From positions 16,493-80,492 of the forward strand of contig JAIPJX010000003.1 of assembly GCA_021733945.1 (NCBI GenBank): a stretch of DNA of 64,000 nucleotides, written 5' to 3'. Under the pieces are notes generated by a model that did not search any database, was not told the origin of the DNA, and saw nothing but the letters and a program-made list of their open reading frames with translations. Of this stretch, positions 1-64,000 are shown one piece after another. This stretch comes from Verrucomicrobiota bacterium (lineage in GTDB: Bacteria; Verrucomicrobiota; Verrucomicrobiia; Limisphaerales; SIBE01). The position numbers and the translations under genes were made by a program. Each line of letters starts with the position of its first letter. Position 1 is the stretch's first letter.

Positions 1-2445
1 GATGTCTATTACGCGCTTTTCCGGTGGAAACGGATGATCGGGTTGCTTTCGTTGGCGGGTTTGATGGCCGCCGGAATCTACTTTTGGCGAGCCCCGGTGA
101 TATATCTGTCCGATGCCAAGTTGCTGGTCCGGTACGTAATCGACAAATCTCCGGTGAATCTGGTGGCTGATGCGTCTAAAGTGAAGACTCCGGACCCGGG
201 CGGACGGAACATCATCAACACGGAACTAGAGATCCTCACCAGTTTCGATTTGGCCCAGGCGGTTGCGGAAGCGGTGGGACCCTCGAATATCCTGGCCAGG
301 GTGGGGGGGGGCACGAATCTGCTGGCGGCGGCGGCGGTTATCAGGAAGGGCATTGTGGTGGAAGCGACCCGGAACAGCGATGCCATTCGAATTGCATTTC
401 AATACCCGGATCCTGGGGTCATCGTCCCCGTCCTGGGCCAGTGGATCAAATCCTACCTGGACAAACAAGCTGAGATTCGAGGTGCCGGCAGCTTCGACGC
501 GTTTCTTGTCAAAGAGTTGGATCAGCTCCGTGGAAACCTGAAGAAGACCCAGGAAGCGTTGCGGCAGGCCAAGGAACAGGCCAAAGTGATCTCGCTGGAG
601 GACTCCACCAAGGCTTATGCGGAACAGCTGTCCAGAATCCGCGCGGAAATCCTGAATACCGAAGCGGAACTCGCCGAGCACCAGGCCAGTCTCAATGAAA
701 TGGTGAAACTGATGCCCGAGAAGGCGGAGGCTCTGACCAACGATGTCACTATGGCGGCTTTTACCAACGGAGTCACCATGTCGGCGTCGGCCAAATTCGG
801 GGAGTTCAGGCGGGTTTACGGGTTGCTGGAGCTCCTGCACCAGCGGGAGCAAAGTCTGCAGGTTCAATTCACTTCAGAGAATCTCTTGCTGCAATCCGTC
901 CGGCAACAGATTGTCGAAAAGGAGAATGTCCTGCATCAGATCGAAAGCGAGAACCCGGAATTTGCCCAGCTGTTGATGCCAAAGTCCGCCGGCGACCTGG
1001 AGTCCGCCAAATCCGCCGTCGAGGCGGAGGGTATCGAGCGCTTTTCCCGTGCCTCCCAAATGAATCAAATGGCCGCCTTGAATCTTGAGCGGACCCGGGT
1101 GCTGGCGCTGGAGTCGAAGATGGGTGTGCTCACGAATCAGTTGGAAGCGGTCTGGAAAAAGGCGAGTGCGCTGGATGACATGGAGGGAGCGACCACGGAT
1201 TTGCAGCGCCGGGAGGAGATGGAGAGCGCACGTTACAAATCCTTCGCCGCCAGTCTCGAACAGACCCGGCTTCAACAGGCCATGGGGGAAGGCCAGATCT
1301 CAAACATGAGCGTGATCCAGGCGCCCTCCCCACCGGCCCGGGTTGTTTCGAAGTTATACATGACCGTGGTCGGAATCTTGTTTGTCAGCATTGGCGGGGC
1401 TTTGGCGATGGCCTTTTTGATTGAATTTTATCTGGACCGCTCGCTGAGACGCACGGTGGAAATCGAATCCCGGCTGAGTCTGTCCCTGGTCCTCTCCATC
1501 CCAAACAGCCGACCGAATGGGAAGTCTCGGTCCTCAATGCTCATCCGAAAGGCTGCACGGTTCACGCGAGGGTTCTTCCGAACCAGGGCCCGGAAGCCGG
1601 AGCCGGGCGGACCCGACCCGGTGGTGCAGACCGAAGAGCTTCCTGCCGCGCCACTCCGCGAGGGAAGGGGGAAGAGACTTTTGAAGAGGATCAAGAGCCC
1701 TCTTTCCCGTCTCCCGAGACCGTTCTCAACGGCCAGGACCCGTATCGAGAATCTGAGCGAGCCTGCACTGGCGGTTGAGTCCGAAGGCGCCATTTCGGAA
1801 TCCTGCGAGCCACTGCAGCCTTATTACGATGCGTTGCGGGACCGTCTCATCTCCTATTTCGATCTGAACAACATGACCCATAAACCAAAGCTGGTAGCGG
1901 TGACAAGTTGCGGCACCGGCTGCGGTGTGAGCAGCGTGGCAGTGGGGCTGGCCACCTCTCTCGCTGAAGCTGCGGATGGGAGGGTTTTATTGGTGGATAT
2001 GAGTTCGGAGCACGCCTCGGCTCAGAGATTTTGCCAGGGAAACGGGGGCTGCAGGCTCGATGAGGTATTGGAGAATGGGACGCGGGATGGCGCGCTGGTG
2101 CAGAGCAATCTTTACGTCGTCACCGAGGAAGGTGACCGCAAACCGTCGAATGGAAAATATGCCTCGCGCGTGCACCCGAGGCGATTCACGCAATTGGTTC
2201 CCCGACTCAAGGCGAGTGACTACGATTTCATCATTTTCGACATGCCTTCGGTTAGTCAAACGAGCGTTACTCCCAAAGTGGCGAGGTTCATGGACATGGT
2301 TCTGTTTGTGGTCGAGTCCGAGAAGACGGATGGCGACATTGCGAGGCGGGCAACGGCCTGGTTGGGGGAATCACGAGCCAGCATTGGGGTTATTTTGAAC
2401 AAGGAACGCGCCTACGTTCCCGAGTGGCTCCAGCAAAGATTCTGA
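1..2445 (+). CDS. Polysaccharide co-polymerase (Wzz/GumC-type chain-length determinant) fused to a BY-kinase-like P-loop domain; 5' end probably outside the window
   Basis: Frame is open from nt 1 (DVYYALFRWKR precedes the first Met at 34). TM1 is LLSLAGLMAAGIYFW, followed by a long coiled-coil-like periplasmic segment and TM2 LYMTVVGILFVSIGGALAMAFLIEFYL. An R/P-rich linker then leads to a ~190-aa MinD/BY-kinase-like domain (KLVAVTSCGTGCGVSS, VLLVDM, DFIIFDMPS). Confidence 0.8.
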   Translation, partial: DVYYALFRWKRMIGLLSLAGLMAAGIYFWRAPVIYLSDAKLLVRYVIDKSPVNLVADASKVKTPDPGGRNIINTELEILTSFDLAQAVAEAVGPSNILARVGGGTNLLAAAAVIRKGIVVEATRNSDAIRIAFQYPDPGVIVPVLGQWIKSYLDKQAEIRGAGSFDAFLVKELDQLRGNLKKTQEALRQAKEQAKVISLEDSTKAYAEQLSRIRAEILNTEAELAEHQASLNEMVKLMPEKAEALTNDVTMAAFTNGVTMSASAKFGEFRRVYGLLELLHQREQSLQVQFTSENLLLQSVRQQIVEKENVLHQIESENPEFAQLLMPKSAGDLESAKSAVEAEGIERFSRASQMNQMAALNLERTRVLALESKMGVLTNQLEAVWKKASALDDMEGATTDLQRREEMESARYKSFAASLEQTRLQQAMGEGQISNMSVIQAPSPPARVVSKLYMTVVGILFVSIGGALAMAFLIEFYLDRSLRRTVEIESRLSLSLVLSIPNSRPNGKSRSSMLIRKAARFTRGFFRTRARKPEPGGPDPVVQTEELPAAPLREGRGKRLLKRIKSPLSRLPRPFSTARTRIENLSEPALAVESEGAISESCEPLQPYYDALRDRLISYFDLNNMTHKPKLVAVTSCGTGCGVSSVAVGLATSLAEAADGRVLLVDMSSEHASAQRFCQGNGGCRLDEVLENGTRDGALVQSNLYVVTEEGDRKPSNGKYASRVHPRRFTQLVPRLKASDYDFIIFDMPSVSQTSVTPKVARFMDMVLFVVESEKTDGDIARRATAWLGESRASIGVILNKERAYVPEWLQQRF

Positions 2446-2454
2446 GCTGTCATC

Positions 2455-4593
2455 ATGTTGCGTAATCGTTTCTACTACGGTATCAAACCGCTGCTGCCTC
2501 CCGATCTGCGGCTGGTCGTTCGCAGATGGTTTGCCGTTCGGAAGCGGGCCCAGGAGGCGAACACCTGGCCCATCCTGCCCGGTTCGGAGCACCCCCCGGA
2601 AGGCTGGCCCGGTTGGCCCAGCGGCAAGCAGTTCGCCCTCGTCCTCACACATGATGTCGAGGGGGAAAAGGGCCTGGCCAAATGCCGGCAATTGATGCAA
2701 TTGGAGATGGCGCTTGGATTCCGGTCCTGTTTCAACTTGATTCCCGAGGGCGATTACCGTGTTCCCCGCAGACTGCGCGAGGAACTTCGGCGCAACGGTT
2801 TTGAAGTGGGGGTGCACGACCTCCATCACGATGGCAAACTTTTCCAATCCAAGCAGGCTTTCCTCACCCATGCTGCCAAGATCAATCGATACCTGCAGGA
2901 ATGGGGTGCGTCGGGCTTTCGTGCCGGTTTCATGTTGAACAATCAGGATTGGCTCCACCACCTGAACATCCAGTACGACAGTTCCTCGTTTGACACTGAC
3001 CCGTTTGAGCCACAACCCTATGGGCGGAATACAATCTTCCCCTTCTGGACCCCCTGTCCTGATTCGCATCGGCGAGAGCAACGGAGTGAGGCACCCTCCG
3101 CGATGGATCCGGGATCCTGCATTAAAAAGCGGTCCTCTGACACAATGGGCTCGTTCCCCAGCTCTCACCATTCAAACGGCTGCGCCCCGGGGAGAGGCTA
3201 CATCGAGTTGCCTTACACACTGCCGCAGGACTCCACCCTGTTCCTGATATTCAAGGAGCGACATCCGGATATCTGGTGTCAAAAGCTGGACTGGGTCGCC
3301 CGGCACGGCGGCATGGCGATGCTGGACGTGCATCCGGACTACATGCGTTTTGACGGTGAGTCGACTTCGCCCCTCAACTATCCGGTGGAAAACTACGTCC
3401 GCTTTCTGGAATACATCCGCTCCAGATACGCGAACCAGTATTGGCATGCGCTGCCAAGGGAGGTCGCTGATTTTGTGAGTGAGTCCCGGAAGAAGAACGG
3501 GCCTGCGGCGTTGCGCAACCCCGCTCGGTCGGCGCGGGCACACAAGGTCCGGCCCAAGATCTGGATTGATCTCGACAACACGCCCCACGTGCCGTTTTTC
3601 GAGCCGATCATGGACGAGTTGAAGGCGCGGGGGTTTCCTCTGCTGGTGACAGCGCGCGATGCGTTCCAGGTGTGCGAATTGGCGGACCAGAAAGGCATGC
3701 GGTACATCAAGATTGGGAAGCATCATGGCAAACACCGGTTGCTCAAGGCCACGGGTTTGTTGCTTCGGGCATTTCAATTGTTTTCGGTGGTCGCCCGTGA
3801 GAAGCCGGCCTTGGGGGTTTCGCACGGCGCGCGTTCTCAACTGCTTCTAGGAACGTGGCTTCGTATTCCCACCGTGCTCGTGGAGGATTACGAGTATTGC
3901 CAGTTCCCCATAATGATGCGCCCCTCCTGGTTGGTGGCACCGACGGTGATTCCAAACAGTGTGCTTCCTGTCAAGAATGGTCGCGTCCGCAAATACTCCG
4001 GCATCAAGGAGGACGTTTACGCCTGGAAACTCAGGCCTGATCCCGGCGTGCTCCGTAATCTGGGGCTCAGCGAAGCGGACATCGTCGCGACCGTTAGGCC
4101 GCCGGCCACGGAGGCCCACTATCACAATCCGGAGAGTGAACAGTTGTTTGAACAGTTCATGGAACGCGCCTGCCAAACACCCGGGGTTCGAATCGTCTTG
4201 TTGCCGCGCAACCAGAAACAGGGGGACTGGATTCGGAACCGGTGGCCGGCATGGTTTACCAACGGTAAGACCGTGATCCCGGATGGCGTCGTTGACGGAC
4301 TGAATCTTATTTGGCACTCGGACTTCGTTGTCAGCGGAGGTGGAACGATGAACCGCGAAGCGGCCGCCTTGCACGTGCCGGTGTACAGCATCTTCCGCGG
4401 GATCATAGGAGCCGTGGACGAGCATTTGCGCGCCACGGGGCGCTTGGTGCTGATCGAGTCCGCCGAAGACGTGAAGCGGAAAATCAATGTCGTGCCGCGT
4501 CCCCGGTCTGCGATTTCCGAAGTCACTTCGAAAAACACCCTGAATCAGATCGTCGATACGATTGAGGAGATCGCGGATGCCTGCGGTCGGTGA
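2455..4593 (+). CDS. Two-domain protein: N-terminal polysaccharide-deacetylase-like domain fused to C-terminal DUF354-like (GT-B/epimerase-like) domain
   Basis: N-domain: FALVLTHDVEGEKG...FEVGVHDLHHDGKLF...ELPYTLPQDSTLF. C-domain from about nt 3550: KIWIDLDNTPHVPFFEPIMDELKARGF...VVSGGGTMNREAAALHVPVYSIFRG, which matches my memory of DUF354. 712-aa ORF with no internal stops. Confidence 0.7.
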   Translation: MLRNRFYYGIKPLLPPDLRLVVRRWFAVRKRAQEANTWPILPGSEHPPEGWPGWPSGKQFALVLTHDVEGEKGLAKCRQLMQLEMALGFRSCFNLIPEGDYRVPRRLREELRRNGFEVGVHDLHHDGKLFQSKQAFLTHAAKINRYLQEWGASGFRAGFMLNNQDWLHHLNIQYDSSSFDTDPFEPQPYGRNTIFPFWTPCPDSHRREQRSEAPSAMDPGSCIKKRSSDTMGSFPSSHHSNGCAPGRGYIELPYTLPQDSTLFLIFKERHPDIWCQKLDWVARHGGMAMLDVHPDYMRFDGESTSPLNYPVENYVRFLEYIRSRYANQYWHALPREVADFVSESRKKNGPAALRNPARSARAHKVRPKIWIDLDNTPHVPFFEPIMDELKARGFPLLVTARDAFQVCELADQKGMRYIKIGKHHGKHRLLKATGLLLRAFQLFSVVAREKPALGVSHGARSQLLLGTWLRIPTVLVEDYEYCQFPIMMRPSWLVAPTVIPNSVLPVKNGRVRKYSGIKEDVYAWKLRPDPGVLRNLGLSEADIVATVRPPATEAHYHNPESEQLFEQFMERACQTPGVRIVLLPRNQKQGDWIRNRWPAWFTNGKTVIPDGVVDGLNLIWHSDFVVSGGGTMNREAAALHVPVYSIFRGIIGAVDEHLRATGRLVLIESAEDVKRKINVVPRPRSAISEVTSKNTLNQIVDTIEEIADACGR

Positions 4594-4629
4594 GTTCGCC
4601 GGCAGCCGTTTCCCCCATGAATCACACCC

Positions 4630-5763
4630 ATGAGTGACAACCCAACCAAACTGCTGATCGTTGCCGGTGCCCGACCAAACTTCATGAAGGTCGCCCCGTT
4701 GATTCACGCCCTCGAACGCCACAACGGCGCTCGAACCTCTCAACGCCCCCCCCTTGACCGGCAACTGACTTACCGTCTCATCCACACCGGACAGCATTTC
4801 GACGAGAAGATGTCTGACATCTTCTTCCGCGAACTCGACATCCCGTTCCCGGACTTGAATCTCGAAGTCGGGTCGGGATCCCACGCCGCGCAGACGGCCA
4901 ACATCATGCTGCGATTCGAGCCGGTCTGTGAGCGGGAACGGCCAGACTGGGTGGTCGTGGTGGGGGATGTTAATTCGACGATGGCCTGCACGCTGGTCGC
5001 CGCCAAAATGGGAATTCGAGTCGCCCACATCGAGGCTGGTCTGCGAAGTTTCGACCGGACGATGCCGGAGGAGACCAACCGCATCGTTACCGATTCACTG
5101 GCGGACCTTCTTCTGACGCCGTCGGAGGATGCCAGCGAGAATCTTCGGCGCGAAGGTATCCCTGACGGCAAGATCCGGCTCGTTGGGAACATCATGATCG
5201 ACTCGCTGGTCACTCACCTGGACAAGGCCTCGGAGAGAGGAACGCTGGAGAAACTCGGATTGAAGGATAAGGGTTACATCTACGTCACCCTGCATCGACC
5301 GTCCAATGTGGACGCCAAAGACTCGTTGCAGCGAATTGTTCAGGAATTGTCTGCGACCGCGCGTCGATGGCCGGTGGTGTTTCCAGTTCATCCCCGGACC
5401 AGAAACCGGCTCGCGGAATTCGATCTATCCTTCACGAACGGGAATGGTTCCGGACTGAATCTGATGGAGCCGCTGGGGTATCTCGACTCCCTGGAACTCA
5501 CCCGGCATGCGCGCTGTGTATTGACCGATTCCGGCGGTTTGCAGGAAGAGAGCACCTATTTTCGGACCCCGTGCCTGACGTTGCGTCCGAACACCGAACG
5601 TCCGGTCACGGTTACCATTGGAAGCAATCGCTTGACCAGTGTGAGTCGGCTCAGGCCCGATCTCGAAAACGCGCTCCAGGGCCCGGAACGTCTGGGGCAG
5701 ACTCCGCCGCTGTGGGACGGAAGGACTGCAGAACGGATCGTGCAAACCTTGCTCGAGGCTTGA
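4630..5763 (+). CDS. wecB: UDP-N-acetylglucosamine 2-epimerase (non-hydrolysing)
   Basis: KLLIVAGARPNFMKVAPLI...HTGQHFDEKMSDIFFRELDIP.PD..LEVGSGSHAAQTA...VVGDVNST...HIEAGLRSFDRTMPEE.NR...TDSGG.QEE are classic WecB/MnaA motifs. Confidence 0.9.
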   Translation: MSDNPTKLLIVAGARPNFMKVAPLIHALERHNGARTSQRPPLDRQLTYRLIHTGQHFDEKMSDIFFRELDIPFPDLNLEVGSGSHAAQTANIMLRFEPVCERERPDWVVVVGDVNSTMACTLVAAKMGIRVAHIEAGLRSFDRTMPEETNRIVTDSLADLLLTPSEDASENLRREGIPDGKIRLVGNIMIDSLVTHLDKASERGTLEKLGLKDKGYIYVTLHRPSNVDAKDSLQRIVQELSATARRWPVVFPVHPRTRNRLAEFDLSFTNGNGSGLNLMEPLGYLDSLELTRHARCVLTDSGGLQEESTYFRTPCLTLRPNTERPVTVTIGSNRLTSVSRLRPDLENALQGPERLGQTPPLWDGRTAERIVQTLLEA

Positions 5764-5797
5764 CGCCTGAGGCGCTGCCGGTGGCCCATGCCACATC

Positions 5798-7201
5798 ATG
5801 TCCATTCGCGCTATCGTCTGCGGTTTGTTGGTGCTGTGTTTTTGCGCCTACGCGTGGCGGAATTGGTTTGGTGCCTTGAGCGCTGGAATCGTCCTGATGG
5901 CGTTCCTTGAGCACCCGGACATGCCCAAAAGCATTCTGGGCATTCAGGGGCTCAACCTTTGGAACCTGCTGTTTCTCAATGTCACGATGGCGTGGCTGAA
6001 GAACCGCCGACGGGAAGGGTTGGAGTGGGACATGTCGGCGGGCGTAAAATTTGCCTTCATCCTGTACATCGGCATCACGATTGTGGGCTTTCTCAGGCTG
6101 TTCGTGAACCCTACCGGCTACTATACCGAAGGCTCGATGAAGATCGTGGTGGATTACCTCATCAATCCAATGAAATTCCTGTTGCCGTGCTTTCTGCTTT
6201 ATGACGGTTGCCGCAGTCCGGAGCGGGTTTCGATGGCGCTTGGTGCAATCATGCTTTCATTCCTGTTGCTGTCCATTCAGGTCATCAAGTACATGGGCCT
6301 GCACTTTGATTTGTCCGGGGACGCGCTCAGCGGGCGTGCGGCGAGGATTCTTGTCCGGTCGGTTGGTTATCATCGCGTGGACCTGTCGATGATGCTTTCG
6401 GGGGCGAGTTGGGCGATGGTGGCGTACTCCCGGATGTTTACCCGCCGAAGCGTGCGCTGGGGCATGCTGGGTGCCGCCGCAGTGGTTGTCCTGGCGCAGG
6501 CGCTCACCGGGGGACGAACCGGCTACGTGACCTGGGGGCTCATCGGTCTGACTCTCTGCCTTCTGAGATGGCGCCGGTTGCTGCCGGTGATTCCGGCTGG
6601 AGTGGTGGCGGTGATCATCCTGGTTCCCGGGGTTGCTGAACGCATGCTGCAAGGATTTGGAATGACCAACGGTCCGATCGCGCAGGAAACGGATATCGGC
6701 AGCGTGACGTCCGGCAGAACCGAGATCTGGCCGGTGGTGATTGGGAAAATCAGGGAGAATCCCGTGATTGGATACGGCCGCCTTGCCATGATGCGGACCG
6801 GACTTGCCCAGTATGCGGTCGAGGAATTGAACGACGGTTTTGCCCATCCCCATAGCGCTTACTTGGAGACACTGTTGGACAACGGATTCTTGGGATCGAT
6901 TTGCGTCATGCCAATCTACCTCGTGGCGTTGGCGCGATCCTTGAGTCTCTTTCGGGATCGGGCCGGTAGGGTGAATGAGGTGGCGGGAGCCACGGCGTCG
7001 GCGCTGTTGCTCGGCCTGTTGATTGCGGGTCTTGGCGCCCAGACGTTTTACCCGCGTGAAGGAGTGTTCTGGATGTGGGCCTGTGTCGGAATCGCGCTCC
7101 GACTTTCCGTGGATCGAGATTGGGGCCGTCGGATGGTCGCGCTTGGTTCGGAACCGTACCTGCCCTCTCAGAGGGTTCCTTGCGGAATACGGTTTGTGTA
7201 G
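5798..7201 (+). CDS. O-antigen ligase/polymerase-like (Wzy_C) polytopic membrane protein
   Basis: More than 10 predicted TM helices. A periplasmic loop carries GRTGYVTWGLIGL and the AHPHSAYLETLLDNGFLG signature typical of Wzy_C/O-antigen-ligase-like proteins. Confidence 0.8.
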   Translation: MSIRAIVCGLLVLCFCAYAWRNWFGALSAGIVLMAFLEHPDMPKSILGIQGLNLWNLLFLNVTMAWLKNRRREGLEWDMSAGVKFAFILYIGITIVGFLRLFVNPTGYYTEGSMKIVVDYLINPMKFLLPCFLLYDGCRSPERVSMALGAIMLSFLLLSIQVIKYMGLHFDLSGDALSGRAARILVRSVGYHRVDLSMMLSGASWAMVAYSRMFTRRSVRWGMLGAAAVVVLAQALTGGRTGYVTWGLIGLTLCLLRWRRLLPVIPAGVVAVIILVPGVAERMLQGFGMTNGPIAQETDIGSVTSGRTEIWPVVIGKIRENPVIGYGRLAMMRTGLAQYAVEELNDGFAHPHSAYLETLLDNGFLGSICVMPIYLVALARSLSLFRDRAGRVNEVAGATASALLLGLLIAGLGAQTFYPREGVFWMWACVGIALRLSVDRDWGRRMVALGSEPYLPSQRVPCGIRFV

Positions 7202-7354
7202 CGGTTCCTGGGAGCGCACTGGGTTTGATATCCGCTGCCGGTATAAGCGTGCCGGCTCCGCCGGGGTTGTGATGGGTCCCCCCTCCCGGCGGGCCTGCGG
7301 GCAGGACGGGACTGCGGTTGTTCATGGCGCATGGCCCCTAAGAGAAGGCAAACG

Positions 7355-8182
7355 ATGGAAAGAACGAGAACAATTATTCTGGCCGGGGGCAAGGGCACTC
7401 GGCTTCGCCCGCTCACCACCGTGTTTCCGAAGCCGTTGGTGCCATTGGGAAACAAACCCGTGCTGGAGATCCTCCTGCGCCGGTTGGCGGCCAGCGGTTT
7501 GGTGGACGTGACCATCTGTACGGGTTACCTGGGCGAATTGATCCAGGCGGTGTGCGGGGATGGGCACAAGTTCGGTCTGAAAATCGAGTATGTCACTGAA
7601 GAGGAACCCCTGGGGACGGCCGGCCCCCTGGGGCTGATTCGCCAGTTAACCGATCCGCTCCTGGTTCTGAATGGCGATCTTTTGACCACTTTGGATTTCC
7701 GCCGAATCATCCAGTTCCATCGTGAGACGAGCGCCAATTTCACCCTGGCGGTGTTTCCACGGGAAGTGAAGATCGACTTCGGCGTGATCAGGCTGGATCC
7801 CGAAGGCGAGTTCCAAGGATACCTGGAGAAGCCCAGTTATCACTACGAAGTGAGCATGGGGGTCAATGTCATCAGCCGGAAGGCGGTCGAGCATGTGAGA
7901 GTCGGTGAGCGACTCGACATGCCGGACCTCGTGCTCCGGGTGAATCAGTGCGGGGGACGGGTGAAGTGTTACCGAGAGACGTGTCAATGGCTGGACATTG
8001 GCCGGATGGACGATTACGCCCGGGCTCAGGATGAGTTCTGCAGGAATGACACGGTCTATCTCGAACCGCCTTCTGCTCCTTCTCCTCTGTCTTTTCCACT
8101 GGACGAGCCGGGCGAAGACCCGGACGAACGAGTGGCAAGGCCTCTACCGTTGCTGCCCCTGCCTGCAGGTTGTGCCACCTAA
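7355..8182 (+). CDS. Sugar-1-phosphate nucleotidyltransferase
   Basis: IILAGGKGTRLRPLTTVFPKPLVPLGNKPVLE (the G-x-G-T-R-L nucleotidyltransferase loop) and LVLNGDLLT. An alternative upstream start lies at 7331. The tail is P-rich and low-complexity. Confidence 0.8.
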   Translation: MERTRTIILAGGKGTRLRPLTTVFPKPLVPLGNKPVLEILLRRLAASGLVDVTICTGYLGELIQAVCGDGHKFGLKIEYVTEEEPLGTAGPLGLIRQLTDPLLVLNGDLLTTLDFRRIIQFHRETSANFTLAVFPREVKIDFGVIRLDPEGEFQGYLEKPSYHYEVSMGVNVISRKAVEHVRVGERLDMPDLVLRVNQCGGRVKCYRETCQWLDIGRMDDYARAQDEFCRNDTVYLEPPSAPSPLSFPLDEPGEDPDERVARPLPLLPLPAGCAT

Positions 8183-8237
8183 GGATTCCCGGTCGTTTGG
8201 AGAACACGGTGACACTGCTGTTCCATAGGATTCATTC

Positions 8238-9485
8238 ATGAATGCACCCCGTTACGATGGTCGCCCCATCTCAGTCTGCCTGCTGATCAGCAGCCTTGAA
8301 TTTGGGGGAGCGGAACGACAGGTGATCGAAATGACCCGGGCATTTGATCGCACCCGGGTCAATCCGGTGATCTGTTCGCTTTCTCGGGAAGTGCCTTTGG
8401 CGGCGTCCCTCACGCTGCCGGAAGCCGATCTCGTGATCGTGGAACGGCGGGGACGTTATGACTTTTCCACGGTTCTCCGCGTGGCCCGGTTGCTTCGGCA
8501 GCGCAAGGTGGACGTGGTGCATGCGTTCCTCCTCGACGCTGAAATCGCGGCGCGCCTGGCAGCGCCTCTCGCCGGGGTTCCGGTCGTGGTCGCCTCGGAA
8601 CGGAATACCGACTACACCCGGCCATTGTTTCACAGGCTTGCCCTGCGTCTGACTCAGCCTTTGTTCGATGTCATGATTGCCAACTCACACGCCGGGAAGG
8701 CGTTTAACGTGAGAACGATGGGACTGACCGAGGGGCGCATCGAGGTGGTCCACAATGGTGTCGATACGGAACGTTTCCACCCCGACCATGCGGCTGGTTT
8801 GGCTTTCCGGAAGACGCAGGGAATCCCAGCCACCGATCCCGTGATTGCGATGGTGGCCAGCTTCAAGCGGCAGAAGGGCCATGACTGTTTTCTCAAGATG
8901 GCCCGGCAAGTTGCACGATCTTTCCCAAATGCCTGGTTTCTCGTTGTTGGGGGACTGGTGGAGGACGATTTTGAGGCCAGCAGCCGGTATGCGGCGGAAA
9001 TCAGGCAGCTCGCCGCGTCGCTGGACCTGGGAGAGCGATGCCGGTTCGTGGGCAATCAGAAGCAGATGGAAGCTGTCTATAACGGCTGCGATCTCACGGC
9101 GTTGTTGTCGCTTCGCGAAGGTACTCCCAATGTTCTGCTCGAATCGATGGCCTGCGGCGTTCCGGTGCTGGCGTCGGATGCCGCTGACAATGCCATCCTC
9201 GTTCAGGATGGCGTGACCGGCTGCATTTTAGCCAAGGACGATTACGCGGGAGCGGCGCGTCGAGCGGTTGAGCTGCTGTCGAATCGAGGATTGAGAAACC
9301 GCATGGGAGAGGCTGCTCGCAGACATGTGTGCCAGGAATATTCGATCTCGATGGCCGCTACCAGGACCGAAGACGTTTACCGCCGGTGCCTCGAAGGGGT
9401 TGACAGTCGGCACCGAAGTCCACGGCGCCCCCGAGTAGCGATGAAGAAGGAAGAGTTGATGGGACAGACCCAAACGTTGCGCTAG
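8238..9485 (+). CDS. GT4-family glycosyltransferase
   Basis: ISVCLLISSLEFGGAERQVIEM N-domain. C-domain has LVVGG...E..L...A..L.L..RCRFVG and the EGTPNVLLESMACGVPVLASD (E-x7-E-like) motif. Confidence 0.85.
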   Translation: MNAPRYDGRPISVCLLISSLEFGGAERQVIEMTRAFDRTRVNPVICSLSREVPLAASLTLPEADLVIVERRGRYDFSTVLRVARLLRQRKVDVVHAFLLDAEIAARLAAPLAGVPVVVASERNTDYTRPLFHRLALRLTQPLFDVMIANSHAGKAFNVRTMGLTEGRIEVVHNGVDTERFHPDHAAGLAFRKTQGIPATDPVIAMVASFKRQKGHDCFLKMARQVARSFPNAWFLVVGGLVEDDFEASSRYAAEIRQLAASLDLGERCRFVGNQKQMEAVYNGCDLTALLSLREGTPNVLLESMACGVPVLASDAADNAILVQDGVTGCILAKDDYAGAARRAVELLSNRGLRNRMGEAARRHVCQEYSISMAATRTEDVYRRCLEGVDSRHRSPRRPRVAMKKEELMGQTQTLR

Positions 9486-9489
9486 ATCC

Positions 9490-10401
9490 ATGCAGGACGT
9501 GCTTTACATCCTAAGCCCAAGCTATAGCGGTTCAACCTTGCTGACCTTTCTCCTGGCAGCCCATCCGGACATTGCCACCGTGGGAGAACTGAAGGCCACC
9601 TCGATGGGCGATATCGAGAGTTACCCTTGTTCCTGCGGGTCCCTGTTGGTGAGCTGCAGCTTTTGGCGTCAGGTGAAGGAGGGCATGCAGCGGGGGAATG
9701 GTTCCTTTAATCTGGAGGCATTCGGCACCCATTTCAATGAGGGCCCGGTGATTTTCAGACGTCTGATCAGGCTCGGTCTCCGGCATCCATTCCTGGAGGT
9801 GTTGAGTTCGCTGGCGCTGGCGGCAGTGCCCGGATACAAAGCTCGACATTCGAGAATCCTCGACCAGAACCGGCGGCTGATCGAGTTGGTTACAAATCTT
9901 CAGGGCGCTCGCGTCTTCCTCGATGGCTCCAAGGATCCGGAACGGCTCCATCAGTTTCGAAAGAGGTTGCCCTGGCCGCTGAAGGTCATTCATCTGGTCC
10001 GGGACGGAAGAGGAGTCACCAACTCTTACATGAAGCACTATGGAACAGGGATGACAGAGGCCCTTCGTGAGTGGCTGTGGACGGATCGTGCCTGCAAACG
10101 AGCTCTCTCCGGGCTGGACTCCTCGCAGGGCATGACGGTTCGCTATGAAGATCTCTGCCGGGATCCGAAGGACGTTTTGGGGGCGATCTTTCGTTTTGCG
10201 GGCATCGCGGAAAACCCCGCCACCCTGCGCTCCGAGGCCTCAGACTTCCATATCCTTGGCAACTCCATGCGTTTGGATCGAAGCAAGGGGATTGGTTTGG
10301 ATGAGAAATGGCGCTCTGAGCTTTCGGAAGAGAACCTGGGCCTGTTTGAACGCCTCGCGGGCCGGTGCAACCAACAATACGGATACGCATCATTCGTTTG
10401 A
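9490..10401 (+). CDS. Sulfotransferase-family protein
   Basis: YILSPSYSGSTLLTFLL resembles the 5'-phosphosulfate-binding loop (PKxGTT-like). IHLVRDGRGVTNS resembles the 3'-phosphate-binding RDxR motif. Size (303 aa) fits bacterial Stf0/Sulfotransfer-type enzymes. Confidence 0.6.
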   Translation: MQDVLYILSPSYSGSTLLTFLLAAHPDIATVGELKATSMGDIESYPCSCGSLLVSCSFWRQVKEGMQRGNGSFNLEAFGTHFNEGPVIFRRLIRLGLRHPFLEVLSSLALAAVPGYKARHSRILDQNRRLIELVTNLQGARVFLDGSKDPERLHQFRKRLPWPLKVIHLVRDGRGVTNSYMKHYGTGMTEALREWLWTDRACKRALSGLDSSQGMTVRYEDLCRDPKDVLGAIFRFAGIAENPATLRSEASDFHILGNSMRLDRSKGIGLDEKWRSELSEENLGLFERLAGRCNQQYGYASFV

Positions 10402-10427
10402 AAATAACCACAACACAAGGTGCCGAC

Positions 10428-11960
10428 TTGACCGGCCGGGATCGTCTCGTGAAGAACGTTCTGTTCAGTTGGGGCGGGCAGTTCGTATTCATCCTGGCGG
10501 GTTTCATCATGCCGCGAATGATTGACGCCAGGCTGGGGCAGGATCTGCTGGGCGTGTGGGATTTCGCCTGGTCACTGGTGGCGTCCTTCCAGTGGATCGA
10601 AGCGGGAATCTCCGGCTCGGTGAACCGCTATGTGGGCCGCTATTGGGCCGCACGAGATCAGTCGGGCATCAATCGCGTTGTCAGTTCCGCGACCGCAGTT
10701 CTGGTGTTTGCGGCCTTGCTGGTGCTGATTCTGACGGTCACGCTCTCGGTCGAACTGCCCCGGTTCTTTGGCAGTCGGTTGGGTGAACACACCTTGAGCG
10801 CTCAATGGGCGGTGCTTTTTCTTGGATCCTCAATGAGTGTTCAGATGGCGGTGGGGGCCTTTAACGGAGTTGTTACGGGGTGTCATCGGTGGGAACTGTT
10901 GAACATCATTCGCAGCAGCTGGTACCTGGTCGCCGCCATGAGCATGGTGGCAGCATTATTTCAGGGAGGCGGGTTGTTGGCTCTGGCTGCGCTGACGTTT
11001 GTCGGCGAAGTCGGCGGACAAATGACGCGCGTGGTTGTGGCCCATCGCATATGCCCGGGATTGAGACTCCGGCGGTCCCTGGTCTCGTGGTCCACGATCA
11101 GGGAGATGTATGTCTTTGGCGGCAAGGTGTTGCTGCAAAGTGTCTCGAACCTGTTGCTGCAGTCCACGACCAGCGTGCTGATCCTGGCGTTTCTTGGTCC
11201 GGCGGCTCTGGCTCTGTACTCGCGGCCTCGCGCTCTGGTGCACCAAATGAATTCGCTGATCAGGCGCATGACAATGACCTTGATTCCCACGACGAGCTCG
11301 ATGGAGGGTTCCGGAGACCTTGAAGCGGTTCAGGAACTGCTTCTAAAATCAGTGCGCTACACATTGTATCTCACGTTGCCGATTGTCCTGACATTGTCCT
11401 TTTTCGGAGGGCCGATTCTCCGGCTCTGGATGGGATCCGAGTACGCAAACGGGGTTTTGGTGATGGTGGTAGCGGTCGGCGCCCTCGGGCCCATCGCGCA
11501 GACTCCGGTGCTGGACATTCTGGTCGGCCTCAACTGTCACGGCCGCGCTTCGGTGGGGCAGTTGATCGCGTCGCTGTGCGCGATTGGCGCGCTCTATGTC
11601 GCGCTGGGGCAACTGGGTCTCGGAATCACGGGAGCGGCCCTTGTCGTTGCATTGCCGCGCACCCTGCTGAGCACCATCTATTATCCGCTCCTGATCTGTT
11701 CGCGACTTGGCCTGAGTGTTGGGGATTACGCACGCTCGGTTGCTGTCGGCCCGAGCCTGCACCTCCTGCCGTTCGCGGCGTGTTTGGGGGGGGCACGATT
11801 GATCTTTCGGGAGGCGCCGCTGGAAGGTTTGTTTTGGAGCGGTGCACTGGGGGGCGGCATGCTGGCGATCGTGTATTGGCGATACGTTCTGCCGGCTCGG
11901 ATTAAGACCTGGGTGCGAGGGGCTCTGGGAGTGGCCATGAGGCCCAAGGCGGCCGTCTGA
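10428..11960 (+). CDS. Wzx-type (MOP superfamily) polysaccharide flippase
   Basis: About 12-14 hydrophobic helices; N-terminus LVKNVLFSWGGQFVFILAGFIMPRMIDARLGQDLLGVW is typical of oligosaccharide flippases. Start is uncertain: TTG 10428, GTG 10449 or ATG 10509. The track start 10365 overlaps the previous gene. Confidence 0.75.
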   Translation: MTGRDRLVKNVLFSWGGQFVFILAGFIMPRMIDARLGQDLLGVWDFAWSLVASFQWIEAGISGSVNRYVGRYWAARDQSGINRVVSSATAVLVFAALLVLILTVTLSVELPRFFGSRLGEHTLSAQWAVLFLGSSMSVQMAVGAFNGVVTGCHRWELLNIIRSSWYLVAAMSMVAALFQGGGLLALAALTFVGEVGGQMTRVVVAHRICPGLRLRRSLVSWSTIREMYVFGGKVLLQSVSNLLLQSTTSVLILAFLGPAALALYSRPRALVHQMNSLIRRMTMTLIPTTSSMEGSGDLEAVQELLLKSVRYTLYLTLPIVLTLSFFGGPILRLWMGSEYANGVLVMVVAVGALGPIAQTPVLDILVGLNCHGRASVGQLIASLCAIGALYVALGQLGLGITGAALVVALPRTLLSTIYYPLLICSRLGLSVGDYARSVAVGPSLHLLPFAACLGGARLIFREAPLEGLFWSGALGGGMLAIVYWRYVLPARIKTWVRGALGVAMRPKAAV

Positions 11961-12121
11961 TGAACCACTCCGACGTGCCTGGAAAAGCGACTCGTTCATC
12001 CAGATCGGTCCCGGGCTCGAAACGATGACCCTTTACCTCGTTCGGTGCCGGGAGTCTTCGCAGAATTGCCACTGGCATTCATTGGTTCGATCCATTCGCG
12101 CAACTCAACACACAAAACGAT

Positions 12122-14029
12122 ATGCATTCCCACAGACTAACACGCACGAACACACACACGAGATTATCGGCGATGGTTGGCTTCTGCGCCATCCTGAGCC
12201 TGTTTGCACCGGCGTGCTTGCAGGCGGCGCCGGTGGCCGACGCCGGTCCCGATAGTGTCTACGGCCCGGATGTCCCGATCATCCTGGACGGCAGCCAGTC
12301 CACCAGCGACCGCGGGCCGTTGACCTACTTGTGGGAGCAAATCAACGGCGACCCGGTTGAACTGATCGGTCAGGACCGCGCCATCGCGATGGTGATGCCC
12401 ACATCCGCGACCGGGCCCCGCGTTTTCCGGTTGTCCGTTTCGACCGGCAACACGACGGCTACGGACGACGTTGCGATTGCGGTGATGAAGGGACCCGGGA
12501 GGATCCTCTACGTCGATAACCAGCTGGGTTCCAACTGCCTGAACAACAACTATTCGATCGCGAAACGCGACGGGTCCGGTTCCGATGGCAACGCGTATGC
12601 AAGCCTGCAGGAAGCGGCGGATGTTGTTCTGCCGGGAGACACGGTCTATGTGCGCGCAGGCACCTACCCGAACACGTACATTTCCAACAAAGTCTATCTT
12701 GAGACCAATGTCTCTCAGTCGGGAACCGCGCAGCAGCCGATCCGTTTCGAGAACCATAACGGTGAAAAGGTCATTTTAAGCGGCTTCGGTTTCCAGGATG
12801 CAGACCTGGACGGAGATGGTTTCGCCGACGGGCCGATCCATTCCAGCAAGCGCGAAACCCTGTTCAAGATCACCGGGGATTATATCCAGGTGGTGGGCCT
12901 GGAATTCACGAATTCGCAGCAGAATGGGCTCTCGGTGCATGGGAGCTTCTGCTACATCACGGAATGCGTTTCCCACGACAACTGGGGCGGGAATGCCTCT
13001 CTGGAAAGCACCGGTCCGAGGACGCTGCGGGGAAATGTGTTTCGACGCCTGGAGTGTTACAGGTCCAGACACAACCCGGGTTTCGGGATGTTTATGAACT
13101 CAAGAGCGCCGGGTCTTGTCAGGGATAACGCGATTGTGGAATGCCTCTTTTACAACAACGGATACCAACCCGACGGCAAGATGGTCAGTAAAGCTTTTGG
13201 TGATAGTTCAGGGGGCGGCAATTCCGATGGCTTTGTTGTCAGCAAGGTATTCGCTGAGGTGTCGGCAAAAGATAAGTCCGTGGAAAACTACGCTCCGAAC
13301 AACTTTCTCATTCGAAACATAGCGTATCACAATGCAGACGATGGGATTGATGTGTCGTTTGCCGATTCGTTGCTGGAAGATAACATGGCCATCGAAAACG
13401 GCCCCGAAGGAGGCAATGGATTCAAGGTGTTCCGACCGGTCAGTGGACTGGTGTATCGAGGGAACCTTGCTTACGGAAACCACCGCCGGGGTTTCGAGCT
13501 TCGCGAAGCGAAGGGCGGTTCGGTGACCTGGATCCACAACACGTCGGTTCGAAACACGGGCGTTGGTGTTTATGGTCCCAATGCCGAGTCGGACGTGCGA
13601 AATAACCTTCTTGCGTTCAATGGGCTCAACGTGGAATTCGGTTCTGCGACCGGGAAGGGCGGGGAGAATTGGGCAAGCGACGGAAAAAATGTCGACAAGA
13701 ACTTCAGCGGCGATCCTGAGCTCGTGAACGACAGACTGACGCTCGACATGGAATTTAACCCCGAGTCGAGCGTCGGCAGCAAATGGGAATACGTCGTTTC
13801 TCAAATTCGCCGGAACTTTACCCCAAAGCGCGGCAGCGGACTCATCGACAATGGCAAACTCATTGAGGGTTACCATTGTCCGCGGGCGGACGACGATAAG
13901 GTGTCCCCAATGTCCAAAGATGCACCGGGACGCCACTGGTCCGGGAAAGCCCCGGATATCGGAGCCTTCGAATATCAACCGATCGGTCCGAAACCGCCCA
14001 GTAATTTGCGGGTGGTCATCAAGCCTTGA
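12122..14029 (+). CDS. Secreted PKD-like + right-handed parallel beta-helix protein (candidate polysaccharide lyase/hydrolase)
   Basis: Signal peptide MVGFCAILSLFAPACLQAAP. PKD/REJ-like module DAGPDSVYGPDVPIILDGSQSTSDRGPLTYLWEQ. Then YASLQEAADVVLPGDTVYVRAGTY and repeated N/G-rich beta-helix turns (NIAYHNADDGIDV, NLAYGNHRRGFEL, NTSVRNTGVGV). Confidence 0.7.
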   Translation: MHSHRLTRTNTHTRLSAMVGFCAILSLFAPACLQAAPVADAGPDSVYGPDVPIILDGSQSTSDRGPLTYLWEQINGDPVELIGQDRAIAMVMPTSATGPRVFRLSVSTGNTTATDDVAIAVMKGPGRILYVDNQLGSNCLNNNYSIAKRDGSGSDGNAYASLQEAADVVLPGDTVYVRAGTYPNTYISNKVYLETNVSQSGTAQQPIRFENHNGEKVILSGFGFQDADLDGDGFADGPIHSSKRETLFKITGDYIQVVGLEFTNSQQNGLSVHGSFCYITECVSHDNWGGNASLESTGPRTLRGNVFRRLECYRSRHNPGFGMFMNSRAPGLVRDNAIVECLFYNNGYQPDGKMVSKAFGDSSGGGNSDGFVVSKVFAEVSAKDKSVENYAPNNFLIRNIAYHNADDGIDVSFADSLLEDNMAIENGPEGGNGFKVFRPVSGLVYRGNLAYGNHRRGFELREAKGGSVTWIHNTSVRNTGVGVYGPNAESDVRNNLLAFNGLNVEFGSATGKGGENWASDGKNVDKNFSGDPELVNDRLTLDMEFNPESSVGSKWEYVVSQIRRNFTPKRGSGLIDNGKLIEGYHCPRADDDKVSPMSKDAPGRHWSGKAPDIGAFEYQPIGPKPPSNLRVVIKP

Positions 14030-14249
14030 TTTGCCGGGCAAGCAGGGAGGTTCCCGCAAGGGGACTCCCGCGGCACCCTGCTGTGGAATTGAGAAAGTTC
14101 GCCGGTAGGACAAGGATTCTCCGTAGGCGACGCGGCGATCGAGAATTCAGGAGCGTGACGGTTCGTTGCCGTTGAACGCCTCCCTTGAAGCGGGAACTCC
14201 GGATGAGGCGGGATCAAGAATGAGACCGTGTGATGGTTCTTCGTGTGGC

Positions 14250-15017
14250 ATGAAAGCAAAGCTTAGGAGTCTACTCTGTCAGTGGTTCGGTTGGTGCCCG
14301 TTGTTTCAGATCGCCGTAGGTGGTTATCGCTACTACAGGCACCTGGAAACGCTGACGCCTGCGCCGTCCAGATTTCTGCACTACGGAAGAAATGTCCGAC
14401 TCGGGGAGAGCATCCAGATCACGGCGCCCGAGCGCTGCTACATCGGCGACAACGCGGCTATCGGGTCTCGAACGGTCATCAACGCCGTCGGTGGATTTTA
14501 CTTGGGAGAATACTCAGCAATTGCGGACGAATGCTGGATATTAACCACCGAGCACCGGTTTCATGGTGCCACGGAACTGCCCTATGACGGGATACGCCAG
14601 ATCAAACCGGTTCATATCGGCGACTATGCATGGATTGGAATTCGCACCACAATCCTTTCCGGTGTTCGAATAGGGGACGGCGCGGTGGTGGCCATGGGCA
14701 GCGTGTTGGTCCGCGACGTGCCCCCCCTCTGCATTGTCTCGGGTAATCCCGCTGAGATTGTCGGGAAACGGCCGGCGAAGGAGTTTGAGGAGCTTCGCGC
14801 CAAACGGCGCGGTCGAGATCCGTTCGAGGATTGTTCCATGCTCTGGGTGCCACCGTTTATCCAAAGGAAGTACCGCCATGAGTTGAAAGTGTTCGGTTTG
14901 GACGTCGCCCCGGGCGAAGAGCATTTTGTTTACGACAAGCACCGGAGGAGTCTGGTGCGGGTGTCGAACCGGTATGCGCGAAAAGCGGTGGACCACGGCA
15001 ACCGCGGACGAGTATGA
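14250..15017 (+). CDS. Hexapeptide-repeat (LbH) O-acetyltransferase
   Basis: IGDNAAIGSRTVINAVGG..LGEYSAIADECWILT.EH...IGDYAWIGIRTTILSGVRIGDGAVVAMGSVLVRDVPPLCIVSGNPAEIV is a typical maltose/galactoside-acetyltransferase-like LbH core. Alternative starts are at 14166 (TTG) and 14220. Confidence 0.8.
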   Translation: MKAKLRSLLCQWFGWCPLFQIAVGGYRYYRHLETLTPAPSRFLHYGRNVRLGESIQITAPERCYIGDNAAIGSRTVINAVGGFYLGEYSAIADECWILTTEHRFHGATELPYDGIRQIKPVHIGDYAWIGIRTTILSGVRIGDGAVVAMGSVLVRDVPPLCIVSGNPAEIVGKRPAKEFEELRAKRRGRDPFEDCSMLWVPPFIQRKYRHELKVFGLDVAPGEEHFVYDKHRRSLVRVSNRYARKAVDHGNRGRV

Positions 15018-16498
15018 ACGAGATTGAAAGCGCCTTGCGCGGGACGGCTGCCGAAGATCCGGACCGCCTCGCAATTCAACATCGGGATCGTCGTCTTTCG
15101 TTCGGAGAGATCACCCGGAGTTACGATGAATTCGCAGCGCGTTGGCCCGATTTGGAAGCGGTGCGAATATTCATTCTCCTGCCAGATGGTTTGACCAGTT
15201 ATCTGGCCCATCTGTTCTTCTTTCTCCGTCGGGCGACCGTCATTCCGGTCTCGGTGAGGGCTGCCACCGCAAACATCGCGGAGCTTTCCGACCGGGTGCG
15301 CCCGCACCTTGTGGTGACAACGTCTCTTCTGGGGAGCCGTCATTCAGGAGCGTTGAGCTCTCTTCCCTGTCTTGAAGTGGACCTGGAGGATGTGAGGAGT
15401 CTGTGGGCAGACCGGGCGCTGAGAATGGTGCCTGAGCGGTGCTGTCCCGGGTTGGGAGGCCCTGTTCCTTCAAATCTGTCCGAGCAGCCACGTTTGATCG
15501 TGTTCACATCCGGGTCGACCGGAAAACCGAAGGGCGTTTGTCTGAGCGAAGGGAATGTCCTCGCGGCGGCCGGAATGATGGTCTCTTTTCTGAACCTCCA
15601 ACCGTCCCGACGAAGTCTCGTTACCGTTCCGCTGTTCGATTATTATGGATTCATTCAGATTTACGGCCATCTCCTGGCTCGGACTGGATACGTCCTCGGC
15701 GAGACCATTGGATTTCCGGACTCGCTTTGCAGCCGTCTCCTTGACGCACAAGTCACGGATCTGGTTCTTGTGCCACATTCCCTGCGCGAACTCCTGAGGT
15801 TCGTTGGATTAGACGGACGGGAGGTGTTCGGCGCCCTGCGGTTCATTACAAGTTCGAGTGATGTCCTGACGACGGATCTTCTGGAGGCTGCATTTTCGAA
15901 GAATCCGGAATTGAAGATCTTCAACATTTACGGTCTGACCGAAGCGGGTCGAGCCTGCTATCGAGAAATTGACAGGGGTTCCATTGGCTCGAACTCCATC
16001 GGGCGTCCGTCGCCGGGTGTGGAGATCGCGATTGACACTGAAAATGAAACCGCGGGAGAGATCATCATCAGGGGGCCGAATGTCATGCTTGGCTATATGC
16101 GGGCCATTGAGAACGGCGGGGTCGACTATGAGCCCTGCCGCGAGATTCGAACCGGCGATCTGGGACGACTCGGGGAGAACGGTGAAATCCTTCTATTGGG
16201 GCGTCGAGACCATCTGCTGAACATCATGGGGTCCAAGATCCATCCCGCGGAAATTGAGGCGGCCGCGTTGCGCGCCGCCGGCGTTAAAGACGCCCGCGCC
16301 CGGTCCTGTACGGCTGAAGATGGGCGAATCACAATTCGCCTGGATCTGGTATTGGCCGAGGCGGCGAGCGGTTTCGAATCGGTTCAAAGGCAATTGCGGA
16401 CGTCCTTGCCGAGTCTGTTCGTTCCGCAGGAATACAACGTCGTTTCGGAAATCGTACGGACGGAATTGGGATCCAAAGTAGTTCGCAGCCCATCATGA
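15014..16498 (+). CDS. AMP-dependent synthetase/ligase (acyl-CoA/acyl-carrier-protein ligase type)
   Basis: Adenylation core motifs LIVFTSGSTGKPKGVCLS, YGLTEAG, TGDLG and final Lys region IMGSKIHP. ATGA overlap with the preceding gene. Confidence 0.85.
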   Translation: MNEIESALRGTAAEDPDRLAIQHRDRRLSFGEITRSYDEFAARWPDLEAVRIFILLPDGLTSYLAHLFFFLRRATVIPVSVRAATANIAELSDRVRPHLVVTTSLLGSRHSGALSSLPCLEVDLEDVRSLWADRALRMVPERCCPGLGGPVPSNLSEQPRLIVFTSGSTGKPKGVCLSEGNVLAAAGMMVSFLNLQPSRRSLVTVPLFDYYGFIQIYGHLLARTGYVLGETIGFPDSLCSRLLDAQVTDLVLVPHSLRELLRFVGLDGREVFGALRFITSSSDVLTTDLLEAAFSKNPELKIFNIYGLTEAGRACYREIDRGSIGSNSIGRPSPGVEIAIDTENETAGEIIIRGPNVMLGYMRAIENGGVDYEPCREIRTGDLGRLGENGEILLLGRRDHLLNIMGSKIHPAEIEAAALRAAGVKDARARSCTAEDGRITIRLDLVLAEAASGFESVQRQLRTSLPSLFVPQEYNVVSEIVRTELGSKVVRSPS

Positions 16499-17388
16499 TC
16501 GACACTCACGCGCACCTGTTTCATCCCGCCTGGTATCCCCGGCCTTTCCTGGAGGCTCTCGTTCGTGACTTTGCGGCGCGGCGCAAGAGCTCAGGTTCTT
16601 CCAACGAAAGTGCCGCGCTGGAACGAACGCTTTTGAGGATGCTGACCGACGCGACCGGCGAGATGACGCTTCGCATCATGGACAGGATCGGGATCGAGAA
16701 ACGAGTCGTGCTCGTTGTCGATTGGGGAGTCGAAATCGGCGAGGCTGAGAAGTCCCTCTGGCAGATCCATAAGGAAATCTTCGGCATCTGCAACCGCTAT
16801 CCGGATAGGTTCGTCGGTTTCGCCGGGGTGGATCCCCGGCGAAGGGACGCTACCAAACTGATCACCTGGGCTTTTGACGGGCTCGGTGCGCGTGGGCTGA
16901 AGTTGCATCCTACGGGAGGTTGGCGGCTTACAGATTCTGCGACGGTTGATGTGGTCGGACTTGCGGCTGAAAGGAACCTGCCCGTGTTGGTCCATTTGGG
17001 AAGGACGGTAGACGTCCTGAGCGATGCCAACGCGCAGCCGCAGCCCTTCATGGATCTGGCACGCCTTTTCCCGTCGATTCCATTGATCGCCGGACACAGT
17101 GGCTTCGAGTTGTGTCGAAGTTTCGTGGACTCGGATTCCGTGCCCTCGAATATTCTGTTCGACATCTCCGGTTGGCAAACTCGGATGCAGGCCGAGGGAC
17201 AGGCTGCATTCCTGGATCTGGAAGCGATGTTCGGGGCGTTTCCAGGTCGCGTGTGTTTTGCCACGGACAGCCCGTTTTTCAGCTACAATTTGGTTGCGTC
17301 GGAACAACGGTGGATCGACCAGCTAATGCCGACTTATGCGGGGAAATGGGCGGATGTCCCCCTGGCGTTGCCATCGCTGTTTTCGTAG
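16495..17388 (+). CDS. Metal-dependent amidohydrolase (amidohydrolase_2/TIM-barrel type)
   Basis: MIDTHAHLFHP (HxH metal site), KLHP, VLVHLG and GHSG strand-end motifs. ATGA overlap with the ligase gene. Confidence 0.7.
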   Translation: MIDTHAHLFHPAWYPRPFLEALVRDFAARRKSSGSSNESAALERTLLRMLTDATGEMTLRIMDRIGIEKRVVLVVDWGVEIGEAEKSLWQIHKEIFGICNRYPDRFVGFAGVDPRRRDATKLITWAFDGLGARGLKLHPTGGWRLTDSATVDVVGLAAERNLPVLVHLGRTVDVLSDANAQPQPFMDLARLFPSIPLIAGHSGFELCRSFVDSDSVPSNILFDISGWQTRMQAEGQAAFLDLEAMFGAFPGRVCFATDSPFFSYNLVASEQRWIDQLMPTYAGKWADVPLALPSLFS

Positions 17389-17569
17389 GAGGCATCGTTC
17401 GTGTGCATTCAATCCGGGCGCTTGGACTGTCGACGCCGGGCATTCGGAGTCCCGGCCTGGGCTCGTCCGGGCGGTCTGAGCGCTGGCTGCAGAGGTTCAT
17501 TATTCCCTACCGGTCCCTCATCGGCGTCCGGTTTTAGAACTGAATTTAAGAAAACAACCCCACAACCGT

Positions 17570-17839
17570 ATGAATCGCCATCAAATACTGCAGCAGTTCA
17601 GAGATTTCATCGTGGAAGAGGCGAATCTCGACGATCCGACTGTCTTGGATCGATGCAGCAATATGTTCGAAGAGGGGCTTGTGGACTCGTTGTTCGTCGT
17701 GACGCTGGTCGCCTTCTGTGAGTCCACATTCGGCTGCGAGCTCGAGACGGCAGAGCTGTCTGCCGAGAACTTCGCTACGCCCGAAACCCTCGCCGATTTC
17801 GTCTGCGCGAGACTCGAAGCCAGGGAACAGATTCCGTGA
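17570..17839 (+). CDS. Free-standing acyl/peptidyl carrier protein
   Basis: 89 aa, acidic, four-helix pattern with EEGLVDSLFVVTLV. The DSL serine is the expected phosphopantetheine attachment site. Confidence 0.75.
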   Translation: MNRHQILQQFRDFIVEEANLDDPTVLDRCSNMFEEGLVDSLFVVTLVAFCESTFGCELETAELSAENFATPETLADFVCARLEAREQIP

Positions 17840-17979
17840 AAGCTCCGGTGACAAGGCGCAATGGCGAATATGAAGGCCAATGAGCGGGGAACGCGCGATT
17901 GGCCGGTCGGGCACTTCGGTGTTCCACCGATTCTGAGTCTTATGAGAACGGCGAACTACGGGAGAGAGCATTTCCATCC

Positions 17980-18945
17980 ATGAAAGAACAGCGAATCTTG
18001 ATCCTTGGAGGGGCTGGCTTTTTGGGCAGCCACGTGGCACGGACGTTTATGCTTTCGGGTTGGTGTGTGGGGATTATCGACGGACTCGTTGCGGGCACGG
18101 GTGGGGCGGTATCAAACCTGGGCGGCCGGAAGAAGGATCTGGCATTCGCGTGCTGGCAACCGATTGAGCGTACCGTCGATTTGGAGAAGCACCTGCGCTG
18201 GGCCGATGTGATCGTGGACGCCATGGCGTTCACCGGACATCTCGAGGGATATGCGCAGCCGCTCATGGATGCCGAGTTTAACCTGCTTTGCCATCTTCGA
18301 CTGATCCAGGCGCTCAAGTCCTGTCCCGGGAAACGGGTGATCTACCTGGCAAGCCGAAGCCAATATGGACTGGTGCCTGGGGAGGTTGTCACCGAAGATT
18401 CTCCCTGCCAAGCGCTCGATCCGCAGGGTATCAACAAACTGGCGGCGGAACATTTTTTTCGGATTTACGGAAAAACCCATGGTTTTGAGACCGTCTCCCT
18501 CCGATTGACGAACTGCTACGGTCCCCAGCAGCGTTTGACCGGTGAAACGGGATTGGTCGGATCGTTCATTCAGGATGTTCTCGACGACAAGGTGATCGAG
18601 ATTTTTGGAAACGCTCGACGGAAAAAGAACCTGCTTTACGCGGGGGACGCGGCGGGGATCATCTTCGATGTGACGCAGAGGGAGTGGAAGGGTTTCGAGG
18701 TGTTTAATGTGGGCGGGACGGAAGCCAGCCTGGCGGATTTGCTGGAAATGATCTTCCGATACGCCGGCAAGGGACGGTTCGAGGTCAAATCCTTCCCGGA
18801 GGCGATCAAAAAGATCGACGTGGGTGAAGCCCGTTTCTCGGATGAGAAACTCCGGTTGTTTCTCGGACACTCCGAGAGGACCGACCTGGGCCAGGCCGTT
18901 GAACGGACGGTCGATTACTTCAAACGCAGTCAAACCAAGGAATAA
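17980..18945 (+). CDS. NAD-dependent sugar epimerase/dehydratase (extended SDR)
   Basis: RILILGGAGFLGSHVAR Rossmann motif, a catalytic-region YxxxK-like segment (INKLAAEH) and LRLTNCYGP. ATG at 17980 was chosen over the track start 17899. Confidence 0.8.
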   Translation: MKEQRILILGGAGFLGSHVARTFMLSGWCVGIIDGLVAGTGGAVSNLGGRKKDLAFACWQPIERTVDLEKHLRWADVIVDAMAFTGHLEGYAQPLMDAEFNLLCHLRLIQALKSCPGKRVIYLASRSQYGLVPGEVVTEDSPCQALDPQGINKLAAEHFFRIYGKTHGFETVSLRLTNCYGPQQRLTGETGLVGSFIQDVLDDKVIEIFGNARRKKNLLYAGDAAGIIFDVTQREWKGFEVFNVGGTEASLADLLEMIFRYAGKGRFEVKSFPEAIKKIDVGEARFSDEKLRLFLGHSERTDLGQAVERTVDYFKRSQTKE

Positions 18946-18947
18946 CG

Positions 18948-20099
18948 ATGATCTGGCGATGTGATCTCTCGCTGCAATACGCGGCGTATCGGGAGGAAAT
19001 ACTGGCAGCGGTCCAGGGAGTCCTTGAAACCGGTGTGTATACTCTCGGCCCTGAAGTCAGGCGCTTTGAGGAGGAGTTCGCGCAGTCCCTTAACGTGCCT
19101 CATTGTGTGACCGTGGCCAATGGCACCGACGGACTGACGTTGTCGCTTATGGCCATGGGCATCGGCCCCGGGGACGAGGTGATCACGACGCCCTTCACCG
19201 CCATCCCCACCGTGTCGGCCATCATTGATGCCGGTGCCCGCCCGGTGTTTGCGGATGTCGATCCTGAGACCTACCTGCTGGATCAAGAGAGCGTGCTGGC
19301 GGCGTTGTCCCCGCGTACGAAAGCCGTGATGCCGGTGCATATTTTCGGAAATGTCTTCGACGTGCCGCGATTGAGGGAGCAACTGCCTGCTGGGGTGGCG
19401 GTCATCGAAGACGCGTGCCAGGCTCACGGATCATCGCTGCGAGGAGCCAGGGCCGGAACCATGGGCGACTCTGGTGTGTTTAGTTTCTATCCGACCAAAA
19501 ACCTCGGTGGTTACGGAGACGGAGGGGCCATCGTGACCGCCAGCGGGGAGCTGACAGCCAGACTGCGAAGGCTCCGAATGTACGGCATGGTGGACAAGGA
19601 TCATATTGACACGACCGGCGTAAATTCCCGCCTGGACGAAGTGCAGGCAGCCATCCTGCGAGTCAAGCTGAAGCATCTCGAGGCCATGAATGATCAGCGG
19701 CGTGTTGTGGCCGAGCGTTACAAGGAATTCCTCCCAAGCCGGGAATTCACCTTTCAACAGGTTCCTGAACAGGCCATCTGCAATTATCACGTATTCGCAG
19801 CCAAAGTCCGGCGTGACCGCGACGGTTTGATGCGGTTTCTGGAGGAGAAGGATATACAGACGAATATCTATTATCCGCTTCCGCTGACCCTTCAGAAGGG
19901 ATTGGCTCATTTGGGGTATCATTTGGGGGACTTTCCGGTGGCGGAGGAGATCTGTCGCCGAATCGTTGCGTTGCCGATGTACCCCGAGTTTCCGGCTTCG
20001 CAACAACAATGCGTGATCAACGCGATCCGCGCGTATTACCAGACCGGCCTGGCCCAGACCGAAGAGTGTCTGCCACAGCTTGAAGCCACAATCCAATGA
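18948..20099 (+). CDS. DegT/DnrJ/EryC1/StrS-family PLP-dependent sugar aminotransferase
   Basis: FEEEFA...HCVTVANGTDGLTL...GDEVITTPFTAIPTVSAI, HIFGN and FSFYPTKNLGGYGDGGAIVT (the Schiff-base Lys in PTKNLG). Confidence 0.9.
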   Translation: MIWRCDLSLQYAAYREEILAAVQGVLETGVYTLGPEVRRFEEEFAQSLNVPHCVTVANGTDGLTLSLMAMGIGPGDEVITTPFTAIPTVSAIIDAGARPVFADVDPETYLLDQESVLAALSPRTKAVMPVHIFGNVFDVPRLREQLPAGVAVIEDACQAHGSSLRGARAGTMGDSGVFSFYPTKNLGGYGDGGAIVTASGELTARLRRLRMYGMVDKDHIDTTGVNSRLDEVQAAILRVKLKHLEAMNDQRRVVAERYKEFLPSREFTFQQVPEQAICNYHVFAAKVRRDRDGLMRFLEEKDIQTNIYYPLPLTLQKGLAHLGYHLGDFPVAEEICRRIVALPMYPEFPASQQQCVINAIRAYYQTGLAQTEECLPQLEATIQ

Positions 20100-20178
20100 A
20101 AGCCGGGCTTTTGACAGCCCAGCTGTAATGGACCCAACCCGCTCTGGCGTCTGCTCTGCCGTAACGATTCTTAGCAGC

Positions 20179-20288
20179 CCGTTAAAAAAGTAGGAGCCGA
20201 CGTCAGGAGGCTCTGCAATACCTAGAGATACCTGAGAAATCAGAGTCTCGTGACCTCGCCTCCTACAAGATCTGGAGTTTTTTAACGG
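20179..20288. repeat. ~110-nt imperfect palindrome (long hairpin / REP- or MITE-like element) in the DegT-GT intergenic gap
   Basis: CCGTTAAAAAA (20179-20189) pairs perfectly with TTTTTTAACGG (20278-20288). Inner arms: GTAGGAG (20190-96) with CTCCTAC (20260-66), and GAGGCTCTG with CAGAGTCTC (8/9). The segment is locally AT-rich. Confidence 0.6.
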
Positions 20289-20328
20289 TCTGTTAGGCAT
20301 CAATCGGAGTGCGGTGCCATCACCCGTG

Positions 20329-21516
20329 ATGAAGAGGATTTGTTTCATCAGCCTAAAGAGCCACGATCTGGTGGCTGAGGCCGCCCAGCCCCGTTACATC
20401 GGGGGAGCGGAGCGCCAGCAGGTGCTGATCGGCCGCGGACTGCAACAATTGGGTTACGAGGTCAGCTTCGTGACCCACGACGTCGGGCAGCCCGATGGTG
20501 TTACCCACAACGGGATACGAATTCACACGGCGTACCACCCCGACAGGGGGCTGCCGGGGTTGCGCGCCATTTCTCCCCGATGGAAGGGACTTTGGTCCGC
20601 CTTGGAACGTGCCGACGCCGATATCTACCACCAGATGTGCGCGGACATCGAAACGGGACAGGTGGCGTGGTGGTGCCGGCGGAAGGGGCGACGACTTGTG
20701 TTCGCGGCTGCATCCGACGCGGACTGCCAAAGGGATCTGCCGCTGCTGCGAACCCGGAGGCAGCGTTGGTTCTATCGATACGGCCTCGCGCGGGCGGACT
20801 GGGTGGTCTGCCAGACGGCGACGCAGGAGTGCGGGTTGAAACGGCATTTCGACATTCAGTCGATGATCATCCCCAGTTGCACCCCGGAGCCTGAGGGTGA
20901 CGTGAATCGTCCCGTTTCATGCCCCAAGGCGGAGCACGTCACGCTTGCCTGGGTCAGCCGTTTGGTTCCTCTCAAACGATTGGAGTGGCTGCTCGATTTG
21001 GCGGAGCATGCTCCTTCCTACCGATTTCTGGTGGTCGGAGGCGGCGAGACCTCCGATGCCTACGTGCGGGGCCTGCTGGCGCGCGCCGCCCGGCTGCCGA
21101 ATGTCCACATCTTGGGACGTGTGCCCGACCGTGAACTCTGGGAGGTGTACGACCAGGCGGACCTCCTTCTGGACACCGCGTCCATCGCCGGTGTGCCAAC
21201 GACGTTTCTTGAGGCGTGGGCTCGGGGTGTGCCCGTGGTCACGACGGTGGACCCGGACGGCGACCTTGAGAAAAACAATCTGGGCCGCGTGGTCTCCAGT
21301 GTCGCCGAGATGGCCGCGGCCATCGCGGAACTCATCGGGCAGCCGGAGCGGTGGTGGTCCTGCTCCCAGGCGGCACGTCAGTACTACAAGAAGCACCATA
21401 CCGTGCGGGCGATTTCAAACGCGTATCACACGATGTTTCATTCGTGGGAGGGAGCCCGAAATCAGGGGCATCGACACGGACTGCGCTTCAGTGGGACAAC
21501 CGCGAGGGGGCAATGA
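20329..21516 (+). CDS. GT4-family glycosyltransferase
   Basis: KRICFISLKS...IGGAERQQVLIGRGLQQLGYEV N-domain; C-domain FLVVGGG...VHILGRV...AGVPTTFLEAWARGVPVVTT. Confidence 0.8.
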   Translation: MKRICFISLKSHDLVAEAAQPRYIGGAERQQVLIGRGLQQLGYEVSFVTHDVGQPDGVTHNGIRIHTAYHPDRGLPGLRAISPRWKGLWSALERADADIYHQMCADIETGQVAWWCRRKGRRLVFAAASDADCQRDLPLLRTRRQRWFYRYGLARADWVVCQTATQECGLKRHFDIQSMIIPSCTPEPEGDVNRPVSCPKAEHVTLAWVSRLVPLKRLEWLLDLAEHAPSYRFLVVGGGETSDAYVRGLLARAARLPNVHILGRVPDRELWEVYDQADLLLDTASIAGVPTTFLEAWARGVPVVTTVDPDGDLEKNNLGRVVSSVAEMAAAIAELIGQPERWWSCSQAARQYYKKHHTVRAISNAYHTMFHSWEGARNQGHRHGLRFSGTTARGQ

Positions 21517-22739
21517 ATTCCCTTGCCGGAATCCAATGTGCCTCGGGTGTACCACGCACCCGGGGGGCACGCATGAAGGTCGTCATTGTGAGAGACCGAA
21601 GGAGTGCGGGAGGTGGCATTCATGGTTATTACAGCGCAATCGAGCGACACTTAACCGTGGCCCATGAATTCTCAGAAGTCGGTCGGCCGCACTCTGCCTT
21701 TGGGGGGGATTCGGCGTTCGGCTTCCGATCCACGGGATGGCGACTGATGCGTGACTGGTGGGCTTTGCTGTGTAGGATTGTGCGATTCTGGCCGGACATC
21801 GTTCATATCAACCCCGGGCTTGATCCTTCGTCTGGTAGGGCGCTGAAACGGGATGCTGTTAGCGTGCTGATCGCGCGCTTGTTCCGCCGCCGGGTCCTCA
21901 TCTTCTGGCGGGGCTGGGAGAACTCCTGGTGCGGTGGGCCGGAATTCCCGGGCGGCAACGGCGGTTGGTTGTCTCGCGTCTACCGGCAGGCGGCGGCGCA
22001 CGTGGTCCTTTCTGCGAGGTTCAGGGACGATCTCCGGCGATGGGGTTTCCGGGATCCGATTTATGTCGAGACCACAGTGGTAACCGACGAGTGCCTGTCG
22101 CAGGAGCCTCCCCCGCACGCCGGGAATCCGGAGAACACAAACCTGTTGTTCCTGTCCCGGATTGAAGTTGCCAAGGGTGTGTTCGAGTTGCTGGATGTTT
22201 ATCGTATTCTGAAAGATCGAAACCCGGCTTACACGCTGACTGTAGCGGGTGACGGCCCGGCCTTGGAGTCCCTGAAAGATCGGGTCGGAGAATTGGGATT
22301 GAGAGACGTGAGCTTTCCCGGATACCTGCAGGGTCAGGAGAAATTCAACTGCTACCGTCAGGGATCGATATTCTGTTTTCTCAGTTATACGGAGGGCATG
22401 CCGAACGCGGTGCTGGAAGCCATGGCGCTGGGGTTGCCGCTTGTTTCGAGTGATGCCGGGGGGCTGCGCGACATCCTGGTCAAGGGCAGGACGGGGTTCG
22501 TGGTGCGCATGCAGGCGGACGCGCCCCCCAAGGCGAAGTTCGATCCCGTTCAGGTTGCCGATCTCATCGATCGCCTGGCCCGCGACCGGGATCTCTATCA
22601 ACGAGTGTCCGGGCACAACGCAGCCTACGCCCGAGCGAGATTCGCCGCGGCCACCGTAGCCAAACGGCTCGAAGCGATCTATGCCGCTGCGATCGGAAAT
22701 TCAACCACCTCCTGCACCAGGAGCGTGGAGGTTTACTGA
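21513..22739 (+). CDS. GT4-family glycosyltransferase
   Basis: LLFLSRIEVAKGV...LTVAGDGP..ESLK....LGL.DVSFPGYL...EGMPNAVLEAMALGLPLVSSDAGG. ATG 21513 overlaps the previous stop (ATGA). An alternative ATG is at 21573 (MKVVIV). Confidence 0.8.
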   Translation: MNSLAGIQCASGVPRTRGARMKVVIVRDRRSAGGGIHGYYSAIERHLTVAHEFSEVGRPHSAFGGDSAFGFRSTGWRLMRDWWALLCRIVRFWPDIVHINPGLDPSSGRALKRDAVSVLIARLFRRRVLIFWRGWENSWCGGPEFPGGNGGWLSRVYRQAAAHVVLSARFRDDLRRWGFRDPIYVETTVVTDECLSQEPPPHAGNPENTNLLFLSRIEVAKGVFELLDVYRILKDRNPAYTLTVAGDGPALESLKDRVGELGLRDVSFPGYLQGQEKFNCYRQGSIFCFLSYTEGMPNAVLEAMALGLPLVSSDAGGLRDILVKGRTGFVVRMQADAPPKAKFDPVQVADLIDRLARDRDLYQRVSGHNAAYARARFAAATVAKRLEAIYAAAIGNSTTSCTRSVEVY

Positions 22740-22744
22740 GGATC

Positions 22745-24691
22745 ATGTGTGGCATCGCAGGAATCTGGTTCTCGGAGCCGATCGACGCGGAGGCGCTTGA
22801 GTCTCAGGCTCGGCGGATGGGCCGGTCCCTGAGACATCGTGGACCGGATGCCGGAGGCGTCTGGGTGGATCCGGCAGCGGCGCTGGGACTGTCGCATCGA
22901 AGGTTGTCCATTCTGGATCTGTCGGACGCGGGTGCCCAGCCCATGCGGTCTCAGTCCGGCCGACATGTGATGGTGTATAATGGCGAGTGTTACAATTTCC
23001 CCGAACTGCGCAGGGAATTGGAGTCCGGGGGCTGCGAGTTTCGAAGCAAGGGCGACACCGAGGTCATTCTGGAAGCCTGCGTTCGCTGGGGTGTGAGGGA
23101 GACGCTGGAGCGGCTCAATGGGATGTTTGCGTTCGCCCTTTGGGACGAGCAGCTCCGCGAGCTTGTCCTGGCGCGGGACCGGATCGGGATCAAACCTCTC
23201 TATTATGGCTGGGCTCAGGGATTGTTCTGGTTCGGATCCGAACTGAAGGCGCTTCGAGTCCTTGACGGGGTTCAACCCAGGGTGGATGTCGAAAGCCTCG
23301 GATTGTTTTTCAAGTACGGCTATGTCCCCGCGCCGCATTCCATCTTCCTGGGTTTCAGGAAGCTTCCCTCGGCCTGTTACGTGGTGGTTCGATCTGCTTC
23401 CCGGGAATCCGAGCCGGAATGTTATTGGCCCTTGGTCCGTAACTTCGGCATGCACGAACGGGATGATTTCGGTGGGGGGAGGCTCGAGGCGGTCGAAGAA
23501 CTGGACGCTCTGCTTCGCAGGTCGGTTCGGCGGCAGATGATATCGGATGTTCCGCTTGGAGCCTTTCTGTCTGGCGGCATTGATTCGTCCACCGTCGTTG
23601 CGCTGATGCAGGCCCAGTCCAGCCGAGCGGTGAAGACGTTCACGATTGGCTTCGAGGAAGCGGGTTTCAATGAGGCGGATTCAGCGCGCCAAATCGCCCG
23701 GCATTTGGGCACCGATCACACCGAACTGGTGCTGACCCCGGGCGAAGCCCAAAAAATCGTGCCCTCGCTGGGAGGCATGTTTGATGAGCCGTTTGCCGAT
23801 GCCTCCCAGATTCCCACATGGGCGGTCTCACGGTTGACGCGCACCGATGTGACCGTCAGTCTCTCGGGTGACGGCGGTGATGAGCTGTTTGCCGGTTATC
23901 GCAATTATGCGCTGAATGCCGCGCGTTTGCGGCGAATCGATCGCCTGCCCACAGCGGCGAGACGCTGGCTGTCCTCCGGTGCCCGGACTTTCTCCGAAGC
24001 TGGTTGGGACCGAATGCTGGACCGCATTTCCGGAGTGCTGCCGGCGGGGTCCCCGGGGGTTCGGGCGCTCTGCGGCCACAAGCTTCACAAATACGCCGCC
24101 ATTCTAGCATCGCACGACACGATGCGCCGCCGGGACCTGATGGATTCCCACTGGTTCGCGCCCGAACAACTGGTGCGGGCATTCGAACCCGATTTGCAGA
24201 ACCGGGAACGCTTTTACTCGAAACAATACGATCCCGTGGAACTGATGGCGGCGGCGGACCTCCTGCAATATCTCCCGGACGACATCCTTACCAAATTGGA
24301 CCGCGCCAGCATGGCCGTCGGCCTGGAGTCGCGCGTCCCAGTGCTCGACCACGAGGTTGTGGAATTTGCGCTGCGCCTGCCCCTGGCGTTCAAGCGCACC
24401 CATGGCGAAGGGAAATGGATTCTCCGCCAGGTGCTCGGAAAGTACGTTCCGAGCCGGTACTTCAACCGGCCGAAGCAGGGGTTTTCAGTGCCGGTGGCGG
24501 CCTGGATTCGCGGGCCGCTGAGGGATTGGGCCGAGGTTCTTATCAACTCGGCGTGCAACCATCACGATGGACTGCTCGATGGCGCCATCGTGCGCGCGAA
24601 GTGGCAGGATCATCTGCGGGGACGCAGGAACTGGGAAAAGCTGCTTTGGCCGGTGCTGATGTTTGAGGCGTGGTCGCAGCACGACTTTTAG
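22745..24691 (+). CDS. Asparagine synthase (glutamine-hydrolysing)-like amidotransferase
   Basis: N-terminal nucleophile MCGIAG, HRGPD, NGE.YN (Ntn glutaminase domain), then the PP-loop synthetase domain SDVPLGAFLSGGIDSS. Confidence 0.9.
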   Translation: MCGIAGIWFSEPIDAEALESQARRMGRSLRHRGPDAGGVWVDPAAALGLSHRRLSILDLSDAGAQPMRSQSGRHVMVYNGECYNFPELRRELESGGCEFRSKGDTEVILEACVRWGVRETLERLNGMFAFALWDEQLRELVLARDRIGIKPLYYGWAQGLFWFGSELKALRVLDGVQPRVDVESLGLFFKYGYVPAPHSIFLGFRKLPSACYVVVRSASRESEPECYWPLVRNFGMHERDDFGGGRLEAVEELDALLRRSVRRQMISDVPLGAFLSGGIDSSTVVALMQAQSSRAVKTFTIGFEEAGFNEADSARQIARHLGTDHTELVLTPGEAQKIVPSLGGMFDEPFADASQIPTWAVSRLTRTDVTVSLSGDGGDELFAGYRNYALNAARLRRIDRLPTAARRWLSSGARTFSEAGWDRMLDRISGVLPAGSPGVRALCGHKLHKYAAILASHDTMRRRDLMDSHWFAPEQLVRAFEPDLQNRERFYSKQYDPVELMAAADLLQYLPDDILTKLDRASMAVGLESRVPVLDHEVVEFALRLPLAFKRTHGEGKWILRQVLGKYVPSRYFNRPKQGFSVPVAAWIRGPLRDWAEVLINSACNHHDGLLDGAIVRAKWQDHLRGRRNWEKLLWPVLMFEAWSQHDF

Positions 24692-24704
24692 TGCGTCAGG
24701 CGTG

Positions 24705-26072
24705 ATGATTTCAGAATTGATCAAGTGCTATCGTCTCTTCCGGACCTTGTCCTGGGATGGTTCGCAAATCCAGAGGGACCAACTGTTGCTGCTGCGAAGA
24801 CTGATGGAGGCGGCGTCCGCGGAGGTGCCCATGTATCGTGAAAAATTCGCCGCCGCGGGTATTCGTTCTGCGTCGATCGATTCCGTTGAAGCATTCCGGC
24901 GTGTCCCGCTCCTGAGCAAGGACGAGATCCGCGCCAATTTCCCGGATCGCATTGTGTCGGAGCGGGAAGACTGGGAGTGGCTGAATTCAATCGCCACTTC
25001 GGGCACAACCAGCCGGGTGATGACGTTTCACAGCGAGAAAAAGCGCGAATGGGATCGGGCGGCGGATCTGCTTCTGGAGTTTTGGGGCAACGGCTGGAGG
25101 CCAGGCTGGCGCAAGATGGTGATTCCTCCCGACGCCTGCTACGAACGGTGCGGAGTCGATCAGCGCAGTCATGTTCAAGGCATGCCTGACAATTTTGGCG
25201 ATGTGCTGCGGAGTCGTGACGGTCGGTGCTGGCAGAAGGCTCAAAAACTCGTACGGCTGGTTCTGCGCAACCGGCTTTGGGAGCTCAAGGTATTGAAGGG
25301 CGTGGAAATGGACGAGACCGTGGCTGCGGAGCACAGACTGGAGGAGTACCTGCAGGAGATCCGCGATTGGCGTCCCTCGGTCCTCAGCGGCCAGCCCCAG
25401 AGTCTCCTGGTCCTCGCGAAGCACGCGCAACGACGCTCTCATCCGAAACGTCTCGCCGGAATTGTCCGGTCCGCCGGTGGAAAGATGACCGGCGAAATGT
25501 CCCGTGTGGTCCAATCCGCACTGGGGCAGGTCCGTGAGAACTTTGGCACGGCCGAGCTGGGTACGGTGGCCTTTGACTGCCCGAGGAGCCGGCAGCAACA
25601 CCTTCTCACCGGGTTGTACTACCTTGAGTTTCTGCGGGCGGGGCTTCCAGTGGCCCCGGGCGAACTGGGCGAGCTGGTGATCACCGATCTGCGCAATTTT
25701 GCGGCGCCCTTCATCCGCTACTCGCTTGGGGACGAGGGGCGCTATTATGACGAACGGTGTGAATGCGGCTTTGAGGGCATGCGTTTCTCGGTCGCCGGCC
25801 GGCTTGATGAAACGATCGTCACCCCGGAGGGCCGCGCCTTTTCGAGTGAAGAGACCGTGGATCTGTTTCTTCGGAGTCCGGAGATCGATTACGTCAAAGT
25901 GATTCAGAAAACGGATGATCATTTCCTGGTGGAGGCCATCATGGATCCTGCCCTCGGCGATCCATCTCCCGAATTCGTGCTGTCTGAACGGCTCGGGAAG
26001 TTATTGGGGCGGCGCGTGACGGTTCAGTTGAGGTTGGTGAGGAGGATAGGCCAGGAGTTATCCGGCATCTAG
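24705..26072 (+). CDS. PaaK/CapK-like adenylate-forming ligase (phenylacetate-CoA ligase family)
   Basis: VPMYREKF...VPLLSKDEIR, then the P-loop-like ATSGTTSRVMTF and a C-terminal ITDL...PFIRYSLGD block. This layout fits the PaaK/coenzyme F390 synthetase/CapK family. Confidence 0.7.
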   Translation: MISELIKCYRLFRTLSWDGSQIQRDQLLLLRRLMEAASAEVPMYREKFAAAGIRSASIDSVEAFRRVPLLSKDEIRANFPDRIVSEREDWEWLNSIATSGTTSRVMTFHSEKKREWDRAADLLLEFWGNGWRPGWRKMVIPPDACYERCGVDQRSHVQGMPDNFGDVLRSRDGRCWQKAQKLVRLVLRNRLWELKVLKGVEMDETVAAEHRLEEYLQEIRDWRPSVLSGQPQSLLVLAKHAQRRSHPKRLAGIVRSAGGKMTGEMSRVVQSALGQVRENFGTAELGTVAFDCPRSRQQHLLTGLYYLEFLRAGLPVAPGELGELVITDLRNFAAPFIRYSLGDEGRYYDERCECGFEGMRFSVAGRLDETIVTPEGRAFSSEETVDLFLRSPEIDYVKVIQKTDDHFLVEAIMDPALGDPSPEFVLSERLGKLLGRRVTVQLRLVRRIGQELSGI

Positions 26073-26092
26073 AGGCTTCGGGTGTAGCCCGG

Positions 26093-26266
26093 ATGTTGAG
26101 CAATCGGTTCGGGATCATGGCGCGTTCGGGATTTCACTGCGCCCAACCGCTGCACGAGGCGTGCGGATTGGCCGAGACGGTCCGGATTTCGGTCCACTTC
26201 TACAATACGGTTGATGAAATCGAGTCCCTGGTGACGGCCGTCGGGATTCTGGCTCGAATGAGTTGA
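26093..26266 (+). pseudogene. Orphan C-terminal fragment (~57 aa) of a class-V aminotransferase / cysteine-desulfurase (SufS/CsdA-like) gene
   Basis: My translation: MLSNRFGIMARSGFHCAQPLHEACGLAETVRISVHFYNTVDEIESLVTAVGILARMS*. It aligns by eye to the SufS C-terminus (GIAVRTGHHCAMPL...CRASLAMYNT.EEVD.LV). A stop in this frame at 25985-87 leaves no room for the ~350 upstream residues. Below the ORF-track length cut-off. Confidence 0.5.
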
Positions 26267-26278
26267 CTGGTTGCAATT

Positions 26279-27499
26279 ATGTTGATCGACGAACTGACAA
26301 CCTTGATGACAGGGCGGGACAAGGCCCTGTTTGCACCCGACGTGGAACGGTTCCGTGATCGGTTGAACGCCGGGATTCGGGGGCGCAGGATCCTTCTCAT
26401 CGGCGGGGCTGGCAGCATTGGCGGGGCGACCGTGCGGGGGATCCTGCCTTTTCGACCGGGGGCCTTGCACGTCGTGGATCAGAACGAGAATGGACTGGCG
26501 GAATTGGTGCGGGACCTGCGGAACCGCGACGAAATCGCCTGTGAAACCGATTTCCGAACACTGCCGCTCGAGTGCGGTTCTCCGATCATGCGGCGGTTTC
26601 TTGGCGAACAGGCGAGCTACGACTTCGTGCTCAATTTCGCCGCGCTGAAACACGTGCGTTCGGAAAAGGACGTGTATTCGACCCTGCAGATGCTCGACAC
26701 GAACGCCCTCAAACCGGGCCGTTTGCTGAACTGGCTGGTGGAGCGGGGCGGACTTCGAGGTTATTTCTGCGTGTCCACAGACAAGGCGGCCAACCCAGTC
26801 AACCTGATGGGAGCCAGCAAGCGGCTCATGGAACATGTGATTTTCTCCGGTGAAGTTGCCGACACCTCGGGCATCACAATCACTTCGGCGCGCTTTGCCA
26901 ATGTTGCCTTTTCCGACGGCAGCCTACTGCAGAGTTGGTTGAACCGATTGGACAAGCGGCAACCTCTGGCGGTGCCCCGGAATACCCGTCGCTATTTCAT
27001 CTCCCTGCAAGAAGCCTCTCAAATCTGTCTGCTGGCGGCGTTCTGCACTCCGGACGGAGATTTGTTGATTCCGAATTTCGATCCCCGGAAGGACCTGAAA
27101 GATTTGGGAGAACTGGCTGGCGGTCTGCTGCGCCACCGCGGTTATGAACCCCAGGTGCACGAGAGCGAAACCGCCGCACGGAGAGCCATGGATGGCTCCG
27201 GATCGCGGGGCCGTTATCCGTTGCTGTTGACCCCGCTGGACACGAGCGGCGAGAAACCTTACGAAGAGTTCCTCAGTTCCACGGAACGCGCTGTGGCGCT
27301 CGGAATGGAGAATCTGCTCGGCGTTCCTTATGCACGCATGGAACCACACCGTCTGCTGCCGGTTCTCAGGCGACTTGAGAGATTCGTTTCCGGGGAGGAG
27401 CAGGCGGTGGAATTGGCTCTCGTTGTTCAGGCCGCTGCGGAGGTCATTCCGGAGTTTAACCACAGGAACAGCAGGAAGAACCTTGATCACCGGATGTAA
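26279..27499 (+). CDS. CapD/PglF/FlaA1-like NDP-sugar 4,6-dehydratase/epimerase (soluble form)
   Basis: RRILLIGGAGSIGGATVRGIL, VVDQNENGL, NFAALKHVRSEKD and FCVSTDKAANPVNLMGASKRLMEHV are Polysacc_synt_2-type motifs. No N-terminal TM segment. Confidence 0.8.
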   Translation: MLIDELTTLMTGRDKALFAPDVERFRDRLNAGIRGRRILLIGGAGSIGGATVRGILPFRPGALHVVDQNENGLAELVRDLRNRDEIACETDFRTLPLECGSPIMRRFLGEQASYDFVLNFAALKHVRSEKDVYSTLQMLDTNALKPGRLLNWLVERGGLRGYFCVSTDKAANPVNLMGASKRLMEHVIFSGEVADTSGITITSARFANVAFSDGSLLQSWLNRLDKRQPLAVPRNTRRYFISLQEASQICLLAAFCTPDGDLLIPNFDPRKDLKDLGELAGGLLRHRGYEPQVHESETAARRAMDGSGSRGRYPLLLTPLDTSGEKPYEEFLSSTERAVALGMENLLGVPYARMEPHRLLPVLRRLERFVSGEEQAVELALVVQAAAEVIPEFNHRNSRKNLDHRM

Positions 27500-27545
27500 T
27501 CACCACGGCGATGCTGGGACAGCGCCTTTGACTCGGAGCAATGGC

Positions 27546-28628
27546 ATGCCTTCGTTTCGTTCAAGCGATGCTCGAAGGGTTGTCCTCTCCGTTGATTACG
27601 AAGTTTTCGGCAACGGTTCGGGCGATGTCCGCCAGCATATTCTCAATCCGACCGAACAGATGGCTCGGCTTTGCGAATCTCACGGATTTCCGCTGACCGT
27701 GTTTTTTGAAGTCGAGGAGTACCTGGCCTTCGAACGTTATCGCCGCGAACTGACCGAGGCTTGCGGATATGACCCAGCGGGTTTGATTCGTGAGCAGGTT
27801 CTCGCGCTCGCCCGGCGCGGTCACGACATTCAGCTGCATCTGCACCCCGAATGGCATGGTGGCCGATGGAACGGACAGGAATGGGTTCTGCGGCAGGATC
27901 AGGAGACCGTCGACAGCCTCTTCGAATCGCAAGGCGAGGCGACGTCTTATGTCGCGAGCCGGAAGCGGGTCATCGACGCACTGCTCGAGGAGGCCCGGAC
28001 GCGGCGGCGGGTCCAGGTTTATCGGGCGGGCGCGTTCAGTGCGCAGCCGGGCCGGAGACTCCTGACGGCTCTGGCTGAAAACGGCATTGTCATCGATTCA
28101 TCGGTTGTCAAGGGAATGACCCGATGGAATGGCCATGGCGCTCTGGATTATCGGCAGGCTCCCAACGCGAAAGGGCCGTGGCGTGTCACGAATGACGTGG
28201 TTCGGGAAGACCCGGCCGGGGCGGTGTGGGAATTTCCCATTTACTCGGTCATGGGGCGGCGCTGGCAGCAGGCCACCTTCGCCCGGTTCAAAGCCAAATT
28301 CTCGCGCAATGTGCCGCGCGCCCAGCAGACGAGACTGGTTCGGCAACTGGGAATCCGCCGGTCTCCGTTCGCGTTTCTGAGGTTCCTGGTCGAACCGGTG
28401 CCGATCAAACTGGACTTCCACAATTTGGAGCCAATGAAGTTGCTCCACCTGATCCGCTCGGCTCCAAAGCCGGAAAATGGCCTGCCCGATGTGCTGGTGT
28501 TGATCGGGCACACCAAGGAGCACATTGACAATCACGGATTCGGAACGTTTCTCCGACTTTTGGACTCCGAGAGTGACATCAAGGTCGTCGGTTTCGCAGA
28601 GGTGGCGGAGATCGTGAAATCGCTATGA
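27546..28628 (+). CDS. Polysaccharide-deacetylase-like protein (PEP-CTERM-locus type)
   Basis: VVLSVDYEVFGNGSGDV...GFPLTVFFEVEEY...GHDIQLHLHPEW resembles the divergent deacetylase family found in exosortase loci. ATG 27546 was chosen; the track start 27330 overlaps the previous gene. Confidence 0.6.
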   Translation: MPSFRSSDARRVVLSVDYEVFGNGSGDVRQHILNPTEQMARLCESHGFPLTVFFEVEEYLAFERYRRELTEACGYDPAGLIREQVLALARRGHDIQLHLHPEWHGGRWNGQEWVLRQDQETVDSLFESQGEATSYVASRKRVIDALLEEARTRRRVQVYRAGAFSAQPGRRLLTALAENGIVIDSSVVKGMTRWNGHGALDYRQAPNAKGPWRVTNDVVREDPAGAVWEFPIYSVMGRRWQQATFARFKAKFSRNVPRAQQTRLVRQLGIRRSPFAFLRFLVEPVPIKLDFHNLEPMKLLHLIRSAPKPENGLPDVLVLIGHTKEHIDNHGFGTFLRLLDSESDIKVVGFAEVAEIVKSL

Positions 28629-29905
28629 ATTCATCCCTCCACACAGGCCGTACTCCGTCCGAACTCTTGGTGGCTGCGCGGAGGTTTGTCGTTTGGCTGG
28701 AACGGGAAGGGTACGCGAGCTACGACCCGTATGACGTCTGGGGAACGCGTTACGGCTTGTTCGCTCGGCGGCTCTATTACCGTGGAAACCCGCTTGGAAT
28801 GGCGCTCATCACTCCGATTCTGCTTCTGGAAATCCTCTGCCCTGAACGAAGGTCGCTGTTCGTGAAGAAACAGCGATATGCAACTGCGGACGCCCAGTTG
28901 CTGCTGGCATTTCTTAACCTGTATGAGATCGATGGCGACCGGGAACATCTGGACAAAGCCGCCGGGCTGGGCGAGGACCTGTTGCGAAGCAGCATCGCCG
29001 GTTATCGCGGTCATTGCTGGGGGTATCCGTTCGACTGGCAAACCAATCGGGGACGCTGGGAGCGGAACACCCCGTTCATCACCGCGACACCGTATTGTTT
29101 CGAGGCGTTTGCCGCGCTTCACGGTGCCACGGGTGAGGAACGATATCTTGAGGTGGCCGCTTCGGTGGCCCGGTTCGTCCATGACGACCTCAACGACACC
29201 GAAGCGGGTCCGGACGCCATGGCGGCCAGCTATGGTCCGGTCGATCACACCCAGGTGATCAATGCCAGCGCCTATCGCGCCTTTGTCCTGTTCGAGGCGG
29301 CTCGTCAGTTCGGGATGGAGGCCTATCAGAGAAAGGCCGAGCGCAATTTGAACTTTATTCTCCAGAGTCAACGCGCGGATGGGTCCTGGCTCTATGCCCT
29401 GGCGAGTCCAAACGAATCTTTCATCGATCATTTCCACACGTGTTTCGTGCTCAAGAATCTCTTCAAACTGAATCGTCATTTGCAGGATTCACGGGTGTGT
29501 GATGCGATTGAGCGTGGTTGGATGTATTATCGGAAGCATCTGTTTCACCCGGGAGGCAATCCCAAGAGCTTTTCCATCGAGCCCCGCCTCCAGATCGCCC
29601 GGTTGGAGATGTATAATGTCGCCGAGGCCATTACTCTGGGAGCGTTGTTGAAGGAGTGCATTCCAGAGGCGTTCAGCGTGGCCCGTCAGCTCGCGCGTCG
29701 GCTCGCCGCGGAATGGCAGCTTCCGGATGGTCACTTCATGACGCGGGTTTATCTAGGCGGTATCCGCCACACCGAGCCGTTCCTTCGCTGGCCTCAAGCG
29801 CAACTTTTCCACGCCCTGACCAATCTGTTGAAGGCCTCAAGAGGGAGAGGCATCGCTCCGGAGGAAACCGGGAGCAAGCTCCATGGTAAGGCATCCCAAT
29901 GCTAG
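28625..29905 (+). CDS. Hypothetical protein, probably an (alpha/alpha)-toroid-type polysaccharide-modifying enzyme
   Basis: 426-aa ORF, ATGA-coupled to the deacetylase gene. Helix-rich with recurring aromatic/acidic loops (HCWGYPFDWQT, ADGSWLYAL, IDHFHTCFVLKNL, LPDGHF). I do not recognise a named family. Confidence 0.55.
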   Translation: MNSSLHTGRTPSELLVAARRFVVWLEREGYASYDPYDVWGTRYGLFARRLYYRGNPLGMALITPILLLEILCPERRSLFVKKQRYATADAQLLLAFLNLYEIDGDREHLDKAAGLGEDLLRSSIAGYRGHCWGYPFDWQTNRGRWERNTPFITATPYCFEAFAALHGATGEERYLEVAASVARFVHDDLNDTEAGPDAMAASYGPVDHTQVINASAYRAFVLFEAARQFGMEAYQRKAERNLNFILQSQRADGSWLYALASPNESFIDHFHTCFVLKNLFKLNRHLQDSRVCDAIERGWMYYRKHLFHPGGNPKSFSIEPRLQIARLEMYNVAEAITLGALLKECIPEAFSVARQLARRLAAEWQLPDGHFMTRVYLGGIRHTEPFLRWPQAQLFHALTNLLKASRGRGIAPEETGSKLHGKASQC

Positions 29906-30555
29906 CGGGCCGGAGTTTGTTCCAACGCCGCGAACTCTGGACGCTTTCGCGGCGTGGATGGATTGTCCTGTTCCTGCTGTTTTTCGGCACGTGCGCGTTC
30001 ATGGTCTGGAGGATTCATCCGTTTCTGGCGGTGACCGATCGGTTGGAAACGGAATATCTCGTCGTCGAAGGATGGATTCCCAATTACGCGCTGACAGAGA
30101 CCATCAGCGAACTCAAGTCCAACCATTACCGCCTTGTGTTCACTGTCGGTGGCGGCAGCCGCAATGGGGTCGATGTCGAATCGGGAGATAACGACGCTGA
30201 TTATGCGGCCAGGCGTCTGAAGTGGCTGGGGGTTGAGCCTGAAGTCATTCAACCGGTGCCGGCCCATGTCCTGTACCGCGACCGCACCTACAAGTCCGCG
30301 CTGGCGCTGCTGAACTGGATCGAGGAAAGACGGCTGCCGGTGACGAGTTTTAATCTTGTGAGCGTGGGGGTGCATGCGCGCCGGAGCCGCTTGTTGTTTG
30401 AGAAGGCATTCAAGGGACATGCGCAGGTGGGCATCATTTCAGTGGAAGACCGTGAGTACGATCCGGAACGCTGGTGGAAATACAGCGAAGGGGTCAAGGA
30501 GATCCTGAGCGAGGGAACGGCCTACTTCTACACCCGCCTCGCGTTTTGGCGTTAG
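29899..30555 (+). CDS. DUF218 (YdcF/ElyC/SanA-like) membrane-anchored protein
   Basis: N-terminal TM (IVLFLLFFGTCAFMVW), then YLVVEGW...LVFTVGG...VSVGVHARRSRLLF typical of the DUF218 fold. 7-nt overlap with the previous gene. Confidence 0.6.
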   Translation: MLAGRSLFQRRELWTLSRRGWIVLFLLFFGTCAFMVWRIHPFLAVTDRLETEYLVVEGWIPNYALTETISELKSNHYRLVFTVGGGSRNGVDVESGDNDADYAARRLKWLGVEPEVIQPVPAHVLYRDRTYKSALALLNWIEERRLPVTSFNLVSVGVHARRSRLLFEKAFKGHAQVGIISVEDREYDPERWWKYSEGVKEILSEGTAYFYTRLAFWR

Positions 30556-30580
30556 CGCGCCGCACAACCCGAAAAGGACT

Positions 30581-31687
30581 ATGACTATGACTATGGACAC
30601 GGTGCAGCAGGATGGACCCTACCAGGCTGTCCTGGCGGACCTGCGGGCACATCCGCGAAAATGGCTGGTGACCGGTACGGCTGGCTTCATCGGTTCCAAC
30701 GTCCTCGAAACCTTGCTGAATCTGGGCCAGGAGGTTGTCGGATTGGACAACTTCGCCACCGGTTCCATGCTGAATCTCAAGCATGTGGAGGAGGCAGTCG
30801 GGGAGGAGCGGTATCGGAGGTTCCGGTTCATCGAGGCTGATATCGGCCGGTACGAAGCCTGCCGGGAGGCTTGTGATGGGGTGGCCTTTGTGATTCATCT
30901 GGCGGCGCGTGGATCCGTTCCGTTTTCGCTCGGCCAGCCGCTTGAGGTGCATCGGGCTAACGTGACAGGTTTTTGCAACATGATCTGCGCCGCGAAGGAC
31001 AGCCGTGTGAACCGGTTTGTCTACGCCTCGAGCAGTGCGGTCTATGGAGATCATCCCGGGTTGCCGAAGGTTGAATCGGAAATCGGACGGAGCCTTTCGC
31101 CGTACGCCACAACCAAACGGGCGAATGAGTTGTATGCGGATGTCTATTGCCGCTGTTACGGCATCGAGACCATTGGCCTGCGCTACTTTAACGTGTTTGG
31201 TCCTAGGCAGAATCCGGATGGGCCTTATGCCGCCGTAATTCCCAGGTGGATTCAAGCCATGATCCGGAACGGCCCCGTTTTCATCAACGGTGACGGGGAA
31301 ACCAGCCGCGATTTCTGTTACGTGGCCAATGTGGTGCAGGCCAACCTTCTGGCGGCGCTCACCGGTAATCCGGATGCTCTCAACCAGGTTTACAACGTAG
31401 CAGTGGGGGCCAGCACCCGTCTCAACGAGTTGTTCGGTATGCTCCGGGAGCGTTTGCTGCCTCGGTGCCCGCACCTGATCGATTCCAAACCGGTTTACCG
31501 CGAGTTTCGCTCGGGCGATGTGCGGCACTCGCATGCGGACATCAGCAAGGCTCGAGGGTTGCTCGGCTATTCGTCGACCCATCGCATTGAGCAGGGTCTG
31601 GACGAGGCATTGGAGTGGTATGTGGCCAACCTCTCGTCCGCAGGTGACGCTGGGCCGGCGAAGATGCCCGGTACGTTGCCAAAATGA
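30581..31687 (+). CDS. UDP-HexNAc/UDP-hexose 4-epimerase (WbpP/TviC/VipB-like extended SDR)
   Basis: KWLVTGTAGFIGSNVLETLL..GQEVVGLDNFATGS..NL, YASSSAVYGD, SPYATTKRANELYA and IGLRYFNVFGPRQNPDGPYAAVIPRW. Confidence 0.85.
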   Translation: MTMTMDTVQQDGPYQAVLADLRAHPRKWLVTGTAGFIGSNVLETLLNLGQEVVGLDNFATGSMLNLKHVEEAVGEERYRRFRFIEADIGRYEACREACDGVAFVIHLAARGSVPFSLGQPLEVHRANVTGFCNMICAAKDSRVNRFVYASSSAVYGDHPGLPKVESEIGRSLSPYATTKRANELYADVYCRCYGIETIGLRYFNVFGPRQNPDGPYAAVIPRWIQAMIRNGPVFINGDGETSRDFCYVANVVQANLLAALTGNPDALNQVYNVAVGASTRLNELFGMLRERLLPRCPHLIDSKPVYREFRSGDVRHSHADISKARGLLGYSSTHRIEQGLDEALEWYVANLSSAGDAGPAKMPGTLPK

Positions 31688-31748
31688 TTCTTCCAACAGC
31701 CTTCGCCCTACGGCCTTTAAATCCTGAACCCTCAATTGGTTGAATCCC

Positions 31749-33122
31749 ATGGAAATTTGCTGCATCGGCGCCGGATATGTCGGAGGCCCCACCATGGCGG
31801 TGATGGCCGGAAAATGCCCCGACCACAACGTGACGGTTGTGGACACCAATGCGGCGCGGATCGCCGCCTGGAATTCATCCACTCTTCCGGTTTACGAAAC
31901 CGGTTTGGATGATGTGATCGCCGCTTGTCGGGACCGGAATCTGCACTTCTCCGTGGATATCGATGAGGCCATCGCCAGGGCCGAAATGATCTTCGTGTCG
32001 GTCAACACGCCGACCAAGTCCTATGGAATCGGAGCTGGCCGGGCGGCGGATTTGAAGTTTGTCGAGTTGTCCGCCCGCCGCATCGCCGCTGCCGCCAAGG
32101 GGCCGAAGATCATCGTGGAGAAGTCGACTCTGCCCGTGCGTACCGCCCAATCCCTTAAGCGTGTGCTGCACGCCAACGGGGATGGACATGCGTTTCAAAT
32201 CCTTTCCAATCCGGAATTCCTGGCCGAAGGCACCGCCATTCGTGATTTGCTCCGTCCGGACCGAGTGTTGATCGGCAGCGACGATAACCCGGACGCCGTG
32301 GCTGCCCGGCAGAAACTCATCGACGTTTATACCCGCTGGGTTCCTCTGAATCGTATCCTTACCACGAATGTCTGGTCGAGCGAGCTCTCCAAGCTGGTCA
32401 ACAACGCATTTCTGGCCCAGCGCGTCTCTTCCATCAACGCCATCTCCGCCCTTTGTGAGGCCACCGGCGCGGATGTGGACCAGGTGGCGTCCGCCATTGG
32501 CCGCGACACACGCATAGGCCCCCGGTTCCTGAAGGCCTCGATCGGCTTCGGCGGATCGTGCTTCCAGAAGGATATTCTGAACCTCGTGTACATCTGCGAG
32601 TACTACGGCCTGTCAGAGGCTGCCGCCTACTGGAACGGGGTGCTGGAGATGAATGACTGGCAGAAACGGCGGTTCGTTCGGCGGATGATCACCGCCATGT
32701 TCAATACTCTTTCCGGCAAGCGCATCGCCATACTCGGATTCTCCTTCAAGAAAGACACAAACGATACACGCGAGTCTCCGGCAGCGTATGTGTGCCGCGA
32801 TCTGATCGACGAGCAGGCGCAACTGGCGATCTATGACCCCAAGGTTCCGGCAGCCGCGATCATGGCCGATTTGGAACGTTTGACCGGACTGAGCCATCAG
32901 GATCTGGGTGGGAGGGTTGTTTGTGAGCGGGACGCCTACGCCGCTCTTCACCAGGCGCACGCACTGGTGGTGCTGACCGAGTGGGATGAATTCGGGGATC
33001 TTGACTTCGAGCGGGTGTTGGATTCCATGCGCCGACCGGCTTTTGCCTTTGACGGACGCAACACACTCCCGCATGACACCCTGCGTCAGCTTGGTTTCGA
33101 GGTCTACGCAGTGGGAAAATGA
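31749..33122 (+). CDS. ugd: UDP-glucose 6-dehydrogenase
   Basis: [37 protein letters not shown], catalytic [10 protein letters not shown] and [15 protein letters not shown]. Confidence 0.9.
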
Positions 33123-33201
33123 CCGCAGCGCATTGAGTGCGTCGCAGGCACGGTCGGCAAAAACATTTCGAGGTCAATCGGTGGACTTCCCGTGGCAACA
33201 A

Positions 33202-34101
33202 ATGAGCGTGGGGGAATATGCGGCCTTGGCGCGAGCTCTCGATGGAAATGGAGTCCGGACCGGAGACCATTACTGGCGCCAGGTGCGGCCCTGCTTCTTC
33301 CGTCCGCTGCTTCCGTTTCAAGAGTATGATCCCAGCGCGGTGCGGGTTCCAAAGCTTGCGGCCATTGGAGGATGGCAATATGGGGTCGCCGACCAGGACC
33401 GGAGGAATTCCTATTTGAACCTCCTCTTGTTTCGAACCGTTCACGGTTACGCACTCCCGTGCCTGACCCCCAAGAAGCAGCGCCAGGTAAGGCTGGCGGC
33501 AGGTCTTTTCACGATTCGTCTGATTACAAACGCAGCGGAGTTCAGGCAGAGCGCGTATCCCGTCTATCTGGCGTTCTACCACAGGACCCGGTACAAGTAT
33601 CTGGCGGAGCGGAGAGCGGAGGACGAATTTTCACGCTGGACGGATCGTCTCTTTCGCTTCCCGAAGATTGCCATTCTGGGCGGGTATCGGAATGGTGCGC
33701 TGGAAGCGGTGAGCGTTTCCCAATGGGTTGAGGAGACGCTCTTGTATTCCACCTTTTTCTGCAACGATGAGTCGCTGCACCTGTGTGTCGCCGATCTCAT
33801 GCTCCACTGGACCCGTAGTGAGGTCGCAAGGTGTCCCGGGATCAAACAGATCTTCGCCGGGATGCACAAAAACGAACGCGGCTTAAGCGATTTCTACCTG
33901 CAACGGGGCTGTGAACTGGTTCGGAAACCGGCCCTGTTTCGGCTCAGCCCAATCGCGGCGGCAATCGTGAAGTGGTGGTTTCCAGGAAAACATAGGATGA
34001 TCGCCGGCCATCTGGAAGCTGCCGGTCAAAACCAATTCGATGGTGTGACCTCCCGGGCTGAGGGCAGGTCCATGCCTTCGTCGCAAACAGCCCGTCCCTG
34101 A
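33202..34101 (+). CDS. Hypothetical protein (possibly GNAT/FemAB-fold acyltransferase)
   Basis: 299-aa ORF from ATG 33202; the track start 32986 overlaps ugd. C-terminal half (ILGGYRNGALEAVSVSQW...LYSTFFCNDESLHLCVADLMLHW...GLSDFYLQRGCELV) loosely resembles CelD/FemAB-like GNAT domains. Weak. Confidence 0.45.
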   Translation: MSVGEYAALARALDGNGVRTGDHYWRQVRPCFFRPLLPFQEYDPSAVRVPKLAAIGGWQYGVADQDRRNSYLNLLLFRTVHGYALPCLTPKKQRQVRLAAGLFTIRLITNAAEFRQSAYPVYLAFYHRTRYKYLAERRAEDEFSRWTDRLFRFPKIAILGGYRNGALEAVSVSQWVEETLLYSTFFCNDESLHLCVADLMLHWTRSEVARCPGIKQIFAGMHKNERGLSDFYLQRGCELVRKPALFRLSPIAAAIVKWWFPGKHRMIAGHLEAAGQNQFDGVTSRAEGRSMPSSQTARP

Positions 34102-34179
34102 CGGGAGCGAATCGTGACGCTGAACGCCGGCGCGAAGCTCCCGGTTCCTTTCGGTCGAATCCAAACAAGTGTAAGCACC

Positions 34180-35466
34180 ATGAAAATTGCCATTATTGGT
34201 CTCGGTTACGTCGGACTCCCCTTGTCGCTCCAATTCGCACGTTCGGGTGTGCAGGTGATCGGGCTGGATATTGACCCGGCGAAGGTCGATGCCCTCAACA
34301 AGGGAAAAAGCTACATCAAACACATCGACTCGGCCGGCATCGCCGAGCTGGTGGACTCCGGGAGTTTGTCCGTGTCGACGGAGTTCCAGCAGGTAGGCGA
34401 AGTGGACGCGGTGATCATCTGCGTGCCGACTCCCTTGAACAAGAACCGTGAGCCGGACGTTTCCTTCGTCCTGGGCACTGGCCGCGCCATCGCGCCGCAC
34501 CTGAAGTTGGGCACGCTGGTGGTTCTGGAATCGACCACCTATCCCGGAACGACGGATGAGGATCTGCTCACCGTGCTGGAAGCAGGGTCCGGGATGAGAG
34601 CCGGAATTGATTTCCACCTGGCCTTTTCCCCGGAACGGGAGGACCCGGGCAATCCCGACAGCAACGTGGTCGCGATTCCGAAAGTTGTCGGCGGCTTGAC
34701 GCCCGACTGTCTGGAGCGCGCCCGAGCCCTGTACGCGAGGGCCATCAAGACGGTCGTGCCCGTCTCCTCGTGCCGGGTGGCCGAGGCGACCAAGATACTC
34801 GAAAACGTCTTCCGGAGTGTCAACATCGCCCTTGTCAACGAACTGAAAACGGTCTACTCGGCGATGGGTATTGATATTTGGGAGGTGATCCAGGCGGCGA
34901 AGACGAAGCCGTTCGGTTTTATGCCCTTCTATCCCGGGCCGGGGTTGGGCGGCCATTGCATTCCCATCGATCCGTTCTATCTAACCTGGAAGGCGCGCGA
35001 ATACGGCCGCAACACCCGGTTCATAGAACTCGCGGGCGAGATCAACAGTTCCATGCCGCAGTATGTCGTTCAAAGGGCTGCGGAGGCACTCAACGCCCAT
35101 CGCAAGTCCGTGAACGGATCCAAGGTCTTGATTCTCGGCCTGGCCTACAAGCCAAACGTGGATGATGACCGCGAATCCCCAAGTTACGTGCTCATGGAGA
35201 CGTTCAAGAATCTTGGGTCTGAAGTGGCCTATTACGACCCCTATGTTCCGGTCATCCGTCCCACGCGGGAACACCCGCAATGGTCCGGCATCGCTTCCGT
35301 GGCCTGGAATCGAGCGTCCATCCATGACTTCGACGTGGTGGTGATTGCCACCAACCATGAGGTGGTCAATTATCAGGAGCTGGTGGATTGGTGCGGGTGT
35401 ATCGTCGATACCAGAAATGCGACGAGTTGCCTGAACGCAAAACCAGGGCAGGTCTGGAGGGCGTAG
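34180..35466 (+). CDS. Nucleotide-sugar dehydrogenase (UDP-HexNAc 6-dehydrogenase, WecC/TviB/WbpO family)
   Basis: MKIAIIGLGYVGLPLSLQFA, ICVPTPL, ESTTYPGTT, FSPER, catalytic GPGLGGHCIPIDP and LGLAYKPNVDD.RESP. Confidence 0.85.
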   Translation: MKIAIIGLGYVGLPLSLQFARSGVQVIGLDIDPAKVDALNKGKSYIKHIDSAGIAELVDSGSLSVSTEFQQVGEVDAVIICVPTPLNKNREPDVSFVLGTGRAIAPHLKLGTLVVLESTTYPGTTDEDLLTVLEAGSGMRAGIDFHLAFSPEREDPGNPDSNVVAIPKVVGGLTPDCLERARALYARAIKTVVPVSSCRVAEATKILENVFRSVNIALVNELKTVYSAMGIDIWEVIQAAKTKPFGFMPFYPGPGLGGHCIPIDPFYLTWKAREYGRNTRFIELAGEINSSMPQYVVQRAAEALNAHRKSVNGSKVLILGLAYKPNVDDDRESPSYVLMETFKNLGSEVAYYDPYVPVIRPTREHPQWSGIASVAWNRASIHDFDVVVIATNHEVVNYQELVDWCGCIVDTRNATSCLNAKPGQVWRA

Positions 35467-35558
35467 CGGGCGGACCGCAACGCAAAGGCAGAGCGTATAT
35501 TGAGGCAGGCTCCGGGCCTCCGGCTGGAGCTGAACATGCAATCGCCAAATCCTCCAAG

Positions 35559-36566
35559 ATGATTCTCCTTCTTGGCGCCACCGGTCACATTGGACAGGCG
35601 TTCGGCCGGGAACTCCGCCGACACGGACGCTGTTTTGTTCCCTTGAGTCGTCGGACCCTGGACTACACGAACTTCGAGAATCTGTTCGACTACGTGAGGG
35701 GGATGAAGCCGGAGTTGGTGATCAACGCCGCTGGATATTCGGGAAGACCGAACATCGATGATTGCGAGTTCAATCGCATTGAGACGTTCCAAGCCAACGC
35801 GGTGCTGCCGGAGGTGATCGGACGGGTCTGCCAGATGACCAGGACCCCGTGGGGGCACGTCTCCTCAGGCAGCATTTATTCCGGGGCCAGAGTGTTCGAA
35901 AACGGCGAACTGAGCATCGTGCGGGACCTGAACCGTCCGGGCGTGCGGCAACTGCATAGCGAGCATCCTGAACTATTTGTCGGTTTCAGCGAGCTCGACG
36001 AGGCAAACGCATCGTTTCGCTGCCCGCCGTGCAGCTTCTATGTGGGCACCAAGGCGCTTGCCGAGGAGAGAATCGGAACAGGGGGACAGAACTACATTTG
36101 GCGGGTCCGAATGCCATTCAATGAACGGGACGAACCGTGGAACCTGCTGACGAAACTTCAGTGCTATCCCAGGATTCGCGACGACTTGAATTCGATTTCG
36201 CAGGTGGACGATTTTGCCCTGGCCTGCCTCCAACTCTGGGACCGTCAGGCACCCTTCGGAATCTACAATGTGATCAACCCCGGGGCCGTGACAACACGGG
36301 AAATCGTCGAGATGATCCAGCGCACGCTCTGTCCCGAACGAGCGTTTGACTATTGGCTCGATGACGAGGAGTTTTATCGTCGCGCGGTTCAGGCTCCCCG
36401 GACGAGTTGCATTCTCGACGCCTCCAAGCTACTCCGCGCTGGCGTCAAGATGCGCACCGTCCGGGAGGCTTTGGCGGATTCCCTGAGGAACTGGCAGCCC
36501 GCTGAGGAACTCAGGATATCCCGGAAGAAATCATCCTTCGGCGATGGTCGCGCACGGGACCGATGA
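35559..36566 (+). CDS. RmlD-like NAD(P)-dependent sugar-nucleotide reductase/epimerase
   Basis: MILLLGATGHIGQAF Rossmann start and PELVINAAGYSGRPNIDDCE.N...TFQANAVLPE, as in dTDP-4-dehydrorhamnose reductase-type proteins. Confidence 0.65.
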   Translation: MILLLGATGHIGQAFGRELRRHGRCFVPLSRRTLDYTNFENLFDYVRGMKPELVINAAGYSGRPNIDDCEFNRIETFQANAVLPEVIGRVCQMTRTPWGHVSSGSIYSGARVFENGELSIVRDLNRPGVRQLHSEHPELFVGFSELDEANASFRCPPCSFYVGTKALAEERIGTGGQNYIWRVRMPFNERDEPWNLLTKLQCYPRIRDDLNSISQVDDFALACLQLWDRQAPFGIYNVINPGAVTTREIVEMIQRTLCPERAFDYWLDDEEFYRRAVQAPRTSCILDASKLLRAGVKMRTVREALADSLRNWQPAEELRISRKKSSFGDGRARDR

Positions 36567-36654
36567 AACGGGAACCGTTTCAACGCTTCCCTGACATCCG
36601 CTCTGGAAAGCTTCGGAAAGTCTGGGACGGGGCGGCAGCCGTCCCTGCCGATTC

Positions 36655-38100
36655 ATGGAGATCTTTCAATCCCAAAGGGCGTGCACCGATACCGTGAGCC
36701 ATCTCCACAGCGTGGCGCAGGGATTTCACCTGCCTGTGTTGAGCTGTCACGCGGGACGCGCTCCGGGCGGAGCGGGGCACCTGCATCGGATTTCGGTTCA
36801 TCGAAGGGTCGTATCAAGAGGGCGCGGTTATGGGCTCGGCCTGTGTTCCCTGATGTTCCTTGCGGGTGCGGCGGGGCAGGGCATTGAGAACCCGAAGTTC
36901 GACAGCTTCGCACTGCCGGCCACTTTCCCATCTGCCGCCTTCCAGTCGTCTGCCGCGTCGGCGCCGGGAACCAGCCAACTGCCGGGGCTCCCGCCGTTGG
37001 CGTCCTTACCCTTCGCCGACCAGAAACCGTTTCAAATGGGTCCCGTGAATATTCGTCCGCACTTTCTGTACCGGTATTCCACCAGCACCGGAATCCAGTC
37101 CCGGCCCGGCCGGTCTTCCGACAGCGCCATTCAGGAGGTATCTCCGGGCGTGTTGTTGGAGTTGGGCGACCACTGGATGCTGGACTACACGCCGAGCCTT
37201 CGTTTCTATTCGAGCCGTTCGTTCCAGGATTCGACCGATCATTCCGTGATGTTCAACGGCGGGACCCTGTATCGGGGTTGGACGTTCGGGCTGTCGCAGG
37301 GTTATTCGCGGTCGCTTCAGCCACTGGCCGAGACCGCCAGCCAAGCGGAGCGGGAGAGCTTTACCACGGCGATCAACGCCGGCTATCGCCTGACTTCGGC
37401 GCTTTCCCTCCAAATGGGGGCGAGCCAGAGCATTCAGTTCGCGCGGCAAATCGGCACCTCCCAGGAGCTCAACAACTCACGCCTTTGGTCCAGCCTGAAC
37501 TCGTTGAACTACCGGCTGACCGATAAGTGGGGCTTGGGTCTGAGCGCGGGCGGCGGTTACGATGATGTGGGTTCTGGTCCGAACATGGCGCATGAACAGG
37601 TCCAGGGAAACATCAACTGGCGGCCCAGCGACAAACTGCACCTGTCCTTCAACGGGGGGGCTGAATACCGGCAGTTCGCGGGCTCCGGCAGGCCCGACGC
37701 GATCAACCCGATTTTCGGAATGACAGTCCAGTCACCGTTTGAACTCACGAAGACGACGCTGTTCTCGATCCGGGCCAACCGCACGTTGAGCAGTTCGATC
37801 CTGCAGAACACTCTGAATGTCACCACGGACTTCGGTGCCACTCTCAGCCAGAGGTTGTTTAAGCGGCTGAACCTTGCTCTGAATGGCGGATATCGCATCG
37901 ACTCTTTCGAGAGCACCCTGTCCAGCCTCGTCGAAACGCGCGAGGATCGTTCGATTTCTTTTGGCGCCCGTCTCAGCATGGCCTTTTTGAAACGCGCCAA
38001 TGCCTCCGTGTTCTATCAGGGCAGTGACAGCTCATCGAGTCGGGCGGGGTTCGGCTACTCCAACACACAAGCCGGCGTGGAGATCTCGTACCGTTACTAA
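36655..38100 (+). CDS. Putative outer-membrane beta-barrel protein of the PEP-CTERM locus
   Basis: Alternating amphipathic beta-strand pattern rich in S/G/Y/N (LSAGGGYDDVGSG, LNGGYRIDSF, FGARLSMAF). C-terminal aromatic-terminated strand ...AGVEISYRY. Sits immediately upstream of the exosortase. True start is uncertain (the signal-like LGLCSLMFLAGAAGQG is internal to the track ORF). Confidence 0.6.
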   Translation: MEIFQSQRACTDTVSHLHSVAQGFHLPVLSCHAGRAPGGAGHLHRISVHRRVVSRGRGYGLGLCSLMFLAGAAGQGIENPKFDSFALPATFPSAAFQSSAASAPGTSQLPGLPPLASLPFADQKPFQMGPVNIRPHFLYRYSTSTGIQSRPGRSSDSAIQEVSPGVLLELGDHWMLDYTPSLRFYSSRSFQDSTDHSVMFNGGTLYRGWTFGLSQGYSRSLQPLAETASQAERESFTTAINAGYRLTSALSLQMGASQSIQFARQIGTSQELNNSRLWSSLNSLNYRLTDKWGLGLSAGGGYDDVGSGPNMAHEQVQGNINWRPSDKLHLSFNGGAEYRQFAGSGRPDAINPIFGMTVQSPFELTKTTLFSIRANRTLSSSILQNTLNVTTDFGATLSQRLFKRLNLALNGGYRIDSFESTLSSLVETREDRSISFGARLSMAFLKRANASVFYQGSDSSSSRAGFGYSNTQAGVEISYRY

Positions 38101-38105
38101 CCGTT

Positions 38106-39083
38106 ATGAAGACGAAGCAGGATTTGATCGAACGGGAGCCGGTCAACCCCGAAGTCAGGCCGGATTTGGCCACGCTCGCGGACCGTCCGGCGGCACCGGA
38201 CCTTCGGTGGCACGGTCCGCAATTGGCGTTGCTGGCGCTGGCCGTGATTGTTGGGTTCTCCCGGCCACTCCGTGATTTGCTGCGATTTGCGGGGCAGAGT
38301 GAGCTCTTCTCGCATGTTGCGCTGATCCCGTTCGTGAGTCTCTATCTGGCCTGGACGAGCCGGCACGAACCGATTCCGAGATCCCGGCCCCATCGGTTGC
38401 TGGCGCTGGGGCCTTTGATCGCCGGATGCGGCGTGCTTCTGGGGTATTGGCTGGCGATGCGCTCGGGATGGAAACCGGAAACCGCGGACTACCTGGCTGT
38501 CATGATGTTTGCGGCGTGGCTGTTCCTTGTGGCGGGAGTGCTTGTCTGGCTGGGAACCGGAGTCTGCCGCGCGCTGGCGTTTCCATTGGTTTTCCTTCTT
38601 TTCATGGTACCCTTCCCCGATTTTTTGACCCGTCTGTTTGAGAGTGGTCTGCAGCGGGGATCAGCCGACACCGCCCACGCGTTTTTCTGGATGTCCGGAA
38701 CGCCGGTGTTCCGGCAGGGCTTGGATTTCCAGCTGCCCGGGTTTGCGATGCAGGTGGCGCCCGAATGTAGCGGCATTCATTCCAGCCTCGCGTTGTTGAT
38801 CACCAGTGTTCTGGCGGGCCGCCTGTTTTTGAGCTCGCCGTGGAATCGAACCCTTCTGACATTGTTCGTCATTCCGCTGGGTCTGGTGCGAAATGGTTTC
38901 CGGATATTCGTCATTGGCGAGCTCTGTGTTCACTTCGGGCGCCATATGATCGATTCGGCAATCCACCGCCGGGGAGGGCCGGTGTTTTTCGCCCTGTCCC
39001 TCATCCCGTTTCTGCTTCTGCTGCTACTCCTGCGAAAATGGGAAGGGCGCCTGAACGGATCCAATCAGAAAGGCAATCCATGA
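38106..39083 (+). CDS. Exosortase (EpsH/Xrt family), stand-alone without EpsI domain
   Basis: Polytopic membrane protein with the family signatures FSHVALIPFVSLYLAW, catalytic-Cys motif VAPECSGIHSSLALL, Arg motif IPLGLVRNGFRIFVIG and downstream His (SAIHRRGG). Confidence 0.85.
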   Translation: MKTKQDLIEREPVNPEVRPDLATLADRPAAPDLRWHGPQLALLALAVIVGFSRPLRDLLRFAGQSELFSHVALIPFVSLYLAWTSRHEPIPRSRPHRLLALGPLIAGCGVLLGYWLAMRSGWKPETADYLAVMMFAAWLFLVAGVLVWLGTGVCRALAFPLVFLLFMVPFPDFLTRLFESGLQRGSADTAHAFFWMSGTPVFRQGLDFQLPGFAMQVAPECSGIHSSLALLITSVLAGRLFLSSPWNRTLLTLFVIPLGLVRNGFRIFVIGELCVHFGRHMIDSAIHRRGGPVFFALSLIPFLLLLLLLRKWEGRLNGSNQKGNP

Positions 39084-42000
39084 ACAGTTTACGACGATAC
39101 CTGACCGCGGTGCTTGGTCTGGCAATGGTCATCACCCTGGGAACGGGTTGCTCGAAGCAGGCCCGAAAGGACCGCATCCTGTCCCGCGCCAACGCAAACT
39201 TCGAGGTCGGCCAGTATGACAAGGCAGAGATTGAGTATCTCAACATCCTGAAACAGTCTCCCGGCGACCCGGTCGCGATCGCCCGGCTGGGATTGATTTA
39301 TCATGCCCAGGGCCGGGTGTTATCGGCGCTTGCTTGGTTGCGAAAGGCATCGGAGCTGGACACGAACAACATTGAGGTGCGGTTGAACCTGGGAAAAACC
39401 TATTTAGGGGTGAACCAAAGGAGGGCGGCCTGGGATTTGGCGACGCGCGTGTTGCAGCAGGATCCGGGAAACCACGAGGCTCTCCTGTTGATGACGGACT
39501 CGGCCTCCGATGCGGAGGAGATTCAACAGGTCATTCAAAGGATCGAGCGGTTTTCCGAAGCGGAACGGGACCAGTCGGACGTTCATTTGGCCCTGGGTTC
39601 CCTTTACCTGCGCCAGCAAGACACCAACCGGGCGGAGGTTGAATTTAACCTCGCTCTGGCCAGGGACCCCAAGTCGAGCGCTGCGCATCTCGCCTTGGGC
39701 AATTTTCTCCTTCTGCGCAACGACATAAAAGGGGCGGAACACGAGTTGAAAGCCGCCTCGGAACTCGCCCCATTACGCTCCGCCCAGCTCTTCCCATACG
39801 CACAGTTGCTGTTGAGTCAGACCAATGTCCAGGGTGCCCGGGCGACGATTCAATCCGTGACCGAAAAAGCCCCGGATTACCTTCCGGCTTGGACCTTCCT
39901 CGCCCAACTCGCTTTTGCCCAGAGAGAGATCGAGGAATGCGATCGCTTGATCCAGAACATTCTCTCCCGAGACCCATCCCACTATGAGGCCCTGCTCATC
40001 AAGGGCAGCCTGATGGTGGGCAGGGGCGACAGCACCAATGCGGTGGCCCATTTCGAACAGATGGCTGGATCGATCTACGGGCAACTTCCACAGGTTCAGT
40101 ATCAACTGGCCCTCGCACACCTCGGAAACAACAACCTTACCAAAGGCATGGAAAGTCTGAGCCGTGCGATCACATTAAACACCAATTTTGTACAAGCCTC
40201 CCTCTTGCTGGGTGAACTGAATTTGCGAAAGGGTGATACGGCCCTGGCCATCGTCACGCTGCGGCAGTTGACCAATCAACAGCCGCAGCTTGGCCGTGCC
40301 TACCTGATGTTGGCGGATGCCTACCAGGCCCAGCGCGATCCGGAGGCGGCTCTTGAAGTTTATGGACAACTGCTTGCGCGGGTTCCTGCGGATTCCCGGA
40401 TTCTGCTGCTCCGCGGCGATCTCCTGGCCCGGATGGATCGGCGCGCTGAAGCACGGGAAGATTTCATCAAATCCCTCGAATCCGCGCCGGATTACGTCCC
40501 CGCTCTGGAGAAGTTGGTTGACATGGATCTTCTCGACAAGCAGTACGCAGCGGCGTTGGACCGAATCCAGATCGCCATGAAGCGGGATCCCAATTCTCCG
40601 AATCCCTGGTTGCTTGAGGCCAAGGTTTACATGGCTCGGAATGATCTGGACCAGGCCGAGGCATCGCTGTTGCAGGCCAACGAGAAGAACCCCGACTTGC
40701 AGGTTCCCTATCTTCTATTGGCGAAGACCTACGTGGACACAAAGAAATATCCCCAGGCATTGCAGCGCCTGCAGGAACTCGTGGGCAAGCATACCAACAA
40801 TGTGTCTGCCTTGCTGCAAATCGGGATGATCCAGGACCATGTGAAAAACTATGATGCCGCCCGGGAGTCCTACGAAAAGGTAATGGCAATCAACCCCTCA
40901 TCCGTGCTTGCGCTGAACAACCTCGCGTACCTCTACTCCGAACGGTTGGGGCGGATGGATAAAGCCTATGAATTGGCCCGCAGGGCGGCGGAATTGGCTC
41001 CGGATGAACCTTCGACGGCGGATACGCTGGGATGGATTTATTTCAAGCGCGGAGAGTATTCCCGCGCCCTGACACTCCTGCAGGAGAGCGTGGGCAAACT
41101 CCCGGACTCCGCGGAGATTCACTACCATCTAGGCGCCACACACTACATGCTGGGAGAGCCGGATCCGGCCCGGCTTCACCTTCAACGCGCGCTGGATGAA
41201 GGCGCGGATTATATCGGAAAACAGGACGCCCGCGAGCGCCTGGCATTGCTCTCGCTGGATACCAGCAAGGCTGATGCCTCCACCCTGGCGGGTTTGGAAA
41301 AGCGCACCCGGGAGGTTCCAGACGATCCAATCGCCCTGGGTGTGTTGGCGGCGATTCACGAGCTTCAGGGCAATCTGGAAAAGGCGGCGGACAGCTACGA
41401 AAGAGCGCTGAAAATCACACCGCGCAATGTTGGCATGACCGCGCGATTAGCCATGGTTTATGAGCGCCTGAACGATTCCCAAAAAGCGCTTAAGCTGGCC
41501 AGGCACGCCCACAATCTGGCGCCCGAGGACGCGCGGATCTCCCATCACCTCGGCCGGTTGGTGTTCCAGACCGGCGATTATAAATGGGCCGCCAGCCTGC
41601 TGGCCGAAGGCGCTCGGAAATTTCAGAATGAACCTGGGTTTTTGTACGACCTGGCCTGGTCGCAATACAGCATGGGCCAGGTGCCGGAAGCAGTCGCCAG
41701 CATGCGGCAGGCGGCACAGGGATCGCTCCCGCCCGCGCGAGCCACAGAGGCCGATCGATTCTTGACGTTGGTTGATGCAGCAGGGAATCAGGACAAGACG
41801 CAGGCGGTTGCTCCAGTTGCCCAGGCCGTGCTGGAAAAGAATCCGAACGATGTTCCGGCACTGATGGTTGGCGCCAGAATGCACGAGCAGCAGGGGAGAT
41901 TCAGGGAGGCGGCCCAATCCTACGACCGTGCGCTGGCGCTGTATCCGTTCTTCCTGCCGGCGACCCGGAACCTGGCGATCCTCTGGGCCGAGCAACTCGG

Positions 42001-42307
42001 CGACGATGAGAAAGCCTACGAACTGGCGATCACGGCACGGAATGCGTTGCCGCAGGATGCGGAATTGGCCAAAGTATTGGGGGTTCTGGCCTATCGCCGC
42101 GGTGATTACAGACGATCGAAGGAATTCTTGAGCGAAAGTGAACGCACTCGAAGCGGCGATGCGAGTCTGCTCTACCACCTCGGGATGGCTTATTACCAAC
42201 TCAAGGAACCCGATGAATGCAGGCGAACGCTTCAGCGCGCCCTGGCTCTGGGGATGCAGAGCACGCTCGCGGAAGAGGCGAAGCGGGTGCTTGCCGGGTT
42301 GAAGTGA
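39080..42307 (+). CDS. prsT: PEP-CTERM-system TPR-repeat lipoprotein
   Basis: ATG 39080 overlaps the exosortase stop (ATGA). Signal plus lipobox-like LAMVITLGTGC. About 1050 aa of uninterrupted TPR units (A.L.LG..Y...G....A...L.KAL.L.P.N). Confidence 0.8.
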   Translation: MNSLRRYLTAVLGLAMVITLGTGCSKQARKDRILSRANANFEVGQYDKAEIEYLNILKQSPGDPVAIARLGLIYHAQGRVLSALAWLRKASELDTNNIEVRLNLGKTYLGVNQRRAAWDLATRVLQQDPGNHEALLLMTDSASDAEEIQQVIQRIERFSEAERDQSDVHLALGSLYLRQQDTNRAEVEFNLALARDPKSSAAHLALGNFLLLRNDIKGAEHELKAASELAPLRSAQLFPYAQLLLSQTNVQGARATIQSVTEKAPDYLPAWTFLAQLAFAQREIEECDRLIQNILSRDPSHYEALLIKGSLMVGRGDSTNAVAHFEQMAGSIYGQLPQVQYQLALAHLGNNNLTKGMESLSRAITLNTNFVQASLLLGELNLRKGDTALAIVTLRQLTNQQPQLGRAYLMLADAYQAQRDPEAALEVYGQLLARVPADSRILLLRGDLLARMDRRAEAREDFIKSLESAPDYVPALEKLVDMDLLDKQYAAALDRIQIAMKRDPNSPNPWLLEAKVYMARNDLDQAEASLLQANEKNPDLQVPYLLLAKTYVDTKKYPQALQRLQELVGKHTNNVSALLQIGMIQDHVKNYDAARESYEKVMAINPSSVLALNNLAYLYSERLGRMDKAYELARRAAELAPDEPSTADTLGWIYFKRGEYSRALTLLQESVGKLPDSAEIHYHLGATHYMLGEPDPARLHLQRALDEGADYIGKQDARERLALLSLDTSKADASTLAGLEKRTREVPDDPIALGVLAAIHELQGNLEKAADSYERALKITPRNVGMTARLAMVYERLNDSQKALKLARHAHNLAPEDARISHHLGRLVFQTGDYKWAASLLAEGARKFQNEPGFLYDLAWSQYSMGQVPEAVASMRQAAQGSLPPARATEADRFLTLVDAAGNQDKTQAVAPVAQAVLEKNPNDVPALMVGARMHEQQGRFREAAQSYDRALALYPFFLPATRNLAILWAEQLGDDEKAYELAITARNALPQDAELAKVLGVLAYRRGDYRRSKEFLSESERTRSGDASLLYHLGMAYYQLKEPDECRRTLQRALALGMQSTLAEEAKRVLAGLK

Positions 42308-42367
42308 GCGCCGGATGTTGGGTATGGTCTGGAAAGGGATTGTTCGCGGTGTTCTCGATTTTTTCGG

Positions 42368-43549
42368 ATGAAACCTTCCAAAGTCTCCATGCATTGCTAT
42401 TCGATCCAGGAACTCGAGCCGGACTCGGAGGTGCCGATGTACGAGGTTGTCACAAGCCGAAACGAGGAGGATCCGGAGTGGGACGCGCTGGTGCTGAATT
42501 GCCCGGATCCGCATCACGAGCAGACGAGCCTGTGGGGCGCTGCGCAACGGATCAGAGGTTGGGAGGCGATGCGAATTCTTGTCAGAAGGAACGGTGGATT
42601 GGTCGGGGGAGTCCAAATATTGGAACGTGCGTTGGGCCGGTTCGTGCGAGTGGGCTATATCCATCGTGGTCCGCTGGCATCCATTGATGACGACAGACTG
42701 CGAGGGCGCCTGGTTCACGCGATCGGAGCCTATGCAAGGGCGAGACATCTGACTTATCTCTCGGTGGTTCTGCCTTACGGCGGTTCCCCCTGGGTGCCTC
42801 ACCTCAAGGCGCAGGCGTTCGGAATCAGTCACCCGTCGCTGCCCCCGAGAACCAGCATGAGGTCCACGATCGTCCTGGATCTGGAACCGGAACTCGATGA
42901 ACTCATGGCGGGAATGAGGCGCACGACTCGAACCCATGTTCGCCAGGGATCAAGACGCGGCCTGCATTTCAGGGAAGGTGAGCAGAGGGATCTGCAAACC
43001 TTTGAAACCCTGCTGGCAGCATTATGCCAACGCAGGGGAGTTTCTCCCAATATTCCAGGTGGAAATTTTCTTCAGGAACTTTGGAGGCGCTTCGCTCCTT
43101 CAGGGCATCTCAAGCTTTTTCTGACCGAGCAAAAGGGAGAACAAATTTCGGCGCTCCTGGCCTTCACCACCGGACATTGGTTCCGGGTATGGAGGGTCGG
43201 TTGGTCCGGAGAGCACGCCGGAATGCGTCCAAATCAATTGATGTATTGGGAAGCCATCAAGTGGGCCAGGTTGAATGGCTACAAATACTTCGAGAACTCC
43301 GGTTTTGACACGGATAATGCCAGGGCCATGGTCGAAGGACGGGATCTCTCCAAAAGTGTGTGGTGCGGGATGTCTTTCTTCAAGCTGGGTTTTGGCGGCA
43401 AGGTTTTGCCGCTCGATCCCGGCTATTGTTTTTTCAGCAATCCGGTCGTGCGTGCAGTGTTTCATCTGGCGAAGCCAAATGGATTCGCCTCTCGGATCGG
43501 AGAATTCCTTGTCGGCAAGGCGATGGCGCGATTCAGGCGCCGGAGATGA
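42368..43549 (+). CDS. FemAB-family (aminoacyl-tRNA-dependent transferase-like) protein, PEP-CTERM-associated, copy 1
   Basis: EWDALV......HEQTSLWG, ....RTHVRQGSRRGLHFREG and MRPNQLMYWEAIKWARLNGYKYFE. This is the double-GNAT FemAB layout. Confidence 0.75.
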   Translation: MKPSKVSMHCYSIQELEPDSEVPMYEVVTSRNEEDPEWDALVLNCPDPHHEQTSLWGAAQRIRGWEAMRILVRRNGGLVGGVQILERALGRFVRVGYIHRGPLASIDDDRLRGRLVHAIGAYARARHLTYLSVVLPYGGSPWVPHLKAQAFGISHPSLPPRTSMRSTIVLDLEPELDELMAGMRRTTRTHVRQGSRRGLHFREGEQRDLQTFETLLAALCQRRGVSPNIPGGNFLQELWRRFAPSGHLKLFLTEQKGEQISALLAFTTGHWFRVWRVGWSGEHAGMRPNQLMYWEAIKWARLNGYKYFENSGFDTDNARAMVEGRDLSKSVWCGMSFFKLGFGGKVLPLDPGYCFFSNPVVRAVFHLAKPNGFASRIGEFLVGKAMARFRRRR

Positions 43550-43598
43550 GAGGGGAGTATGGCGTAGCCGTCTTGATCGGAACAATTGCTCATCACCC

Positions 43599-44747
43599 AT
43601 GGATGCCATCATCCCGACATCGTCGCAATCGGGCGGGGCCGACCGCGCCGGACATCCGGGTGCCGGTTCGACCGCGATAGGCAGTGACGGGATCGAGGTC
43701 TGCTGGTCTTTCGACCCGGAGGACCGTCGTTGGGACGGGTTCCTGCAACAAGTGCCGCTGGGGCAGTTTCAGCAATCGAGTCTGTGGGCACAATACAAGG
43801 CAACCGAAGGATGGCAATCGCTCCGCTGTCTCCTGGTCAGGAAGGGCGGCTTGATTGGCGGCTTTCAGTTGCTATGGCGCCGTTCGCGCTGGGGGCGGAC
43901 TGCCTATGTCAGCAAGGGACCGGTCATGCTGGAGGAAACGCCGGAGACGTCTGAATTCGCCATTCGCCTGATCAGGCAAGCCGTCGAAGAACTCAAGATC
44001 ACCGCCGTGATCGTGCAACCGCCTGACTTCAGCAGGCACATGTCGGAAGCCCTTGCGCGGAATCAATTTGAGGCAAACCGGATTCGAAGCGTGATCAGCA
44101 CGACCTTGCTGGTCCATCTGAACCGTGGCATGGCAGAGGTGGAACGGGGGTTCAACCGAAACATGCGCACCCAGGTCCGTCAGGCCCGCCGCCGGGGCGT
44201 TGTCGTTCGGGAGGGTGACGAAAAGGATGTCGGCAACTTTTTCGCCATGATGAAATTGACGTGCGAAAGGCAGGGCGTGAAGCCGAATCCTTCATCGGAG
44301 CTTGAACTGGCGGCACTTTGGCGCGTGTTCCATGACGCCGGAGCATCCCGACTGACGATCGCGCGGTGTTCAGGCCAGGATGTGGCCGGGCAGCTTTGCC
44401 TTGCATTTGGTGATCGGATCACCCTGTGGAAGAATGGGTGGACCGGCCAATACGGAGAGTCTCACCCCAACCGGTTGATTGCCTGGGAAGGGATCGAGTG
44501 GGCATGCGCAAGAGGATTCAAAGTGTGGGATTGGGTGGCTCTGGATCCGGGCATTGCCGCGACACTCCTGGCGCGCCGTCCACTTGGTGAAAGGCAGAAG
44601 CAGAGCCAGCATTTCTTCCGGCTTTGTTTCGGTGGCGACCCGGTTCTGCTTCCCCCTTCGAAGATCTGGATTCGGCACCCAATCCTGAGGTTTGGGTGCC
44701 GCCTCTTCGGTCGTTTTTTGAAAACGCGAACCTTCCAGCGAGAATGA
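43599..44747 (+). CDS. FemAB-family protein, PEP-CTERM-associated, copy 2
   Basis: Paralogous layout to copy 1: WDGFLQQVPLGQFQQSSLWAQ, NMRTQVRQARRRGVVVREG and SHPNRLIAWEGIEWACARGFKVWD. ATG 43599 was chosen; the track start 43275 overlaps copy 1. Confidence 0.75.
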   Translation: MDAIIPTSSQSGGADRAGHPGAGSTAIGSDGIEVCWSFDPEDRRWDGFLQQVPLGQFQQSSLWAQYKATEGWQSLRCLLVRKGGLIGGFQLLWRRSRWGRTAYVSKGPVMLEETPETSEFAIRLIRQAVEELKITAVIVQPPDFSRHMSEALARNQFEANRIRSVISTTLLVHLNRGMAEVERGFNRNMRTQVRQARRRGVVVREGDEKDVGNFFAMMKLTCERQGVKPNPSSELELAALWRVFHDAGASRLTIARCSGQDVAGQLCLAFGDRITLWKNGWTGQYGESHPNRLIAWEGIEWACARGFKVWDWVALDPGIAATLLARRPLGERQKQSQHFFRLCFGGDPVLLPPSKIWIRHPILRFGCRLFGRFLKTRTFQRE

Positions 44748-44905
44748 CCGCGCCGTCCCGAATTTATTCCGGGAGGACCGTTTGGGGCTTTGATCCGCCG
44801 ACGCCGGGGGGAATCCGGCCATGTTCGTTGAATCGAGGAGCCTGTGCCGGAAGATGACGAGGGAGGCTCTCGGTTTGAGTTCCGATTTCTGATCTTCGAT
44901 TTTCA

Positions 44906-47059
44906 ATGAATGGTTCGATGATTCTCGGTGTGTGCAGCGGCTTGTTGGCGGTCCTGCTGGCTTTGGCCGCCTTCTTTCGCACGCACTGGTCCGTGCCGCG
45001 GACCTGTTTTGTGGCGGGAATGGGGTTGCTGGCAGCGGATTCCATGCTCGGTGCATTGGCCGCCGATGCCTTGCGTCCGGATCAGGCTGTTGGCTGGGTG
45101 CGGTGGAAGCTCGTCACCCTGTCTCTGTTGCCGGCCGTTTGGCTGCCTTTCAGTTTGAGCTATGCGCGCGGGAGCGATCGTCAATGGTTTGCGCGGTGGC
45201 GGATCTGGCCGGCCCTGGTGTGCCTGGCTCCGATCGCCGTGAGTCTGCTGTTCTTCGGGAGGTTGCTTGGTCCGATCCTGCAGAAGGAGACGTTCGGCCA
45301 GTGGGCGGTGAGCCTGAATGCGCCCGGCCTTGCATTGAGCCTATTGGTTTTGGTCAGCGCCATCCTGATCCTGATGAATCTGGAGTTTACGTTTCGTGCG
45401 GCGGTGGGGACCATGCGATGGCGGATCAAGTTCATGATCCTGGGTGTCGGTTTGGTGTTTGTCGTCCATGCCTATACGTGCAGCGAAACCCTCTTGTTCC
45501 GCGCCGTGGATCTTTCGCTGCAAGGTGTCAACTCCGGCGCGCTCCTGCTCGGTTGCCTGCTGGTGGGGCGTTCGCTCATGCGCATGGGCCACTTCGAGGT
45601 CGATGTTTATCCCTCCCAGGCGGTTCTCCACAGCTCGCTCACCGTGTTGCTGGCGGGCGCCTATCTGATGGCTGTGGGGGTGTTTGCCAAGGGCGTCGCC
45701 GTTCTGGGCGGAGATTTTACGCTCCAAATCAGGGTGTTCCTCGGCTTGGTTTCGTTGGTGGTGCTGGCCATTCTCTTGCTGTCGGATCGGGTGCGGTTGC
45801 ATATCCGGCGCTTCATCAGCCGCCATTTTCAACGCCCTCAGTTCGACTATCGTACGTTGTGGAAAACTTTTACCGAGGGAACGGTGCGTCGATTGGAACA
45901 AACGGATTTGTGTAATGCGATCGTCAAGCTGATCTCGGCCACCTTTCAGACTCTTTCGGTCACGATCTGGCTCGTGGACGAACTGAAAGAAAGGCTGCTA
46001 TTCGGGGCTTCCACCTCGCTTTCTCCGGAAAGCGCCGGACGGTTCGTGGATGACACGGCGGCCGCGGCATCGGCAATCAAGGCATTGAGCGAGGGGCACC
46101 GACCGGTTGATCTCGATGGCGCGCGGGAAAGTTGGGCGGCGGTTATCCGGAGGTTGCACCCCGAGGAGTTTCGGAAGGGCGGGAACCGGCTTGCTGTTCC
46201 CCTGATGGCCGGCGAGGAACTTCTGGGTGTGATGTTGTTGGGAGACCGGGTGGGCGGGGTCTCGTTCTCGATGCAGGATCTGGATGTCCTCACCTCCATA
46301 GGCGAACAGGCGGCCGCCAGCCTGCTCAACATCCGTCTGTCCCAGAGCCTGGCTCATGCGAAACAACTCGAGGCGTTTCAGGCCATGTCCGCATTTTTTG
46401 TCCACGACCTGAAGAATGCGACCTCCACGCTCTCCCTCATGCTCAAGAATCTCCCGGTTCATTTTGCCGATCCCAATTTTCGGGAGGACGCGCTGCGCGG
46501 AATTGGCCGGACCGTCACCTACCTGAATGACCTCATAGACCGACTGGGTCTCATTCGGCGGGAACTGACCATCCAACCCGTCGCGTGCGACCTGAATGCG
46601 GTGGTCCTGGAGGCGTTAACCTGCCTCGACGGTGGACCCGAAATTGAATTGGTCAAGGAACTCCGGCCCTTGCCCAGGGTGATGGTGGACCCCGCACAAA
46701 TGCGGACCGTCGTGACGAATCTCGCCCTCAACGCCCGCGATGCGTCGGGGCTCGGCGGGCGGATCACCGTGAGCACCAGCCGCCAAAACAACCACGTCGT
46801 CCTTTCTTTCGCGGACAACGGGTGCGGGATGAGTCCGGAATTCGTGCGGGATTCCCTGTTCCGTCCATTTACGACCACGAAGAAGAACGGCATCGGCATC
46901 GGAATGTTTCAGTGCAGGATCATGGTTGAAGCCAATCGGGGCCGCATCGAGGTCGCCAGCCAGCCCGGCAAGGGCACCACCTTCCGAGTCCTGATCCCGG
47001 CCCACGGTAACTCTGAACTGAAGCCCCCGACAACAAGGCCACCCGCAAAAACGTCATAG
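44906..47059 (+). CDS. prsK: PEP-CTERM-system sensor histidine kinase
   Basis: About 300-aa multi-TM N-terminus, a GAF-like middle region, H-box FFVHDLKNATSTL and HATPase_c N/G boxes (NLALNARDA, DNGCGM, GIGIGMF, GKGTTF). Confidence 0.8.
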   Translation: MNGSMILGVCSGLLAVLLALAAFFRTHWSVPRTCFVAGMGLLAADSMLGALAADALRPDQAVGWVRWKLVTLSLLPAVWLPFSLSYARGSDRQWFARWRIWPALVCLAPIAVSLLFFGRLLGPILQKETFGQWAVSLNAPGLALSLLVLVSAILILMNLEFTFRAAVGTMRWRIKFMILGVGLVFVVHAYTCSETLLFRAVDLSLQGVNSGALLLGCLLVGRSLMRMGHFEVDVYPSQAVLHSSLTVLLAGAYLMAVGVFAKGVAVLGGDFTLQIRVFLGLVSLVVLAILLLSDRVRLHIRRFISRHFQRPQFDYRTLWKTFTEGTVRRLEQTDLCNAIVKLISATFQTLSVTIWLVDELKERLLFGASTSLSPESAGRFVDDTAAAASAIKALSEGHRPVDLDGARESWAAVIRRLHPEEFRKGGNRLAVPLMAGEELLGVMLLGDRVGGVSFSMQDLDVLTSIGEQAAASLLNIRLSQSLAHAKQLEAFQAMSAFFVHDLKNATSTLSLMLKNLPVHFADPNFREDALRGIGRTVTYLNDLIDRLGLIRRELTIQPVACDLNAVVLEALTCLDGGPEIELVKELRPLPRVMVDPAQMRTVVTNLALNARDASGLGGRITVSTSRQNNHVVLSFADNGCGMSPEFVRDSLFRPFTTTKKNGIGIGMFQCRIMVEANRGRIEVASQPGKGTTFRVLIPAHGNSELKPPTTRPPAKTS

Positions 47060-47088
47060 CCCGGCACTCCAGGCACGCGCGCCCTCAA

Positions 47089-48441
47089 ATGAAATCCAAA
47101 CTCCTCATTGTTGACGACGACGAAGAAATCCGCACCCAGATGAAATGGGCCCTCAGTCAGGATTATGACGTGATCCTGGCAGGGGATCGGCCATCGGCGT
47201 GCCAGGCGTTCCGGTTACACCGGCCGCCGGTGGCGTTGCTTGACCTCGGTCTTCCACCCCAACCGGCCGGGACCCAGGAGGGATTCGCCGCCCTGGGCGA
47301 CATGCTGTCCGAGGACGGCCTGGCCAAGGTCATCATCCTTACCGGCCAGGGCGAAAGGAAGAACGCCCTCCAGGCAATCGGCTCGGGGGCGTTCGATTTG
47401 TTGACCAAACCTGTGGATTTGGAGGGGCTCAAAGTCATCCTGAGAAGGAGCTTTCACATCGCCGGATTGGAACGCGACCTCCGTGGATTGGATGAGCGTT
47501 CGCCGCAAAACACCTTTGAAGGCATGCTCGGCTCCAGCCGGCAGATGCGGGCCCTGTTTGGATCGATCGGCAAAGTCGCCGCGACCGATGCTCCCGTGTT
47601 GATTTTGGGTGAGAGTGGGACGGGTAAGGAGATGGCTGCCCTGGCGGTTCATCGTCGGAGTGCACGCAGGAACGGTCCCTTCGTGGCCATCAACTGCGGT
47701 GCCATTCCCGAAAACCTCCTGGAAAGTGAATTGTTCGGTCACGAAAAGGGTTCGTTCACCGGGGCCCACATCCAGCGCAAGGGGCTTTTCGAGTGCGCCA
47801 CCGGCGGCTCCCTGTTCCTGGATGAAATCGGGGAAATTCCCCTGGCGCTGCAGGTGAAGTTGCTGCGTTTCCTCCAGGAGCAATCCATCGAACGGGTCGG
47901 TGGCCGTCAGGCCATCGCGGTGGATGCGCGCGTCATCGCCGCGACGAACGCCGATCTTACCGAAGCGATCGGCAGCGGGCGATTCCGGGAGGATCTGTAC
48001 TACCGCCTCGCGGTCGTGGTGCTCCGCTTGCCGGCATTGCGGGATCGCGAGAATGATGTGTGTTTGCTCGCGCAGGAGTTCCTGCGGCGGTCGGCGGAAG
48101 AAGCAGGCAAGCCCGGGTTGGTTTTCGACCAGAACGCCCTGAAGGCGTTGAGCTGCCATCCCTGGCCGGGGAATGTCCGTGAGTTGGAGAATCGGATCCG
48201 ACGCTCGGTGATCATGGCCGACGGAAAACGCCTTTCGGACCGTGATCTTGAACTGGACAACCACTCCAAGGAAACATCGGTGGTCAGCCTCAAGGCGGCC
48301 CGCGAATCCGTGGAACGTGAGATCATCACCCAGGCTCTGCGCAAACACGCGGGCAACATCGCCGCGGCGGCGGCCGAGCTGGGAGTGAGCCGTCCCACGG
48401 TCTACGAATTGATGAACAAGCTTCGGATCACCAAGGGGTGA
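47089..48441 (+). CDS. prsR: Sigma54-dependent response regulator (NtrC family; PEP-CTERM-box regulator)
   Basis: Receiver domain (LLIVDDDEEI...ALLDLGLPP), AAA+ sigma54-interaction domain (ILGESGTGKE, GSFTGA = GAFTGA variant, LFLDEIGE, RFREDLYYRL) and a C-terminal Fis-type HTH (AAAELGVSRPTVYELMNKL). Confidence 0.9.
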   Translation: MKSKLLIVDDDEEIRTQMKWALSQDYDVILAGDRPSACQAFRLHRPPVALLDLGLPPQPAGTQEGFAALGDMLSEDGLAKVIILTGQGERKNALQAIGSGAFDLLTKPVDLEGLKVILRRSFHIAGLERDLRGLDERSPQNTFEGMLGSSRQMRALFGSIGKVAATDAPVLILGESGTGKEMAALAVHRRSARRNGPFVAINCGAIPENLLESELFGHEKGSFTGAHIQRKGLFECATGGSLFLDEIGEIPLALQVKLLRFLQEQSIERVGGRQAIAVDARVIAATNADLTEAIGSGRFREDLYYRLAVVVLRLPALRDRENDVCLLAQEFLRRSAEEAGKPGLVFDQNALKALSCHPWPGNVRELENRIRRSVIMADGKRLSDRDLELDNHSKETSVVSLKAARESVEREIITQALRKHAGNIAAAAAELGVSRPTVYELMNKLRITKG

Positions 48442-48454
48442 CCCGCCTCCGGCA

Positions 48455-49132
48455 TCAGAACCAGGTGAAACGTTCCGGAACGTAGATGACGTCGCCCGGC
48501 TGCAGTTGAAAAGGCATGTCCTCCTTGCCCTTGAGGATTTGCTTGAAATCAAGCCGGAAGCGCCTGTAACGGTCCTCCTGCCGGATAATCGTCACTGCCT
48601 TGAGATTGGCCTTGCTGTAGTCAAACCCGCCCGCCTCCATGATGGCCCCCATGGCGGTCATGGGTCGATCCGACATCAGTTTGCCCGGACGGAGGACTGC
48701 TCCGGTCACGAAGATCGGGAAACTGGAGGACAAGACGGTCACATTGACTGCTTTGGTCTGGAGTTGCGAACCGAACACCTTGATCAATTCCTGTTCCATG
48801 GACCCGGGGGTTAGTCCCACCGCCTTGAATTCTCCGAGCGTGGGAAGCGAGATCCTTCCATCACGCCGGATTTGTTGGGTGGTTTCGAGATCGGGCGCGC
48901 CGGGAAAGGATATTTTTACGGTGTCGCCTTCGCTCAGCTGGACCACCTCCGACGGCGTCGCTTGTCCGTCGGGAAGTTTGCTTGTGTCATGGGGTGTCCG
49001 GCAGCCTGTGGCACTCAACCACAAAAACACAGCGAGCATTGCCACGCTCGCGACGGGATTGGGGTTGCGGCCCCAGGTTCCAGTTTTCCGTCGGACCCGG
49101 CATCCGGGGTATCCACGCGAATCGTTCTTCAT
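48455..49132 (-). CDS. Wza-type polysaccharide export lipoprotein (Poly_export + SLBB)
   Basis: Lipobox-like LWLSATGC; then LSEGDTVKISFPG.PDL......IRRDGRISLPTLGEFKAVGLTP..ME.EL and VFVTGAVLRPGK......MTAMGAIMEAGGF. Convergent with prsR, with 13 nt between the stop codons. Confidence 0.85.
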   Translation of the reverse strand: MKNDSRGYPGCRVRRKTGTWGRNPNPVASVAMLAVFLWLSATGCRTPHDTSKLPDGQATPSEVVQLSEGDTVKISFPGAPDLETTQQIRRDGRISLPTLGEFKAVGLTPGSMEQELIKVFGSQLQTKAVNVTVLSSSFPIFVTGAVLRPGKLMSDRPMTAMGAIMEAGGFDYSKANLKAVTIIRQEDRYRRFRLDFKQILKGKEDMPFQLQPGDVIYVPERFTWF

Positions 49133-49298
49133 CCGTCTAATTTAGTGAATGTTCCTCCACGGCGCCAATTGAATTTCTTATTCTCTCTGAACCGCGGCCC
49201 GAGGCTGGCCTGCCTGCCCGTGTTGTCCCTTGAACCATCCGTCTTTGATGGTGGTTTTGGAGAGGGCCTTCTTTCGAATACCTCCACAAAAAAAGAAT

Positions 49299-52200
49299 AT
49301 GAACAAGCTGAACAATCTCTTCTCGGGAAGGAAGTCCGTCGTTGTTGAATGGATCCGCGCGGCCGGACTCGGCCTTGCGATTTGTGTTTCGGCTTTCGCC
49401 GCTGCCCCCATCAATGACAGCGTTGCGAGCCGAATCGCTTTGACCGAGGCCACCAACGTCTTTGATGGCTCGAACATCGACGCCACCAGGGAGGCCGGGG
49501 AACCGCTCCATTCGGGAAATGCCGGAGGCAGGTCCGTCTGGTTCAGTTGGACCGCCACCACCAACGGTGGACTCGTCAGAATCGAGGTCTCCGGAAGTTC
49601 GTTTGAAAAACTTCTGGGCGTTTACCGGAACCCACCCGTCTCGAGCCTGACCCAGGTGGCCGCGGATCATGATAGCGGCATGACATTGACAAATCGGGTT
49701 GCTTTTCTCCCCGTCGAGGGGCGGGAATACTACATCGCGGTGGACGGCAAAAACGGGGCGAGCGGTAAATTCCGGCTCTCCCTCGTCCACGAGGTTCCCT
49801 CGGGACTCCAGATCGTCGAGCACCCGGTTTCGATGACCACCACGGAGGGTGGTCCGGCGACGCTGAGTGTCGTGGCAGTCGGCGAGCGGCCTGTTTTGTA
49901 TCAATGGGTGAAAGACGGGGTGGTGATTGCAGGTGCAACCGATTCAACCCTGCAGATCTCCGATGCGCAGGCCTCGGACGCCGGAAGCTACCAGGTCATT
50001 GTCCGCAACGCGGTCGCATCGCTGACCAGTTCCAACGCGGTGTTGAGCCTGTCCATACCCTACACCTTCAGCCTTTTGGCCGGCCGACCGGGCGAGCCCG
50101 GCGTGGCTGATGGAGATCCGGGCACGGCCAGATTCAACGCGCCGACGGCGCTTGCGATTGACAGGGAAGGCAACCTCCTGGTGGCCGACACCGGCAATCA
50201 TCTGATTCGAAGAATCAGATCGGATGGCGCTGTCAGCACGGTTGCGGGAAGAGCCGGATCCTCAGGGTCGGTGGATGGGCCTCGAACGACCGCCCAGTTC
50301 AACCGCCCGGCGGGATTGGCCGTGGACTCGGGTGGGAACGTTTTCGTGCTGGATGCCGGAAATTCGACGATCCGAAAGATAAGCCCCGCCGGAGCGGTGA
50401 CCACGTGGGCGGGCCAGTCCGGAGTGTTGGGCAGCACAGACGGCCTGGGAACCAATGCCCGCTTCGCCAACCCGTCCTCGTTGACCGCCGGTCCCGCGAA
50501 CGAACTCTATGTCACAGACACGGGCAATCAGACCATTCGCAAAGTCAGCGTGAACGGGGCGGTCACAACCTTCGCCGGCCTGCCTGTCGCCATGGGAAGT
50601 CAGGATGGCGTTGGGACTGGAGCGCGCTTCCAAGGCCCGGCCGGAATAGCCACGGATTCCCTGGGTAACATTTATGTGACCGAAACCGAAAATCAGCTTC
50701 TGCGCAGGCTTACTCCGGACTCGATCGTGTCGACAGTCGCCGGGTTTACGCGCGCGGCGGGAAGTCGGGATGGAATGGGAGCCGCCGCCCGATTTACCAA
50801 TGCCCGGGCGGTGGCGACGGACACTTCGGAGAATGTTTACGTCGCCGACACCGGGAATGACACGTTGCGCAAGGTCACTCCGGATGGGGTTGTGACGACC
50901 ATCGCGGGGGAGGCGGGGGTCGTTGGGATTACGACAAATCAATTTGGCGTTGCGGCGCGGCTCAACGCACCGGCGGGGGTCGCGGTCGATTCGTCGGGAG
51001 TCGTGTTCCTCGCGGACACGGGCAATCACGCCATTCTTCGCGGGATCCCGCTGGCGGTGACCGTTCCCCCGGAGGGACAGCATGTGGCGTCAGGAACCCC
51101 GGTCACCCTCTCGGTCAAGGCTGCGGGTGCCCCACCTTTGGCGTTTCAGTGGCTCAAGGATGGCGTTGAGGTGGTGGGGGCGAGGGATTCGGCATTGGTC
51201 CTTTCGGACGTGCGCACCAATGACTCCGGCACGTATTCGGTGAAGGTGAGCAACGAGATCGGCAGTGTCACGAGCCGCGCGGCTCTCCTGGTGGTGCTCG
51301 ATGCTCCAGTCATTGCAGCGCAACCGACGAGCCAGACCGTGGAGCAGGGAGGGTCCCTCGCTCTTTCGGTGGCAGTCTCGGGCAGTCTCCCTTTGGATTA
51401 TCAATGGCGGAGAGACGGGATCGCGATTCCTGGCGAAACGGCTCCAACACTGACGGTCAGGAACGTCCAGCCATCGGCGAGCGGCCTCTATAGCCTTTCG
51501 GTCAGCAACTCCGTCGGAGTCGCGTTCACGTCCGACATCGCGGTCACGGTGTCGTTCCCACCGCATATTCTCTCCCAACCCGCCAGTCAAACGTTCGTCA
51601 TCGGCACGAATCTGACCCTGCGTGCCTCCGTGGGCGGCTCCGCCCCGCTCGCTTACCAATGGCTGCGCGATGGCATTGCCCTGCCGGGGGCGACCAACGC
51701 CGAGTTGACCGTGGCCGTCCCCCAAATCAGCGACGCTGGGAACTACAGCCTGACCATTGTCAACAGCCTGGGTGCCGCGACAACCACGAATGCCCTGATT
51801 CAGGTGGTGCCTCCCGTCAGCCTGGTCACGGCGGCGGGCGAGCCGTTACAGCAGGGAAGCGCCAATGGAAAAATCGGCACCCCGGCCCTGTTCTCCTATC
51901 CGATCGGTATTGCGGTCGATGCGACCGGAAACAAGTTCATCGCCGATTCCCTCAATCATACCATCCGCCGGATTGACGCCGACGGACTGGTAACCACTCT
52001 GGCAGGCGTTCCTGGTGCGGCTGGAAATGACGATGGCGCCGGAGGGGCGGCCCGGTTTAACGGACCCCAGGGAGTGGCTGTGGATGCCGAAGGAAACATT
52101 CTGGTGGCGGACTCCGGAAACCACACCATCCGCCGCATAACACCCGACGGCCAGGTCTCAACGCTGGCTGGCTCGCCGGGCTCGCCGGGCGCCTCGGATG

Positions 52201-54311
52201 GCGTCGGATTGGTCGCTCGCTTCACCTATCCGTACGCGCTGACCGTTGGACCCTCCGGTGATATTTTTGTCGCGGACACCGGGAACAGCACGATCCGAAG
52301 AATCACTGCCAACGGTTTTGTGACCACGTTTGCCGGAGCCGCTGGAATTACTGGAAGCGCCGATGGTGCCGGCAGCGACGCACGCTTCCGAAGTCCGTCC
52401 GGGTTGACAGTGGACTCGGCCGGAACCCTGTATGTTGCGGATACGGACAATCACCTCATACGAACGATCTCGGTCGATGGGGCGGTGGTGACGATTGCCG
52501 GTGCCGCGGGTGAGCTGGGCTCCTCCAACGACACAGGCCTGCAGGCCCGGTTCGCATTTCCCCGGGGGGTGGCTCTGGATTCCGCGGGCAACCTGTTCAT
52601 TGGAGACAGCGAGAACAAGGTGATTCGCGTGATGCAGACCACCGGGATGGTGCGCCTCTTCGCCGGGAGGGTCGGCTTCAGCGGTTCGACCGACGCCCGC
52701 CTGGGGTCTGCGCGCTTTGCGTACCCGGGAGGGCTCGCCATCGATCTCGCGGGTAATCTTCTGGTTGCCGACGCCGTCAATGGCACGATCCGATCTGTGA
52801 CGGGTAACTCCCAGGTCAGCACCGTTGCCGGTGTCGCAGGCTCCTCCGGAAGTGCCGATGGCGTCGCTGCCATTCCGCGTTTCTCGCTCCCTTATGGGGT
52901 CGCGGTGGATCGGGTCGGGAACGTGTACGTCGCGGACGCCGGGAACCATGTCATCAGAAAGATCAACACCGATAACGTGGTGTCAACGCTGGCGGGACTC
53001 GTCGGCACGAGCGGAAGCTCCGACGGGAGCGGATCCGCAGCCCGGTTCAACCAACCGCTCTCCCTCGCCTTGGACGCCTCCGGGAACCTGATCGTGGTCG
53101 ATACCTCGAATCACATCCTTCGCCGGGTGACTCCCGGAGGGCAGGTCACGACTCTGGCTGGATTCCCTGGAAGGACCGGATCGACGGACGGGGTCGGAAG
53201 CGCGGCCCGATTCAACCAGCCATCGAGCGTTAGCGTGGATCCGGCTGGAAATATCTACGTGACGGACAGGGGGAACCACATCGTAAGGAGGGTTACTTCG
53301 GCAGGCGCTGTTTCGACCATCGCTGGAACCACCGAAAGTCCCGGAAGCGCCGATGGCGTTGGTAGGACTGCGAAGTTCTCATCACCGGAAGGAATTGTGG
53401 CCGATCGCAGCACCGGAAATCTCTTCGTCTCGGACACCGGAAATTCGACTGTCCGTCTTATTACGCCCAACGGCACTGTTTCAACATTTGCCGGGACGCC
53501 CGGGGCCGCGGGATTTCAGGACGGAAGCGCGGGAACGGCCAGGTTTGACGGTCCGGTCGGACTGGCCCTGGACGGATCGGGAAACCTGTATGTGGCCGAC
53601 TCGAGCAATCACGTGATTCGCCTGGTGACCCCGTCGGGTTTCGTGCAGACATTGTTTGGTCGTCCGGGCTTGCCTGACTTCACCGACGGACCGGGGACGT
53701 CGGCGCAGCTGAACTTTCCGACGGGATTGTCCCTGGATTTCGCCGGGAATCTACACGTCGCCGACTCGGGGAATCACCTGATCCGCAAGGGACTTCCGTT
53801 CCTCGTCAGAGTTCAGGCCACCAGCGTCACCGCTCTCTCCCGAAATTCCGCCAGGATTGGCGTTACATTGCTCGGATCCGGTCCGTTCTCTCTTCAATGG
53901 TGGAAGGACGGCGCTCCACTCCCGGAGCGGACCAGCCCCACGATCGACTTCGAGAACGTTCAATTGTTGGATCAGGGTGCGTACTCGGCCGTCGTGATCG
54001 GACCGGGCGGGACCATAGAGACGGAGTTGGTGGACCTGAAGGTCACCCCGCGGCTTCTACTTCTGCCGCCGCAGCCGCTCAGTGGAGGAGGATTCCGTAT
54101 CTTCATCCAAACCGAGGACGGTGGATTGCCCGCAGATCCAGGAAGCATCACAATTCAGATCTCCGACTCCATTTCCGATGGCTCTGAGCCGATCTGGTTG
54201 TCCCAGCCGGTCGGGTCAACCACAAGCAATGGCTCCCTGGTCTTCGACGACCCCGACGGGAGCAGCCACCCGTTTCGATTCTACCGGCTGTTGCAGGCGA
54301 CATCGCCGTAG
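49299..54311 (+). CDS. Giant secreted NHL-repeat / Ig-like (I-set) repeat protein
   Basis: Signal peptide (LGLAICVSAFAAAP). N-domain with a REAGEPLHSG motif. Five Ig-like modules each with the Y/LQW.[KR]DG motif. 18 NHL blades ([VI]AD.GNH.IR[RK][IV]) in blocks of 6 and 12. C-terminal module ends ...HPFRFYRLLQATSP. Confidence 0.85.
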   Translation: MNKLNNLFSGRKSVVVEWIRAAGLGLAICVSAFAAAPINDSVASRIALTEATNVFDGSNIDATREAGEPLHSGNAGGRSVWFSWTATTNGGLVRIEVSGSSFEKLLGVYRNPPVSSLTQVAADHDSGMTLTNRVAFLPVEGREYYIAVDGKNGASGKFRLSLVHEVPSGLQIVEHPVSMTTTEGGPATLSVVAVGERPVLYQWVKDGVVIAGATDSTLQISDAQASDAGSYQVIVRNAVASLTSSNAVLSLSIPYTFSLLAGRPGEPGVADGDPGTARFNAPTALAIDREGNLLVADTGNHLIRRIRSDGAVSTVAGRAGSSGSVDGPRTTAQFNRPAGLAVDSGGNVFVLDAGNSTIRKISPAGAVTTWAGQSGVLGSTDGLGTNARFANPSSLTAGPANELYVTDTGNQTIRKVSVNGAVTTFAGLPVAMGSQDGVGTGARFQGPAGIATDSLGNIYVTETENQLLRRLTPDSIVSTVAGFTRAAGSRDGMGAAARFTNARAVATDTSENVYVADTGNDTLRKVTPDGVVTTIAGEAGVVGITTNQFGVAARLNAPAGVAVDSSGVVFLADTGNHAILRGIPLAVTVPPEGQHVASGTPVTLSVKAAGAPPLAFQWLKDGVEVVGARDSALVLSDVRTNDSGTYSVKVSNEIGSVTSRAALLVVLDAPVIAAQPTSQTVEQGGSLALSVAVSGSLPLDYQWRRDGIAIPGETAPTLTVRNVQPSASGLYSLSVSNSVGVAFTSDIAVTVSFPPHILSQPASQTFVIGTNLTLRASVGGSAPLAYQWLRDGIALPGATNAELTVAVPQISDAGNYSLTIVNSLGAATTTNALIQVVPPVSLVTAAGEPLQQGSANGKIGTPALFSYPIGIAVDATGNKFIADSLNHTIRRIDADGLVTTLAGVPGAAGNDDGAGGAARFNGPQGVAVDAEGNILVADSGNHTIRRITPDGQVSTLAGSPGSPGASDGVGLVARFTYPYALTVGPSGDIFVADTGNSTIRRITANGFVTTFAGAAGITGSADGAGSDARFRSPSGLTVDSAGTLYVADTDNHLIRTISVDGAVVTIAGAAGELGSSNDTGLQARFAFPRGVALDSAGNLFIGDSENKVIRVMQTTGMVRLFAGRVGFSGSTDARLGSARFAYPGGLAIDLAGNLLVADAVNGTIRSVTGNSQVSTVAGVAGSSGSADGVAAIPRFSLPYGVAVDRVGNVYVADAGNHVIRKINTDNVVSTLAGLVGTSGSSDGSGSAARFNQPLSLALDASGNLIVVDTSNHILRRVTPGGQVTTLAGFPGRTGSTDGVGSAARFNQPSSVSVDPAGNIYVTDRGNHIVRRVTSAGAVSTIAGTTESPGSADGVGRTAKFSSPEGIVADRSTGNLFVSDTGNSTVRLITPNGTVSTFAGTPGAAGFQDGSAGTARFDGPVGLALDGSGNLYVADSSNHVIRLVTPSGFVQTLFGRPGLPDFTDGPGTSAQLNFPTGLSLDFAGNLHVADSGNHLIRKGLPFLVRVQATSVTALSRNSARIGVTLLGSGPFSLQWWKDGAPLPERTSPTIDFENVQLLDQGAYSAVVIGPGGTIETELVDLKVTPRLLLLPPQPLSGGGFRIFIQTEDGGLPADPGSITIQISDSISDGSEPIWLSQPVGSTTSNGSLVFDDPDGSSHPFRFYRLLQATSP
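50067..51044 (+). repeat. NHL beta-propeller array 1 (6 blades, ~55-aa / 165-nt period)
   Basis: Blade signatures VADTGNHLIRRI, VLDAGNSTIRKI, VTDTGNQTIRKV, VTETENQLLRRL, VADTGNDTLRKV and LADTGNHAILRG, at ORF residues 318, 373, 428, 483, 538 and 594 (track numbering from 49230). Confidence 0.8.
51816..53795 (+). repeat. NHL beta-propeller array 2 (12 blades, 55-aa period; two 6-bladed propellers)
   Basis: Signatures at residues 904, 959, 1014, 1069, 1124, 1179, 1234, 1289, 1344, 1400, 1455 and 1510 (IADSLNHTIRRI ... VADSGNHLIRKG). Confidence 0.8.
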
Positions 54312-54421
54312 AACTTCCCATTCCGGAATACAGGCTCACAGCCGACGATCCGGATCGGCTTCAGTACCGCGCAACACGATCCAGCCGTGCCGGACGTTGT
54401 TCGCGATGTCCTCATCGATTC

Positions 54422-57004
54422 ATGAACCCAACACTACTGAACCGAGTGACACTGGCGATTCGTTTCTGCATGCGCGGTTGGCGCTGCCTTCCGTGCGTGT
54501 GCCTGGCGGCCAGCGTTTCGGCTCAGGAAGCCAGCCAAAACTGTTTTGCCTGGGATCCGAGTCCGGGCCCCGACATTCAAGGGTACCGTCTGTATGTGGG
54601 AGACAGCCCCGGCCATTACCAACAATCGTTCGATCTCGGCGATGTGACCGAGGCCTGCTTGACCAATCAGGTTGAGGTCGGATTTCAGTACTTTGCGGTC
54701 GCTGCGTACGACGCTTTTGAGTTCGAAAGCGGTCCGTCGAACGAGATTGAGCGCTATGTCCCTCTTGCCGACGGCAGGCCCAGTTGCTCGAGGATCCCGG
54801 ATCGTATCGTCAAGGAAAATGGCCGGATCGAACTGGCATTTTCGGTGCAGGATGGCGATACTCCGGCCGAGGCGCTCAGCGTCACCGTGAACGCGTCGGA
54901 CCCGGTCCTCGTGCCGGCTGCCAACATGACGCTCGGCGGTAGTGGCACGCATCGGACGCTCGTTGTGATCGCGGAATCCAATCGGGCAGGCAGCGCCACC
55001 ATTGCCATTACGGTTACCGACTTGGACGGGAACAGCAATGGCTGCGCGTTCCGGTTGACCGTTGTTCCGAATCCGCCGACGATCGCCCTGCTTTCGCCCC
55101 AGGAACCGTACGAAGTCCTCATCAACACCAGCACGACCATCCCATTCCAGGTGTTCGACTCCCGAACGCCTGCGGACGAGCTTCGGGTGGAAGCAACGAA
55201 GATTTGGGATGAAGGGGTCGTCACGAACGAGGGACTGATCCTCGAGGGCTTCGGTACGAACCGGAGTCTCTCGATTGAGCCCGCAGCGGATCAGATCGGT
55301 TGGGCCCTGATAGGAATCTCCGCCCGCAACAAAGACGGTGCTGTCGCAAAAAGGGAGTTCTGGATCGAGGTAACGTCCTTTCCGAGGTCGAACCAAAGGC
55401 CGAGCTTCGACAGAGGTAGCGATGTGAAGGTCCTGGAGGACTCGGGGTCGAAAACCGCGGATGGCTGGGCCACAAACATCAAAGCCGGCCCCGACGCTGA
55501 GAATTCGCAGGCGATCACGTTTCTCGTGAGCAGCGACAATTCGTCATTGTTCTCGGTGGAGCCTGCCATCAGCCCCGAAGGAACGTTGACATTCACTCCC
55601 GCACCCAACGCCAACGGGATTGCGAATCTCGCGGTCCAACTGAGGGACAATGGGGGGACGGACTTGAGCCTGCCTCAGACATTTAAGATCATTGTCGTGC
55701 CCGTCAATGATCCTCCCAGCTTTGTGAAGGGACCCGATCAGGTAATCCCCGAAGATGCCGCGCAGGTGAGGGTGACACGGTGGGCAACGGCGATCAGCGC
55801 GGGACCGATCGATGAATCCGGACAGAAGTTGAGCTTCCTCGTGAGCAATGACAATCCACAACTGTTCGCCTTGCAGCCGGAGATCCGATCGAACGGCAAA
55901 CTCCTTTACACGCCGGCGCCAAACTCCAACGGTGTGGCGACCGTGACGGTCCGGATCCGAGATGACGGGGGCACGGATAACGGGGAGGTGGACACAAGCG
56001 CGGAGGAAACATTCACAATCACAGTCAACGCTGTGAATGACGCCCCTCGCTTCAAAAAGGGGCCGGATCAGTTGCTTTCGGAAGACGCGGCGAGTCAGGC
56101 CGTGCTCAATTGGGCCACGGCTTTAAGCGCGGGCCCGGCCGACGAATCGACTCAAGCTCTGAACTTCCTGGTGAGCAACGACAATCCGGGGCTGTTCGCC
56201 TCACAGCCGGCCGTCAGTCCCGACGGGACGCTCACCTACGCTCTCGCCGCCAATGCCAACGGGGTGGCGATGGTTCGTGTCCAGATCCAGGATGACGGAG
56301 GAACGCCGAATTGGGAGGCGAACATGAGATTCCCGCAGGTTTTTTCAATCACCGTCCTTCCGGTCAATGACTCACCGAGTTTCACCAGGGGGGGCGATGT
56401 CACGCTATCGGAGGATGCGGGCGCGATAAGGGCTGTCCATTGGGCGACAGGGATCAAGGCAGGGCCCCTGGATGAGAGCGGGCAGGAGGTGACGTTTGTC
56501 GTGTCCAATGATAACGCCTCCTTGTTCTCGGTTCCTCCGACCATTGGCTCGGACGGGACATTGACGTTTACGACGGCGGGGCCCGATGTCAGTGGGACAG
56601 CCAGGGTGATGGTGCAAATCACGGACGATGGTGGGCGGGCCAATGGCGGAAACGACACCAGCCCGGCTCAATCGTTTGTGATCACCATTCTTCGCAGACA
56701 CCTTGCGACGCCGGCCTCGACAATTGGCGAACCGGATTGGAAAGCAAATGAACGGGGTGACGATGCGCCCGCTCTCCAGCTTCTTCGCGAAAACAGCGAA
56801 TGCAGGATCAGGATGCAAACATCCGAGGGCAAGACGTACGTGCTGGAGTATTGCGATTCGTTGAGCGAGAGCCAGTGGCAACCCCTGCTCCAGGTGCGGG
56901 GTGATCGCCAAGTGACTACACTGACCGATCCATCCGCACCTCATGCACGGCGGTTCTACAGGGTGCGTGTGTTGTCCCATTCGGTCGGGTCTCCTCTGGA
57001 GTAA
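54422..57004 (+). CDS. Secreted FN3 + cadherin-like/Ig-like tandem-module protein
   Basis: Signal peptide (CLPCVCLAASVSAQE). FN3-like AWDPSPGPDIQGYRLYVGDSPG. Two ~100-aa Ig-like modules. Four ~106-110-aa modules bounded by VND[PAS]P[SR]F. C-terminal module ends ...RRFYRVRVLS. Confidence 0.85.
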   Translation: MNPTLLNRVTLAIRFCMRGWRCLPCVCLAASVSAQEASQNCFAWDPSPGPDIQGYRLYVGDSPGHYQQSFDLGDVTEACLTNQVEVGFQYFAVAAYDAFEFESGPSNEIERYVPLADGRPSCSRIPDRIVKENGRIELAFSVQDGDTPAEALSVTVNASDPVLVPAANMTLGGSGTHRTLVVIAESNRAGSATIAITVTDLDGNSNGCAFRLTVVPNPPTIALLSPQEPYEVLINTSTTIPFQVFDSRTPADELRVEATKIWDEGVVTNEGLILEGFGTNRSLSIEPAADQIGWALIGISARNKDGAVAKREFWIEVTSFPRSNQRPSFDRGSDVKVLEDSGSKTADGWATNIKAGPDAENSQAITFLVSSDNSSLFSVEPAISPEGTLTFTPAPNANGIANLAVQLRDNGGTDLSLPQTFKIIVVPVNDPPSFVKGPDQVIPEDAAQVRVTRWATAISAGPIDESGQKLSFLVSNDNPQLFALQPEIRSNGKLLYTPAPNSNGVATVTVRIRDDGGTDNGEVDTSAEETFTITVNAVNDAPRFKKGPDQLLSEDAASQAVLNWATALSAGPADESTQALNFLVSNDNPGLFASQPAVSPDGTLTYALAANANGVAMVRVQIQDDGGTPNWEANMRFPQVFSITVLPVNDSPSFTRGGDVTLSEDAGAIRAVHWATGIKAGPLDESGQEVTFVVSNDNASLFSVPPTIGSDGTLTFTTAGPDVSGTARVMVQITDDGGRANGGNDTSPAQSFVITILRRHLATPASTIGEPDWKANERGDDAPALQLLRENSECRIRMQTSEGKTYVLEYCDSLSESQWQPLLQVRGDRQVTTLTDPSAPHARRFYRVRVLSHSVGSPLE
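55394..56692 (+). repeat. Four tandem ~330-nt coding repeats (cadherin-like modules)
   Basis: Consensus read from the four copies: PSF..G.D....ED.......WAT.I.AGP.DES.Q...F.VS.DN..LF...P.I...G.LT.T.A.N.NG.A.V.V.I.DDGGT.NG.....Q.F.I.V..VND. Confidence 0.8.
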
Positions 57005-57039
57005 CAGTCGCACGAGCCATGGTCGGGTGAGTGTTTGCA

Positions 57040-57423
57040 CTACAAACCACGAATCTTTTTCCCACAGAGGTTCTTCAGTGTTGACTTGATCTGCGACAAT
57101 AGTCTGAAACCCATTCCGCGCCTGAACGGGAACTCCATGAGAATCGCGGCTTGCTGGAGGTTGTCCAGCACACTCTCCAGCGCTTTGCTGTTCTGGTTCC
57201 TTTCGACAAGAACGAGCTGCAGGAGCATCGATGCTCCGGTGATAAAAAGCCTGTTGTTCTTGATTTCGAGCGCTTGGAGTGACGTCCTGACCACGAATTC
57301 CCTGCCGTTCCATAAAAACCTCACCGCTTCGGATTCTGGCAGGGCCGTCAAGCGCCGAATGGAATAGGGCTGGGGCACGGCCTCGCGAATCATCATCATC
57401 AAATCTTCCAGTGATCCTCGCAT
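57040..57423 (-). CDS. Hypothetical protein (orphan, 127 aa)
   Basis: The only non-shadow ORF in the low-GC islet on this strand. ATG is directly preceded by an in-frame TAA. Protein-like, helix-rich composition (LQALEIKNNRLFITGASMLLQLVLVERNQNSKALESVLDNLQQAAILM). No family recognised. Confidence 0.35.
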   Translation of the reverse strand: MRGSLEDLMMMIREAVPQPYSIRRLTALPESEAVRFLWNGREFVVRTSLQALEIKNNRLFITGASMLLQLVLVERNQNSKALESVLDNLQQAAILMEFPFRRGMGFRLLSQIKSTLKNLCGKKIRGL

Positions 57424-57942
57424 AAACTGTTACTTCGTCAGATCTCGTGTGGAAACAAGAGACTGCTTGAGGCATGCCAACATTGCGGGCCAGGCCTCCG
57501 GGCAATTGTAAGGCAAACGTCTTCAGACCATTCCGATTGAAGAAATTCTTCACAGAGGAATTCCGGAGCCTTCAACAAACAACGAGGTCACGAAACACGG
57601 CCGGATCTGGATGGCTGATCAGAAAATCGGTTCCGATTGTATGTCGTTGAACCATAACCCCCTGGACCTTGCCGTTCGCGGGTTGGGAGGGTCCTGCTCC
57701 CTGTGCCGCTCTACCTTACAATACTCGCTGTGCGTCGATCACATTTCCAAGTAATTGGTAATGAGAAGCTTCCCGTTTGAATCGTGCCCGGAAAAACTCT
57801 TGGGGGAGCCGTTCCCGTCGGTGGGCCTTACAGTTGCAATCGATTTGAAAGTTCGGTCCGATTCAATGCATCTACTTTTTTTATTCGGGAACCTGTTGGT
57901 AATCAGGTGCTCGAACGACGCCCGCTCATTTCGCCTCAAGTT

Positions 57943-57958
57943 TGGTATCCTCCTAGCT
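57943..57958 (+). promoter_or_regulatory. Candidate sigma54 -24/-12 promoter upstream of PEP-CTERM paralogue 1
   Basis: TGGTATC-CTCC-TAGCT has the GG-N10-GC spacing of TGGCACG-N4-TTGCW. It lies 115 nt upstream of ATG 58073. It shares GTTTGGYAY-N5-WAGCTWC with the better site at 59419. Confidence 0.3.
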
Positions 57959-58072
57959 ACTGCCTGTGTTGGATGATGAAACTTCACGGAAATCACAGTC
58001 CAATCAACCCGGGCGCTCCGGAAAGGCTGGAGGAACAACCGCAGGTGCGGTTGACAAACAAATGGAAATACA

Positions 58073-58855
58073 ATGCATTACATTAAACCGCTTCTAAAAT
58101 GGGTCGTCATGGCCGTGATGGTTGCAGCCACCAACGCCTGGGCGAATAATCTTCATATTGATCGCGTTTCGGGCTATTACGAGGGCATTGGCGGTGAATT
58201 CACGGTCACCCCAAATGATTTGGGTGACTTGAATGGCTCGGTGGCAGACTACCATCCGAAGGCGACTCATACCTACACGTCCGGTGGGTTGGCAGGAAGA
58301 ACAGGTATCCAAACCTTCTGCATCGAGTATCACGAGCATGTCAGCATCCCTGAAGACTATCATTATGACCTCGGGCCCAACGCCATCAAGGGTGGAACCT
58401 TGGCGGGCGATCCGGTTTCGGCTGGTGCTGGCTATCTTTACAATCGTTTCGCGCGGGGCATCCTTTCCGGTTACAACTACGTCGTCGGAACTGCTCGGAA
58501 AAATTCTGCCAATGACCTTCAGAAAGCCATTTGGTGGCTCGAAGGCGAATTGAGTTTGAGTGCGTCCATGATCGCGGCAAATCCGTTCCTCAATCAGGTC
58601 GCCTTGGTTTTTGGAAGTGCAACGGCAAGCAAGGCATCGTTCGCATTTGTGGGTTCGGAAATGGTCAGTGCGTCGTATTATGGCGTGGGAGCGATCAACA
58701 TGGGCCCGGATCCTCTTTATCCGAACCAGGATCAGCTTTATTGGAAGCGCCTCAACGACTCGCATGTACCGGAGGGGGCAGCCACACTGATTCTTATCGC
58801 CATGAGTATGACTGGCTTGACCTGGGTGCCAGGCAGGGCGCGGCGCGCTTCGTAA
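58073..58855 (+). CDS. PEP-CTERM (exosortase-sorted) secreted protein, paralogue 1; thioester-domain-like Cys/Gln motifs
   Basis: Signal peptide MHYIKPLLKWVVMAVMVAATNAWA. C-terminal sorting tail VPEGAATLILIAMSMTGLTWVPGRARRAS. Core is homologous to the 59501 gene. Motifs: FCIE (Cys83) and DLQKAIWWLEGE (Gln150). Confidence 0.85.
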   Translation: MHYIKPLLKWVVMAVMVAATNAWANNLHIDRVSGYYEGIGGEFTVTPNDLGDLNGSVADYHPKATHTYTSGGLAGRTGIQTFCIEYHEHVSIPEDYHYDLGPNAIKGGTLAGDPVSAGAGYLYNRFARGILSGYNYVVGTARKNSANDLQKAIWWLEGELSLSASMIAANPFLNQVALVFGSATASKASFAFVGSEMVSASYYGVGAINMGPDPLYPNQDQLYWKRLNDSHVPEGAATLILIAMSMTGLTWVPGRARRAS

Positions 58856-58878
58856 GGCAACTTCATCCAATCGAGTTC

Positions 58879-58917
58879 GGAAGGGCAGGGGCGACCCCCC
58901 TGCCTTTCCTTTTTTTT
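58879..58917 (+). terminator. Rho-independent terminator of paralogue 1
   Basis: GGAAGGGCAGGGG-cgacc-CCCCTGCCTTTCC (13-bp stem with one G-U) followed by T8 (58910-58917). Confidence 0.8.
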
Positions 58918-59418
58918 GTGTCGGAATATGAGGGGATTGGACGCAGGTCCGATGAGACGGTGTTTAAGATCCGTAGCAAGGCCCATTGCCAGATTTCGTA
59001 CACGGGTTCAATCCCATTCCACGCTTCCCACCCGGTCATAGACGAGGTTACGTCGGTGGGACGGTTGGAATCCATGCCCTGATTTTCGGCTGTTATGATT
59101 TCAAAAAGATCCCATCCGCGAGGTCCGCCGAGTAGGGTATCAGGCAGAGCGTTCGATAGAGGAGCGGGTTCTTCAAGAGTGTCGGGAATCTCAACACTCT
59201 GGCACCCTCACGGCGGGAATATCGCAATTCCTTATGGATAACATAGTTACACAGCTCCAATTCCTGATTCTTCCTGACAGGAGTTCTGATTCTGTCGAGC
59301 ATCCTTACAGTATTGAAGTCCTTATGCCATCAAAGTTGGTCCCGGAAAATAACGCGCCGAGTCGGAATGTGTTGGGAGTAATGTGTTTATAAAGCAACTC
59401 GATACTCCTCGAATCGTT

Positions 59419-59434
59419 TGGCACGGGCAAAGCT
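59419..59434 (+). promoter_or_regulatory. Candidate sigma54 -24/-12 promoter upstream of PEP-CTERM paralogue 2
   Basis: TGGCACG-GGCA-AAGCT: perfect -24 element TGGCACG and correct GG-N10-GC spacing, with a -12 of AAGC instead of TTGC. Lies 67-82 nt upstream of ATG 59501, which has a strong AAGGAG Shine-Dalgarno. A sigma54 activator (PrsR) is encoded 11 kb upstream. Confidence 0.5.
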
Positions 59435-59500
59435 TACACTCGCCAAGTAATGTGGTAGTGAATCAAGACGTGAATAATAAACAAATAAAGGAGTGTTTTC

Positions 59501-60271
59501 ATGAAATTGGTTAAATTAAAGTTGAGCGTTGTTGCGGTGGTTGGTTTGTCGGTGATGATGCCGCTTGCTGCCATGGGCAACACCGTTGATCTAAGGCGAT
59601 TCAATGGCTATTTCTCAGGAGATGGGGGGGAGTTCAGTATGAAACCCATTGATGGTCCGTTGACGGCGTATGTCAGTTCCTACAGCCCCAAGGCCACAAA
59701 AGTCAGTGGCGGAGCTACCTACATACAATCGTTTTGTCTGGAAACTCAGGAGAATGTCACGATTCCTGGGACCTATCACTACGACCTGAGCGATTCGGCG
59801 ATTAAAGGGGGTGCCGTTGTGTCTGATCCTGTTTCGTCCGGTGTTGGCTGGCTTTTCAGTCAGTTCGCGCGAGGCATTCTGAGCGGTTACAGCTATACTC
59901 CCGGCGCGGGTCGGGTGGCGTCGGCGAAAGATCTGCAAGATGCGATCTGGTATCTGGAAGCCGAGGATCTCACTGTGCCACTTACAAATCCGTTCCTGGT
60001 ATTGGTCGGTGGCAAGTTCACGGGTGGGATTGCGGGAGCTGCTTCAACCAGCGGTTTTTATATACCCTCTGGAGGTATTAAAAAGGCTGCGGATTTTGGT
60101 GTTGGCGCAGTCAATTTGGGAGATGCCCCCACCTATCCAGCCCAGGACCAGATATACTACAACAAACACGGAGATACGACCGTTCCCGATGGCGGTTCCA
60201 CTCTCGTGTTGCTGGGCATGGCATTTGTCTGCATAAACTCAGTGAGACGCCGGTTCTGTCTCGCTTCCTGA
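59501..60271 (+). CDS. PEP-CTERM (VPDSG-like tail) secreted protein, paralogue 2; thioester-domain-like Cys/Gln motifs
   Basis: AAGGAG SD 7 nt upstream. Signal peptide MKLVKLKLSVVAVVGLSVMMPLAAMG. Tail VPDGGSTLVLLGMAFVCINSVRRRF. Motifs: FCLE (Cys79) and DLQDAIWYLEAE (Gln146). Confidence 0.9.
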   Translation: MKLVKLKLSVVAVVGLSVMMPLAAMGNTVDLRRFNGYFSGDGGEFSMKPIDGPLTAYVSSYSPKATKVSGGATYIQSFCLETQENVTIPGTYHYDLSDSAIKGGAVVSDPVSSGVGWLFSQFARGILSGYSYTPGAGRVASAKDLQDAIWYLEAEDLTVPLTNPFLVLVGGKFTGGIAGAASTSGFYIPSGGIKKAADFGVGAVNLGDAPTYPAQDQIYYNKHGDTTVPDGGSTLVLLGMAFVCINSVRRRFCLAS

Positions 60272-60300
60272 AGGGGCCTACTTGATTCCACAACCACAGG

Positions 60301-60326
60301 AAGCAGGGCCCGCGCCCTGCTTTTTT
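60301..60326 (+). terminator. Rho-independent terminator of paralogue 2
   Basis: AAGCAGGGC-ccgc-GCCCTGCTT followed by a T-run (60321-60326). Confidence 0.75.
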
Positions 60327-60603
60327 CGTGCACCCGATATGTCCTGCCGATTTTTTTGGTTGAAGTCCAATAGAGGGAGGACACATCGAACTGGTAGTCA
60401 GATCACAAGGAAGACCATCGTAAGGAGGAATCTGGAAATCCCGCAGTGTAAAAGTCCCGGGGTGGTCTTGTCCGAAGGTCACTGGTGAATATCTGGCGAA
60501 ATTTAGCGTGGAAAGCGATGTGCATTACCGTCGGGCGTTTCTGGAGCATTCATCAAAGCGTCAGGGGCGTCGCGAGCCGTGAGCACGCATCATTATCAAA
60601 TCC

Positions 60604-63600
60604 ATGAAACGATATTGCAGAATGGGATTCGCTATCTTTGTCGCAGTGGGTTTGCTGTCGATTGTCGCGGAATTGCGATTTCGAACCCCGGTTGGTCCGA
60701 CTGAGGGTCAAACACTCGGTGGCTCCCGGCATTTCGCTGCTTCGGAAGCATCGGGGGGATTGAGGGTTGGGGACTCGGATCGGGCCCCTCGAGCCAATTC
60801 CGGCGAAATTCAGGTGGGCCGCTCCGATGTGCCGCGTCGGGACGTATTTGATGAATTCTCAGCGTGGATTGCCGATTACCGTGCGGTTGAGGGAACCGAG
60901 GCCGCAGGCAGTTTGATCGTGCGCGGCGAGTTGCTCGCGTCTGCCCGGCGCAACGCGCTGCGGGAGCTGATCGAGTCGGATCCGAAGGAGGCCCTGGCCC
61001 GCGCAGTGCCTGAGATTGTGCGGAGGGGTTTGCCGAGTGCGATCAGGAAGCGTCTTGAGGAGAGGGTCAACGGAAGGGGCGACTTTCGAGTCACGATCAG
61101 CTGCGACTATGGAGAGAAGAAACACATGGAGCGGGTGACTCGGGAGGCTTTGGTGGACGGGCGGCGCTATGCGGCGTTCGTTTATGGCGGGCAGCGGTAC
61201 CGGACGTCGCAAAACGACATCCCAATCGAGGGTATTGCCATTGATGAGGCGCTCGCAATCCGGGAGGACCGTGGATCGATCGCGGCGGTGGCGCAACGCT
61301 CGAACGAAACTGAAGTTCGGGGGCAGACTCCATGGGCGGGCGATGTCGGTGGGGGGGGCGGGAACGACGATCGATTGAGCGCTGCGGACAGCAGTCGCAC
61401 CCAGGGCACCAAGAGCGTGCTGTTTATGCGGGTGGCCTTTCCCGACGAGCTGTCGGAGCCGATCACCGAATCGGCCGCAAACGCGATGATGGATCAGATC
61501 AACCAGATCTTCTTGCAGTACTCTTACGGGACGACAGCCGTCATCAGCGACGTAACGCCGCTGTTGTTGTTGCCGACAACGATGGCGGGTTACAGCACCC
61601 TGTCGGTCGATACGCTGCAGAATGACGCTCGTGCGGCGGCGTTGGCGGCTGGTTACGACACCGACAATTACGACTTCGACATCGTCCGGAGCAAGACGAT
61701 ATCCGGAGCAAACTTCAATTTCACCGGGCGGGCGAACGTGGGCGGCAAGGGGTTGATGATCCAGGATTCGGCTGCGAACGTGGCTTTGTATGTGGCGGTG
61801 CATGAACTGGGGCATAACTACGGGCTCTGGCACGCAAACTCTTGGAGAGCCAGTGGCGACAGCGTCATCGGCCCGGGGAGTGTGCTTGAATACGGAAATA
61901 CCTTTGACACGATGGGATCAAAAAACTTCGATCCCTTGAGTTACCAATTCGGTTCCTGGTCCAAGTGGCACCTCCAGTGGCTGCCTTCCTCATTCGTGCA
62001 AACGATCAGCAGTTCCGGTGTGTATCGGATTTTCGCTTCTGATGTGTCCTATCTGATCGGCGGCCAGAAATATGCCTTCCGTGTGTACAAGGATTATGCA
62101 AGGGAATACTGGGGTGAATATCGCAGCAGGTTGATCAACAATTCCTGGGCCCAAAACGGTATCCTCCTCAACTGGACTCCGTTCAACAACTCGGTTGGAG
62201 ATAGTCTGAACAGTACGGTCCTGCTGGACACCACACCCGGGACACAGGCTGCGAGCGGCGGCAAGGAGGACGCCGCGGTCGTGATTGGTCGCACCTTCTC
62301 GGACGTGTCCGCCGGCATTCATATTACCCCGATCGCAAAGGGCGTATCCGGTTCCGACAAGTGGATCGATGTCCAGGTGAACCTGGGTGCGTTCTCCGGG
62401 AACAACCCGCCGACGCTGGCTCTGAGCTCCGACAGGACAAGTGTCCCGGCCGGCGCTTCCGTAACGTTGACCGCCGCGGCATCGGATGGCGACGGAGACT
62501 CACTCGCTTATGATTGGGACTTTGGCGACCAAACGTTTGGTGCCAATTCATCGACCGCCAGCAAGAGTTGGAGCGCGGCGGGCGAATACGTTGTCCGCTG
62601 CACCGTGAGTGACATGAAGGGGGGTAAGGCCAGCCGGAATCTGGTAGTTACCGTGGGATCTCCGGGGACCTACCGAGTGAGCGGACTGGTGAGTGTGAAT
62701 GGCCACGGTTTGCAGGGCGTGCGAATTCACAACGGCGGGAACGGATCCTCCTATCGCGGCACCTACACCGATGCTTCCGGAAATTTTACCCTGGCGAATC
62801 TCTCGTCGGGGTCCGTCACCTTGTCTGCGGAGAAGTACGGATACAGCCTCTCGGAATCGGGTTTCATAAACGGGTTTTCTGTCGGTCCCGACCGGACGGG
62901 TGCCAATTGGATTGCCACGCAGAAACCGGTTCTGGGCGTTGTGGCGGCCGATGCCTCGGCCGCGGAATCCGGTCCGGAGACGGGCACCTTCACGGTGACG
63001 CGATCCGGGTCCATGTCCGGACCCACCACCCTGCATTTTACTCTTTCCGGAGGCGCAGCCTATTCTGCGGACTATTTGCTGCTTCCGACTCCGGGTGGTG
63101 GTTCGCCCCATCAATTGACGATGGCGGATGGTGTGCCTGCGATGAACGTCGTGCTGACGCCGATCAACGATGGGGTCGCCGAAGGTCCGGAAAAGGTGAC
63201 GTTGACCATCGCCGAAAACCCGGCCTATGCCTTGGGGGCGTTTTCCGAAGCCACCATCACGATTGCGGACGAACAGGCTCCCGGGACGCCCACGGTTTCG
63301 GTTACCGCACTGGATGACGCTGCGGTGGAGTCCGGTTCGGACACGGGTGTCTTCAGGTTTGCAAGGAGCAACGTCGGGAGCGGAGACTTGTTGGTCAACT
63401 ACGCTGTCGGCGGCACTGCGATCAGTGGCGTCGATTACACCCCGCTGATCGGTTCAACGGTCATTCCGGCAGGCGCAACCGAAGTGGAGGTTCCCTTCAC
63501 TGCAATTGATGATGTTTTTGTGGAAGGAAACGAGTCCGTCACGGTCACGGTTTCGGCTGGCACCGGCTACACCCCTGGGTCTCTGTCCACAGCCACAGTC

Positions 63601-64000
63601 ACGATCGTGGACGATGACCCGCCTACGGTCACGATTGCAGCCACGGATGGTACCGCCGCCGAGCCCGGCAGCGCCGGGACATTCACGGTCACGCGCACGG
63701 GCAATCTGGCACCCGACCTCGTGGTGAGCTACACCATGGGTGGCACCGCAGTTTCGGGATTGGATTACACGGCGCTGCCTGGCAGCGTTTCAATCCTTGC
63801 TGGACGGTCCACGGCGAGCTTTTATCTCTCCCCCAGGGACGACAACCTGGTGGAGGGAAATGAAACGGCTGTGGCCGTCCTGAGCAGCAGCCCGATTTAC
63901 AACGTCGGTAATCCCGGCACGGCCTCCATCACCATCAGCGATGATGACGTTCCGAGCATCACTTTGAAAACACTGAGTCCGAGCACGGTCGACGAAGGCT
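60604..64000 (+). CDS. Giant secreted metzincin-like zinc metalloprotease with PKD, carboxypeptidase-regulatory-like and Calx-beta repeats (3' end outside window; absent from the supplied ORF track)
   Basis: My own translation of frame 1 from ATG 60604 (in-frame TGA at 60580) runs to nt 64000 without a stop. N-terminal anchor/signal MKRYCRMGFAIFVAVGLLSIVA. HEXXHXXGXXH motif VAVHELGHNYGLWHA at 61801-61833. PKD module (DGDGDSLAYDWDFGDQ...YVVRCTVSDMKGG). YRVSGLVSVNGHGLQGVRI...GNFTLANL. At least three Calx-beta units from about 62938 (GTFTVTR.G......V.Y..GGTA.SG.DY..L.G...I.AG......V....DD...EGNE.V.V.L), each ending in DDD. Confidence 0.85.
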   Translation, partial: MKRYCRMGFAIFVAVGLLSIVAELRFRTPVGPTEGQTLGGSRHFAASEASGGLRVGDSDRAPRANSGEIQVGRSDVPRRDVFDEFSAWIADYRAVEGTEAAGSLIVRGELLASARRNALRELIESDPKEALARAVPEIVRRGLPSAIRKRLEERVNGRGDFRVTISCDYGEKKHMERVTREALVDGRRYAAFVYGGQRYRTSQNDIPIEGIAIDEALAIREDRGSIAAVAQRSNETEVRGQTPWAGDVGGGGGNDDRLSAADSSRTQGTKSVLFMRVAFPDELSEPITESAANAMMDQINQIFLQYSYGTTAVISDVTPLLLLPTTMAGYSTLSVDTLQNDARAAALAAGYDTDNYDFDIVRSKTISGANFNFTGRANVGGKGLMIQDSAANVALYVAVHELGHNYGLWHANSWRASGDSVIGPGSVLEYGNTFDTMGSKNFDPLSYQFGSWSKWHLQWLPSSFVQTISSSGVYRIFASDVSYLIGGQKYAFRVYKDYAREYWGEYRSRLINNSWAQNGILLNWTPFNNSVGDSLNSTVLLDTTPGTQAASGGKEDAAVVIGRTFSDVSAGIHITPIAKGVSGSDKWIDVQVNLGAFSGNNPPTLALSSDRTSVPAGASVTLTAAASDGDGDSLAYDWDFGDQTFGANSSTASKSWSAAGEYVVRCTVSDMKGGKASRNLVVTVGSPGTYRVSGLVSVNGHGLQGVRIHNGGNGSSYRGTYTDASGNFTLANLSSGSVTLSAEKYGYSLSESGFINGFSVGPDRTGANWIATQKPVLGVVAADASAAESGPETGTFTVTRSGSMSGPTTLHFTLSGGAAYSADYLLLPTPGGGSPHQLTMADGVPAMNVVLTPINDGVAEGPEKVTLTIAENPAYALGAFSEATITIADEQAPGTPTVSVTALDDAAVESGSDTGVFRFARSNVGSGDLLVNYAVGGTAISGVDYTPLIGSTVIPAGATEVEVPFTAIDDVFVEGNESVTVTVSAGTGYTPGSLSTATVTIVDDDPPTVTIAATDGTAAEPGSAGTFTVTRTGNLAPDLVVSYTMGGTAVSGLDYTALPGSVSILAGRSTASFYLSPRDDNLVEGNETAVAVLSSSPIYNVGNPGTASITISDDDVPSITLKTLSPSTVDEG

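Follow-up and report, generated by a model that had tools for sequence, protein, structure and literature searches.

The tandem paralogues A and B described here, from a genome of the Limisphaerales (Verrucomicrobiota), are very probably single-gene units under the control of the PrsK/PrsR two-component system, each having its own sigma-54-type promoter and a proximal and a distal candidate PrsR box upstream. The boxes and promoter elements are conserved in a fixed arrangement across genomes and are associated with PEP-CTERM-type genes and with prsR. The interpretation is supported because four lines of evidence agree, namely the ranks of the window boxes under a matrix built from other genomes, the presence of further modules in the same genome, the co-occurrence of box and promoter at homologous loci, and the tracking of the pattern with PrsR. 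The control element is of an ordinary, already published architecture, here in a verrucomicrobial genome and not in a proteobacterium. A first-pass annotation had proposed PrsK/PrsR-dependent sigma-54 promoters with the 9-mer CCTTACAGT as part of the enhancer; this proposal is borne out by the PrsK and PrsR equivalog models, the conserved -24/-12 elements, the match to the published motif 1, the box-promoter co-occurrence and the PrsR profile. The window referred to throughout is the whole 64-kb stretch of DNA that was analyzed, and its relevant features are collected in Table 1.

Table 1. Features of the window that bear on the proposed PrsR-controlled units
Feature	Coordinates	Strand	Remarks
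Exosortase, nearest XrtC (VPDSG-CTERM-specific)	38106-39083	+	TIGR04151 276.8 bits (cut-off 300); XrtA model 134.6 bits (cut-off 208)
PrsT, TPR protein	39080-42307	+	TIGR02917 416.4 bits (cut-off 312.2)
PrsK, sensor histidine kinase	44906-47059	+	TIGR02916 394 bits (cut-off 300)
PrsR, proposed activator	47089-48441	+	receiver, AAA+ with GSFTGA loop, Fis-type HTH (Pfam domains); TIGR02915 581.4 bits (cut-off 502.6), full length
Candidate distal PrsR box (motif 1), promoter A	57703-57723	+	GTGCCGCTCTACCTTACAATA; weaker copy, score 9.6; includes CCTTACAAT
Candidate proximal PrsR box, promoter A	57815-57835	+	17-mer CGTCGGTGGGCCTTACA at 57816-57832, includes 9-mer 57826-57834; score 21.8
Sigma-54-type -24/-12 element, paralogue A	57943-57958	+	TGGTATCCTCCTAGCT; GG-N10-GC spacing; 10-11 bits
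Paralogue A	58073-58855	+	260 aa; signal peptide; VPEG, transmembrane segment and basic tail; 43% identity to B
Predicted intrinsic terminator, paralogue A	58879-58917	+	13-bp stem then T8; fold -26.5 kcal/mol, z = -4.15
Candidate distal PrsR box, promoter B	59179-59199	+	GTGTCGGGAATCTCAACACTC; degenerate, score 7.2; weakest part of the whole
Candidate proximal PrsR box, promoter B	59292-59312	+	17-mer TGTCGAGCATCCTTACA at 59293-59309, includes 9-mer 59303-59311; score 17.6
Sigma-54-type -24/-12 element, paralogue B	59419-59434	+	TGGCACGGGCAAAGCT; GG-N10-GC spacing; 13.1-13.3 bits
Paralogue B	59501-60271	+	256 aa; signal peptide; VPDGG-CTERM sorting tail (TIGR03778, PF18205)
Predicted intrinsic terminator, paralogue B	60295-60330	+	fold -20.2 kcal/mol, z = -4.09, then T-run

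The two -24/-12 elements, sites A and B, had been reported in the first-pass annotation, and both their coordinates and their GG-N10-GC spacing were confirmed. The pattern TGGYAY-N5-WWGCW occurs just three times in the window, where 0.47 matches would be expected, and each occurrence falls within 57464-59434; sites A and B are the sole matches in the window to GTTTGGYAY-N5-WAGCTW (0 expected). The earlier shared consensus GTTTGGYAY-N5-WAGCTWC holds through WAGCTW, but its final C is not common to the two sites (AGCTAC in A, AGCTTA in B). Their -12 regions are TAGCT and AAGCT, versus TTGCW. The position homologous to site A is TGGCAY-N5-nnGCT in homologues from other genomes. Transcription from promoter A is predicted to start at about 57968-57970, leaving a 5' UTR of about 104 nt (the ATG comes 114 nt after the element ends), and that from promoter B at about 59444-59446, with a 5' UTR of about 56 nt (66 nt from element to ATG). 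An Rfam search gave zero matches. A sigma-54-like site on the minus strand (57464-57479) was rejected, having no upstream box and being inconsistently present 5' of the paralogues of its gene.

The 9-mer CCTTACAGT occurs exactly twice in the window, on the + strand at 57826 and 59303, where shuffled sequence would give 0.10 copies, and its earlier reported offsets of 118 nt (A) and 117 nt (B) 5' of the respective GG dinucleotides hold. It forms the 3' half of a box of 17 bp, YGTCGR-N5-CTTACA, with the dyad TGT-N11-ACA. The 5' half (GTCGR) is absent from the first-pass annotation. Under a box matrix of 10 sites taken exclusively from other Limisphaerales genomes, only 4 of the 10.8 million positions in the genome, box A among them, reach the score of box A, and only 8, box B likewise included, reach that of box B. 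The spacer from TTACA to TGG is 110 nt in A and 109 nt in B. The centre of box A is at about -144 from the predicted start. Weaker distal copies lie 112 nt (A) and 113 nt (B) upstream of the proximal boxes; a copy at -112/-113 is also found in another module (C63:5331), and the chance of an equal match within +/-5 nt is about 6e-4. Among the related copies of the 9-mer listed previously, CCTTACAAT (57714-57722) falls within the true distal box of promoter A, but the box matrix gives CCTTATGGA and CCTTATGCC less than 5, and neither is a copy of the box. A second shared block, AAAGTT(C)GGTCC, said to follow the 9-mer in both regions, did not survive: its offsets differ (22 versus 29 nt after the start of the 9-mer) and it is conserved in no other module among 13 aligned. 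Box-like matches within coding regions (58425-58445 and 59841-59861) were judged coincidental, because they coincide with the codons for the conserved residues G-x-G-[YW]-L-[YF] and have no promoter at the right distance.

Both genes had been described as PEP-CTERM paralogues. Paralogue B passes the VPDSG-CTERM model (TIGR03778, 27.9 bits against a cut-off of 22), as well as PF18205 (31.6 bits, cut-off 25), but paralogue A exceeds the threshold of none of the sorting-domain models, even though its homologous tail aligns to that of B through VPEGAATLILIAM...RARR. Paralogue A belongs to a family present in four phyla. The untranslated gaps upstream of the two genes had been put at about 650 and 580 nt; the first is 649 nt (57424-58072), whereas the second is 645 nt (58856-59500).

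In the genome as a whole there are seven box-plus-promoter modules, the pair in the window and five more, and the downstream genes of six of them (four of the five outside the window) encode PEP-CTERM-like tails. The distance from the end of the 21-mer box to TGG is 106-119 nt in six modules and 123 nt in the seventh, which has a weaker promoter. Enrichment upstream of other PEP-CTERM genes in the genome, a check proposed with the first-pass annotation, was sought and found; four further PEP-CTERM genes of the organism are without a box.

Related loci in other genomes were searched for with a five-sequence family alignment. A conserved -24/-12 element lies 50-130 nt 5' of the homologues, and sigma-54 scores of 12 or more were obtained upstream of them at 34 of 79 loci on the forward strand versus 1 of 79 on the reverse strand. 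When only the 72 homologue loci independent of the matrix are considered, 28 have a strong sigma-54 site; at such independent loci the box is present in 23 of the 28 with a sigma-54 site versus 3 of 39 without (p = 3e-10). A 6-mer test that was blind to the motif returned pieces of the box as its top words (TTTAC[GA], GTCGGA, TGTCGG and TCGGAA). In a Limisphaera strain (locus L044) the box and TGGCACGGGTGCTGCT are 128 nt apart, upstream of a homologue. The modal spacer between box and promoter is 107-111 nt in Verrucomicrobiota and 62 nt in two deltaproteobacterial loci, which serve as an internal positive control since their spacer equals the mean of 62.8 nt given by Haft et al. (2006; PMC1569441). 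Across lineages the spacer lengths (59, 62, 91-93, 103-108, 114-119 and 124-128 nt) show no clean 10.5-bp periodicity of the kind expected from helical phasing. On balance we lean towards a PrsR box/sigma-54 module that spans Verrucomicrobiota, Acidobacteriota and Desulfobacterota (deltaproteobacteria), with Planctomycetota homologues outside its range, and that in Verrucomicrobiota has a geometry of its own (a spacer of about 107-111 nt versus about 63 nt, and paired boxes 112-113 bp apart) and serves an XrtC-like/VPDSG-CTERM system in which one widespread, uncharacterised family of secreted proteins (GGEF...FQTFC...LQxAIWWLE) would be a recurrent core target.

A composite pattern was scanned over 151 Limisphaerales genomes and gave 54 matches, versus 11 for the reversed control. 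It was found in 25 of 48 PrsR-positive and 5 of 103 PrsR-negative genomes (p = 7e-11), while the control pattern had no association with PrsR in the same 151 genomes, and several of the matches are no more than a few kb away from prsR. This test replaced a profile of PrsR against the module in 13 genomes, which went in the right direction without reaching significance (p ~0.13). The PrsR encoded in the window also has a Walker A motif. Processing of both paralogues is presumed to fall to the XrtC-like exosortase encoded in this locus. Searches of the assembly for a sigma-54 gene (rpoN) found none, whether they used the family model, Pfam Sigma54_DBD or tblastn queried with the RpoN of a relative. 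With 225 contigs, the assembly reaches 90% completeness. Full-length sigma-54 activators number about 15 in this genome, and a search for rpoN in 21 genomes (the present assembly and 20 relatives) found it in 19; the missing rpoN is therefore likely to be an assembly gap.

Four other explanations of these elements were weighed. It is unlikely that promoter B alone is functional, with site A decayed and paralogue A silent or read from another promoter. Site A is indeed a modest match (TGGTAT...TAGCT, 10-11 bits) and no sorting-domain model accepts the tail of paralogue A, but box A outscores box B (21.8 versus 17.6) and both its 110-nt spacing and its distal copy at -112 are intact, the promoter variants TGGTAC and TGGCAT are seen in other modules, and the reading frame of paralogue A is intact and followed by its own terminator. 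The possibility that the promoters depend on sigma-54 but that one of the ~14 remaining activators, and not PrsR, occupies the box draws on the size of that activator set and on three PrsR-positive genomes in which homologues of the paralogues occur without the module. We regard it as distinctly improbable, as the composite pattern tracks the PrsR equivalog and is repeatedly found close to prsR, and the same box was tied to PrsR by an independent proteobacterial profile (Haft et al. 2006; PMC1569441).

That CTTACA/TTTACA is merely the -35 hexamer of a sigma-70 promoter, the TGG...GC elements being chance matches, has in its favour that TTTACA is one base off TTGACA. No -10 hexamer follows at 16-18 nt, however, and a scan of the + strand found no sigma-70-like promoter in either intergenic region; the sigma-54 element is conserved on one strand specifically, and conservation is equally strong in the 5' half of the box (GTCGG), so that this explanation has very little chance of being correct. 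We give even less credence to the 9-mer at equal offset being a functionless remnant of tandem duplication. Tandem paralogues with 43% identity would have had their upstream DNA copied along with them, but outside box and promoter the two intergenic regions are alike only to the level of shuffles (local alignment 26 versus 20.4 +/- 2.4), and box and promoter are therefore conserved islands, not leftover duplication. The same box also stands at the same distance 5' of unrelated PEP-CTERM-type genes in the genome, and it is found in other phyla.

Under PrsK/PrsR control, the arrangement would operate as follows. Each unit is laid out as a distal box, 112-113 bp, a proximal box (dyad centred near -144), 109-110 nt with an A/T-rich middle, the putative -24/-12 element, a 5' UTR, the open reading frame and a predicted terminator. 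PrsK would sense a signal and phosphorylate PrsR, which would then assemble on the boxes. A DNA loop could bring PrsR into contact with sigma-54 RNA polymerase waiting as a closed complex at TGGYAY-N5-WAGCT, and the AAA+ domain of PrsR, through its GSFTGA loop, would open the promoter with ATP. Transcription would proceed from near 57968 and 59444 to give secreted proteins of about 25 kDa, whose VPxGG-type C-terminal tails may be handled by the XrtC-like exosortase of the locus.

A concrete regulator, PrsK/PrsR acting with sigma-54, and candidate binding sites can now be proposed for two uncharacterised surface-protein genes, and a small putative PrsR regulon of seven modules is defined in an uncultured verrucomicrobial genome. 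No new question is raised by these results, the architecture and its logic having been published and dependence on RpoN having been shown by experiment in Proteobacteria (PMC9850573). The proteobacterial "PEP-CTERM box" of 2006 can serve for annotation in Verrucomicrobiota and Acidobacteriota if the limit on the spacer is widened to about 130 nt. The literature consulted on VPDSG-CTERM, XrtC and the 'PEP-CTERM box' gave nothing relevant.

In classical sigma-54 promoters, such as those served by NtrC at glnAp2 or by NifA at nif (TGT-N10-ACA), a TGT...ACA dyad, often in two copies, lies 100-150 bp 5' of the GG-N10-GC element, the spacer is A/T-rich and bendable, and the activator is of the NtrC family with a Fis-type HTH. 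The dyads in the window differ from these in having N11 in place of N10, and the activator and regulon are others. An experimental precedent is pepA of Aquincola tertiaricarbonis RN12, whose start was mapped by primer extension and whose transcription is RpoN1-dependent (PMC9850573). Like the window genes, pepA has its own TGGCAC...GC promoter and a predicted upstream enhancer, with PrsK/PrsR/PrsT encoded elsewhere in the genome; unlike them, it belongs to a betaproteobacterium, has a short intergenic region and encodes an unrelated protein (PMC9850573).

Haft et al. (2006, BMC Biol 4:29; PMC1569441) described this kind of architecture as a PEP-CTERM cis-regulatory region. In their account, which concerns Proteobacteria only, a 17-nt motif 1 ending in TTTACA, sometimes repeated, is followed by a sigma-54 motif 2 after a spacer of 62.8 +/- 10.6 nt (range 32-92). 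The genes encode exosortase-sorted proteins and are single-gene operons with long non-coding leaders, motif 2 and the start codon being about 71 +/- 38 nt apart, and the sites occur only in genomes with PrsK, PrsR and PrsT and are linked to PrsR by an independent phylogenetic profile. The boxes in the window match motif 1 as described in the text of that paper, as distinct from its logo, with CTTACA as a variant of the TTTACA end, and the promoters resemble motif 2 in their -24(GG)/-12(GC) pattern 3' of motif 1. Likewise, the window genes appear to be single-gene units, with non-coding stretches of 649 and 645 nt before them, the ATG 114 and 66 nt beyond the element and a terminator after each; PrsK, PrsR and PrsT are all encoded in the window, and the presence of sites tracks PrsR as it does in the published case. 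The differences from the case of Haft et al. (2006; PMC1569441) lie in the spacer of 109-110 nt, which is outside the proteobacterial range, in the host, a member of the Limisphaerales and not of the Proteobacteria, and in the sorting system, which pairs an XrtC-like exosortase with tails of the VPDGG/VPEG type where the published case has XrtA.

The shared elements upstream of A and B, the tandem paralogous surface-protein genes with exosortase-sorting-type tails, are by sequence PEP-CTERM box modules (a 17-bp PrsR box followed by a sigma-54 promoter), and they are predicted to work like them. The first-pass annotation had proposed that both promoters depend on PrsK and PrsR and that a shared 9-mer, CCTTACAGT, is part of the enhancer. 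This prediction is supported, and the 9-mer proved to be the 3' half of a motif-1-like box. The GG-N10-GC sites reported for both genes were found as described, and the 9-mer is indeed placed at a matching offset, 118 nt (A) and 117 nt (B) 5' of the GG dinucleotides, with its only two copies in the window at 57826 and 59303 (0.10 expected).

Features of the locus and PrsR box-promoter modules of the genome (window positions, or contig:position for modules)
Feature	Position	Strand	Remarks
XrtC-like exosortase	38106-39083		276.8 bits (cut-off 300); upstream of paralogues
PrsT	39080-42307		upstream; curated cut-off passed
Two FemAB-like genes			upstream; listed between PrsT and PrsK
PrsK	44906-47059		upstream; curated cut-off passed
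PrsR	47089-48441		upstream; curated cut-off passed
Third sigma-54-like element TGGCATGCCTCAAGCA	57464-57479	-	13 bits
Proximal box A CGTCGGTGGGCCTTACA	57816-57832	+	matrix score 21.8
Site A TGGTATCCTCCTAGCT	57943-57958	+	GG-N10-GC
Paralogue A	58073-58855	+	260 aa
Box-like sequence in A	58425-58445	+	score 10.4
Proximal box B TGTCGAGCATCCTTACA	59293-59309	+	matrix score 17.6
Site B TGGCACGGGCAAAGCT	59419-59434	+	GG-N10-GC
Paralogue B	59501-60271	+	256 aa
Box-like sequence in B	59841-59861	+	score 15.5
Sigma-54-like match TGGAAAGCGATGTGCA	60509-60524	+	10 bits; GG-N10-GC
Module A	C63:74307
Module B	C63:75784
Module	C67:273
Module	C100:11570	-
Module	C63:88857	-
Module	C63:5331
Seventh module	C63:89649		box-promoter 123 nt; weaker promoter

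The pattern TGGYAY-N5-WWGCW has three matches in the 64-kb window (0.47 expected), all inside 57464-59434, and sites A and B are the sole matches there to GTTTGGYAY-N5-WAGCTW; site A by itself is a modest sigma-54 match. A promoter scan of the A and B intergenic regions gave no sigma-70-like promoter on the + strand, and no Rfam family was matched. TGGCAY-N5-nnGCT occurs 67-147 nt 5' of the start codon in 10-11 of 16 homologues from other Limisphaerales genomes. Of 79 named loci spanning four phyla, 34 scored 12 or more for sigma-54 on the coding strand, against a single locus on the opposite strand. Among 72 matrix-independent loci, the site was present in Verrucomicrobiota (15/23), Acidobacteriota (8/13) and deltaproteobacteria (5/12); the Planctomycetota copies of the family lack the sigma-54 module (0/19).

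The third sigma-54-like element lies 41 nt 5' of a 127-aa ORF (57040-57423, -) that matches no family. It is a real multi-copy gene: four more copies occur in this genome and five in a genome of the same family, and some of them contain in-frame stops. No PrsR box precedes the element, which is not consistently present in the ORF's paralogues. The match TGGAAAGCGATGTGCA, 80 nt 5' of the ATG of a large metalloprotease-like ORF starting at 60604, also has no box 5' of it and is possibly due to chance.

Alignment of upstream regions revealed a recurrent YGTCRG-N5-YTTACA 5' of these promoters, with the best box consensus, TGTCGGAATTCCTTACA, forming a TGT-N11-ACA dyad. When a matrix built from ten sites, all from other genomes, was scanned on both strands of the 5.4-Mb genome, box A ranked in the top four and box B in the top eight out of 10.8 million positions, and they are the only strong intergenic boxes in the window. 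When upstream regions with and without a sigma-54 site were compared by 6-mer content, blind to any motif, the top words were TTTAC[GA], GTCGGA, CTTTAC, TCGGAA and TGTCGG. The box accompanied 23 of 28 loci with a sigma-54 site versus 3 of 39 without (p = 3e-10; 72 matrix-independent loci). A distal copy lies 112-113 nt 5' of the proximal box in A, B and C63:5331; the aligned modules have no further conserved block in the box-promoter spacer apart from its A/T-rich middle. The short word GC-GCCA(G/T), which reads TGGCA in reverse complement, is present 11-20 nt 3' of the proximal box in about 5 of the 13 modules: at 59314-59329 (-), in the C100 module and at homologue loci L024, L025 and L030; promoter B and the C100 module have ATGCCATCAA. 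The box-like sequences within both coding regions occupy a homologous position, the codons of G-x-G-[YW]-L-[YF], have no promoter at the right distance 3' of them, and are probably a coincidence of codons.

The genome-wide scan suggested in the first-pass annotation located modules 5' of further PEP-CTERM-type genes. In six modules the box-promoter distance is 106-119 nt (21-mer end to TGG). Besides A and B, the genes 3' of modules encode a protein of 211 aa ending in a TPDMAST...RRRW tail, a mini PEP-CTERM ORF, a VPDAG-CTERM protein of 237 aa, a protein of 234 aa with a VPESSS tail and an FN3-like protein without a PEP-CTERM-type tail. Four other PEP-CTERM genes of the genome lack the box, in agreement with the published 99/167. 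The mini PEP-CTERM gene (C100, ~11250-11430, -; outside the window), 3' of a strong box and a TGGCATGAGGTTTGCA promoter, encodes a signal peptide, a glycine run and then IPTVPEVGSTALMLLIAGFGMTQIKKRL; its frame is interrupted by a nine-G run, perhaps through misassembly or because this homopolymer is subject to phase variation.

The proposed link to PrsR was supported by co-occurrence among 151 Limisphaerales genomes. The composite pattern GTCRR-N6-TTACA-N{100,130}-TGGYAY-N7-GC gave 54 matches versus 11 for its reversed control, and occurred in 25 of 48 PrsR-positive genomes (in one, PrsR is cut short by a contig end; the other 47 are above cut-off) versus 5 of 103 PrsR-negative ones (Fisher p = 7e-11). 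The reversed pattern was not associated with PrsR in these genomes, and several composite matches are no more than a few kb away from prsR.

PrsR carries a receiver domain and a Fis-type HTH, along with Walker A and a GSFTGA loop. The exosortase scores well short of the XrtA cut-off (134.6 bits against 208); its nearest type is the VPDSG-CTERM-specific XrtC, here accompanying PrsK, PrsR and PrsT, which are named for the XrtA system. We did not find rpoN in this assembly (90% complete), which encodes about 15 sigma-54 activators; when 20 relatives were searched along with this assembly, 19 of the 21 genomes had rpoN.

A and B are 43% identical, are the sole two copies in the genome, and each ends in a strong intrinsic terminator. 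Family models identified a VPDSG-CTERM domain in B; the tail of A is homologous and sub-threshold. Of the leader lengths first estimated at about 650 and 580 nt, the former is right (649 nt) and the latter is actually 645 nt. Outside the shared elements, the two intergenic regions align no better than unrelated sequence (local score 26 vs 20.4 +/- 2.4 for shuffles), and thus the shared box and promoter are conserved islands. The paralogue family (signal peptide, GGEF, FQTFC, DPISxGTAWLY, LQxAIWWLE and sorting tail in loci L024-L102) is present in Verrucomicrobiota, Acidobacteriota, Planctomycetota and deltaproteobacteria, and no Pfam or NCBIfam model matches it apart from the tail. In the region 57000-60500, the paralogues and their leaders have a lower GC content (48-54%) than the genes on either side (58-62%). 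Neither prsR nor the paralogue family is present in the two genomes sampled from the same family, suggesting that the locus is accessory.

The arrangement was already described for Proteobacteria and is found here in Limisphaerales (Verrucomicrobiota). Haft et al. (2006; PMC1569441) reported a 17-nt motif 1 ending in TTTACA, sometimes repeated, and a 17-nt motif 2 that shows the sigma-54 pattern and is about 71 nt away from the start codon. Both motifs sit in the long leaders of PEP-CTERM operons made up of a single gene, and are separated by 62.8 +/- 10.6 nt (range 32-92); the phylogenetic profile of the motif site pointed to PrsK, PrsR and PrsT. For Aquincola pepA, transcription was later shown to depend on RpoN and the start site was mapped (PMC9850573). 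Two deltaproteobacterial loci in our set reproduced the published spacer (62 nt). The window modules share with the system of Haft et al. the arrangement of box, spacer and sigma-54 element, but differ in phylum, in the XrtC-like exosortase and in the longer spacer, which is 110 nt in A and 109 nt in B (verrucomicrobial mode, 107-111 nt).

Follow-up and report, generated by a model that had tools for sequence, protein, structure and literature searches.

The window, a 64,000-nt stretch of a Verrucomicrobiota contig, carries two paralogous genes on the forward strand, gene A (58073-58855, +; 260 aa, from the ORF and its translation) and gene B (59501-60271, +; 256 aa). Their products are 43% identical (E = 1e-65), in agreement with the two paralogous reading frames of the original prediction, and both have signal-peptide-like N-termini. 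In A, a signal peptide (aa 1-24, 58073-58144) is followed by a core resembling thioester domains (TEDs) that starts at 58145 (aa 25-231, 58145-58765), a degenerate exosortase-type tail (aa 232-260, 58766-58852), and the stop codon (58853-58855). The corresponding parts of B are a signal peptide (about aa 1-26, 59501-59578), a TED-like core (aa 27-227, 59579-60181), a VPDSG-CTERM tail (aa 228-256, 60182-60268), and the stop codon (60269-60271). An NCBI protein identical to B bears the name [quoted passage not shown]

The candidate thioester Cys of A is Cys83 (TGC, 58319-58321, +), the sole Cys of the protein, which lies in TFCIE, a context that fits the TED motif [YFL]-C-hydrophobic-hydrophilic. 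Its counterpart in B is Cys79 (TGT, 59735-59737, +) in SFCLE; B has just two further Cys residues (244 and 253), both in the sorting tail. With their flanks, the two Cys motifs read IQTFCIE in A and IQSFCLE in B. Farther along are LQKAIWWLE in A (aa 149-157, 58517-58543, +) and LQDAIWYLE in B (aa 145-153, 59933-59959, +), each preceded by Asp (DLQKAIWWLE and DLQDAIWYLE), which are the counterparts of the helical TED motif TQxx(hydrophobic)W. They contain Gln150 of A (CAG, 58520-58522, +) and Gln146 of B (CAA, 59936-59938, +). The original prediction had placed these Cys and Gln codons, with 67 residues from Cys to Gln, and its positions are exact to the base in both genes. A third invariant residue, also a Gln, was missed there. 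It is Gln219 of A in QDQL (58727-58738, +; Gln219 at 58727-58729) and Gln215 of B in QDQI (60143-60154, +; Gln215 at 60143-60145), a candidate bond-forming residue found in the contexts NQDQLYW and AQDQIYY, respectively. The distance from the Cys to this third Gln is 136 residues in both A and B.

The tail of B matches PF18205 (31.6 bits, cut-off 25) and TIGR03778 (27.9 bits, cut-off 22). The tail of A (VPEGAATLILIAMSMTGLTWVPGRARRAS) has the three-part shape and is alignable with the tails of the family, and a search with the sorting-signal HMMs gave nothing for it, even at E ≤ 10. Thus, of the signal peptides and exosortase tails originally ascribed to both proteins, the signal-peptide-like N-termini and the tail of B hold, whereas the tail of A, because no HMM matches it, is presumed. 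The presumed sorting enzyme of A and B is an exosortase of the EpsH family (38106-39083, +; PF09721, E = 8e-46). In addition to exosortase/EPS genes, the locus contains a TPR protein, FemAB-like genes, and a PrsK/PrsR-like pair (44906-48441) composed of a sensor kinase with a GAF domain (PrsK-like, 44906-47059, +) and a sigma-54-dependent response regulator (PrsR-like, 47089-48441, +).

Gene A is followed by an intrinsic terminator (58879-58919, +; 13-bp stem that includes 9 G-C pairs and is followed by a T8 run), so A and B are separate transcription units. A sigma-54-type -24/-12 site, TGGCACGGGCAAAGCT (59419-59434, +), lies 82 nt upstream of the ATG of B. Within the window alone, the count of sigma-54 patterns was equal to chance. 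Upstream of the family genes, sites as good as that of B were found in 13 of 51 cases, compared with 3% of random 250-nt windows, and such sites were often at -75 to -93. In 6 of 46 related loci, a PrsR-like regulator lay no more than 4 kb from a family gene; the survey of neighboring genes showed no conserved partner except PrsR/PrsK-like genes, in a minority of loci. The kinase and regulator of this locus are the candidate regulators of B, whose expression probably depends on sigma-54 through them.

Conservation and spread of the family

Conservation was counted in 259 homologues of A and B. The Cys (A83/B79), the helix-motif Gln (A150/B146), and the third Gln (A219/B215, in xQDQ[LI]) were each present in 259 of 259. 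Their surroundings were nearly as constant: Phe before the Cys (256/259), Glu two residues past it (258/259), Trp four residues past the helix-motif Gln (257/259), and, after the third Gln, Asp (237/259) and Leu (253/259). The consensus motifs are F-C-[LIV]-E, L-Q-x-A-I-W-x-L-E, and x-Q-D-x-L, and the Cys/Gln pattern is far beyond chance. Conservation across homologues had been proposed as a check, and neither the Cys nor the helix-motif Gln was lost in any of the 259. The caveat that Leu replaces Thr before the helix-motif Gln also holds (255/259).

The homologues span at least five diderm phyla, and both Gln residues and the Cys are retained in those from Verrucomicrobiota, Planctomycetota, Acidobacteriota, Desulfobacterota, and Sulfuritalea. 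One cultured host of the family is Desulforhopalus sp. IMCC35007. Family members are single-domain proteins of 184-296 aa with PEP-CTERM or VPDSG tails; among 150 members, the sorting-signal HMMs for PEP-CTERM matched 116 and those for VPDSG-CTERM matched 63. The family is large: at E ≤ 1e-3 it comprises 5,126 representative clusters, and 1,517 remain at E ≤ 1e-30. Its core lies outside every Pfam and NCBIfam model, so thousands of proteins now called "hypothetical" or "sorting domain-containing" would gain an annotation from a new domain model.

A structural disulfide was considered and rejected: 170 of the 259 members (two thirds) have only one Cys in the core, so the invariant Cys is not part of a conserved disulfide. 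A Cys-His hydrolase was also rejected, since no His is conserved among the 259 homologues and there is thus no Cys-His dyad. For further invariant residues (GGEF, D109, E153, E155, and N205), no counterpart is known in TEDs, and these residues could reflect a different chemistry. Covariation measured by mutual information paired position 220 with helix positions 120-124, which is suggestive only; it is uninformative on the Cys-Gln pair because both residues are invariant.

Profile and structure comparisons with TEDs

Searches of A, B, and the family consensus against the Pfam models TED (PF08341) and TED_2 (PF20610) gave no match at E ≤ 10, and neither the consensus nor the trimmed cores matched anything in Pfam. 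The NCBIfam model TQXA (TIGR03934) missed A, B, and the consensus at E ≤ 10, as well as divergent members, and it also missed the experimentally validated TED of pLS20 that served as positive control. The profile-HMM check suggested for A and B was thus negative against Pfam, and TQXA, which misses its positive control, is uninformative. Among 150 family members, PF08341 was the most frequent non-tail family and the only one matched repeatedly, with four matches, all below threshold (best E = 0.0052). Member L046 reached 16.7 bits on Pfam TED (profile positions 2-89), and a tandem paralogue in a related genome (L038) reached 20.0 bits (positions 2-97 of 102), the cut-off being 22; both alignments begin two residues before the Cys. 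The L038 paralogue group aligned with the family core in hhalign with a probability of 90% (E = 1.7e-6). For scale, the validated pLS20 TED itself reaches just 23.6 bits on Pfam TED, matched no TED by sequence in the PDB, and returned a single match when used in a protein search.

Against PDB sequences, the sub-profile from the Cys to QxAIW matched the SfbI TED (5a0l) end to end at E = 0.48, in a register that we infer. This match was not reproduced by other sub-profiles (the N-terminal part alone; divergent members only). No TED was found among PDB sequences by phmmer with B, by full-length family profiles (14 and 150 sequences), or by single divergent members. The best PDB sequence matches, antibody light chains and insulin-degrading enzyme (E > 0.06), were treated as spurious. 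Against an alignment of 13 class II TEDs from pLS20-like plasmid genes, the hhalign probability was about 1% for the family and 0.3% for the divergent paralogues.

AlphaFold models of A (trimmed core; pLDDT 93.1, pTM 0.91) and B (pLDDT 82.3) were compared with 350,542 PDB chains using Foldseek. For model B, ranks 1-3 (5a0g, 5a0l, and 5a0d) and rank 9 (5a0n) were all TEDs (E = 0.036-1.8). For model A, TEDs occupied ranks 1-5, 7, 9, and 17 (4c0z, 2xid, 5a0n, 6fwv, 2xi9, and 2xic). In the proposed comparison of folds, TEDs, which combine a beta-barrel with a helical subdomain, were thus the top PDB matches of both models, but the best of these matches were weak (E = 0.036-0.5; TM-score 0.36-0.47, below 0.5 for both; rmsd 6-9 Å). 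In the models, Cys83 of A is predicted at a strand end or in a beta-bridge, and Cys79 of B at the end of strand 72-79. LQKAIWWLE falls within helix 116-132 of the trimmed model of A, and LQDAIWYLE within helix 136-152 of the model of B. Gln219 of A is at the start of the last beta-strand, and Gln215 of B is the first residue of strand 215-225.

Every single link to TEDs is sub-significant. The resemblance of the core of A and B to TEDs nevertheless appears to be real and more than a matter of motifs, and the TED reading of the original prediction is partly supported: it gains from the TEDs at the top of the PDB matches and from the sub-threshold matches to PF08341, but A and B themselves match no TED HMM.

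Proposed mechanism and alternatives

In TEDs as published, a strand carries [YFL]-C-hydrophobic-hydrophilic, the central helix carries TQxx(hydrophobic)W, and the C-terminal strand carries PhiQzPhiPhi (PMC4450167). The last of these (hydrophobic-Gln-hydrophilic-hydrophobic-hydrophobic) is a weak motif, and it holds the bond-forming Gln (PMC4450167). The Gln of the helical TQxA(I/V)W motif only hydrogen-bonds the Cys backbone in solved TEDs and is dispensable for the bond, which still forms in Cpa when this Gln or the helix Trp is mutated; full conservation in TEDs is limited to two residues, the Cys and the strand Gln (PMC4450167). From Cys to strand Gln there are 152 residues in SfbI, 153 in PnTIE, and 129 in CpTIE (PMC4450167). 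Because the bond in solved TEDs uses this later Gln in the C-terminal strand, the likely candidate pairs are Cys83-Gln219 in A and Cys79-Gln215 in B, and Gln150 of A in LQKAIWWLE would, by analogy, support the Cys without forming the bond. The original choice of the helix Gln as thioester partner was thus wrong (PMC4450167). The accompanying worry that 67 residues are too few disappears, since that distance runs from the Cys to the helix motif and not to the bond-forming Gln, the strand Gln being 136 residues away.

We propose that A and B, each a minimal protein with a single domain, belong to a large family that has no annotation and whose core is a very divergent relative of TEDs, with a thioester mechanism by homology (probability about 0.58). 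Most likely, they would act as TED-like covalent adhesins or matrix cross-linkers sorted by an exosortase, with B at least under sigma-54 control. The N-termini suggest export by the Sec pathway. On folding, the Cys (A83/B79) and the Gln of the last strand (A219/B215) would, by homology, react to give an internal thioester, releasing NH3, and the invariant Gln and Trp of the central-helix LQxAIW would hold the Cys backbone as in solved TEDs. The exosortase encoded in the locus would recognize the VPDGG/VPEG-hydrophobic-Arg tail and release the protein, or attach it, at the cell surface or in the EPS matrix; tail and enzyme are both present, and the sorting reaction is taken from the PEP-CTERM model. 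A primary amine could then attack the exposed thioester; it might be supplied by a Lys in a partner protein, by an amino sugar or aminoacylated EPS, or by a polyamine, and the resulting amide cross-link would join cell, matrix, or substrate.

A core derived from or similar to TEDs might form no thioester at all. Its invariant Cys, Gln, and acidic residues would then make up a non-covalent pocket for a ligand such as an EPS sugar or cation, or the Cys could have another role (in an intermolecular disulfide or in binding a metal, for example), and the protein would be a structural component of the matrix, as proposed for PepA. The partial structural similarity to TEDs fits this reading, as do the many invariant acidic residues and the GGEF that are missing from the published TED motifs. 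PepA is reported to raise bound EPS, with no covalent chemistry described (PMC9850573), and some members of the family weakly match floc_PepA of NCBIfam (NF033554) past the tail; these scores are far under the cut-off of 80, ten members scanned individually giving at most about 38 bits, in many cases from the tail only. We consider this reading unlikely, since the two residues that all TEDs conserve, the Cys and the strand Gln, are here absolutely invariant over five phyla, which is difficult to account for in a pocket that no longer makes the bond. Moreover, plain binding sites of exported proteins do not usually feature an invariant Cys that stands alone and unpaired.

The pairing of the original prediction, in which the Cys would react with the helix Gln 67 residues on (Gln150 of A, Gln146 of B) in an unusually compact TED, is highly improbable. 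The helix Gln is as invariant as the Cys, and it is probably near the Cys here because the side chain of the equivalent Gln adjoins the thioester Cys in solved TEDs (PMC4450167). Nevertheless, every solved TED bonds through the C-terminal strand Gln, the Cpa mutants retain the bond (PMC4450167), and the strand Gln of this family, which lies at the canonical distance, is kept in every homologue counted. Chance or convergent likeness of motifs, with a fold unrelated to TEDs and with the Cys and Gln serving another function, would account for the fact that no test reached conventional significance. We regard it as very unlikely, because independent weak tests converge on one rare family: TEDs are a few dozen of the 350,542 PDB chains and yet head the match lists of both models, it is PF08341, out of 24,736 Pfam models, that recurs, and in the same register, and motif order, secondary structure, and spacing also agree.

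If the thioester reading of A and B is correct, covalent adhesion chemistry reaches major environmental phyla of diderms, with a testable mechanism by which exosortase cargo binds to matrix or targets and with a very small natural TED that might serve as a protein-ligation module. The core resembles a distant relative of Gram-positive TEDs, which fasten bacteria covalently to their targets, and thus environmental diderm bacteria may use the same hook chemistry. We give even odds to the larger claim that this is the first thioester "chemical harpoon" family of diderms, a minimal TED of about 200 aa that is delivered by exosortase in place of sortase and covalently cross-links cells to amine-bearing EPS, to partner proteins, or to surfaces that they colonize. 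At 50% identity the family forms over 1,500 clusters, and it occurs in Verrucomicrobiota, Planctomycetota, Acidobacteriota, Desulfobacterota, and some Proteobacteria. To our knowledge, no molecular function has been assigned to PEP-CTERM/exosortase cargo since the class was defined. Genetics links this cargo to floc formation and EPS retention (PMC9850573). A thioester would give a large PEP-CTERM class a chemical function and would explain at the molecular level how flocs and aggregates bind EPS tightly. TEDs were stated to be confined to Gram-positive surface proteins in 2015 and again in 2026, and a search of the literature found no prior description of a TED-like core combined with exosortase sorting in diderms, as the original prediction had supposed.

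Comparison with known systems

The closest likeness is to the class I TEDs (SfbI-TED 5A0L, CpTIE-TED 5A0G, PnTIE-TED 5A0N, Cpa 2XI9/4C0Z; PF08341), with which A and B share the three motifs, their order, and their secondary-structure context; the motif TQxx(hydrophobic)W is found in most class I TEDs. The Cys-Gln spacing is comparable (136 vs. 129-153), as is the succession of a beta part, a helical part, and a beta part in a domain of about 180-210 aa. In both groups the domain is N-terminal, and the secreted protein carries a sorting-enzyme signal at its other end. In contrast to class I TEDs, A and B are below all HMM cut-offs, with TM-scores below 0.5, and the family has Leu for Thr and an additional invariant GGEF, several Asp/Glu, and Asn. 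It lacks a stalk, isopeptide or ester domains, and fibronectin-binding repeats, and its tails are of the exosortase type (VPDSG or PEP-CTERM) instead of LPXTG. TIE-type surface proteins, as defined by an LPXTG sortase signal and an isopeptide/ester stalk, therefore do not include it. Its hosts belong to diderm environmental phyla and not to Firmicutes or Actinobacteria.

Class II TEDs (BaTIE 6FWV; the conjugation adhesin TIE-pLS20) share FC(I/V)(D/E) and a C-terminal Gln in xQxL with the family, and BaTIE is among the Foldseek matches of model A. They differ in having no TQxAIW helix motif and in having a beta-sandwich insertion, and the profile-profile comparison was negative.

With PEP-CTERM/VPDSG-CTERM substrates, including PepA, the family has in common the signal peptide, the C-terminal sorting tail, and the exosortase/EPS locus, and with PepA also a sigma-54-type promoter, which has been shown for pepA (PMC9850573). 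However, the core of the A/B family fits no named PEP-CTERM subfamily, and the PepA peptide quoted in PMC9850573 does not resemble the N-terminal region of the family.

Complement C3 and alpha-2-macroglobulin (GCGEQ) would, if the bond forms here, share with A and B a Cys-Gln thioester that captures nucleophiles. In those proteins, by contrast, a single loop of an unrelated helical domain holds both the Cys and the Gln, at a distance of three residues, and the thioester is activated by proteolysis (PMC4450167). The relationship of the complement-type thioester to the family is one of convergence, not homology.

Proteins A and B and the residues conserved in their family

The paralogous secreted proteins A (58073-58855, forward strand, 260 aa) and B (59501-60271, forward strand, 256 aa) were 43% identical (E = 1e-65). 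The original prediction, which likened both to internal-thioester adhesins because of a Cys and a Gln, had located both ORFs and every codon correctly, as a codon check showed: Cys83 of A (TGC, 58319-58321) and Cys79 of B (TGT, 59735-59737), and Gln150 of A (58520-58522) and Gln146 of B (59936-59938), all on the forward strand and with a Cys-to-Gln distance of 67 residues in both. A signal-peptide-like segment opened both proteins, as claimed. The exosortase tail attributed to both was significant in B (VPDSG-CTERM; PF18205, 31.6 bits, cut-off 25; TIGR03778, 27.9 bits, cut-off 22), but the tail of A, which consists of VPEG, a hydrophobic stretch and RARR and can be aligned with family tails, had no match among the sorting-signal HMMs. 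No such tail was found elsewhere in the window. NCBI lists a protein identical to B under the name 'VPDSG-CTERM sorting domain-containing protein [Verrucomicrobia bacterium]'. Third-position GC was 0.60 in A and 0.55 in B, clearly below the 0.70-0.75 of surrounding genes, and GC across the window was lowest (0.518) in the 58-60 kb stretch; high expression or foreign origin could be the cause.

The family of exosortase-sorted proteins sharing the core of A and B comprised 5,126 clusters at E ≤ 1e-3, of which 1,517 also passed E ≤ 1e-30 (profile search, 1.84 billion representative proteins); nearly all of the best matches listed were 210-300 aa long. Cys79, Gln146 and Gln215 (B numbering) were present in each of the 259 members collected, which ranged from 184 to 296 aa (median 240); the first two are the residues singled out in the original prediction. 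Glu81 and Asp109 were each found in 258 members, and Gly43, Glu44 and Trp150 in 257. The core held a single Cys in 170/259 members, and no His was conserved across the sample. An invariant GGEF, several Asp/Glu and one Asn (B 42-45, 81, 84, 109, 153, 155, 205, 216) lack a counterpart in published motifs of thioester domains, and approximately 20% of members carried a second Cys 5 residues past Gln215 (QDQLVC).

When one genome per species was scanned, members turned up in Verrucomicrobiota, Planctomycetota (Phycisphaerae, Pirellulales, Planctomycetaceae), Acidobacteriota, Desulfobacterota and Sulfuritalea, with all three motifs in every complete copy. Because the tail varied with lineage (PEP-CTERM, VPDSG-CTERM, VPLPA-like, IPAPGA-type) while the core was constant, the core is a dedicated exosortase cargo. 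One protein with a VPDGG exosortase tail came from a MAG record (CAZBIC010000045.1, locus L032) that bears the title 'uncultured Bifidobacterium sp.', although Bifidobacterium is monoderm; the record is likely mis-binned or mislabelled. Public names of members were only 'PEP-CTERM/VPDSG/VPLPA sorting domain-containing protein' or 'hypothetical', and no Pfam or NCBIfam model covered the core. Four members (P0016, P0018, P0021, P0022) matched floc_PepA (NF033554) at 27-38 bits, against a cut-off of 80, in alignments spanning profile positions 94-260, far past the PEP-CTERM tail; PepA is possibly a remote relative of the helical and C-terminal half of the family.

Resemblance to thioester domains

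Thioester domains (TEDs; PF08341) of Gram-positive surface adhesins have three motif regions: [YFL]-C-hydrophobic-hydrophilic on a strand; TQxx(hydrophobic)W, formerly TQxA(I/V)W, in a helix; and a weak hydrophobic-Q-hydrophilic-hydrophobic-hydrophobic strand motif, which holds the bond-forming Gln (Walden et al. 2015, PMC4450167). The bonded residues of solved TEDs are 129-153 positions apart (SfbI C109-Q261, PnTIE C94-Q247, CpTIE C138-Q267), and the role of the helix Gln and Trp is limited to hydrogen bonds with the Cys backbone, the thioester forming without either (PMC4450167). The original pairing of the Cys with the helix Gln therefore disagrees with solved TEDs, which use the strand Gln. 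That third element, overlooked earlier, is present in the family as the invariant Gln of xQDQ[LI], 136 residues past the Cys in both proteins (A Gln219, 58727-58729; B Gln215, 60143-60145; forward strand). In models of A and B, the Cys lay at a strand end, LQxAIW within a long helix and the third Gln at the start of the last strand.

Profile searches against TED models gave no match for A, B or the family consensus, but a few members matched PF08341 below threshold. At E ≤ 10, PF08341 was the only family matched repeatedly besides sorting tails (4 of 150 members, best E = 0.0052). A bona fide member from Acidobacteriota (L046) aligned at 16.7 bits, its residues 65-151 covering positions 2-89 of the 102 in the profile. 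A divergent Verrucomicrobiota paralogue adjoining a canonical member (L038), with YCLD, LQVAIW, TQSLL and a VPDSG tail, reached 20.0 bits (E = 9e-4), short of the cut-off of 22, with residues 76-182 aligned to positions 2-97. Both alignments began 2 residues ahead of the Cys. By comparison, the pLS20 TED, which has experimental support, scored 23.6 bits on PF08341 and found none of the solved TEDs by phmmer; identity between solved TEDs falls to 12% (PMC4450167). With tails removed, the divergent group was linked to the family core by hhalign (90% probability, E = 1.7e-6), and by HMMER alone at only 14-16 bits. Such paralogues (L038:921-1720, L036:3176-3915) stood in tandem with canonical members in two Verrucomicrobiota MAGs and carried YCLD/FCID, LQVAIW and Q-S-L/Y; from the PF08341 score of the L038 copy and the hhalign link, they seem to fall between the family and classical TEDs. 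The Cys-to-QxAIW sub-profile matched SfbI-TED 5a0l end to end (profile 3-88 on chain 42-136, E = 0.48), which would set the family Cys on Cys109 in a register computed from the end points; other sub-profiles did not reproduce this match, and profile comparison with class II TEDs was negative. Since all PF08341 matches of members fell below cut-off, the family lies outside formal Pfam TED membership.

The models of both proteins were also compared with solved structures. The B model (14-sequence alignment, pLDDT 82.3) matched TEDs 5a0g, 5a0l and 5a0d at ranks 1-3 and 5a0n at rank 9 (E 0.036-1.8, TM up to 0.47). For the A core model (150 sequences, pLDDT 93.1, pTM 0.91), TEDs took ranks 1-5, 7, 9 and 17 (Cpa N-terminal TED 4c0z; Cpa 2xid, 2xi9 and 2xic; 5a0n; BaTIE 6fwv; E 0.14-5.5, TM 0.27-0.43). 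No competing fold appeared among the matches of either model. TEDs thus topped both lists, but a shared fold is only suggested by these models, because each match was non-significant alone and TM stayed below 0.5. The best reading of these many concordant weak signals is distant homology. The observation behind the original prediction held and its TED interpretation was partly supported, with the candidate bond Gln reassigned to 219/215. For the core being a distant relative of TEDs, we estimate a probability of about 0.75.

Locus organization and regulation

The window, a typical exosortase/EPS locus, carries genes for a DegT aminotransferase, an asparagine synthase, two UDP-sugar dehydrogenases and an AMP-binding enzyme, an exosortase (38106-39083), a large TPR protein, and a GAF sensor kinase with a sigma-54 response regulator. 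Between the TPR protein and the kinase are two adjacent FemAB/GNAT-like acyltransferase genes, listed as overlapping ORFs (42368-43549 and 43275-44747). After the regulators come large NHL/Ig and Big_9/cadherin proteins, then A, B and, 330 nt past B, a PKD/CarboxypepD_reg/Calx-beta ORF (60604-64000, forward strand, at least 1,132 aa) that continues past the end of the window.

Directly 3′ of A is a strong intrinsic terminator (58879-58919; 13-bp stem, 9 G-C pairs, T8), followed by approximately 580 nt of intergenic DNA (49% GC) up to B. A sigma-54-type -24/-12 site, TGGCACGGGCAAAGCT (59419-59434), lies 82 nt upstream of the B start codon; upstream of A, only weak candidates were found (best, 8/11 consensus positions). 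Of 51 family genes, 13 were preceded by a site as good as that of B, often at -75 to -93; the rate in random windows was 3%, which makes the enrichment approximately 8-fold. Sites approximately 75-130 nt upstream occurred at L014, L015, L017, L021, L023, L038, L053 and L057, with a perfect TGGCACGAGCATTGCT at -82 in L015, the same distance as in B. None comparable was found ahead of Planctomycetota copies. A PrsR-like regulator was within 4 kb of a family gene in 6/46 loci. In Aquincola, the PEP-CTERM gene pepA is RpoN-dependent, and its overexpression turns soluble EPS into bound EPS (PMC9850573).

Proposed mechanism and relation to known systems

From the conserved sequence features, the predicted secondary structure, the B sorting signal and the exosortase gene, we infer the following route. 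A and B would be exported via the Sec pathway and would fold with a self-generated thioester from the Cys to Gln219 (A) or Gln215 (B); exosortase would process the tail, and a target amine would aminolyse the thioester to an amide cross-link, giving A and B a putative matrix or adhesion role. That this bond forms in the core, which would then serve as a covalent adhesin or cross-linker, seems somewhat better than an even bet. Speculatively, the invariant acidic residues may attract cationic amines, and the amino-sugar and FemAB-like genes may supply amine-bearing EPS; that the two FemAB/GNAT-like genes aminoacylate EPS, creating the amine acceptors, is pure speculation.

The original prediction knew of no pairing of exosortase with a thioester, and full-text searches likewise found no literature joining thioester domains with PEP-CTERM or exosortase, nor any on thioester domains in Gram-negative bacteria; a 2026 preprint still holds TEDs to be confined to Firmicutes and Actinobacteria. 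The family would thus add a TED-like core in another sorting system, a stalk-less architecture and further phyla. SfbI thioester-Gln peptides, DYQNLLSAEYVP and SIQHLLSAEFVP, bear an anecdotal likeness to QDQLVxVPEP of the family, and the layout of the core, with N-terminal beta, helical and C-terminal beta parts, parallels the subdomain boundaries of CpTIE-TED (PMC4450167).
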